Virus record (IMG/VR): IMGVR_UViG_3300034178_000058
Location: 1 to 34,553 of that record
Origin: a virus
Taxonomy: Duplodnaviria; Caudoviricetes
Direction: 5' to 3' (one strand)
Length of the DNA stretch: 34,553 nucleotides
Made by a program: the position numbers and the translations under genes. Below are positions 1 through 34,553 of this stretch, piece by piece (position 1 is the first letter of the stretch; every line of letters starts with the position of its first letter). Under the pieces are notes generated by a model, which saw nothing but the letters and a program-made list of their open reading frames with translations, was not told where the DNA came from and did no database searches.

Positions 1-630
1 CTCATCCTCTTCGCCGTCCGAGGGCAGGCGCCTGCAGCGCGGCACGACCTGATCTCGAGGTTCGACGCCGTGAACTCCGGGCACTCCCGTAAGCCCGATG
101 CCCTGCGCTGCATCGTACTGGTGACGATGCCCGCCGACGCGTTCTGGGTGACCTCGTGGCCGTTCGCGCAGTACGTCAAACACCGCTGGCCCGGCGCGTG
201 GGTCTGCTCCGCGTTCCGCCGAGAGCGAGTGGACGGGCCGTCTGCATCGGACATGATCCGGGCAGCTGTCGCGGCTACCCGGTGGAAGTGGCCCGACGTC
301 CCGCCGCTGGGAATGGTTACCTTTCTGGATCGACGCCACGTCCGTCCGGTGATGCGGCGCGGCGTTCCGACGTACGGCAGGACGTGGTTGCTCGCTGGCT
401 TCGAGCCGGACGGGGAGACACAGGGCGGACTGCTGGCGTTCCGCCTACCCCCCGACGCCATGCCGGTACCCGAGCTGCCGCGCGGCGCCCACTCCGAGAA
501 GCCGCCCGACCTCCACCGCGCCCTCGAGCGCCTCTGCCGCGGTCCCCGCCTCGAGCTCTTCGCTCGAGCTGCTCGGCCGGGCTGGACGGCGTGGGGGAAC
601 GAAGCACCCGGCACGACGAAGGAGGGGTGA
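1..630 (+). CDS. MT-A70 family adenine methyltransferase, 3' part (5'-truncated by window), with an inserted unrelated domain
   Basis: Frame 1 is open from base 1: LILFAVRG...HSRKP, and ends HSEKP...ERLCRGPRLELFAR..RPGWTAWGNE, the typical MT-A70 C-terminus. Confidence 0.75.
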   Translation, partial: LILFAVRGQAPAARHDLISRFDAVNSGHSRKPDALRCIVLVTMPADAFWVTSWPFAQYVKHRWPGAWVCSAFRRERVDGPSASDMIRAAVAATRWKWPDVPPLGMVTFLDRRHVRPVMRRGVPTYGRTWLLAGFEPDGETQGGLLAFRLPPDAMPVPELPRGAHSEKPPDLHRALERLCRGPRLELFARAARPGWTAWGNEAPGTTKEG

Positions 631-1538
631 TGGCTGGCGAGCTCCCGTGGTTCCCGATCTACGCCCAGGAGACGCTCTCCGACGAGCGCTTCCAAAGCTG
701 GACATGCGAGGAGAAAGGAGCCTGGTTCCACCTCCTGCTCATGTGCTGGCGAGAGGGGTCGATCCCCTCGTCGACCGAGGCGACCCGCCGCATGTTGCAC
801 CTCGACGGCGCGGACATGCAGCGGGTCTGGGCGGCCATCGGAGACCGCTTCATCCCCGGGGAGGGTGCGGACCGACTCGTCTCGCGGCGGATGGAGTCCG
901 AGCGTGACCGAGCCCAAGAGGTGCGCAAGAAGTTGGCCGCAGCCGGGGCAAAAGGCGGGAAAGCACCGAGAAATCGGCACGATACGGAAGGAAGCCACAC
1001 TCAAGCAACGCTTAAGCGTGGCTCAAGCGCCCGCGAAGCCTCGCTAAGCGAGCCACAGCCACAGCCACAGCCACAAACAGCAGCAGCTCTTAAGCAACCG
1101 GAGGACCCACTCGGACCCTTCCGACGCCTCCTCGCCGACGAACTCGCCATCCTTGGCGACAACCCCCTCCGCGTCGCCCGTCCCGAGCGCGCAGCCGCCT
1201 TCCGGATCCACGTCACCCGCCTCGGCTTGGAGTCCGCCGTCGAGCTCTGCGCCGACCACGCGCGCGTCTGCGGAACCGTCCCGAAGACGCTCGACTGGTT
1301 CCTCGACTTCCTCGCCGAGCAGCCCGACCCGCGCCCCTCCCGCGCCGCCGGCGAGAACCCGAAGCTCGGCGATCCCGACTTCAACGACCCCGCCGCCTGG
1401 CTCGACCAGCAGGCCTTCCTCGACCGCACCGATGGGAAGACCTGGGAAGAAGCCACCGGCCTGAAGCGCCCGGTCTACCGGCCGCCGCTCACGCCCGAGG
1501 AGAAGGCCGAGCTCGCGAAGAAGGGCGGCCAGTCGTGA
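630..1538 (+). CDS. Phage replication initiator, DUF1376/YdaU-like N-terminus
   Basis: ATG overlaps the upstream TGA (TGATG) after GGAGG; LPWFPIY..ETLSD...EEKGAWFHLLLMCW...IP motif; directly upstream of DnaB. Confidence 0.8.
   Translation: MAGELPWFPIYAQETLSDERFQSWTCEEKGAWFHLLLMCWREGSIPSSTEATRRMLHLDGADMQRVWAAIGDRFIPGEGADRLVSRRMESERDRAQEVRKKLAAAGAKGGKAPRNRHDTEGSHTQATLKRGSSAREASLSEPQPQPQPQTAAALKQPEDPLGPFRRLLADELAILGDNPLRVARPERAAAFRIHVTRLGLESAVELCADHARVCGTVPKTLDWFLDFLAEQPDPRPSRAAGENPKLGDPDFNDPAAWLDQQAFLDRTDGKTWEEATGLKRPVYRPPLTPEEKAELAKKGGQS
990..1099. repeat. Iteron-like array / probable replication origin inside the initiator gene
   Basis: AAGC cores at 992, 1003, 1014, 1025, 1036, 1046 (11-bp period), followed by tandem AGCCAC repeats; locally lower GC. 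Confidence 0.6.
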
Positions 1539-2980
1539 GACTCGCGAACGTCGAGACCACCGTCGCCGAGCTCGAGCACCGTATCGTTGGCGCCATCCTC
1601 GCCCGCGGCGACGCGCTCTACGACCTCCCCGCCGGCTTCAGCTCGTCGCTCGTGCAGAACAGTCAGCTCCGCGCGGCGCTCCTCGGGATCGAGAAGCTCT
1701 CCCGCGCGAAGCGCCTACCCGCCGGTCCGGTCGACCATGGGCTCCTCATCGCGGAGGGCGGACTCTCCGATGCCGCCCGCTCGGTCCTCGTCACCGCCGA
1801 GCACATGGCCGACGACCTGGTCACGCGTGGCTCGAAGATCCGGGACTACGCGCAGGCCCTGCTCGAGCGCCACCGCCGGCAGAAGACCAAGGCGATGCTC
1901 GCCAGCGCCGTCGACGCCATGGACGGCGGCGCGTCGACCGAGGACATCGTCGCCAGCGTCACCGCGCAGCTGCTCGACATCGACCACCCCGAGCAGCCCG
2001 AGGTCATCTCGTACGAGGAGGCCGCGCTCCAGACCATCGACGCCGTCGAAGCCATCAAGCAGGGCAACTCGAAGCGCCTCACCACCGGCTTCGACCGCAT
2101 CGACCGCATCCTGCGGATCCGGCCCGGCAACCTGGTCATCGTCGGCGCGCGCTCGAAGGTCGGCAAGACCACCTTCGCCCGCCAACTCGCCGACACCGTC
2201 GCGCTCCAGCGCCAGCACGTCGCCTTCCACTCGCTCGAGATGTCCGTTCCAGAAGTCGTCGCTCTCGACCTCTCGCGCGAGCTCAGCATCGACTCGACCG
2301 AGTTCTTCGACGACGTGAACAACTGGACGCCGGACCACTGGGAGGGGATCCAGCACGCCGTCGCTCGTCGCGTGCCCGAGGGCACCCACGGCTACCTGCA
2401 CGCGAACCACTACCACCACAGCCTCGGCGCGATCCTCCGCATCTCCGAGAAGCTCCACCGCAAGCACGGCCTCTCGCTCGTCGTCGTCGACTATATCCAG
2501 CTCGTCCAGCTCGACCTCGGCAAGAACGCGAACCGCGAGCAGGTGGTCGCCACCATCAGCCGCGCGCTGAAGGCCTTCGCGCAGCGCACCGGCGTCCCCG
2601 TCCTCGCCCTCGCCCAGCTCAACCGGGAGTCAGCGAAGCGCGGAGAGAGACCCTGGAGGCCCACCCGGAAGAAGGCGAAGTCGAAGCAGGACCCGATGGC
2701 GCTCCCGGGCGTCGAAGCCCCGCCGCCCGAGCTCGAGCCGCCACCCGAGGACGAACCTGCACCGCCGCCGCAGCTGCACGACCTCCGCGAGTCCGGCGCG
2801 CTCGAGCAGGACGCGAACGCCGTCTGCTTCATCCACCACCCGTTCGACCTCGCGCTCAACCCGGAGAAGCGCGAGCACGGTCCCTTCAGCTTTATCATCG
2901 CGGCGCAGCGCCTCGGTCCGAAGGGCGTCGTGAAGCTCTACGCCGACCGCCGCTTCTCTCGCTTCGAGGAGATCGACTGA
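1535..2980 (+). CDS. dnaB: Replicative DNA helicase, DnaB family
   Basis: Walker A GARSKVGKT, SLEMS, VVVDYIQL, LAQLNRE, DLRESGALEQDA motifs. Confidence 0.95.
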   Translation: MRLANVETTVAELEHRIVGAILARGDALYDLPAGFSSSLVQNSQLRAALLGIEKLSRAKRLPAGPVDHGLLIAEGGLSDAARSVLVTAEHMADDLVTRGSKIRDYAQALLERHRRQKTKAMLASAVDAMDGGASTEDIVASVTAQLLDIDHPEQPEVISYEEAALQTIDAVEAIKQGNSKRLTTGFDRIDRILRIRPGNLVIVGARSKVGKTTFARQLADTVALQRQHVAFHSLEMSVPEVVALDLSRELSIDSTEFFDDVNNWTPDHWEGIQHAVARRVPEGTHGYLHANHYHHSLGAILRISEKLHRKHGLSLVVVDYIQLVQLDLGKNANREQVVATISRALKAFAQRTGVPVLALAQLNRESAKRGERPWRPTRKKAKSKQDPMALPGVEAPPPELEPPPEDEPAPPPQLHDLRESGALEQDANAVCFIHHPFDLALNPEKREHGPFSFIIAAQRLGPKGVVKLYADRRFSRFEEID

Positions 2981-3327
2981 TGGCCGACCGCTCCCCCACC
3001 TCCCGCTCCCTCGAGCTCCTCCGCGAGCGCGGCTACGAGCCCTGGGTCGTCGAGCAGAACGTCCGCGCCGGGAAACTGCACTTCAAGCGCGACCTGTACA
3101 ACGCCTGGGACATCATCGGCGTCGGCAAGACCCCCTCGACCCGCGGCCAGCTCATCCTGGTCCAGACGACCGACGCCTCGAACGTCTCCAAGCGGCTCGA
3201 CAAGATCGCCGAGAACGCCTTCGTCCCGCTCCTGCGCGAGGCGGGCATCCGGCTCCTGGTCCACGGCTGGATGAAACCCACGAAGACGATCCGGAGCTGG
3301 CGGCTCCGCGAGGAGGACGTGAGCTGA
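2980..3327 (+). CDS. Putative PD-(D/E)XK-like nuclease / Holliday junction resolvase
   Basis: LRERGY...RDLYNAWDIIG...LILVQTT pattern; coupled start after dnaB. Confidence 0.55.
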   Translation: MADRSPTSRSLELLRERGYEPWVVEQNVRAGKLHFKRDLYNAWDIIGVGKTPSTRGQLILVQTTDASNVSKRLDKIAENAFVPLLREAGIRLLVHGWMKPTKTIRSWRLREEDVS

Positions 3328-3722
3328 TGACCTGCCGGTTCGAAGGCTGCCTGCGCGAGCCCGAGCGCAACGGTTGGTGCGCCGGGCACCGAAAGCAACT
3401 CCAGCGCGGACGCGCCCTGGCGCCCCTCGCCCCCCGCAACACCCGCGAACGCATCCGGCTCGAGCGCGAGAAGTTCGAGGCGGCCTGCCTGCGCCTGGAG
3501 GCCGCCCGTGAAGCGCTGAAGGACGAGCTCTCGAAGCGCACGTCGGCCTACTGCAACGCCGACTCCGACGACGACACCCAGTACCGCGCGGTGCTCAAGC
3601 GGCTCTGGGAAGCGGCCGACGACTACGCGCGGTTCCGCCTCGTCATCGATCCGTTCCTCCCGCTGAAGGATCGGCTTGTCCCCGCGGTGTCCCCGCTTCA
3701 GCGGAGGATGCCCCACAGGTGA
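3327..3722 (+). CDS. Hypothetical protein with N-terminal Cx4C...CxxH zinc finger
   Basis: CRFEGC...WCAGH; translationally coupled; GC3-rich frame. Confidence 0.6.
   Translation: MTCRFEGCLREPERNGWCAGHRKQLQRGRALAPLAPRNTRERIRLEREKFEAACLRLEAAREALKDELSKRTSAYCNADSDDDTQYRAVLKRLWEAADDYARFRLVIDPFLPLKDRLVPAVSPLQRRMPHR
3685..3709 (+). promoter_or_regulatory. Candidate late-promoter motif, copy 1 (before terS)
   Basis: CGGTGTCCCCG-N8-GAGGAT; a second TGTCCCCG lies 11 bp upstream; GGAGG here may instead be the RBS. Confidence 0.45.
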
Positions 3723-4246
3723 GCAAACTCAACCCACGACACGATCGCTTCGCGCACACGTACGTGAAGAACGGCTGCAACGCCGGCGCCGCCTATCGCG
3801 CGTGCTACCCGAAGGCCAGCCAAGCGACCGCCGAGACCGAAGGACCTCAACTCCTCAGAAACCCTCGGATCGCTTCGCTCGTGGCGAAGCTCATGGGCTC
3901 ACAGCTCGCGAAGATCGACGCCTCGGCCGAGAGCATCAAGCTCGAGCTCGCGCGGATAGCCAAGGCCGACATCGCGCAGGCCTTCGACAAGCGCGGCCGA
4001 CTCCTGCCGCTGCAGAAGATCCCCGAGGACGTCCGCCGCGCCATCTCGAGCCTCGAGTACGACGCCAAGACCGGGAAGCCGAAGGTGCGCTTCTGGTCGA
4101 AGAACGAGGCGCTCGGGCTCCTCGCGAAGCACCACGGCCTGCTCCGCGAGATCCTCGAGGTGAAGGACGTCACCGAGACGCGCGACATCACCGACGAGGA
4201 GTGGGCGAAGCTCTCCACGCTCGAGCACGAGGTGCGCGGTGATTGA
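3719..4246 (+). CDS. terS: Terminase small subunit
   Basis: LNPRHDRFAHTY...NAGAAYRACY...LLRNPRI...LELARIA...K.EALGLLAKH; two genes upstream of TerL. Confidence 0.9.
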   Translation: MSKLNPRHDRFAHTYVKNGCNAGAAYRACYPKASQATAETEGPQLLRNPRIASLVAKLMGSQLAKIDASAESIKLELARIAKADIAQAFDKRGRLLPLQKIPEDVRRAISSLEYDAKTGKPKVRFWSKNEALGLLAKHHGLLREILEVKDVTETRDITDEEWAKLSTLEHEVRGD

Positions 4247-4706
4247 GCCCAGCGTGCTTTTCCCGCGTCGCCTCGCCTGGCGCGCGCTCCGGATGGTCCT
4301 CGAGCGCTTCGGCCTCGAGCAGATGGCGCTGAAGCTGAACCCTGACGACCCGACGCAGGCGCTCCCCGGCGCGGGTCCCGGCGAGATCGAGTTCGGCGAG
4401 GACTTCGGGCGCAACGGCTCGGGGCGCGTGCTCGCCGTCGTGATCCTGGATGGCGCGAAGGCCCGCGTCCTGGTCGAGCGGATCGAGCGGATCATTCGCG
4501 TGACCCACCGCCGCGGCTTCGTCCCGCGCGAGCTCGGCATCTGGCAGCGCCCCGGCGTGCACGACCTGGACGTCGAGCTCGACCTGTCCGAGGTCATCGA
4601 GGTCGAGGGCCAGCTCATGCGCACGGCGAAGCAGCGCGTCCTGCCGCCAGCGTCCCGGCCGCGCCGGCCGCCGACCGCGATCCGCGCCTTCGGGAGCAGC
4701 CGGTGA
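4239..4706 (+). CDS. Hypothetical protein between terS and terL, with a TerL-like C-terminal peptide
   Basis: Overlaps both neighbours; GC3-rich; ends AIRAFGSSR. Confidence 0.65.
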   Translation: MIEPSVLFPRRLAWRALRMVLERFGLEQMALKLNPDDPTQALPGAGPGEIEFGEDFGRNGSGRVLAVVILDGAKARVLVERIERIIRVTHRRGFVPRELGIWQRPGVHDLDVELDLSEVIEVEGQLMRTAKQRVLPPASRPRRPPTAIRAFGSSR

Positions 4707-6178
4707 ACGTCGACCGCGCACGCCTCTCCACGCTCTCGCGTGGGGTCCCGTGGGTGCCGCAGCCAGGTCCCCAGCTACAGGCGTTCCTATGCGAGGCGGA
4801 CCAGCTGCTCTACGGCGGCGCCGCCGGCGGCGGGAAGACCGCTCTCGGCATCGGCCTCGCCGTCACCCGCCATCGGCGCACCCTATTCGTCCGGCGCGAG
4901 GCGACGCAGCTCATGCCTGTCGTGGATGAGATCGGCGCGCTGCTCGGCGGACGCGTCGGCCTCAACGGGCAGGACCGGATCTGGCGTCTCCCGCACGGCC
5001 GGCAGATCCAGTTCGGCGGCGTGCCCAACGCCGGCGACGAAGCGAAGTTTCAGGGGAACCCTCGCGACCTCCTGGTCTGCGACGAGGCCGCGAACCTGCT
5101 CGAGAGCCAGGTCCGGTTCCTCCTCGGCTGGCTCCGCACCACGGACCGGAAGCAGCGCGTGCGCGCCCTCCTGTGCTCCAACCCGCCGACCTCGGCCGAG
5201 GGCGAGTGGCTCGTCCGCTGGTTCGCGCCATGGCTCGATCCAGCCTTCCCGACGCCGGCGCTCCCGGGCGAGCTCCGGTGGGTCGCGATGGTCGACGGTG
5301 CAGAGCGCTGGGTCGACGGTCCCGAGCCCTTCAAGCACAAGGGCGAGACGATCTCGCCGATCTCGCGAACGTTCATCCCGAGCCGCGTCGCCGACAACCG
5401 CTTCCTCGCCGGCACGAACTACGTCCGGCAGCTGCAGGCGCTCCCCGAGCCGCTCCGCTCGCAGATGCTCCAGGGCGACTTCACCGCCGGCCGCTCGGAC
5501 GACGAGTGGCAGGTCATCCCGAGCGCGTGGGTGAAGGCGGCCATGGACCGCTGGCACACCGCGCCGGCTGAGCTCGGTCCCGTCTCGAGCGTCGGCGTGG
5601 ACCCATCGCGCGGCGGGGACGAGACCACGATCGCAGCGCGCCGCGGCTGGCGCTACGACGAGATCGCCACCGTGAAGCCCGACTCGTCCGGCGTCGTGAC
5701 CGGCGGCGCGGCTGCGCTGCGAGCGATGGAGGTCGCCGGCGACGAGGCGCCGATCCACGTGGACGTGATCGGCATCGGCGCCTCTGTCATCGACCACCTG
5801 GACGGCCTCGTCGGCCGCCGCGTCGTGGGCGTGAACAACTCCGAGGGTTCCGACGGCACGGACATGAGCGGGAAACTCTCCTTCGTGAACCGGCGCGCCG
5901 AGACCTGGTGGCGCTTCCGCGAGGCGCTCTCGCCGGACCGCGCGCCGCGCGTGGCACTCCCGCCCGACCAGCGGCTCTACGCCGACCTCTGCGCGCCTCG
6001 GTACAGGCTCAGCGGGCGCGGCCTGATCATCGAGGAGAAGGCGGAGGTGAAGAAGCGCCTCGGCCGCTCTCCCGATCGCGGCGACGCCGTTGTCCTCGCC
6101 GCGATCCGCACCGTCGTCATCACCGACAACCAGACCGGAGAGCGCTCCGCCGTGCGCTCCTTCGGCTCCTCGAGGTAG
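4703..6178 (+). CDS. terL: Terminase large subunit
   Basis: YGGAAGGGKT Walker A, LLVCDEA Walker B, CSNPP, nuclease motifs GVDPSRGGDET and SPDRGDA. Confidence 0.95.
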   Translation: MNVDRARLSTLSRGVPWVPQPGPQLQAFLCEADQLLYGGAAGGGKTALGIGLAVTRHRRTLFVRREATQLMPVVDEIGALLGGRVGLNGQDRIWRLPHGRQIQFGGVPNAGDEAKFQGNPRDLLVCDEAANLLESQVRFLLGWLRTTDRKQRVRALLCSNPPTSAEGEWLVRWFAPWLDPAFPTPALPGELRWVAMVDGAERWVDGPEPFKHKGETISPISRTFIPSRVADNRFLAGTNYVRQLQALPEPLRSQMLQGDFTAGRSDDEWQVIPSAWVKAAMDRWHTAPAELGPVSSVGVDPSRGGDETTIAARRGWRYDEIATVKPDSSGVVTGGAAALRAMEVAGDEAPIHVDVIGIGASVIDHLDGLVGRRVVGVNNSEGSDGTDMSGKLSFVNRRAETWWRFREALSPDRAPRVALPPDQRLYADLCAPRYRLSGRGLIIEEKAEVKKRLGRSPDRGDAVVLAAIRTVVITDNQTGERSAVRSFGSSR

Positions 6179-6181
6179 CCC

Positions 6182-6466
6182 ATGGACGAAGCGACCACGC
6201 AGACCACCCCGGCCGAGGAGGCGATCACCACGGAGCAGGCGACTGCCCTCGTCGGCAAGCACCTCCTGGTCGTCCTCGAGGACGTCATCCACGCGCACGA
6301 GGCAGTCGTACTCAACGCCGCGAAGAGCGAGATCCGGAAGGGCAACGCCCGCTTGGTCATCGCCGCGGCGCAGGGCTTCGGGCGGCCGCTCTACCACGTG
6401 GTGAAGGTCGCCGCGCGTCCCCGCATCCTTCGACCCGAGCGCTCCATCCACGTCGTGAGGGGGTGA
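6182..6466 (+). CDS. Hypothetical protein
   Basis: GAGG RBS, fills the terL-portal gap, GC3-rich. Confidence 0.65.
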   Translation: MDEATTQTTPAEEAITTEQATALVGKHLLVVLEDVIHAHEAVVLNAAKSEIRKGNARLVIAAAQGFGRPLYHVVKVAARPRILRPERSIHVVRG

Positions 6467-6469
6467 CCC

Positions 6470-8161
6470 ATGGCCTGTGACATCCCGAAGCTGAAGCGCG
6501 AGTACGAGGTTCTTCGCGCTGACCGCCAGGCGAACGAGGAAGCGGTCTGGGACCAAATCGAGAAGTACATCATGCCGCTCACCGGCCAGGTGGCAGCCGC
6601 TCTCGATGGCGCCTCGCCGGCGTCGAAGACCGACCTGCAGCTCTGGGACCTCACCGCGCCACTCGCGGCCGAGCACCTGTCGAGCTCGCTGTACGGCGAC
6701 ATCACGCCGTCAGAAGAGTGGGTTGACTTCGAGTGGATGGACGGGGAGGTCGAGGCGGACCATGAGGCGGTGAAGCACCGGGAGAAGCTCGCCGCGATCG
6801 TCGGCTCCGAGCTCGAAGCGTCCGACTTCGGGATGGAGATGGCCTCGAGCTACCTCGAGTGGGCCGTCAAGGGGACCACCTGCCTCGTCACCGAGACCGC
6901 GAAGAAAGCGGCGGTGTACGACGGGCTCGACTTCACCGCGGTTCCGATCGGCGAGGTGCAGTTCCGGAACGACTCGAAGGGCGGCGTCGCCTGCTGGTTC
7001 CGCCACCTGTCGTGGACGCCGCACCAGATGCGCGACCACTGCCAGCGCGAAGGCTACCCGGTCCCGGAGCGCATCTCGCAGGCCTGCGAGAAACCCGAGT
7101 CGGCGGTCACGAAGGAGAGCGTCGTCTTCGCGATCTTCCGGCGCGACGAGATCGCCGAGGAGCTCGACGGTGAGGCGATCGCAGCGCGGCGCCCGTGGGG
7201 CGCGGTGCACTTCACGCTCGAGCGCGGTGAGAAGCTCGGCGAGGAGGACGGCTACTACCGGATGCCGGTGGTGATGGGTCGGTTCGGGAAGAAGCCGCAG
7301 TCGCAGTGGGGCTTCGGCCGGGGGCACATCGCGCTCCGGTCCGTGAAGTGGCTGAACGGCTTCAAGGAGCTGCAGCGGAACGCCGCCGAGAAGGCGGTCG
7401 ACCCCGCGCACGGCATCTCCGAGCGGGTCTCTGGGCCGGTTGATCTCCGCCCCGGCAAGGGCACCGTAATGCCGGGGAAGGACGACTGGTGGCCGCTCGA
7501 GAGCGCGGCCCGGTTCGACGTCTCCGTCGACATCCTGCGCGACGAGCGGATGGAGATCCGCCGCTGCTTCCACGAGGACGACCTGCAGCTGAAGGAGTCC
7601 CCGCAGATGACGGCGACGGAGGTCGCGGCCAGGAAGGACCAGATGAACCGCGCGCTCGGGGCGCCGGTCGCGCGCCTGACGACCGAGGTGCTCTCCCCCG
7701 TCGTGATGATCGTCCTCGATCACCTCGCGCGTGCGAAGAAGCTGCCGGCGGCGCCGGAGATCGTGAAGAGGAAGAGGGCGCAGCTGAAGCTCGTGCTGCG
7801 CGGGCCGATCGCGCGCGCCCTCGCGATGGACAAGGTCGTCGCGATCGAGCGCGCCGCCGCGTTCATCGCGAACCTCGTGAAACTCGGCTTCCCGGAGGCG
7901 CGTCACCGACTCGACCTCGACGGGATGCTCGGCGCCTACCGGAAGCTTCTTGGCGCGCCGGCGGCGATGTTCCGGTCGGCGAGCGCGGCGAAGCGGCTCG
8001 AGGAGGAGGAGCGCGCCGCGATGGCCAGGGCGCAGGCGGCGGAGACGATGAAGAACGTCGGGCAGGGTATGGCCGCGGCGGCGAGCGCCGGCGTGCCGGT
8101 GGGCTCTCCGGGCATCGGTGAGCAGCCCGCTCTCCTGCCGTCCGGTGGGGTGCTCGGATGA
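6470..8161 (+). CDS. Portal / head-tail connector (T7 gp8 / BPP-1 type)
   Basis: WDQIEKYIMP, WDLTAPLAAEHLSSSL, MTATEV motif; 563 aa. Confidence 0.92.
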   Translation: MACDIPKLKREYEVLRADRQANEEAVWDQIEKYIMPLTGQVAAALDGASPASKTDLQLWDLTAPLAAEHLSSSLYGDITPSEEWVDFEWMDGEVEADHEAVKHREKLAAIVGSELEASDFGMEMASSYLEWAVKGTTCLVTETAKKAAVYDGLDFTAVPIGEVQFRNDSKGGVACWFRHLSWTPHQMRDHCQREGYPVPERISQACEKPESAVTKESVVFAIFRRDEIAEELDGEAIAARRPWGAVHFTLERGEKLGEEDGYYRMPVVMGRFGKKPQSQWGFGRGHIALRSVKWLNGFKELQRNAAEKAVDPAHGISERVSGPVDLRPGKGTVMPGKDDWWPLESAARFDVSVDILRDERMEIRRCFHEDDLQLKESPQMTATEVAARKDQMNRALGAPVARLTTEVLSPVVMIVLDHLARAKKLPAAPEIVKRKRAQLKLVLRGPIARALAMDKVVAIERAAAFIANLVKLGFPEARHRLDLDGMLGAYRKLLGAPAAMFRSASAAKRLEEEERAAMARAQAAETMKNVGQGMAAAASAGVPVGSPGIGEQPALLPSGGVLG

Positions 8162-8364
8162 GCGTCGACGAGCGCACCGTTGACCGGAGTACCGCCGTGC
8201 AGCTGCTCGCCACCGACGACGGCGCCGCGCTGCTCCGGCACCTCCGCCGCGTCTACCGGAGCGGCGCGCCGAGCGAGACCGAGCACCAGATGTTGAACCG
8301 GCTGGGGCGCCTCGACGCCCTGGCTGATCTCGAGCGCCTCCGCGAAGAGGCGAAAGGAAGCTGA
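8158..8364 (+). CDS. Small head-associated protein (Bbp19-like)
   Basis: LLATDDGAALLRHL...G motif; conserved position between portal and scaffold. Confidence 0.6.
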   Translation: MSVDERTVDRSTAVQLLATDDGAALLRHLRRVYRSGAPSETEHQMLNRLGRLDALADLERLREEAKGS

Positions 8365-9179
8365 TGGCACTGCCCGATGACGTGACGAAGGACTGGCCCG
8401 CCGAGCTGAAGGGCGACCCCTCGCTGAAGGACGTGAACGACGTTGCCGCGCTGGCGAAGCGCTTCGTCGACACGAAGGCGCTCGTCGGATCGTCGATCCG
8501 CCCGCCCGGCCCCGACGCCTCCCCGGAGGCGCGCCTCGAGTTCGTGACGAAGCTCCGCGAGAAGGCGCCCGAGCTCGTGCTCATCCCGGACGGCGACGAC
8601 GAGCCGGCCAAGCAGGCCCGCGAGGCGGCGTGGACCCGGATGGGCAGGCCGAAGGAGGCGAAGGAGTACTCGGCGCCAAAGGACGTCGAGCTCGCTCCGG
8701 AGCACCTCGAGGCGCTGCGCCAGGAGGCGCTCGAGGAGGGGCTCACGAAGGCCCAGTTCGGCGCCCGCGCGAAGCGGATCGCCGAGAGCCTCGCCGGAGT
8801 GGCCGAGCAGCAGAAGGGCGCCACGGCCGCGCTGAAGAAGGAGCTCGGGGCGGCGTTCGACGAGCGCACCGCCTCGGCGGCCGCGGTCGCCGCGAAGCTC
8901 GGCTTCCCCGAGACGCTCGTGGGCGCGCTGAAGAGCGGCGCGGTGGACGCCACCACGTTCAAGGCCTTCTCGGCGATCGCGAAGGGCTTCGGCGAGACGC
9001 GCCAGGTGGCCGATCAGAACGGCGGCGCCGGCGGCAAGCTCACGCCGGTCGAGGCGAAGGCGCAGCGGGACGAGATCATGTCGCGCCCCGAGTACTTCAA
9101 CCCGAAGCCGGCCCAGCTCGGCGTGCACCGCACGCTCGTGGCCAAGGTGCGCGAGCTGAACGAGCTCATCGGGGCGTAA
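8364..9179 (+). CDS. Capsid scaffolding protein
   Basis: DVAALAKRFVD..ALVG...IRPPG, MGRPKEAKEY, C-terminal EIMSRPEY..H..LVAKV; position after portal. Confidence 0.85.
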   Translation: MALPDDVTKDWPAELKGDPSLKDVNDVAALAKRFVDTKALVGSSIRPPGPDASPEARLEFVTKLREKAPELVLIPDGDDEPAKQAREAAWTRMGRPKEAKEYSAPKDVELAPEHLEALRQEALEEGLTKAQFGARAKRIAESLAGVAEQQKGATAALKKELGAAFDERTASAAAVAAKLGFPETLVGALKSGAVDATTFKAFSAIAKGFGETRQVADQNGGAGGKLTPVEAKAQRDEIMSRPEYFNPKPAQLGVHRTLVAKVRELNELIGA

Positions 9180-9183
9180 CGGT

Positions 9184-9208
9184 CGCAGTCCCCGCGACCG
9201 GGTACTCG
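9184..9208 (+). promoter_or_regulatory. Candidate late-promoter motif, copy 2 (before lysis cassette; leaderless)
   Basis: CGCAGTCCCCG-N8-TACTCG-N6-ATG, no SD; lies within an inverted repeat at 9180-9200. Confidence 0.5.
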
Positions 9209-9214
9209 TCTTCC

Positions 9215-9616
9215 ATGCGAGTGAAGCCCGGAGCGAACCTGGACCACGCCAGCGCGGAGCTCCTCCACGGCATCGCGGTCGTCGAGGAGGAGTTCCGGCG
9301 CGCTGGCCTCGAAGCCCGCATCACCAGCTGCTTCCGCCCGGGTCCCTGGGCGAAGACCCTCCTCCACGGGATCGAGCGCGACGCGAAGCGGACGGCTCGC
9401 CATGGCGTCTGCGACGCCTGCGACTTCGCGTATCCGCCGCCCGAGAAGGCGCCGGCCATCATCGCGGCGATCCGCGCGCGGCTCTCGAAGCCGGCCGGCT
9501 CCTTCGACGTCCTGGACGAAGGCACGCCGACGTACGCGGAGGGCGCCGGCGTCGGCTCGCAGTGGACCGGAGCTCACCTTCACATCGAGTGGGATCCCAT
9601 CCCCGCCGGCGGGTAG
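9215..9616 (+). CDS. Putative endolysin, peptidase M15 / Hedgehog-DD-peptidase fold
   Basis: ITSCFR, H-x6-D (HGVCDACD) and HLHIE zinc-ligand motifs; followed by holin- and spanin-like genes. Confidence 0.75.
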   Translation: MRVKPGANLDHASAELLHGIAVVEEEFRRAGLEARITSCFRPGPWAKTLLHGIERDAKRTARHGVCDACDFAYPPPEKAPAIIAAIRARLSKPAGSFDVLDEGTPTYAEGAGVGSQWTGAHLHIEWDPIPAGG

Positions 9617-9638
9617 CCGGACCAACAGGAGATCAAAC

Positions 9639-9869
9639 ATGAAGAGCCCCAAGACCACCATCCTCGGCGTCCTCGCCATCACCGGCGCTGCCGTCGCCTT
9701 CGCCACCGCGCTGCTCGACGGCAAGGCGGAGACGGTTCCCGATATCCTGGCGACGCTGTCGGCGATCTCGGCCGGGATCGGCCTCATCACGGCCAAGGAC
9801 GCCAACGTCACCGGCGGCACGATCCCGTCCACGCCCGAGGCGGCGGCCCGCCTCCAGCAGTCCCCGTGA
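9639..9869 (+). CDS. Holin-like membrane protein
   Basis: AGGAGA RBS; MKSPKTTILG..., two hydrophobic segments, GLITAKD. Confidence 0.7.
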   Translation: MKSPKTTILGVLAITGAAVAFATALLDGKAETVPDILATLSAISAGIGLITAKDANVTGGTIPSTPEAAARLQQSP

Positions 9870-10081
9870 CCACCGCGTGGCAGCGCTTCGTGTACGCGGT
9901 GGCCTACGCCATCGCGTGCGCGTGGCTGGACGCACAGGACGCTCGCCGCACGGCGATCGAGGAGATCCCCGATGACCAGGACCGCACGCGCGCTCTGCGC
10001 TTCCGCCGCGCTGTTGCTGACGAGCTGCGCCGGCAAGGGCGTGATCCCGGACCCGACCATCCCGCACCGGCTGGCCCGTGA
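9866..10081 (+). CDS. Putative i-spanin (Rz-like)
   Basis: N-terminal hydrophobic anchor, charged C-terminal part; overlapped by a lipoprotein gene in another frame. Confidence 0.5.
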   Translation: MTTAWQRFVYAVAYAIACAWLDAQDARRTAIEEIPDDQDRTRALRFRRAVADELRRQGRDPGPDHPAPAGP

Positions 10082-10196
10082 GGCCGAGGTGGAGCTCTGG
10101 ATGCGCCAGCCCGACGGGACGATGAAGCGCCAGAAGGCGCGCGCGCTGCCGGGCTGGTGGCTGGCTGGTCCGCCTGTCGTGGAAGCGGTGCCGTGA
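9972..10196 (+). CDS. Putative o-spanin lipoprotein (Rz1-like)
   Basis: GAGGAG RBS; signal peptide with lipobox LTS-C; proline-rich mature part. Confidence 0.65.
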   Translation: MTRTARALCASAALLLTSCAGKGVIPDPTIPHRLAREAEVELWMRQPDGTMKRQKARALPGWWLAGPPVVEAVP

Positions 10197-10468
10197 TGGG
10201 CGACATGGAGCGGACCATCACCGGCGAGTTCCCGCTCCCCCTCTGCCCGAACGCGGGCTGCGCGCGCGCCTTCCACGACATCGAGCGTCGGCTCGACGTC
10301 GTCGAGAAGGACGACACCCAGGCCGAGATGTGGAAGGTCCTGCGAAAGATCGAGCAGGACCTCGAGCACATGAAGGGCCGTCTCGTCGGCTACCAATTCG
10401 CTGGGGCTCTCCTCGGCGCCATCGTCGGCGCGATGGCGGCCGCGCTCGTCGCGCTCGCGCTGAAGTAG
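10196..10468 (+). CDS. Coiled-coil protein with C-terminal TM helix (XhlA/holin-like)
   Basis: Coupled TGATG start; IERRLDVVE...IEQDLEHMK followed by FAGALLGAIVGAMAAALVALAL. Confidence 0.6.
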   Translation: MGDMERTITGEFPLPLCPNAGCARAFHDIERRLDVVEKDDTQAEMWKVLRKIEQDLEHMKGRLVGYQFAGALLGAIVGAMAAALVALALK

Positions 10469-10481
10469 AGCCCGCGGGGCG

Positions 10482-10506
10482 CGCTGTCCCCGCTCCCCCT
10501 TAGCCT
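10482..10506 (+). promoter_or_regulatory. Candidate late-promoter motif, copy 3 (before capsid leader)
   Basis: CGCTGTCCCCG-N8-TAGCCT; 17-nt GGGGCGCGCTGTCCCCG identical to the copy at 23771. Confidence 0.6.
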
Positions 10507-10514
10507 CGTCTCGC

Positions 10515-10667
10515 ATCATGGGTGGTGGGTCTCCCGGCCTCGCGCCGGCCCCGCAGAAGCCCAGGGCCTCGGGAGCGGGCGCACAGCTCCAAGCGCGGGC
10601 CCGGCACCTGTCCGGATTCCTCGTGGCGACCTGACCAATCGCCCGCGGACGCGGGCAGGAGAACCAC
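10515..10667 (+). other. Structured non-coding leader of the major capsid gene
   Basis: Hairpins CCGGC/GCCGG, GGAGC/GCTCC, CCGG/CCGG and GCCCGC/GCGGGC before AGGAGA RBS. Confidence 0.4.
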
Positions 10668-11525
10668 ATGGCCGTCGCAGACCTGAGCCCCATCTACCAG
10701 CGCGACTACGAGGCGAACCTCCGTTCGCTCTCGCAGCAGCGCGGCTCGAAGCTCCGGCAGTACTGCATCGAGCGCAACGCCCCCGACATGCACCTCTGGG
10801 ACCGCATCGGGGCGCTCACCTCCGTCGCGCGCACCGCCGGCGGCGCCACCGCTGACACTGCGGTCGCGCTGACGCGGCGCCGCTCCAAGCCGAGCTCGTT
10901 CGAGGTCTCGAACCTCGTCGACCCGGACAACATCGCCCAGGCGACGCAGGACCCGCGGAGCGACATCCTCCGCGAGCACGCGAACGCCCACGGCCGGAAG
11001 TTCGACGACATCATCCTCACGGCCGCGCTCGGCTCGACCGAGGACGAGGCCGGCGCCCCGACCGTCTTCCCCGTCGGGCAGGGGCTCGGCGGCGTCGCCC
11101 AGGCGTTCGACTTCAACTTCATCACGTCGGTGAACGAGAAGTTCTGGGCGAACAACGTCCCGCAGGACGAGGAGAAGGTCTTCATCATCCGCCCGAACGG
11201 CGCGAAGAAGCTCCTCCAGCTCACCCAGGCGACGAGCACCGACTACGTGATGGCCCAGGCCCTCGCGTCCCGCGGCATCGTCGAGAACTGGCTCGGCTAC
11301 ACGTGGATCGTGAGCAACCTGCTCCCGAACGTCGCCGGCCTCCAGTACTACTACGTCGCGATGACCAAGCGGGCGATCGGCCTGCACATCACGAAGGACA
11401 TCTGGACCCGGGTCACCGAGAGCTCCGAGAAGTCCTACGCGTGGCGCATCTACAGCGCCTTCGCCGCCGGCGCGACGCGCATCGAGGACGAGCACGTCGT
11501 CCGCGCGCACGTGCTCGAGTCGTAA
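10668..11525 (+). CDS. Major capsid protein (podoviral, BPP-1 Bbp17-like)
   Basis: YEANLRSLSQQRGSKLR, D.IG, A.A.GRKFDDIILTAALG, S.DY, WLGYTWIVSN.L, GATRIEDE.VV. Confidence 0.92.
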   Translation: MAVADLSPIYQRDYEANLRSLSQQRGSKLRQYCIERNAPDMHLWDRIGALTSVARTAGGATADTAVALTRRRSKPSSFEVSNLVDPDNIAQATQDPRSDILREHANAHGRKFDDIILTAALGSTEDEAGAPTVFPVGQGLGGVAQAFDFNFITSVNEKFWANNVPQDEEKVFIIRPNGAKKLLQLTQATSTDYVMAQALASRGIVENWLGYTWIVSNLLPNVAGLQYYYVAMTKRAIGLHITKDIWTRVTESSEKSYAWRIYSAFAAGATRIEDEHVVRAHVLES

Positions 11526-11531
11526 CCGCTG

Positions 11532-11571
11532 CCGAGGGCGAGGCGGCCTCCCTGCGCCGCTTCGCCCTCGG
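11532..11571 (+). terminator. Strong hairpin after capsid gene (partial terminator or mRNA stabiliser)
   Basis: 16-bp stem CCGAGGGCGAGGCGGC/GCCGCTTCGCCCTCGG with one G-U pair; only a weak U tract. Confidence 0.55.
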
Positions 11572-11601
11572 TCCTTCCGAGCAGGGACGGAGTCACCCCA
11601 C

Positions 11602-11832
11602 ATGGCGTTGAGAGTCGGAGCTACCGAGGCGGAGCGCGAGCAGGTCATCGCCGGGCTGAGGGCCGGCAAGTCCTACAAGGAGGCCACCGCGCCGCTGCGC
11701 GCCGTCGTCGAGGAGCAGTGGTTCAGCCGCAACGAGCGGCACCTCCTCGAGGTCGCCGAGCACGGCGAGCAGAAGGCGCCGCTCGTCGATCCGCCGAAGG
11801 ACGACAAGAAGCCGAAGGACGACAAGAAGTAA
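11602..11832 (+). CDS. Hypothetical protein
   Basis: GGAG RBS; ends in an 18-bp tandem duplication encoding PKDDKK x2. Confidence 0.65.
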   Translation: MALRVGATEAEREQVIAGLRAGKSYKEATAPLRAVVEEQWFSRNERHLLEVAEHGEQKAPLVDPPKDDKKPKDDKK

Positions 11833-11844
11833 GGAGACCCCGCC

Positions 11845-12264
11845 ATGGCCACGATGATCCGCGTGAAGCTGGAAGCCCCCACGAGCGGCGCCACGGTCGA
11901 CGCGGCGGCCGTCACCCTCGGCGTCTGCCTGACGGACGAGCTCGTGGTCATGGTGGGGGACACCGTCGCCCGGCAGCGGCTCGGCAGCGAGACCCGGGAG
12001 GCTCTCCTCCTCCTCGCCCGGAAGTCGCGGTCCGGGATCGTCGTCGCGGCCGGTAGCGTCCGGACCTTCCTCGGCGTGCCCGGCCTCACCGCCGACCAGA
12101 TCGACGCGGCAGCCGCAACCGAGCTGAACGCGGTCGTCCCCACGGAGACCGAGGTCGGGCTCATCGTCGGCGCCAACGCGAGTTCCCTGCTCGACCGCTC
12201 CGAGCTGGTGCTCGCCGCGGTCCGCCGGGCGCTCGACGCCTTCGTCCCCACCTTCGGCGTCTGA
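11845..12264 (+). CDS. Hypothetical virion protein (possible decoration)
   Basis: TAAGGAG RBS; lies between capsid and tail tube A. Confidence 0.6.
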   Translation: MATMIRVKLEAPTSGATVDAAAVTLGVCLTDELVVMVGDTVARQRLGSETREALLLLARKSRSGIVVAAGSVRTFLGVPGLTADQIDAAAATELNAVVPTETEVGLIVGANASSLLDRSELVLAAVRRALDAFVPTFGV

Positions 12265-12271
12265 GGCCAGC

Positions 12272-12847
12272 GTGGACGCCGTCGGGATCTGCAACCTCGC
12301 GCTCGGATGGCTCGGAGAGCGCGCCATTGTCGCCCTGGACGGGACGCTCGGCACGACCGAGGACCTGTGCGAGCGCATCTACCCGGAGGCGCTCCGTGCC
12401 GCGCTCGAGGCGCGCGCCTGGACGTTCGCGACCCAGCGGCTTCAGCTCGCGCCGGCGGAGGCGACCGGGCTCGCCGACTTCCCCTCGAGGTACCCGATCC
12501 CGGCGACAGTGATCCGCGTCCTCACCTGCGACGACGGCAGCGGGACGCAGGAGATCGAGTGGCGGCGGGAGGGCGCGTACGTTCTGACCGAGACCTCGCC
12601 GGTGACGCTCTACGCGAAGGCGCTCGTCCTCGTGGAGGACGCGGCGCTCTTCTCGCCCGGCTTCGGGCGCGTGGTGGCGGCGCGGGTCGCGGCCGACCTG
12701 GCCGGGCCGATCACGGAGAACGAGGAGCTCGCGACGGCCATGGAGCGGCGCTACCTCGCCGAGCTCGCGCAGGCGGCGACGCGGGACGGGCTGCAGGGGA
12801 CGTCCGAGAAGGTCCGGTCTAGCGGGCTCGCCGCGAAGAGGTGGTGA
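12272..12847 (+). CDS. Tail tubular protein A / adaptor (T7 gp11-like)
   Basis: VGICNLALGWLGE..I...YP......LEARAWTFA..R..L; F...VAARVAADLA.PIT. Confidence 0.9.
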   Translation: MDAVGICNLALGWLGERAIVALDGTLGTTEDLCERIYPEALRAALEARAWTFATQRLQLAPAEATGLADFPSRYPIPATVIRVLTCDDGSGTQEIEWRREGAYVLTETSPVTLYAKALVLVEDAALFSPGFGRVVAARVAADLAGPITENEELATAMERRYLAELAQAATRDGLQGTSEKVRSSGLAAKRW

Positions 12848-12850
12848 GCC

Positions 12851-14974
12851 GTGGCCTACTCGCCGATCCAGACGTCGTTCGCGGGGGGCGAGCTGTCGCC
12901 GCGGCTGAGGGGCCGCGTCGACCTGGACGTGTACGGGAAGGGGCTCTCGTACAGCGAAAATTTCATGCACCTGCCGCACGGCCCGATCGTCGGCCGCAAC
13001 GGCTTCGAGTGGATCGACGAGCTGAACGCGGACCTCGGCGCCACCCCGAAGATCATTCCGTTTCGTCTCGCCGGGCAGCAGGACGCCATCCTCGCGCTCG
13101 GTCACCTCGCGATGCGGATCTACAAGGCCGACGGCGGCCAGGTGCAGACGATGGGCGCCGAGCTGGTCCCGCCCGGTGGGTTTCCGCCGTGGGTCCGGAT
13201 CGCTGGGAACGTCGACTACAACGCGACGGACAAGAGCTTCTACTTCCTGGGTGGTGGCGAGTCCATGCGACTCACCGTCAACACGCTGGAGGCGGGATCA
13301 CACCGTTGGGCCCTCGACTCAAAGAATAACAGCGGAGGCTTCTCTTTCGGGTGGGAGACCAGGTTTGGAAGCACCCCGGGCGGCCAGGAGCTGGGACGAG
13401 TGACCGGCTGGATCGGTGGCGCGGAGTGGGGGGCGCAGACGCCGCGAACGATCGAGATCCCTGGCGCGATGACGGTCTACATCACCGTTACCTCCACCTC
13501 GCACTCGGTCACCGCGGGATGGCTACGGGCCATGTCCTTCCGCTCTTCGTTGTCGACCGTCGCCCTGCCGGCGCCGTGGACATCGGAGCAGGCGCACGAA
13601 CTCCAGTATGCGTCGGAGACCGGCAGGGATCGCATGATCCTGGTGCACCCGAACGTCGAGCCACGCATCGTGACGTGCGTCGACGGAGACGCGACCTGGG
13701 ACACCCAGACGCTCACGCAGGTGATGACCGCAGAAGCCACCCTCGCATCCAAGCCCGCAGAGTGGGCGGGCACCAACTGGCCGGGGGTCATCGAGATCGC
13801 CAACGGCCGCTCCTGGTGGTCGGGGACGCCCGCGGAGCGCAACAAGCTCTGGGCGTCGAAGTCCGGAAAGCCCTTCGACTTTCTCCAGGCCTCCCCGGTC
13901 ATCGCGTCCGACGCCATCATCCAGACCCTCGCAACCAAGGGAGCGATCCGGTGGCTACGCGGCGCGATGCACATGCTCTGCGGTACGGAGGAGGGTGAGC
14001 ATTCCATTGTCGCGTCCGGGGGCGTGCTCTGGCAGGGGGACATGGATGCCCGATCGGAGTCGGCATTCGGCGCGGCGGCTGAGCAGGCCGTCCACGTCGG
14101 GAACAAGGCACTCTTCGTCTCGGCCGACAGACGGAAGGTGCGCGCGCTCGGCTACGACCTCCAGACGAACGGTTGGGTGCAGGCCGACCTGACGTTCCCA
14201 GGGGAGCACCTCACGGCCGGTGGCATCGACGAGATCCACCACTGCCGCAACCCGCACGGCACGATCATCCTGCGCGTGGGGGACGGGTTCGTCGCCGCCA
14301 CGTACGACGAGGCGTCGCAGACGCTCGCTTGGTACAGGATCACGACCGTCGGCGCGGTCCTCTCTGGCGGCGCCTCCAACGGCCCCGAGGGCTCGGCGCT
14401 CTGGATCGCGGTTCAGCGCGCGAATGGCGTCATGCTCGAGAGGATGTGGCTGTCGGACCGGGGCGATCCGGTCGCGCTCGACTCGCAGGTGATGAAGGGC
14501 GTGGAGGCAGACGGCAGGATCATCGGGCTCGATCACCTGGAGGGCGAGACGGTGACTGTGGTCATCGGGACCGTCGTCATCGCGGGCCTCGTGGTCGCGG
14601 CCGGCGCGGTGCAGCTCGACGTGGAGCACGCCGGCGGCGCCGCGACGATCGGCCTGCCGCTCCCGGCCATGAAGGCGGTGACGCTCCCGCCAGAGGTCGT
14701 GAGTCGACGCGGCAGCTCGGCCGGGTCGAAGAAGCGGTACGCGCAGATCGGCGTGCGCCTCAACCGCTCCGCGTTTCCTATCGTCAACGGGCATCGCGTC
14801 CCCGACCGGACGCCGGCGACGCCGATGGACGAGGGCGAGCCGCTCTTCACTGGCGACGTCCAGATCCGGAACCTCGGCTGGGAGGAGAACGGCGCGATCA
14901 CCATCGAGCAGGACCTGCCGCTGCGCACGGAGATCCTCGCGATCTTCGGCGACCTGCAGGTGAACCAGACGTAG
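12851..14974 (+). CDS. Tail tubular protein B / nozzle (T7 gp12-like)
   Basis: IQTSFAGGELSPRL.GRVD...Y; WPG...NGR.WW.G; LWASKSG..FDF; C-terminal IEQDLPL..EILAI. Confidence 0.92.
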   Translation: MAYSPIQTSFAGGELSPRLRGRVDLDVYGKGLSYSENFMHLPHGPIVGRNGFEWIDELNADLGATPKIIPFRLAGQQDAILALGHLAMRIYKADGGQVQTMGAELVPPGGFPPWVRIAGNVDYNATDKSFYFLGGGESMRLTVNTLEAGSHRWALDSKNNSGGFSFGWETRFGSTPGGQELGRVTGWIGGAEWGAQTPRTIEIPGAMTVYITVTSTSHSVTAGWLRAMSFRSSLSTVALPAPWTSEQAHELQYASETGRDRMILVHPNVEPRIVTCVDGDATWDTQTLTQVMTAEATLASKPAEWAGTNWPGVIEIANGRSWWSGTPAERNKLWASKSGKPFDFLQASPVIASDAIIQTLATKGAIRWLRGAMHMLCGTEEGEHSIVASGGVLWQGDMDARSESAFGAAAEQAVHVGNKALFVSADRRKVRALGYDLQTNGWVQADLTFPGEHLTAGGIDEIHHCRNPHGTIILRVGDGFVAATYDEASQTLAWYRITTVGAVLSGGASNGPEGSALWIAVQRANGVMLERMWLSDRGDPVALDSQVMKGVEADGRIIGLDHLEGETVTVVIGTVVIAGLVVAAGAVQLDVEHAGGAATIGLPLPAMKAVTLPPEVVSRRGSSAGSKKRYAQIGVRLNRSAFPIVNGHRVPDRTPATPMDEGEPLFTGDVQIRNLGWEENGAITIEQDLPLRTEILAIFGDLQVNQT

Positions 14975-14983
14975 GAGGCGATC

Positions 14984-15379
14984 GTGGATCCGGGACTCAT
15001 CAGTTTGGGGATTGGGGTCGCCAGCTCGGGCGCGCAGTGGTGGCTGCAGAAGAAGCAGGTCGCCGAGCAGAAGCGCGTCGCGCTCGAGGAGGAGCGCCGG
15101 ACGCAGCTGCAGCGCCAGGCCGTGCTCGGCGGGGCGACGGCGCGCGGCGCCGCCTCCGGCTTCGAGTTCGAGTCGCAGGGGCTTCAGAAGTACCTCGGCG
15201 ACATGGAGGCCGAGTTCTCCCGACAGCGCCAGTGGGCGCTCGACCAGGCCCGCCGCGGGGCGAAGCTCGGCAACCTCGCCGCCGGCATCGGCCTCGCGAC
15301 CGGGATCGCCGGTTCCGCCAACGACTACATGAAGTCGAACAACTGGTTCCTGACGAAGGCGCTCGGGAGCCCAGCGTGA
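14984..15379 (+). CDS. Small internal virion (ejection) protein, gp14-like
   Basis: GGAGG RBS; hydrophobic ends, Q/A-rich helix, G.ATARGAASG motif. Confidence 0.75.
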   Translation: MDPGLISLGIGVASSGAQWWLQKKQVAEQKRVALEEERRTQLQRQAVLGGATARGAASGFEFESQGLQKYLGDMEAEFSRQRQWALDQARRGAKLGNLAAGIGLATGIAGSANDYMKSNNWFLTKALGSPA

Positions 15380-17172
15380 AGCTCCCCGCGATCGAGTACG
15401 GCTCCGTCCAGAACGCCGTCGCCCCGGCGCTCGGCCGCGTCTCTCAGGCCGTCGGCGGCCTGTCGGACACGGTCCGCGCGGGGCTCGACGCCTTCGGCCA
15501 GGAGTTGGTCCGGACGCAGTCCCAGAAGGCCGCGGCGGACCTCTCGGCGGGCCTCGCCGACCTCGAGGCGTCGATCGAGCGCACCCCCTACCTCACGACG
15601 CAGCAGGTCCGGGACGCGCTGGGGGACGACGTGGAGGGTCTCCCCTCCGAGGTGAAGAGCCAGATCACCCGCAAGGCGCTCGACATGCGCTCCGGCGAGA
15701 TGGTCGACGTCGACCGGGACGACGTCCCCTCGTGGGCGGTCGCCGGCGCCATCTTCTCGAAGCGGTCGAAGGAGCTCGTGAAGCTCGCCTCGGGGGGGAT
15801 GTCGGTCGGCGCCGGGTGGCAGGCCCGGTTCGAGGCCGGCGCCGCCGAGGACGTCCACGCTCGGCAGGTCCGGCTCGAGCAGGGGCAGTTCCGCGCCATG
15901 CTCGGCGACCAGCGGAAGACGCAGGCCGAGACGATCGAGAGCCACCTCCGGGCCGGGAACTGGGACGCCGCCCAGAACGTGATCACCACCTCGAAGGCCT
16001 TCGAGCCGGCCGAGAAGGAGCAGCTCGTCGGCGCGGTCGAGCTGGCGCAGCAGAAGCGGCCGCTCGAGGACCTGGTCCTGAAGGGCATCGAGTCGACGCG
16101 GGACGTCCTCGAGGCGGGGAAGCTCATCGCGGGGCTGGAGAGCGGCGACGGCTTCGCGCGGCTCGAGGAGAAGGACCGGATCGATTGGAAGCGCCGCCTC
16201 GAGGCGGAGGTGAAGGGCTTCGAGCAGGACCAGAAGGAGGCCGTGGCGAACCGCTTCAAGGAGGCGGACGAGACCGCGCGGAACGGGATCCTCGACGCCT
16301 ACATCCAGGCGGCCGGGAAGCAGCTGCCGCGCTCGCTCATCCCGACCCCTGGCACCGTGTCGAGTTCGACGCTGCAGTGGGCGATTGGGCTCGTGGAGAG
16401 CACCCGGCCCGGACAGAAGGCCGTGGAGACCGACCTGAAGGCCTACGCCGAGCTGACCGGGCTGGCGACGACCAACCCGGAGCAATTCAAGAACGCCGAC
16501 CTCGCTCCGTACTTCTCCCGGCTGTCCGTTCCCGACGCGCGGCACTTCATCGACCTGCAGCGGACGCTGAAGACCGAGGGACCGAACGGCGTGAAGTACA
16601 CGAGCTTCTTCGGCCCGCAGGAGGAGACGAACACCCGGCTCGCCTTCCACGGTCTGCACGTGACCGGGAAGGACGCCGAGGACGACGCCGCGGCCGTGGG
16701 CTACGTCCAGCGCGAGGTGAACCGGGCGCTCTTCAACGCGACGCGCGCGAAGGCGGGGAAGGGCAGCTCCGCGCCGCTCACGCCCGCCGAGCAGACCGCG
16801 ATCGTGACGCCGCTCGTCGACAAGCTCGTCAACGCGAAGGCGTGGAAGGCGGAGGCGAAGGGCTCCGGGATCCCGGTCGATTACTCCATGGCGGTGAAGG
16901 ACAGCACGATGCGCCGCGGCAAGGGCGTCGCCGTCGACGAGCAGAAGGACACCTACGAGATATTCCAGGCCCGGCAGAATGACATCGCCATCGGATGGAA
17001 CCGGAACGCGGGCACGCGCGCGCTCACCCCGGACGACGAGCTGCGGATCTTCGACATCGTCTGGACGAAGGGCGAGCAGATCCGGGAGGCACTCAAGACG
17101 GCCGGCAAGCCCGCGGGCTCGACGGCGATCACCGACATGGCGGTCCGCGCCTACCTGCGGGGCGTCCAGTGA
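15376..17172 (+). CDS. Internal virion (ejection) protein, gp15-like
   Basis: GTGA-coupled start (MKLPAIEY); helical 598 aa; position. The track's extension to 14173 overlaps two real genes. Confidence 0.75.
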   Translation: MKLPAIEYGSVQNAVAPALGRVSQAVGGLSDTVRAGLDAFGQELVRTQSQKAAADLSAGLADLEASIERTPYLTTQQVRDALGDDVEGLPSEVKSQITRKALDMRSGEMVDVDRDDVPSWAVAGAIFSKRSKELVKLASGGMSVGAGWQARFEAGAAEDVHARQVRLEQGQFRAMLGDQRKTQAETIESHLRAGNWDAAQNVITTSKAFEPAEKEQLVGAVELAQQKRPLEDLVLKGIESTRDVLEAGKLIAGLESGDGFARLEEKDRIDWKRRLEAEVKGFEQDQKEAVANRFKEADETARNGILDAYIQAAGKQLPRSLIPTPGTVSSSTLQWAIGLVESTRPGQKAVETDLKAYAELTGLATTNPEQFKNADLAPYFSRLSVPDARHFIDLQRTLKTEGPNGVKYTSFFGPQEETNTRLAFHGLHVTGKDAEDDAAAVGYVQREVNRALFNATRAKAGKGSSAPLTPAEQTAIVTPLVDKLVNAKAWKAEAKGSGIPVDYSMAVKDSTMRRGKGVAVDEQKDTYEIFQARQNDIAIGWNRNAGTRALTPDDELRIFDIVWTKGEQIREALKTAGKPAGSTAITDMAVRAYLRGVQ

Positions 17173-20100
17173 GCGGCCCCTGGGACGAGCTCGCGGCCGA
17201 GGCACCGAGCTCCGAGGACCGGGAGCGGACGAGCGGAGTGTCGACCTCCCAGGCCCTGGTCGCCGCCCAGCCTTCGCCGGCCGCCCCCGCCGCGCCGAGC
17301 TGGGCCGAGCTCGCGAAGGACGCCCCGACGACGCAGGATCTGCTCGCCGACCCCGCCCGCGCGGCGCAGGTCGCGGATGACGTCCAGGGGCTCTCCTTCC
17401 TCGAGGCCGTCTTCCGCGGCTCTGGGAGCTTGCTCGCCGGCGGCATCGGCGAGGCCCTGTACCGGGGCAGGCTGAACGATGAGATCTCCGTCATCGGCTA
17501 CCGGCAGGCGATCGGCGTCGCCACGCCGGAGGAGATCGCCAGGGCGGAGACGCTCGAGCTGCTCGCCGCGTCGGTGCCACGTCCGAAGACGGGGCTCGTC
17601 GCCCGGGGGCTGCGCGCGGCGGCCGAGTCGGCGCCGATGATGGTCGGGTCGGCCTGGGAGGGGGGTCCGCTCGCCATCGCCGGCGGCAGCATCGGGGCGA
17701 TCGTCGGCGGAGTGGGCGGCGCCATCGCTAGCGGCGGGCCGGGCGTGGTGCCGGGCGCGATCGCCGGTGCGAAGTTCGGGGCGAGCGTGGGTGGCCGAGC
17801 CGGCATGACGGTCGCGACCGGGAAGCGCGAGATGGGCAGCGCCTTCCGGGAGTACAGCAGGATCCCGGGAGTGACCCCCGAGCAGGCCACCTTCGCGGCG
17901 GCCATCGTCGGCGCGGCGAACGGGATGCTCGAGGTGCTGCCGCTCGACATCGTCTTCCAGCTCCCCGCCCTGAAGACCCTCGTGAAGGGCGGCATCGCGA
18001 AGGACTTCTTCCGGTCGGCCCTCAAGTCCAATACCGGACGCGCGGCGGTCGCTCGCGCGGCGGCTCGCGTCGCCGGCGGCATGACGCTCGAGGGGCTCAC
18101 CGAGGCGATGCAGGAGCTCAACACCATCCTCGGTGGCGAGCTCATCGACGAGAAGACCGGCGTCTCGATCGACTGGAACCGGGTCGGCGAGGCGGGGCTT
18201 GAGGGTGGGCTTGCCGGCGGCGTGTACGGGGCGCCTGGCGTGGCGGCCGGTCTCCGGTCCGACGTTACCGAGGCCAGCCACGCGCGCGAGCGGGCCCAGT
18301 TCTTCACTGCGCTGGGGGAGGCGGCCGCGGAGTCGAAGACCGTAGCCAACCTGCCGGACGTCGCCCGCGCCCACGTGGAGGCCATCCAGGCGCGCCAGGG
18401 GGGCGCCGTGGAGTCGGTCTCGGCGCCCGCCGAGCAGCTCCTGACCCTCTTCCAGGCGAACGACATCAGCCTCGAGCAGGTCGCCCGCCGGATGCCCGCG
18501 GTGGCGCGCCAGATCGAGGAGGCGGCGGGAAACCCGGCCGTCGAGATCACCATCCCGACGGCCGACTTCGCGGTCAACGTCGCCCCGCTGAAGGGTTACG
18601 AGGGGCTGGTGCCGGACCTGCGTGTCGGCGACGAGCTGACGCTCCGGGAGGCCGAGAAGGTCGAGAAGGAGGCGAAGCAACTCGCCGCCGCCACGGCCAA
18701 GGCCGACGCGAAGCCGGCCCCGGCGACCCCGGAGCAGCGGGTCCTTGCCGACGTCGCCTCGAAGCTCGAGGCGGCCGGGCAGGACGCGGAGACGGCGCGG
18801 CTGAACGCCGCGCTCTGGGCCGCCTTCAGCCGGACGATGGCGGCGCGGACCGGCAAGGGCGACGCCTTCTCGTTCTACGAGGGGCTCGGGCTGCAGGTGG
18901 AGCAGCAGGAGCTCGGGCCGCTGCAGGCGCCTGGCCTGGAAGTCACGCGCTCCTCGGAGCTCCTGACGAAGCACCTGGTCGGCCTCGACCGGCCCGGCAA
19001 GGAGTCGCTCTTCTTCACCGACCCGAACACGGGAGCGCTGAACCGGCGGGCCTTCGAGGCGCTCCCGGCGGACCCGGCGCGGCCGCTCGTAGCCCACATC
19101 TCCGTCGAGGGCACGAAGTGGGCCAACAAGAGCGGCCACGCGACGGGGAACCTGCTCTACCGGGCGGCGGCGAAGGCGCTCCGCGGGGCCGCGCCGCTCG
19201 TGGCGAAGGTCGGCGGCGACTTCGCGGTCCGGGTGAAGGACCAGGCGCAGCTGACGGCGATCCTCGAGAAGGCGCAGGCGGCCATGCCGGAGGGGATCGC
19301 GCTCACCGCCGAGCTCGGGCCCGACCTGGAGACGGCGGGCAAGACCCACGCCGGGACGAAGAAGGGGCTCGAGGGCGCCGGGAAGCGGGCGCTGCGCGGC
19401 GCGAAGCCCCTCGGCGCGAAGGTGGAGACCGCGGCCGAGATGGGGCTCTCCGCGGAGGAGCTGGCGCCGGCGGACGTGCCGGCCGAGATCCGCGCGCTCC
19501 TGCCGAACGACGAGGCCGCCTTCAAGGCCGCCTTCCTGGACGGGAACGGGGCGCTGACGGGGGAGGGGTTCTTCCTCCTGGAGAAGCTCGACAAGGCCGC
19601 GCACGTGGCCTCGATCGACCTGAACGGGCTCCGGGCCATCAACGAGAGGTTCGGCGAGGAGTTCGGGGACCAGATGCTGCGGGCGGTCTCGCGGCAGGCC
19701 GCGAAGGCCTATGGCGCCGAGTTCGACTTCGCGCACCTGAGCGGCGACGAGTACGCGGCGCGGTCCAACGATCCCAAGGCCTTGCAGGCGTTCGTTGACG
19801 ACCTCGCCGAGCTGTGCGCTACTATCACACACGAAGACGACACGCCCGCCGCGGTCACCTTCGGATACGGAATCGGAGAGACCTATGACGCAGCGGACTC
19901 CCTCGTCGAAGGCGACAAGCTCCTCGGCCCCGAAGTCGAAGCTGCCGCCCGCGCATCCCGGCTTGAAGGTCGGCGGGGTGACGGTGCTCAAGGCCAACGA
20001 GCAGATCAGCCCCGACGAGTTCGGCGCCAGGGTTTCGCAGGCGGCCGAGCAGTTCTTCGAGAAGCAGCGCAAGTAGCCGGCCAGACCAGCCTCGAGCAGC

Positions 20101-23100
20101 CCCCGTCGCGCGAGGGCGCCGAGCCGCGCGGCCGCGTCACCTTCCCCGAGAGCCGAGAGTGGTTCCGGGTCACCCTCACCGGGTCGGCCAACCTCTCGAC
20201 GTTCGTCCACGAGTCGGGCCACGTCTTCCTCGAGGTCCTCCGGCAGACCGCCGAGAAGGACCCCGGCCTGAAGGCCGACCTCGCCGCGATCCACCAGTGG
20301 CTGGGCGTCCCCCTCTCCGGCGAGTTCACCACCGACCAGCTCGAGCGGTTCGCCCGCGGCTTCGAGACCTACCTGCGCGAGGGGCGCGCGCCGGCGCCAG
20401 GGCTCGTCGAGGTCTTCGACTCGATGAAGGCGTGGCTCCTCCACGTGTACCGGACCCTCCGCGGCCTGGACGTCGAGCTGACCGACGAGGTCCGCGGCGT
20501 CATGGACCGGCTGCTCGCGACCGAGACGGAGATCGCCCAGGCGCGGCACAACGCCGGGCTCCTCCCGATCGCGTCGGCCGAGCTCGCCGGCATGAGCGAG
20601 GCGGAGTACGCGGCGTACCGGGAGAGGTTCGAGAAGGGGGCCGCGGCGGCCCAGGCGGAGGTGGAGCGCGATTCCCTGTCGGCGCTGACCCGGACGCTCG
20701 GCGAGGAGCGCGCGGCCGTCCGGACCGACATGGAGGAGCTCGCCACGCTGGAGCCGGTCTTCAACCTCCGCGAGTTCCTCCGGACGGGCGCTCGGCTCGA
20801 CGGCGTCGAGGTCGACGAGGCGATCGCCGGCGCGAAGCTCGACCGGGCCTCGCTCGAGGGGCTCACCGACCCGAAGGGGATGCGCCGGCTCGCCCCGTTC
20901 GTCGCGGCCGAGGGCGGCTTCTCCGCGGACGACCTCGCGCCGTACTTCGGGTTCAAGGATGGCCACGAGCTCGTGCAGGCGCTCGTCACCACCCCGCGGC
21001 GCGAGGCGTGGGTGAAGGCCGAGACGGACCGCCGGATGGCCGAGCGCTACCCCGACAGCGTCATCGCCAACCTGGCGAAGCAGGCCGTCGCGGCCGTGCA
21101 GCAGAACGACGGCATCGTGCGCGCCCTCCGGGACGAGCTCGACGCCGTCGGCAGGCGCGTCGGCGCGGGCCCGGCGCGCTCGGCGATCGAGGTCCTGCGG
21201 CGTGCCGCGCGCGAGCGTGCGGTCCAGATGACCGACCTCGAGCTCCGCCCGGACAAGTACCGGCGCGCCGAGGCCGCGTCTGCGCGGGAGTTCCTCGAGC
21301 ACCTGGCCGGGAAGCGCTACGCCGAGGCGCACGACGCGAAGCGGCGCCAGCTCTGGAACCACTTCATGGCGGCCGAGACCGCGAAGGCGAAGAAGGAGGG
21401 CGAGCGGATCCGCTCCTACCTCCGCGGCCTCGAGGACGTCGGCACCCTGCGCCGGATCGGCAAGGCCGGGCAGCGCTACGTGGAGGCGATCCGCGCGCTC
21501 ATCGACGGCATCCAGCTCCGCAAGGAGAGCGGGAAGGCGGTCCGCAAGCGCGCCTCGCTCGCCCGGTACGTCGCCGAGATGGAGGCCGAGGGCGACACCA
21601 TCTCGCCGGCACTGAAGGAACTCGGCGAGCTGAAGTCCTGGCGGTCGATGACGATCGAGGAGCTGCAGGGCGTCGAGGCCGCGGCCGCGAACATCGAGGC
21701 GATGGCCCGGCTGAAGGGGAAGCTCCTCCTCGGCGGCGAGAAGCGGGACCTTGCGCGGACGGCGGCGGAGCTCTCCGGGCACGTCCGGACCAACCTCGGA
21801 ACGGAGTCGAAGCCGACCCCCGGGGACCTCGGGAAGCTCGAGAAGGCGCGGGAGTGGCTCCGGTCGGCCGACGCCGACATGAAGAAGGTCGAGTTCATCT
21901 GCCGCATCCTGGACGGAGGGAAGACGGCCGGCCTCGCCCACTCGCTCATCTTCCAGCCGCTGCGCGACGCGCAGAACGCCCGGAACGCGATGAACGAGCA
22001 GGTCCACGGCGCGCTGATGAAGCCCTTCCAGGAGCTCACGCTCGCGCGCCGGAAGCGGTACGCGGAGAAGGTCGGCTTCCTGTACTCGCCGAAGGCCGGG
22101 AAGATGGTGACGCTCACCCGGCGGAACCTCCTGGCCATCCTCCTCAACCTGGGCAACGCGGGGAACGCCGAGCGGCTCCTCGCCGGCTACGGCTGGACGC
22201 GGGAGGCGGTCCTCGCCCGGCTCGACCAGTTCCTGGACGACGGCGACCTCGCGATCGTCGAGCACATCTGGAAGACGGTCGACTCACTCTGGCCGGCCAT
22301 GAAGGGGCTCTCCGAGCGCCACGTCGGCCTGCCGCCCCCGCGCGTGGAGGCGACCCCCTTCCAGCTCCCCGGCGGCCGGAAGCTCTCCGGCGGCTACTAC
22401 CCGATCGTGAAGTCGCGCCGGATGAGCTACCTCGGCCAGCAGCTCGCCGAGCGGGAGGCCGCGCTCTGGGAGGCGAACTTCTTCGCGCCCGTCGTCGAGC
22501 ACGGCTTCACGAGGAGCCGCGGGAAGGACCTGAGCCCGCTCGAGCTGAGCCTCGACGTCGTCCCGGCGCACCTCGACAAGGTCATCCACTACCTGACCCA
22601 CTACGAAGCGATCCGGGGCGTCGACCGGCTCCTGCAGCAGGGGGACGTCCGGGAGGCGATCACGGAGGGGCTCGGGCGCGAGTACTTCAACGGCTTCCGG
22701 CCCTGGCTGGAGAACATCGCCTCGGACGGGAACCTCGCGGAGCCGCTCGTTTGGTACGAGCGCGTCTTCCGGCACCTCCGCTTCGGGTCGTCCGTGGTCC
22801 TCCTCTTTGGCAAGCTCCCGACGGGCGTGAAGCAGGCGCTCGGGCTCTTCACCTCCGGCAAAGAGGTGCAGAGGCGGCACATGGTCTCCGGCCTGCGGAA
22901 GTTCCTGCGCGAGGGGTGGGCCGAGGTCCGGGAGCAGAGCCCGGAGTTCAAGTTCATCGACAAGCAGCTCGACCGCGATGCGCGTGAGCTCTTCACCGCG
23001 CTCGAGTCGAGCTTCACCGAGCTCGGTGGGCTGAAGCGGAAGGTGATCGAGTTCGGCGCGATGCCGATCATGCTCGTCCAGAAGACGGTGAACGCGATCA

Positions 23101-23765
23101 CCTGGTACGGGGCGAAGGAGCAGGCCCTCGAGGAGGGGCACGCCAACCCGAACGCCTACGCCGACGCGGTCGTCTCGATGACGCAGACCGGCGGCGGGGC
23201 GAAGGACCTGGCTGCCATCCAGCGGGGCGGGGAGCTGCGGAAGCTCTTCACGGTGATGTTCAGCTACCGGAGCGTCCTCTACAACCTGCTCACGGAGCGG
23301 ACGGGGAAGACGGGCGGGAAGGCCGCGCTCGAGTACGCCGCCCGCTTCTGGTGGCTGGTCTTCCTCCCGGTCGTCGCCGAGCAGCTCCTGATGAACGGGG
23401 TCGGGGACGACGAGGACGCAGACGACGTGGCGAAGCGGCTCCTGCTCGAGATGGCGCTCCTGCCGGTGAGCACGGTCCCGGTGGTCGGGGACGCGGTCCA
23501 GGGGGCGGTGCAGCATCGCCCGCCCCGCGGCGCCCCGTGGCTCGACACGATCTACCGGAGCGTGGTGACGGCCGGGAAGGTCGTGCAGGGCGAGGACCTC
23601 GGGAAGGCCGATGCGCGGGCGGTGGTCGACCTGGTGGGCTCGACGATGCAGCTACCGACGGGCGGGCTCTGGAACCTCGGGCTCTTCACCGACGAGCTGC
23701 TCTCGGGCGAGCTGGAGGAGCCTGTCCAGGACCTGCTCTTCCGCAACCCGTCGAAGTGGGAGTAG
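17169..23765 (+). CDS. Large polyvalent internal virion/ejection protein (2198 aa) with Gly-rich membrane segment, two GGDEF-like domains and HExxH motif
   Basis: GTGA-coupled start; gp16-like position; TDPNTGALNRRAF...VGGDF; IDLNGLRAINERFG...GDQML...LSGDEY; STFVHESGH; LSGGYYPI. Confidence 0.85.
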   Translation: MSGPWDELAAEAPSSEDRERTSGVSTSQALVAAQPSPAAPAAPSWAELAKDAPTTQDLLADPARAAQVADDVQGLSFLEAVFRGSGSLLAGGIGEALYRGRLNDEISVIGYRQAIGVATPEEIARAETLELLAASVPRPKTGLVARGLRAAAESAPMMVGSAWEGGPLAIAGGSIGAIVGGVGGAIASGGPGVVPGAIAGAKFGASVGGRAGMTVATGKREMGSAFREYSRIPGVTPEQATFAAAIVGAANGMLEVLPLDIVFQLPALKTLVKGGIAKDFFRSALKSNTGRAAVARAAARVAGGMTLEGLTEAMQELNTILGGELIDEKTGVSIDWNRVGEAGLEGGLAGGVYGAPGVAAGLRSDVTEASHARERAQFFTALGEAAAESKTVANLPDVARAHVEAIQARQGGAVESVSAPAEQLLTLFQANDISLEQVARRMPAVARQIEEAAGNPAVEITIPTADFAVNVAPLKGYEGLVPDLRVGDELTLREAEKVEKEAKQLAAATAKADAKPAPATPEQRVLADVASKLEAAGQDAETARLNAALWAAFSRTMAARTGKGDAFSFYEGLGLQVEQQELGPLQAPGLEVTRSSELLTKHLVGLDRPGKESLFFTDPNTGALNRRAFEALPADPARPLVAHISVEGTKWANKSGHATGNLLYRAAAKALRGAAPLVAKVGGDFAVRVKDQAQLTAILEKAQAAMPEGIALTAELGPDLETAGKTHAGTKKGLEGAGKRALRGAKPLGAKVETAAEMGLSAEELAPADVPAEIRALLPNDEAAFKAAFLDGNGALTGEGFFLLEKLDKAAHVASIDLNGLRAINERFGEEFGDQMLRAVSRQAAKAYGAEFDFAHLSGDEYAARSNDPKALQAFVDDLAELCATITHEDDTPAAVTFGYGIGETYDAADSLVEGDKLLGPEVEAAARASRLEGRRGDGAQGQRADQPRRVRRQGFAGGRAVLREAAQVAGQTSLEQPPSREGAEPRGRVTFPESREWFRVTLTGSANLSTFVHESGHVFLEVLRQTAEKDPGLKADLAAIHQWLGVPLSGEFTTDQLERFARGFETYLREGRAPAPGLVEVFDSMKAWLLHVYRTLRGLDVELTDEVRGVMDRLLATETEIAQARHNAGLLPIASAELAGMSEAEYAAYRERFEKGAAAAQAEVERDSLSALTRTLGEERAAVRTDMEELATLEPVFNLREFLRTGARLDGVEVDEAIAGAKLDRASLEGLTDPKGMRRLAPFVAAEGGFSADDLAPYFGFKDGHELVQALVTTPRREAWVKAETDRRMAERYPDSVIANLAKQAVAAVQQNDGIVRALRDELDAVGRRVGAGPARSAIEVLRRAARERAVQMTDLELRPDKYRRAEAASAREFLEHLAGKRYAEAHDAKRRQLWNHFMAAETAKAKKEGERIRSYLRGLEDVGTLRRIGKAGQRYVEAIRALIDGIQLRKESGKAVRKRASLARYVAEMEAEGDTISPALKELGELKSWRSMTIEELQGVEAAAANIEAMARLKGKLLLGGEKRDLARTAAELSGHVRTNLGTESKPTPGDLGKLEKAREWLRSADADMKKVEFICRILDGGKTAGLAHSLIFQPLRDAQNARNAMNEQVHGALMKPFQELTLARRKRYAEKVGFLYSPKAGKMVTLTRRNLLAILLNLGNAGNAERLLAGYGWTREAVLARLDQFLDDGDLAIVEHIWKTVDSLWPAMKGLSERHVGLPPPRVEATPFQLPGGRKLSGGYYPIVKSRRMSYLGQQLAEREAALWEANFFAPVVEHGFTRSRGKDLSPLELSLDVVPAHLDKVIHYLTHYEAIRGVDRLLQQGDVREAITEGLGREYFNGFRPWLENIASDGNLAEPLVWYERVFRHLRFGSSVVLLFGKLPTGVKQALGLFTSGKEVQRRHMVSGLRKFLREGWAEVREQSPEFKFIDKQLDRDARELFTALESSFTELGGLKRKVIEFGAMPIMLVQKTVNAITWYGAKEQALEEGHANPNAYADAVVSMTQTGGGAKDLAAIQRGGELRKLFTVMFSYRSVLYNLLTERTGKTGGKAALEYAARFWWLVFLPVVAEQLLMNGVGDDEDADDVAKRLLLEMALLPVSTVPVVGDAVQGAVQHRPPRGAPWLDTIYRSVVTAGKVVQGEDLGKADARAVVDLVGSTMQLPTGGLWNLGLFTDELLSGELEEPVQDLLFRNPSKWE
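19795..19825 (+). promoter_or_regulatory. Candidate internal sigma70-type promoter for the nested gene
   Basis: TTGACG-N19-TACTAT, built from AT-ending codons atypical for the host frame; spacer is long. Confidence 0.4.
19885..20076 (+). CDS. Nested out-of-frame gene (63 aa) inside the ejection protein gene
   Basis: GGAGAG RBS before ATG; third-position GC bias switches to this frame from about 19940 to the stop. Confidence 0.65.
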   Translation: MTQRTPSSKATSSSAPKSKLPPAHPGLKVGGVTVLKANEQISPDEFGARVSQAAEQFFEKQRK

Positions 23766-23776
23766 GCCCGGGGGCG

Positions 23777-23801
23777 CGCTGTCCCCGGGGGCCCGGAGAA
23801 T
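23777..23801 (+). promoter_or_regulatory. Candidate late-promoter motif, copy 4 (before tail fibre; leaderless)
   Basis: CGCTGTCCCCG-N8-GAGAAT-N7-ATG; overlaps a perfect inverted repeat GGCCCGGA/TCCGGGCC. Confidence 0.55.
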
Positions 23802-23808
23802 CCGGGCC

Positions 23809-25266
23809 ATGCGAAAGCTCATTCCGGCCCTGATCCTCGCGCTCGCGGTGCCGCTCGCCGCGATCGCCGTCGTCACCTCCACCAGCTCGCGCGTCACCCC
23901 GGACCCGACCGGCAACGGGGTGACGACCGCGTTCACGTTCACGTTCCCGACCTATGCGTCGAGCCACATCGAGGTCTTCCTCGGGGGCGTGAAGCAGGTC
24001 GCCGGGTTCACGGTCTCGCTGAACGCGAACCAGACCAGCTCGCCGGGCGGCACGGTCACGTTCACCGTGGCGCCGGCGGCCGGCGTGGTGGTCCGGATCC
24101 AGCGCACGCTGCCGCTGACGCAGGAGACGGTCTACGCGCCTTACAGCGCGTTCCCGGCGAAGACGACGGAGAAGGCGCTCGACCGCTCGGTGATGATCGC
24201 TCAGCAGCTCCAGCGGACCGCTGACGTGTGCGACGACAATGGGGTGTGTTCGGCGCTGACTGCGCCGACCTTCACCGGGGCGCTCATCGGGAACGCCACT
24301 TCGGCCACTTCGGCCACTTCGGCGTCGTCGATAGGAGGCTGCTCCTGGCAGGACGACTCGTTCAACTGCACAGGCACTAACCCCCTCTCGCAGACCGAGG
24401 TGCAGGCGACCTCTTCCGATGGACTCAACAATGCTCATCTCAGGGCCAACGCCGGAGCATCAGGCACGGTAGGGCTGACGCTGGACGGGGGCGCTAGTAG
24501 CGCCCACCTCTCCCTCAACAGTTCTGGGACTGCACTCGAGGTCTCCGGCAGCCCAGCAGTCACGGCATTGGTCTCCAGCCTCGCAATTTCTGCTCCGAGC
24601 TTCACGGCGACTCTCTCCGATCCGGCGCAGAAGGCGGCGGTTACTGTCGGACCCGGATTTTCATCGATCGACATGAACATGAGTGATTGGGAATATGCGT
24701 TCTTGACTGCTTCGGTCGGGAACGTCTTCGCGGGATTTTCGGCTGGGGTGGCAGGCGGTCTACGCATGAATGTCGGCGTAGAGGGGGCTGGGCCCTATAT
24801 CGAGGGTGACACCGGCTCCGATCTCCTCTTTCGGTCCTTCACCACGATCCGCAGCGCCAATTTCACGCATGACAACGGCGCAACCGCCGCCCCCGCCTGC
24901 GCTGCGAGCACGCGTGGCATGACATACTTCACGCAGGGCGGCACGGGCGGGCAGGATCTCTTTCAGGTGTGCGCGAAGGATGCGGATGGCGTCTACGCGT
25001 GGCGCGCGGGCTACGCACGCATCACGTCGGTCCGGGACGTCGCTCTGCTCGCGAATGGCGCGTGCGAGACGTGGCAGGTAGGCCTTATCGGCGCCAGTGT
25101 CGGGGCCGACGCGCTGTCTACGTCGCCCGCCGGTCTGGATCCTCGCGTGCAAGTCGTCTGTCACGTCGAGAGCGCCGACCTCGTCGAGTTCCACGCGTGC
25201 AATTTAGGCACGGTCGCCATCGATCCCGCGTCCTACACCTACCCGTGCCGCGTGCTCAACCCGTAG
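23809..25266 (+). CDS. Tail fibre with T7 gp17-like N-terminal adaptor, preceded by a signal-peptide-like segment
   Basis: GNGVTTAFTFTFP...GGTVTF..APAAG..V.I.R..P.TQ...EKALDR..MIAQQL; GNATSATSATSA; lower-GC C-terminal half. Confidence 0.85.
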   Translation: MRKLIPALILALAVPLAAIAVVTSTSSRVTPDPTGNGVTTAFTFTFPTYASSHIEVFLGGVKQVAGFTVSLNANQTSSPGGTVTFTVAPAAGVVVRIQRTLPLTQETVYAPYSAFPAKTTEKALDRSVMIAQQLQRTADVCDDNGVCSALTAPTFTGALIGNATSATSATSASSIGGCSWQDDSFNCTGTNPLSQTEVQATSSDGLNNAHLRANAGASGTVGLTLDGGASSAHLSLNSSGTALEVSGSPAVTALVSSLAISAPSFTATLSDPAQKAAVTVGPGFSSIDMNMSDWEYAFLTASVGNVFAGFSAGVAGGLRMNVGVEGAGPYIEGDTGSDLLFRSFTTIRSANFTHDNGATAAPACAASTRGMTYFTQGGTGGQDLFQVCAKDADGVYAWRAGYARITSVRDVALLANGACETWQVGLIGASVGADALSTSPAGLDPRVQVVCHVESADLVEFHACNLGTVAIDPASYTYPCRVLNP

Positions 25267-25302
25267 CGAGGCGCTCGCCCCGCCGACCATCCCGACACCC
25301 AC

Positions 25303-25340
25303 CGGCCCGCTCCTGAACCTCAGGGCGGGCCGTTTCCGTT
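25303..25340 (+). terminator. Rho-independent terminator of the late operon
   Basis: CGGCCCGC(T)CCTGA-acc-TCAGGGCGGGCCG stem followed by TTTCCGTT. Confidence 0.75.
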
Positions 25341-25357
25341 CATTCTGGAGGGCGTCC

Positions 25358-25379
25358 CGGGAGCCATTCGGGAGCCAAT
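25358..25379. repeat. Integrase arm-type site pair (left)
   Basis: CGGGAGCCATT CGGGAGCCAAT tandem. Confidence 0.7.
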
Positions 25380-25491
25380 GCACCGCCGAACGGTACCGCT
25401 TGGCGATCTCGGGGCTCGCGCGGCCGCTGGCGTTCAGCCCATTCTGCGCGGTCTTGAGCGTCTGGCGCTATCAGGAGCCGTCAGGCCGTGA

Positions 25492-25532
25492 GGCTTAAAA
25501 GGCCGATGCTCTACCAATTGAGCTAGCGCCTC
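25492..25532 (-). tRNA. 5' half of tRNA-Lys(UUU); attP core, not a complete tRNA
   Basis: GAGGCGC TA GCTC AATTGGTA GAGC A TCGGC CTTTTAA GCC: acceptor 5' strand, D arm and anticodon arm; no T arm follows. Confidence 0.85.
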
Positions 25533-25542
25533 GAACCTACTG

Positions 25543-25986
25543 TTACGACTTACGTTTTCTCGGCTTCCGGCCTCCCGTCGAACGCCTCGGGGAGCCAATC
25601 CGGGAGCCAATCGCCAGCCTGGCGCGGTCTTCCGCGGTCCAGGCGTCCGGCCTCAGGTGAGTGTACCTGCGCGTCACTTCGGTGCTGGAGTGGCCAAGTA
25701 GCACGGCCAGCCGCGTCATGTCGCCCCCGGCCGTCACCCAGGCGCTCGCCCCGGTGTGGCGCGTCGCCTCGTACCAGGTGACCTCGGGGAGAGCCGGGTC
25801 GCGGCCGAGCGCGGCGGCGCGGCCGAGCAGCTGGTCCCGGACCTGCTTCAGGCGGCGCTCGGCGGTCTTCCGGTTGGCGGGGGTGTCCTCGAGGCGGAGG
25901 GAGCGCTCGACCCAGCGCCCTCCATCCCGGACCTTCAAGTGGAGGATCCCGCGGTGGACGGTGAGGCAGCCCTTCCACTCGGTCAT
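25543..25986 (-). pseudogene. int: Internally deleted tyrosine integrase (arm-binding domain fused in frame to box II)
   Basis: N-terminal W.ERSLRLEDTPANRKTAE; C-terminal YEATRH...LLGHSS...TRRYTHL; only 147 aa, lacking core-binding domain and box I. Confidence 0.8.
25589..25611. repeat. Integrase arm-type site pair (right, inside int 3' end)
   Basis: GGGGAGCCAAT-C-CGGGAGCCAAT, the same motif as 25358-25379. Confidence 0.7.
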
Positions 25987-25995
25987 GGGGGAGCC

Positions 25996-26265
25996 CTACT
26001 CGGAGTCGAGTGGCTCGGCCTTCCACTGGCCGAGTGGCATCGCGTCGTCGATCCGAACGGGATACCCGTGCAGGAAGTCAGGGTTCGGCCGGCCGAATTC
26101 GTCTCGCGGCGAGCAGGAAAGCGAGTCCAGCGTCGCTCTCGACATGACGAGGCCCAGGCGAAGGTCGCTACTGGGGAGCGCCTGGATCTTCTCCAGCGTC
26201 TCGATGAGCGCCTCGAAAGAGAGCTCCTCGGTGAGCGCGTTGTCGACGTTGCTGATGTGCGTCAT
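25996..26265 (-). CDS. Hypothetical protein resembling an HK97 capsid A-domain fragment
   Basis: LVMSRATLDSL...DEFGRP...LHGYPVRIDDAMPLG. Confidence 0.55.
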   Translation of the reverse strand: MTHISNVDNALTEELSFEALIETLEKIQALPSSDLRLGLVMSRATLDSLSCSPRDEFGRPNPDFLHGYPVRIDDAMPLGQWKAEPLDSE

Positions 26266-26292
26266 GGGATCGGCCCGATATGATCGGGGAGC

Positions 26293-26601
26293 CTACCCCT
26301 TGCCGAGCGAGTCGAGAACTGCGGCCGTCGAGACCCCTACGCCCGACCCTCCCCCGGAGAGGTAGGCGTCGAGGTCCTCGCGGCGGATGGCCCAGGAGCG
26401 GCCGCGCTTCTTCGCGGGCAGGGAGCCGGAGCGGATCCAGCCGAGGACGGTCTTCTCGGCTCTGTGGGCGCGCTGCGCGGCGTCGGCCGTCGAGAGGATC
26501 GCCGGGCCGCCTCGCGCGAGGGCGCGCTCCGCCCCTCGCTCCGCCGCCTGCTCGAGGAGGTTGGCGAGCTGCTCCTGGGTGAGGACGGCGACGGCGGTCA
26601 C
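26293..26601 (-). CDS. xis: Excisionase-like HTH_17 DNA-binding protein
   Basis: LSTADAA......KTVLGWIRSGSLPAKKRGRSWAIRREDLDAYL; near int. Confidence 0.85.
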   Translation of the reverse strand: MTAVAVLTQEQLANLLEQAAERGAERALARGGPAILSTADAAQRAHRAEKTVLGWIRSGSLPAKKRGRSWAIRREDLDAYLSGGGSGVGVSTAAVLDSLGKG

Positions 26602-26852
26602 GCGGGGCTCCGCTGCGAGGTGATCAGGGCGTCCTCGAGCAGGCGGAGCCGCCCGAGGGTCATGGAGATGTTCTGGGTTCCGAGCACGGACCAGGTGAGC
26701 GCCTCCGAGTCGGCGCGCTCCATGATGATGAGGCCGCCCTCGAACTCCCCCCGCTTCGCGGCCTCGAGGTACTCCTCGAGCTTCTGGACGATGTAGTCCA
26801 AGTGGGCGGGCTTCGGGCCCTCGAGGACGCGGAGCTGGGGCTGGTCGGTCAC
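26598..26852 (-). CDS. Hypothetical protein
   Basis: Coupled overlaps on both sides; GC3-rich. Confidence 0.65.
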   Translation of the reverse strand: MTDQPQLRVLEGPKPAHLDYIVQKLEEYLEAAKRGEFEGGLIIMERADSEALTWSVLGTQNISMTLGRLRLLEDALITSQRSPA

Positions 26853-27040
26853 CGGAGGATCCTCGCGATCTCCTCGAGGTCGTCCAGGGCCTCGTCCTTC
26901 TCGGCGCGGCGCTCGTGCTCCCGCGCCAGGTCGCCGAGGTAGGATCCCTCGCCGAACTTCCCCAGCGTGGCGAGATCGGCCGCGGCGGCGAAGGGAGCCT
27001 TCACCGCGGTCGTGGCGCAGCGTTTCAGGAAGCGGATCAC
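26849..27040 (-). CDS. Hypothetical protein
   Basis: Coupled overlaps; GC3-rich. Confidence 0.6.
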   Translation of the reverse strand: MIRFLKRCATTAVKAPFAAAADLATLGKFGEGSYLGDLAREHERRAEKDEALDDLEEIARILR

Positions 27041-27333
27041 GGCTCGCGCCTCTCGCGCTCCAGCTCGGCCGACCGGGAGTCGATCGCGCCGGTGCTGCGC
27101 TTCCGCCGCTTGAGCTCGTCGAGGCCGGCCCGGAGCTGCTCGGGCGTGGTCTTGACCTCGCGACCCCCGGCCTTCAACGTGATCTCGGTGATGGTGCCGC
27201 TCTTCCTCGGCTTGACGGAGGGGATCTCAGCGCCCGGAATCTCCCCCTGCTCGACCTCCTTCCCGCGGAGCAGCTGCCGGAGGCGGAAGGCGGCCTTGTC
27301 GAGGGCGGCGATCTCACCCTTGCGCTCCTTCAC
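27037..27333 (-). CDS. Hypothetical coiled-coil protein, probably 5'-truncated (coding-like frame extends to about 27440 without a start)
   Basis: Upstream in-frame WFAQREQRYARELTETLDRIDNLRAELKEE has GC3-rich codons. Confidence 0.55.
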   Translation of the reverse strand: MKERKGEIAALDKAAFRLRQLLRGKEVEQGEIPGAEIPSVKPRKSGTITEITLKAGGREVKTTPEQLRAGLDELKRRKRSTGAIDSRSAELERERREP

Positions 27334-27718
27334 CTCCTCCTTCAGCTCGGCGCGGAGGTTGTCGATGCGGTCGAGGGTCTCGGTGAGCTCGCGCGCGTAG
27401 CGCTGCTCGCGCTGCGCGAACCAACGGGTGACGGTGATGGAGCTTCTCGATGTTCAACTCGGCGATCCGGTCCATCGAAACCCCGAGGGTCTCCGCCAGG
27501 AGCGCTACGTACCAGAGGACGTCCCCGGCCTCCTTCAGCAGCTTCTCCAGCGTGGCGGGGTCGAGCGGGTGCGCGTGGAACAACACCTTCTTGATGAGGT
27601 CCGCGACCTCGCCCGCCTCGCCGGCGACGCCCAGCCCGGCGCACGCCAGCGCGTCCAAAGGTCGCTCCGTCTTCCCGGCCGTCCGCATGGCGGCCTTCTG
27701 GTAGTCGGTGAAGTCCAT
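27314..27718 (-). CDS. MazG-like nucleotide pyrophosphohydrolase with aberrant C-terminus
   Basis: FTDYQKAA.RT...LGVAGEAGEVADLIKK...EAGDVLWYVA...NIEKL. Confidence 0.88.
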   Translation of the reverse strand: MDFTDYQKAAMRTAGKTERPLDALACAGLGVAGEAGEVADLIKKVLFHAHPLDPATLEKLLKEAGDVLWYVALLAETLGVSMDRIAELNIEKLHHRHPLVRAARAALRARAHRDPRPHRQPPRRAEGGGEGAQG

Positions 27719-28305
27719 CAGGCCGGCCTCCAGACCTGCCCCAGCTCGCAGGTCTCCAGGGCGAACCGGTGAGGCAGCGCCCGGTCAGCCGTCCACAGAA
27801 CCAGCGCGCTCGGGAACGTCGCCCCCGCCTCCGCACCACCAAAGGTCAGCCGGCCGTCGATGAAGCAGACCGCCGAGGCGCTCCGCACGTGCTTCTGCCA
27901 CGCTCGGATGTCGGTCTTCGAGGGGACGAGGAAGATCGCGCTGCCCCCGCGGGCCTCGACCATCCCTTCCGCCCGCGACATGAAGGCGCCCATCGTCCCC
28001 GAGGAGTAGGGCGGGTTGCAGAAGACGTTGCCGCCCCACGTGGCCAGGAGCCCGTCGCCGACCTCCACGTCGAGGGGCAGCTCCTGGTGGTCCTCGAGGT
28101 ACCAGTCCCGCCACTTCGCCAGCCAGATCCGCCTCCCCGCCGGCACGATGCTGTCCGGGTTCGAGCAGGGGTCCAGGTCGATCCCACCGCCGAACGCCCG
28201 CAGGACCGCCTCGATGATGTGCTGGGGCGTCGTCCAGTCCTCGGACTTCGCCACCCGAGGCAGGTAGCCCCTGGGTCCCGCCGTGCGCCCCTTCCGCTTC
28301 GTCAC
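27718..28305 (-). CDS. Phage DNA N6-adenine methyltransferase (Dam-like)
   Basis: DWTTP, IDLDPCS, VFCNPPYS, LVPSKTD, GRLTF, FPSA. Confidence 0.9.
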   Translation of the reverse strand: MTKRKGRTAGPRGYLPRVAKSEDWTTPQHIIEAVLRAFGGGIDLDPCSNPDSIVPAGRRIWLAKWRDWYLEDHQELPLDVEVGDGLLATWGGNVFCNPPYSSGTMGAFMSRAEGMVEARGGSAIFLVPSKTDIRAWQKHVRSASAVCFIDGRLTFGGAEAGATFPSALVLWTADRALPHRFALETCELGQVWRPA

Positions 28306-28919
28306 GCCGCCTCCCCGAGCGCGCTCTTGAGCTCCTGGAGCACCTTCTCGGCGGCGTCCCGGCGCCGGTGCAGCTCCGCGGTCACCGCGTCGCGAAGGTT
28401 CACCAGCTCGGGGCCCTCCATCGCGGAGAGCGCCTTCGCCCACTTCGTCGGCGCCACGTCCTGGCGGGTCGGTGCGAGCGGGACCCTCTTCGCCGGCGCC
28501 GGCGTGGGCTTCTTCTCGGGGTTCTTCGAGCAACCGGTCCTGTGGCGGCTGGGGCTCTTGCACTCGGGACAGGCCATGGCGGTCTCCTCGGGCTTCGGTT
28601 CGGCCGGCACGCTCGCCGGCGGGTCAGGGGTGAAGGTCTTGAGGGCGGGCGCGAGCGACTCTGGCGCGGCCGACAGCGCGGCCAATTCGGCGAGCAGCTC
28701 CGGATCCGGGCGGACCTTGCGCTTCAGGAAGCAGACGCCACAGACGCCGGGGTGCTTCTCCATCATCCCGTCGTTGACCGACGCGCCGCAGGCGTGACAG
28801 GTGCCTCCCTTCGTCAAGAGTAGCTTCAGCCACGCGCCCCTCCGCTCGTCGCGATCGGCGTAGACGTCGGCGATTCGACCGTGGACGCTGGCGAGCTGCG
28901 GCTCGGTGGCGAGGCTCAT
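28302..28919 (-). CDS. Hypothetical protein with several CxxC zinc-binding motifs
   Basis: CHAC, CGVC, CPEC...H...C; coupled to the methylase start. Confidence 0.6.
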   Translation of the reverse strand: MSLATEPQLASVHGRIADVYADRDERRGAWLKLLLTKGGTCHACGASVNDGMMEKHPGVCGVCFLKRKVRPDPELLAELAALSAAPESLAPALKTFTPDPPASVPAEPKPEETAMACPECKSPSRHRTGCSKNPEKKPTPAPAKRVPLAPTRQDVAPTKWAKALSAMEGPELVNLRDAVTAELHRRRDAAEKVLQELKSALGEAA

Positions 28920-28922
28920 GGC

Positions 28923-29088
28923 CTAGTCGACCTCCACGAGCGTGCCGAGGATCTCGAGCCGCTGCACGCGCAGCGCGTTGCGCGCGGTGATCCGGGTGCG
29001 GCGGAACTGGATGGCCGGGCTCGAGTACCCCATCCGCCGCGCGATCTCGGCCTTCGTGAAGCCCTCCTCGAGGAGGCCGTTGATCCGC
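28923..29088 (-). pseudogene. Start-less C-terminal fragment of an HTH protein
   Basis: RINGLLEEGFTKAEIARRMGY... in a GC3-rich frame, joined to the HNH remnant. Confidence 0.5.
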
Positions 29089-29419
29089 CCATGTCGGAGA
29101 GGAACGACGGAAGTCCCGCCAGCGGGCGCACACTGCGCGCCGCGGCCCCCCCGTATCGTGCGTAGGCAGGGTGATTTGGGTTCGTGCATCGGTCGAGCAT
29201 CGCCAGCCAGCTCGCGTACGTGCGAGGCGACTTGGCGCGGGTGAGCTTGGCGCAGCCGCACGACACGGAGTGTCCGGTGCGGAGGTGGCTTAGGGCGACG
29301 ACTGCCTCGCGGCCGCAGTCGCAACGGCACAACCACCTGGAGTGCTTGCTGCGCGACGAAGCGCGCGCCAGGGCGACAAGCGCGCCGAAGCGCGTTCCAG
29401 TCAAGTCGATCGCCCTCAT
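29089..29419 (-). pseudogene. Decayed HNH/AP2-associated homing endonuclease, N-terminal part
   Basis: IDLTGTRFG.L...WLCRCDCG...SCGC...TYASW.AM..RC.NP....Y..YGG; VCARWRDF lies in another frame; truncated after FLSDMG. Confidence 0.75.
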
Positions 29420-29550
29420 AGCAAACCTCGGGAGTAGGGGAGAGAGCCGCACCGACGGCAGACGTGGAACTCCAGAAGGCCCTCGACGCCGGCGACGACG
29501 TACGAGTGGCCGAAGAGACGGCAGACCAGGCGGCGCCAGGGCGAGGGCAC
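29416..29550 (-). CDS. Small DUF1660-like protein (44 aa; absent from the ORF track)
   Basis: MPSPWRRLVCRLFGHSY...HVCRRCG; stop overlaps the next ATG (ATGA). Confidence 0.65.
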   Translation of the reverse strand: MPSPWRRLVCRLFGHSYVVAGVEGLLEFHVCRRCGSLPYSRGLL

Positions 29551-29552
29551 GG

Positions 29553-29753
29553 CTAAACCAGCCCCTTCTGCTCGGCCCACCACGTGAAGACGATGAGGTC
29601 CCCGCCGCCCGAGGCCTTCGAATAGACCTCGGAGTCGTCGTGGATCTGGCTCTTCGGCACCCAGTGCTTCTCGCCCTCGATCTCGACGAGGATGGCCTTC
29701 TCGCTCTCGGCCTCGACCACCTCGACGTCGAACGTCACGGTGTCGCCGGTCAC
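29553..29753 (-). CDS. Conserved small phage protein
   Basis: ESEKAILV.....HWVPKSQI...W.AEQKGL; GTGA coupling. Confidence 0.7.
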   Translation of the reverse strand: MTGDTVTFDVEVVEAESEKAILVEIEGEKHWVPKSQIHDDSEVYSKASGGGDLIVFTWWAEQKGLV

Positions 29754-30073
29754 GGCTTCCTCCACTCGTCGGCGTGCTTGCACGTCGCGAAGTGGGACAG
29801 CCTCAGCGCGTGCTTCCCCCCGAGTGCCCACGCCGCGTCGCGGACCTTCTTCGCCTGGTCGTTGCCGAGGACGCGAGCCACGATCCCGGTGCCGCGCGCG
29901 GCGAGCTGCACGTTGCCCTTCTCGGACGGCTCGGCGTCGACCGGGATCGCCTTCGGCTTGCCGTCGGGCTTCAGGACCACCTGGCCGCGCTCGTCCACGC
30001 GCTGCGCCCAGAAGATCGGAGCTGAGCAGCTCCGGCAGGCCTTCGGCTCGTGGACGGGCGCGGGGGCGGTCAC
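29750..30073 (-). CDS. Phage zinc-binding protein
   Basis: CRSCSAPIFW...IPVDAEP...SHFATC...WR. Confidence 0.7.
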   Translation of the reverse strand: MTAPAPVHEPKACRSCSAPIFWAQRVDERGQVVLKPDGKPKAIPVDAEPSEKGNVQLAARGTGIVARVLGNDQAKKVRDAAWALGGKHALRLSHFATCKHADEWRKP

Positions 30074-30411
30074 CGGCCGACGGTCCTCTCGCGCCACGCT
30101 CGGTACTCGGCGTGGATGCCGAGCACGAGCTTCGCCGTGGCGACGTCCTCGGGCGGATGGCGGTCGCAGATGCGCCGCGTCTCGTCCGCCCACCCGCGGC
30201 CCTCGGGCTCGCAGGCGTGGTCCTCGTTGCAGCCGCAGATCACGCACCGGCCGGCCCCCTCGTCCCGGGCGAGAATCCGGATCGCCCGGCAGACCATGCA
30301 CGGGCAGCTCAGCGTCGGGTCGTCGCAGGCGTCGCCGGAGTCGACCGCGGCGTCGACCAGGTCGTGCACGATCCCGTGCAGCTCGTCGACCAGCGTCTCC
30401 TGGTCAGCCAT
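30070..30411 (-). CDS. Cys-rich hypothetical protein
   Basis: CPCMVC, CVICGC..DHAC...W....CDRH; GGAGG RBS. Confidence 0.6.
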   Translation of the reverse strand: MADQETLVDELHGIVHDLVDAAVDSGDACDDPTLSCPCMVCRAIRILARDEGAGRCVICGCNEDHACEPEGRGWADETRRICDRHPPEDVATAKLVLGIHAEYRAWRERTVGR

Positions 30412-30625
30412 TCGCCACCTCCGCCTTCGCCGGCTCGAGCCGGACGAAGTCCACGCGCTTCGGCCACGCCGACATCAAGATCTCGGCCAGCTCCCACCAG
30501 TCGCGCTTCGCCATCAGCATCGTCCCGGCCTGCGTGTTCGGACCACCCTCCGGGCCGACGTAGGCCCGCACGGAGACCTGCTCGCCCTGGACCTCGTAGA
30601 GAAACTGGAAGTGCGCCGCGGCCAT
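30404..30625 (-). CDS. Hypothetical protein
   Basis: GGAGG RBS; GC3-rich. Confidence 0.6.
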   Translation of the reverse strand: MAAAHFQFLYEVQGEQVSVRAYVGPEGGPNTQAGTMLMAKRDWWELAEILMSAWPKRVDFVRLEPAKAEVANG

Positions 30626-30634
30626 GAGCGCCTC

Positions 30635-31219
30635 CTAGAATGGGACGTCGTCCTGCTGGCCGGCCTGCTCGTCGAGCAGCTCCTGCGGCGGCTGGTCCGC
30701 CGGCGAGGGCGCGGCCGCCAGGCGCGGCGCGGGAGCGGGCCGCGGGGCGGCCGGCCTCGGGAGCTGCTGCTGCGTGGCGGTCGGCGCCGGCGCGCGCCCC
30801 GCCGCCCGGTCGAAGGCGCCGATCCGGCTCTTCATCCGCTTCGCGAACGCGGACGCCTGGTCCTGCGTGAGCGCCTCCTTCATCGCCAGCCCGCCGCCGC
30901 CGTTGATGAACGCGATCCGGGCGCTCGTCTTGCCCTGGTACTCCTCGTGCTTCACGACGAGCTCGACCTCCTGGTCGAACCCCTCGGGCAGCGGCTGCCC
31001 CTCCGCGAAGACCGAGAGGTCGTCCCCGCGCCAGCCACAGTGCCGCAGCGACTCGACCGTCCGCTCCGTCGCCGCGTCCGTGAAGTAGCCGTACCAGGTG
31101 AGCCGCGTTCCGGCCGGCTCGACGAACTCGAACTGGACGCCGATCTGCTCCTTGCCGGTGCTCGTGAGCCCCAGCGCGGCGCGGACCGGACGACCCCTGT
31201 AGTTGCCTTCGTTCAGCAT
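30635..31219 (-). CDS. Single-stranded DNA-binding protein (DUF669-like)
   Basis: OB-like N-terminal half, Pro/Ala linker, acidic DDVPF tail; follows a Sak4-like ATPase. Confidence 0.8.
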   Translation of the reverse strand: MLNEGNYRGRPVRAALGLTSTGKEQIGVQFEFVEPAGTRLTWYGYFTDAATERTVESLRHCGWRGDDLSVFAEGQPLPEGFDQEVELVVKHEEYQGKTSARIAFINGGGGLAMKEALTQDQASAFAKRMKSRIGAFDRAAGRAPAPTATQQQLPRPAAPRPAPAPRLAAAPSPADQPPQELLDEQAGQQDDVPF

Positions 31220-31222
31220 GAC

Positions 31223-32212
31223 CTACTCCTCCTCGAGGCCGAGCTCGGCCCGCTTGGTGTTGACCCACACGTTGAGCTTCGAGAGCTTCACGGCGTCGTC
31301 GCCGGCGGCCGTGAGGAAGCCGAGCGTCTTCGCCTTCAGATCGGCCGGGAGCTTCTCGGCCTTCGCCTTGATCGCGTCGACCAGGTCCTTCGGGTCCGCG
31401 GGGCGGTGCGACTGGATGGCGGTCCAGAGCTCGTTCCAGTCGAGCGGGAGTTCCTCCGGCAGGTCGTAGCGGTTCTTCGCGTCGAAGGCGCCCGTCTTCT
31501 TCGTGTAGAGGAAGCGCGCGTCGGTGGTGATCGCGCGGAGCTTCTTCTGGTCGCCCTTCGACTTCTGCTTCAGCACCGTCTCGAACTTCGCGAATAGCAC
31601 CGCGTCGGCGCGCTCCTTCACCAGCCCGCCCGCCTTCTCGTGGAGCTTCAGGATGTAGCGGTCCCAGCCCTCGCTCTCCGGGTCGTCGAACCGCTTCACC
31701 ACCGAGTGGCTGAGCGTGAGGACGTTGATCCCCTTCGCCCGGACGCGCTCGAGCGCGGCGATGAGCTTCCGCCACTCGTCGAGCGCGACGATGTTCTCGC
31801 CCTTGCCGAAGCCGTAGGAGGAGATGTTCTCCCTCCCGTCGCGGGCGCAGATGTGCTGCCAGATGAGCGCCTCGACGGCGTCGAGCGTGTCGAGGACCAG
31901 AGTCTTGTACGGATGGGTCTCCCGCTCGATGACGCGGACCGACTCAAGCAGCTCGTCGAAGTTCGTCGGCATCGTCCGGCCGGCGTCGTCGAACTGGAAG
32001 CGGGTCGTCTCCAGGTTCATCGTGCCCTGCTCGACGTCGATGAAGATGGGCTCGGGCGCGGCGGCGCCGAGCGAGGACTTGCCGACGCCCTCTGGGCCGT
32101 AGACGTGCAACCAGGCGGCGTGCTCGACGCGCCCCCGCGAGACGCGGGCGAGGGTGAGTTTCGGCGTGGGGGACGGAGCGGGTAGGGGTTTCGCTGCGGT
32201 GGGGGCGGCCAT
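31223..32212 (-). CDS. Sak4-like AAA_24 ATPase recombinase
   Basis: YGPEGVGKS, IFIDVEQG, YKTLVLDTLD, GFGKG, AKNRYDLP. Confidence 0.9.
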   Translation of the reverse strand: MAAPTAAKPLPAPSPTPKLTLARVSRGRVEHAAWLHVYGPEGVGKSSLGAAAPEPIFIDVEQGTMNLETTRFQFDDAGRTMPTNFDELLESVRVIERETHPYKTLVLDTLDAVEALIWQHICARDGRENISSYGFGKGENIVALDEWRKLIAALERVRAKGINVLTLSHSVVKRFDDPESEGWDRYILKLHEKAGGLVKERADAVLFAKFETVLKQKSKGDQKKLRAITTDARFLYTKKTGAFDAKNRYDLPEELPLDWNELWTAIQSHRPADPKDLVDAIKAKAEKLPADLKAKTLGFLTAAGDDAVKLSKLNVWVNTKRAELGLEEE

Positions 32213-32222
32213 GGGGTCTCCT

Positions 32223-33302
32223 TCAGGCGGCGCTCGCCTGGTCGGCGAGCTCGGGGTTGACGACTTCGGAACGGCGGAACCGCTCGGGGTCCTCGAGCGA
32301 GGCGGTACCCGTGCAGACGTCGAAGAACGGGCAGGTGGAGCCGTACCGGACGCAGGCGTCCGGGTTGCGGGGGAAGCGCCCGGCGAGCTCGGCCTCGCGC
32401 AGCTGCTTCGCCACCTGCCAGGCGTCGAAGGCGGCCTCGGCGAGTTCCGCCTCGAGGCGGACCACTTCCCCGCGCTGGCTGTAGCCGGTGGGGTCGGAGG
32501 CGATCGCCTCGAGCAGCCGCGCGCGGTACTCCTCCGGCGTCTCCTGCCGCGTCTGGAGGATGTAGCCCTCGGCCGAGGAGGCGCTCTCGCGCCACTTTTT
32601 GCCGTCCTTCGTCCGGACCCGGGCGCCGGCGGCGTCGAGCACGATCTTCACGCCGTCCTCGTCGAGCACCGGGATCTGGCTCGGCCGCTGCGCCGGCTTG
32701 GCGATCACGTCGTAGATGCAGGCCTGCGGGTCGTGGCCCAGCGCGGCGGCGCCAGCGAAGTAGGTCGAGATCTGGCCGTCGATGCGGAGGCGCTTCCAGT
32801 AGTCGGAGCCCGGGGTGATGTCGCTCGAGGCGGTCTTGTGCTCGACGACGAGCACGCGGCCGGTGGACTTCTCCCGGACGATGGCGTCGATCTTCCCCCC
32901 GAGGATCCAGGTGCGGCTCGGGGCTCCGGTCTCGGGGTTGACGAGTGGAGCCTCGAAGCGCTCCTCGACGGCGAGGACCTCGTAGAGCTCGGCGGCGTCC
33001 GTCCACCGGGCGTCGTAGCCGACCATCAGGGCCTCCGCGCGGACCCGGTCGAACGGGTCGGCCTCGCCCTGCATCGCGCCGATCGCGAAGTCGAGCGGGG
33101 TCGTGTCGCCGGCGAGGGTCTGCTGCCCGCCGACCGCCTTCCACCAGGCGTCGAGGCCGAGGTGCATGAGGCCGCCGAAGCGGAGGGGCTCCGCGTCGAC
33201 CGCCGGCCGGTAGCCGAGCCCGTAGGAGTAGTGGTGCTCGCGCTGGCAGCGCCGGGCGGCGCTCTGGCGCGACGTAGTGAGGATGGGGAGCGACGTGGAC
33301 AT
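32223..33302 (-). CDS. PD-(D/E)XK Cas4/RecB-like exonuclease
   Basis: RCQR.H...FG..MH; GKIDAI...VVEHKT; QISTY; C-terminal C....CPF..VC. Confidence 0.9.
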   Translation of the reverse strand: MSTSLPILTTSRQSAARRCQREHHYSYGLGYRPAVDAEPLRFGGLMHLGLDAWWKAVGGQQTLAGDTTPLDFAIGAMQGEADPFDRVRAEALMVGYDARWTDAAELYEVLAVEERFEAPLVNPETGAPSRTWILGGKIDAIVREKSTGRVLVVEHKTASSDITPGSDYWKRLRIDGQISTYFAGAAALGHDPQACIYDVIAKPAQRPSQIPVLDEDGVKIVLDAAGARVRTKDGKKWRESASSAEGYILQTRQETPEEYRARLLEAIASDPTGYSQRGEVVRLEAELAEAAFDAWQVAKQLREAELAGRFPRNPDACVRYGSTCPFFDVCTGTASLEDPERFRRSEVVNPELADQASAA

Positions 33303-33313
33303 GGCGTTCTCCT

Positions 33314-33535
33314 TCAGGCTGCGGGGTTGGGGAGGAGAGCGGGCGCGCTGCGGCGCACCTGGCAGACCTCGTTGAGGTGGAGTTGGATGTTGTCGGTGCC
33401 GAAACCGACCTCGACACCCCGAGGGTGGATGCTCACGCGCGTGAGCGTCGCGTTCCAGGCGCCGCCGAGCGCGGCGGAGATGAGGACGTCGCCGGGGCGG
33501 AGGTCCTGCGAGAGGACCGTCATCGTGCGGGTCAT
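33314..33535 (-). CDS. Hypothetical protein
   Basis: GGAGG RBS before MTRTMTV; DLRPGDV motif. Confidence 0.6.
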   Translation of the reverse strand: MTRTMTVLSQDLRPGDVLISAALGGAWNATLTRVSIHPRGVEVGFGTDNIQLHLNEVCQVRRSAPALLPNPAA

Positions 33536-33795
33536 GCGGCCTCCGGCGCGGGGTGGTTCGGGCAGTCGCACTCGAAGCCCGCAGGCGTAGGGTTGCCGTT
33601 CGCGAGAAGCCCTTCAGCGCAGGAGCACCCGGTGAAGCGGCCGTTACCCAGCGCCGCGCCCGGGCAGTTGGGCTCGCACCTGCCCTGCGCGAGGCCGAGC
33701 ATCTCCGGCGGGAGCGCGGCGCGGGCCTGCGCCAAGATCTGGATGCGGTGGTGGGTGGGGCTCTCGGTCTGCTTCGTCTCGTTCGTCGTCACCAT
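33532..33795 (-). CDS. Cys-rich hypothetical protein, first gene of the leftward operon
   Basis: GGAGG RBS before ATG at 33795. Confidence 0.55.
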   Translation of the reverse strand: MVTTNETKQTESPTHHRIQILAQARAALPPEMLGLAQGRCEPNCPGAALGNGRFTGCSCAEGLLANGNPTPAGFECDCPNHPAPEAA

Positions 33796-33818
33796 TGCTG
33801 CCTCCGGTGGTGGTGCTG

Positions 33819-33856
33819 ACGTTGGCGTATGTACCAACTAAGAACGCTGGCGTCAA
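33819..33856 (-). promoter_or_regulatory. Leftward early promoter (PL-like) with two operator-like repeats
   Basis: TTGACG-N17-TACATA with TG extension; ACG(T/C)TGGCGT at 33819 and 33844. Confidence 0.7.
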
Positions 33857-34152
33857 CTCCAACAACAGGGAGAAGCGCAACCCCGCGAGGTGCAAGGGGA
33901 TCGCGGGCGCCTTACAGGGCGGTGAGTTTGGCGAGCGCTGCGCGGAGGAACGCGCAGGTCAGCGCTCAGATCATCGATCGTCTCGACGATGTAGAGAGCA
34001 GCCGTCTCGGGCTCCGCCCCGCCTGCGGCTGCTTCCGCGAGCGTGACGTTATGCCTGAGTCTGCTGATGCTGCGGAGGAGCGCGCTTCGAACCGCGGATT
34101 GGGGCGCCGAGAAGTCGCTCGCGACGGCCGCGGACCCTGAAGAGCGGGCCAT
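33853..34152 (-). CDS. Possible hypothetical protein
   Basis: Helical-looking middle (ALLRSISRLRHNV...IVETIDDL), but weak codon bias and 3' end runs into the promoter. Confidence 0.3.
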   Translation of the reverse strand: MARSSGSAAVASDFSAPQSAVRSALLRSISRLRHNVTLAEAAAGGAEPETAALYIVETIDDLSADLRVPPRSARQTHRPVRRPRSPCTSRGCASPCCWS

Positions 34153-34190
34153 CCGGAGGTTCTACACCGTGGGTCGGACAACCCCTGAGG

Positions 34191-34553
34191 CTACGGCTCG
34201 TCCCCGCGAACCTGGCGCTCCTGTTCCACGCGCACCTCGGAGACGCGAAAGGTTTGTGAAACCGGCACAACCCCATCGCCAATTGTTACGGCGATGACGA
34301 GCTGAAACTCGGCGTCCGTTCGCTCGGCTGGCAGGAACATCTTCGTGGTGACGTGGCGCTTAAACCCGAAACAGTCGTCGGGATAGACCTCCTGTTGTAG
34401 TTCCGCTCCAGGAGGCACCGTCGTGGGCATTTGGGCCGACCTGACCGCCCGCGGGCCGTCAACGGCTCGTACCAGGCGCCGGGGTCGAAGCTTCTCATCC
34501 ACAAACGTGGACTGGTCCCAAAGTACCGTGAGAAACCGATCGGTGGTGTTGCG
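34191..34553 (-). CDS. Lower-GC accessory protein, 5'-truncated by window (possibly exported)
   Basis: Frame is open from the window end: RNTTDRFLTVLWDQSTFVD...QMPTTVPPGA....VYP. Confidence 0.55.
   Translation of the reverse strand, partial: RNTTDRFLTVLWDQSTFVDEKLRPRRLVRAVDGPRAVRSAQMPTTVPPGAELQQEVYPDDCFGFKRHVTTKMFLPAERTDAEFQLVIAVTIGDGVVPVSQTFRVSEVRVEQERQVRGDEP

Follow-up and report, generated by a model that had tools for sequence, protein, structure and literature searches.

The locus described here raises the question of whether one stretch of a phage gene encodes two proteins, and what the second protein would do. An earlier note, made from the DNA alone, had proposed that a small gene with its own promoter and ribosome-binding site is hidden in the +1 frame at the end of a GGDEF domain, and that its product is a cognate inhibitor of that domain. 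We therefore examined the reading frames, their conservation in relatives, and the enzyme on which the small protein might act.

Results

A predicted virion protein carries a tandem GGDEF module

The window, i.e. the whole stretch of 34,553 nucleotides that was analyzed, is a phage record of 34.5 kb. Its plus strand carries genes for terminase, portal, capsid, tail tube and fibre, and its minus strand an integrase fragment, an excisionase and recombination genes. By gene content it is a temperate podophage, as the integrase fragment and excisionase lie in the window and a related prophage, which has the same gene order and carries the nested open reading frame (ORF), resides in a closed 9.4-Mb chromosome (G232). 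At least half of the window is present in five sediment-metagenome runs. Relatives were found in genomes labelled Archangiaceae, Myxococcales, Myxococcaceae and Archangium, and are present in 7 of the 401 sampled Myxococcota genomes; because they sit in myxobacterial genomes, the phage host is likely a myxobacterium.

The most likely start of the gene that contains the nested ORF (the host gene) is GTG 17169, which gives a protein of 2198 residues. It is the last of the presumed internal virion (ejection) genes, with tail-tube genes on one side and the tail fibre on the other, and this position after the tail-tube genes suggests that its product is an internal virion protein. Several unrelated domains are joined in the one polypeptide, including LPD22, GGDEF (25.4 bits, as compared to a cut-off of 23.8) and an HExxH domain that we take to be zincin-like. 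The host-gene features are:

17169..23765, plus strand: host gene, a 2198-residue large polyvalent protein of a T7/P22-like podophage; virion role predicted from gene order
17289..17429, plus strand: LPD22 match (28.0 bits, just below the 28.6 cut-off)
19011..19376, plus strand: GGDEF copy 1, degenerate, without both metal-binding acidic residues (homologue alignment and model)
19533..19922, plus strand: GGDEF copy 2, an SGDEY variant, whose last strand and helix carry the putative nested promoter, Shine-Dalgarno sequence and first codons (Pfam, model and alignment)
20208..20222, plus strand: HESGH motif of the next host domain, downstream of the nested gene, without a Pfam match

The structural model of the tandem is of high quality (pLDDT 93, pTM 0.88), and Foldseek matches it best to GGDEF domains (E about 6e-6). 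GGDEF enzymes act as two half-sites, and the base-reading position sets base specificity (PMC6456294). The tandem has the GGDEF fold, but not the two equivalent half-sites of a canonical diguanylate cyclase. In copy 2, the first-strand aspartate and the G-D-E residues are invariant in all 63 homologues, within an xGDE[YF] motif. Copy 1 retains Lys49, Asn52 and His56 of the substrate site (in 63, 62 and 59 of the 63 homologues, respectively), and its base-reading position is asparagine in 35 and aspartate in 28. This conserved tandem with a single metal site is likely active but non-canonical, and its product is perhaps a linear or a mixed, asymmetric dinucleotide. Among cultured phages no tandem-GGDEF relative was found, just weak single-GGDEF matches in YuA-like phages.

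Codon usage switches frame directly behind the second GGDEF copy

The nested ORF lies wholly within the host gene on the same strand, with its frame shifted by +1. Its features are:

19795..19800, plus strand: -35-like hexamer TTGACG, kept in the relatives L001 and L002 despite a host residue change of V to I
19820..19825, plus strand: -10-like hexamer TACTAT with a 19-nt spacer; in the relatives L021 and L063 the -10 is at 17 nt, in the same register
19875..19880, plus strand: Shine-Dalgarno-like GGAG(AG), whose GGAG lies 6 nt upstream of the ATG; a weak signal across the family
19885..20076, plus strand: nested +1-frame gene, 63 residues, 6.7 kDa, pI about 10 (ORF and codon analysis)
19963..20070, plus strand: core of the nested-protein family, a predicted beta-hairpin (residues 27-35) and helix (residues 43-62) (structure model)
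20028..20080, plus strand: 53 nt identical in L001 and L002, where the host-frame QGF linker motif lies over the nested C-terminal helix and stop (dual constraint)
20074-20076, plus strand: nested stop TAG (ORF analysis)

The elements described in the earlier note are all present: the ATG at 19885 follows GGAGAG and opens a 63-codon +1 frame, and TTGACG-N19-TACTAT stands about 60 nt upstream, with TACTAT ending 59 nt before the ATG. The span of 19795..20076 given there for the feature begins at the TTG of the -35 box, which is not the probable start codon. Two internal starts were rejected: TTG 19963 is CTG in L001, and a start at GTG 19978 would truncate the conserved hairpin, which makes ATG 19885 the preferred start.

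The contrast in codon endings that had drawn attention to the locus is confirmed by counting. In the nested ORF 59 of 63 codons end in G or C, as compared to 18 of 45 in the host frame across 19941-20073 and 2091 of 2198 in the entire host gene. The host codons under the promoter, which had been called atypical, do deviate from this gene-wide usage (30 of 41 G/C-ending across 19770-19892). In a codon model derived from the genes of the phage itself, the host frame has a coding score over its whole length with one exception: at 19935-20075 it falls to about -25 bits per 30 codons, while the +1 frame rises to ~38. The host gene contains no second frame switch of this kind. The first ~19 nested codons still show the host-frame coding signal as a result of their overlap with the last GGDEF helix, and the +1 signal becomes dominant from ~19940. 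No other same-strand embedded ORF in the 34.5-kb window reaches a coding score of 25 bits.

The pattern TTGAC-N-TAnnnT, which was picked after the site had been seen, matches once in the window, at the putative promoter of the nested gene (0.09 matches expected; at least one match in 8 of 100 shuffles). A standard promoter scan with 16-18 nt spacers found no promoter at the nested gene, since the 19-nt spacer is longer than the canonical one. The invariant 53 nt have no Rfam match, and RNA folding of the nested region is unremarkable (z 0.72).

Both frames are intact in independent assemblies and in relatives

Contigs of four of four runs, from four studies, cross the nested region with 0 substitutions and 0 gaps; runs X3 and X4 may be the record's own source, and X5 and X9 are not so marked. 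In L001 and L002, whose host protein is 79% identical, both frames, both hexamers, the GGAG, the ATG and the TAG are all kept, and their nested products are 70% identical to that of the window. Compensating sequencing frameshifts, which the earlier note had raised as a possible source of the frame bias, are rejected in view of the gap-free contigs from four studies together with the intact frames of these relatives. In the host frame, 66 database proteins continue through the linker as one chain, and a Q[GAD][FY] motif occurs in the linker of 35 of them, as compared to 5 of 66 in a control stretch. Both frames therefore appear constrained, the host frame in its linker motif and unbroken chain and the nested frame in the gene elements kept in relatives. 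In the RNA run X9, two contigs span 19577-20175 without differences; they were discounted as evidence of a separate transcript, as X9 has some depth in all 30 bins of 10000-29999 and contigs are blind to strand, start and level.

The nested ORF is conserved across the GGDEF family

Relatives' DNA was collected by protein and by motif, and 33 distinct GGDEF loci were retained. Same-contig or same-sequence duplicates were dropped (L002, L003, L018-L020, L028, L064-L069, L071-L074 and L076), as were L049 (an N-run and an assembly frame break), 28 genome loci without a GGDEF match, and L139 (a distant GGDEF). A +1 ATG located at codon -23 to -9 of the GGDEF end and opening at least 45 codons is present in 32 of the 33 loci, as compared to 1, 0, 2, 2 and 2 of 33 in five control windows, where the 33 include close relatives and so are not independent, and the test windows were fixed after the first loci had been inspected. 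The exception, L084, has its start a few codons later. In all 27 loci examined, the +1 frame exceeds the host frame in GC3 across the ORF body. A sigma70-like site better than synonymous recoding (P<0.05, fixed window), as scored with a weight matrix approximated from recall, is present in 22 of the 33 loci and in 0, 2 and 2 of 33 in control windows.

The family uses two layouts. In the first, which is that of the window, a distant promoter is combined with a Shine-Dalgarno-led ATG at codon -15. In the second, a TAnnnT -10 box lies exactly 6 nt before an ATG at codon -21 or -22 (7 of 10 cases), and this box is absent at ATGs at -15 or -11 (0 of 21). A -10 box positioned 6 nt before the ATG is the geometry of leaderless mRNAs.

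Six further Myxococcota loci, five of them found through the GGDEF profile alone, all carry the nested ORF, with a GC3 of 0.78-0.91 in the +1 frame versus 0.46-0.64 in the host frame; one of the six is the prophage locus of the closed chromosome. The Shine-Dalgarno signal is weak family-wide (P<0.05 in 4 of 27 loci, combined P 0.06). Conservation of the ORF in homologues, a check suggested in the earlier note, is found in both sets of loci; the accompanying constraint on substitutions is seen in part, as frame-wise counts favor the +1 frame in only three of seven close pairs, and the window/L001 pair, with 4 synonymous and 12 non-synonymous changes in the +1 frame, is outside those three. The ORF in 32 of 33 loci and the promoter-like sites in 22 lend good support to the proposal that an overprinted gene, equipped with expression signals of its own, accompanies the GGDEF module, and from these family statistics the nested ORF is very probably a real, unannotated small gene.

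The nested products form a small hairpin-helix family

The 63-residue protein is modelled as a hairpin followed by a helix (pLDDT 72). Its N-terminus (residues 1-20) is rich in serine, threonine and proline and has low confidence in the model, and its sequence is dictated by the host helix. The protein is basic, with 10 Lys/Arg versus 5 Asp/Glu residues, and contains neither cysteine nor a hydrophobic signal. Searches of Pfam, PHROG, PADLOC, PDB sequences and the Atlas returned no family, including no antitoxin or immunity family, and a single-sequence homologue search returned no candidate. The best fold-search match of the model (Z 3.0, rmsd 2.8, 39 residues aligned) was rejected as not meaningful. 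Cultured phages gave no match for the small protein, and tblastn against 50,697 phage records gave one match at E 2, which is not from a Pbunavirus.

A profile of the nested products matched 29 proteins among 1.8 billion, of which 26 are 56-125 residues long; most begin with the same forced N-terminus and so were probably called from nested positions. A final profile search added no new or named members. By this profile and the structural model, the nested products form a protein family with a hairpin-helix core. The core profile, which is partly circular as its members were found using these same loci, scores at least 20 bits in 13 of 25 scored tandem-GGDEF loci. Clades L011, L023, L024, L029 and L059 are without the hairpin, some clades retain just a helix upstream, and a short variant is particular to the single-GGDEF clade.

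Nested genes accompany particular enzymes in a variable effector slot

Using the domain downstream of the nested gene, 80 relatives were fetched, 77 of which are without this GGDEF. In a scan of 48 of the 76 distinct loci, selected for high GC3, the slot variously holds GGDEF, a Zeta toxin, ART-PolyVal, PBECR, LPD3, MuF_C, GNAT or nothing. Among the 80 relatives a nested +1 ORF was found behind three of three GGDEF and three of three Zeta-like domains (L082, L096 and L143, the last assigned by eye without a Pfam match), as well as behind a few unnamed domains (L086, L128 and L145). Zeta is a textbook toxin with a protein antitoxin. No nested ORF was detected in short effector-free versions (e.g. 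L118, L125, L131, L140, L150 and L152), nor directly behind ART-PolyVal or PBECR domains, by a codon test that has low power in low-GC loci. Within this comparison the nested genes are tied to particular enzyme modules, and the ART-PolyVal and PBECR domains without a detected one imply that an antidote is not a general need.

A free-standing copy of the nested gene is located in a chromosome (G386), where ~16 GGDEF codons remain upstream of the ATG and the rest of the GGDEF is gone. The copy starts at the homologous ATG and is surrounded by cellular genes and repeated palindromic elements, and its neighbours have no defence-family match except a generic HTH. Among 151 family genomes the copy occurs in one, its own, and searches found no viral relatives of it or of the three-repeat protein P0074. 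This single case, in one assembled genome, indicates that the ORF can persist without the host frame.

Discussion

Our preferred reading, to which we assign a probability of about 50%, is that the nested protein is an antidote, expressed separately, which binds the GGDEF enzyme of a virion protein predicted to be injected and keeps this enzyme silent. The argument for this role is one of position and co-occurrence only. In the mechanism that we envisage, the giant protein would be made late, packaged and injected, as its gene order suggests. Its tandem GGDEF, with one complete metal site, would then produce a linear or asymmetric dinucleotide that disturbs nucleotide signalling or defence in the bacterium. 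The housekeeping RNA polymerase of the bacterium would read the internal promoter after DNA entry and in the lysogen, yielding the small protein independently of the late operon. In the weakest step, the small protein would bind the GGDEF module and end the signal after entry; it could also keep newly made giant protein quiet and protect lysogens from the same effector of related phages. Because they share DNA, domain and antidote would move as one cassette. The fixed location of the ORF directly behind a domain whose catalytic Asp and GDE residues are invariant (63/63) argues for an antidote, as do the parallel at Zeta-like domains and the copy captured by a bacterial chromosome. Against it, divergence is far greater among the products than in the enzyme active site, and several other effector domains occupy the slot without a nested gene; this divergence and the clades without a hairpin are unexpected for a plug of the active site.

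The main alternative, though somewhat unlikely, is that the gene is real but encodes an independent accessory, such as an early host-takeover or lysogen exclusion factor acting on a protein of the bacterium, that hitchhikes with the module. The gene would lie where it does because the floppy linker tolerates overprinting and the last GGDEF helix happens to supply an ATG and a Shine-Dalgarno sequence; a residue pair able to encode the +1 ATG is present there in 66 of 66 homologues. Replacement of the product body between clades, the unrelated-looking small protein behind the distant GGDEF of L139, and the persistence of one copy without a GGDEF would all fit such an accessory, and there is precedent for short phage-encoded peptides with a host diguanylate cyclase as their target (PMC8085984). 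Rapid divergence among the products and the other effectors without nested genes keep this explanation in play. It accounts less well for the start being kept in the same place over a deep GGDEF tree that includes single and tandem clades, or for the lack of a nested gene in effector-free versions; the family profile also found no copy behind other domains in 80 control loci, although it is weak and missed L084 too.

The linkage evidence would be identical if the product were a GGDEF activator or chaperone, or a receptor or sponge for the nucleotide product, a role that we consider distinctly improbable. One degenerate half-site could imply non-canonical output and regulation, YIP peptides activate a cyclase (PMC8085984), and the protein itself is basic. 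An activator needed at injection would come too late unless packaged, and a separate housekeeping-type promoter would better suit action after entry or in the lysogen; for a sponge, the fold is very small for a nucleotide receptor.

That the feature is an artefact or silent, through a pair of sequencing errors that compensate each other or an ORF left open by chance in a GC-rich linker, is very unlikely. The error version is largely refuted by the four gap-free runs and the intact frames of relatives. With these host residues a +1 frame is often open (P(open) 0.75 for the window), open-frame length is uninformative per locus, and the host gene contains two further +1 ORFs that begin with ATG, 32 and 53 codons long. 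However, the latter have a GC3 of 0.72-0.74 and no Shine-Dalgarno sequence, and the family statistics and held-out loci agree on a gene. A programmed +1 frameshift, producing a shorter giant protein that ends in this tail, would explain why the +1 coding signal begins only near 19940, past the GGDEF end, but is least probable of all given that 32 of 33 loci conserve the ATG, 22 of them carry promoter-like sites and 7 show the leaderless geometry, that the free-standing copy starts at the homologous ATG, that the profile matches include no in-frame GGDEF fusion, and that the RNA structure of the region is unexceptional.

Several known systems resemble parts of this arrangement. Rz1 of phage lambda is a small gene wholly inside the longer Rz gene in the +1 frame, with both frames kept, and the nested gene described here shares these properties. 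Rz1-type spanins are lipoproteins with a signal peptide and a lipobox cysteine, whereas the present product has no cysteine, lipobox or membrane anchor, its container is a 2198-residue virion polyprotein and not a spanin, and a promoter-like site accompanies the nested gene. Type II toxin-antitoxin pairs, polymorphic-toxin immunity genes and epsilon/zeta are known effector-partner systems. The locus resembles them in the constant placement of a small gene at the 3' end of an effector domain, within a variable slot and at Zeta-like domains as well. Here the effector forms an inner part of a polyprotein, its partner is encoded within that same coding sequence, and the nested protein matches no antitoxin family.

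The YfiN-interacting peptides (YIPs) of PB1-like phages are likewise small phage proteins and modulate a GGDEF enzyme, which is the candidate role here. They are described as free-standing early genes with membrane-helical products that activate the host enzyme via its transmembrane part (PMC8085984), while the nested protein is modelled as a polar hairpin-helix and has no Pbunavirus match. Hypr GGDEF enzymes share the fold with half active sites; they are homodimers with Ser/Thr at the base-reading site, where a change of the aspartate alters specificity (PMC6456294). The present enzyme is an intramolecular tandem with one metal site, not a homodimer, with Asn in 35 and Asp in 28 homologues at that position of copy 1.

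GGDEF domains have been noted in polyvalent proteins, with a proposed interference in host nucleotide signalling, and nearby cassettes have been compared to polymorphic toxin systems (Iyer et al. 2017, PMC5512222). With its LPD22, GGDEF and HExxH domains the host gene qualifies as such a protein, and differs in that its GGDEF is a tandem with one degenerate half-site. Out-of-frame genes, internal promoters and cognate inhibitors are not mentioned in the available text of PMC5512222, where 'nested' appears two times, for a hairpin fold, and 'linker' 0 times. No description of nested genes in polyvalent proteins was found in the literature covered, which held few subscription papers and PMC5512222 without its supplements. 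Embedded +1 genes, effector-immunity pairs, GGDEF polyvalent proteins and phage peptides acting on a host cyclase are thus already known; new here are the family statistics with their controls, the leaderless arrangement, the comparison across the effector slot, the free-standing copy in a bacterium and the prophage of the closed chromosome.

Because ORFs that lie within long genes are discarded by standard gene callers, this protein family is invisible in annotations although many temperate phages of likely myxobacteria carry it, and the R/G-rich 'linkers' of polyvalent proteins are very probably the shadow of a second gene. A broader and more doubtful reading is that such polyproteins consist of swappable cassettes in which the last codons of an injected effector hold the promoter and start of a +1 antidote; in this locus the outcome would be a new nucleotide signal, a first-in-class GGDEF inhibitor that gives lysogen immunity, and myxobacterial capture of the inhibitor as a stand-alone defence. 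Effector and immunity would then be inseparable by recombination. The pair is small (about 320 and 63 residues) and directly testable. If the nested protein is an antidote, it would show that a phage controls a signalling enzyme delivered by its virion, would add an effector-specific layer to superinfection immunity and provide a small natural GGDEF inhibitor, and a nested gene behind a domain would predict an active polyvalent effector.

Proposed effector cassette and linker

The tandem GGDEF region of the window's giant protein (19011-19922) comprises one complete half-site and one that is metal-free, an arrangement kept in 63 homologues. Copy 1 carries Asn or Asp at the base-reading residue, and the product of the tandem may be a non-canonical nucleotide. 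The same module and its R/G-rich linker are also present in two database proteins, P0048 and P0065, whose ~3770-aa backbone is not the same and carries another set of Pfam domains; this suggests that module and linker move as a cassette between phage groups. Two short host-frame motifs within the linker are possible processing or packaging signals:

20028-20036 (+), Q[GAD][FY], in 35 of 66 homologues and also behind the Zeta domain of locus L082
20091-20099 (+), L/F-x-Q, in many homologues, just 5' of the next domain

Nested ORFs in the effector slot and beyond

In seven loci of relatives (L004, L006, L007, L008, L012, L014 and L039), a TAnnnT box built from rare host codons of the GTA/ATA type lies exactly 6 nt 5' of the nested ATG, a leaderless-type layout. 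Two loci, L007 and L025, carry a second +1-frame ORF directly 3' of the first within the same linker; its predicted product is a small, hydrophobic, membrane-like protein. Nested +1 ORFs also follow Zeta-toxin-like P-loop domains, which occupy the same slot as GGDEF in related giant proteins:

L082, ~2960-3120
L096, ~3745-3920
L143, ~3485-3650

L096 has an additional +1 nested ORF 3' of its ddrB-ParB domain. In L139 (~560-760), a +1 ORF without apparent kinship to the nested-gene family lies behind a distant, canonical-looking GGDEF.

One family member is free-standing in a bacterial assembly:

L168, 10548-10766 (-), on contig C877 of genome G386

Upstream of it, just the last ~16 GGDEF codons remain. 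Its surroundings consist of cellular genes and palindromic elements that recur, together with an HTH gene and the gene for an unnamed protein of 1265 aa; this copy looks like a host capture into a variable locus. The 182-aa protein P0074 contains the hairpin-helix core three times; a search for its genomic context found none.

Integration and a resident prophage

The window phage retains an integrase ORF whose N-terminal part is fused to the catalytic C-terminal end, the middle being absent, and an adjoining tRNA-like piece:

25543-25986 (-), integrase ORF, 147 aa
25463-25530 (-), tRNA-Lys-like piece, with a sub-threshold match of 26 bits to the Rfam tRNA model

ARAGORN called no tRNA in this piece, which looks like an attP core. 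A prophage with the window's gene order and the nested gene resides in a closed 9.4-Mb chromosome, and is a candidate test system:

G232, C1, ~2290000-2320000 (L177, L178)
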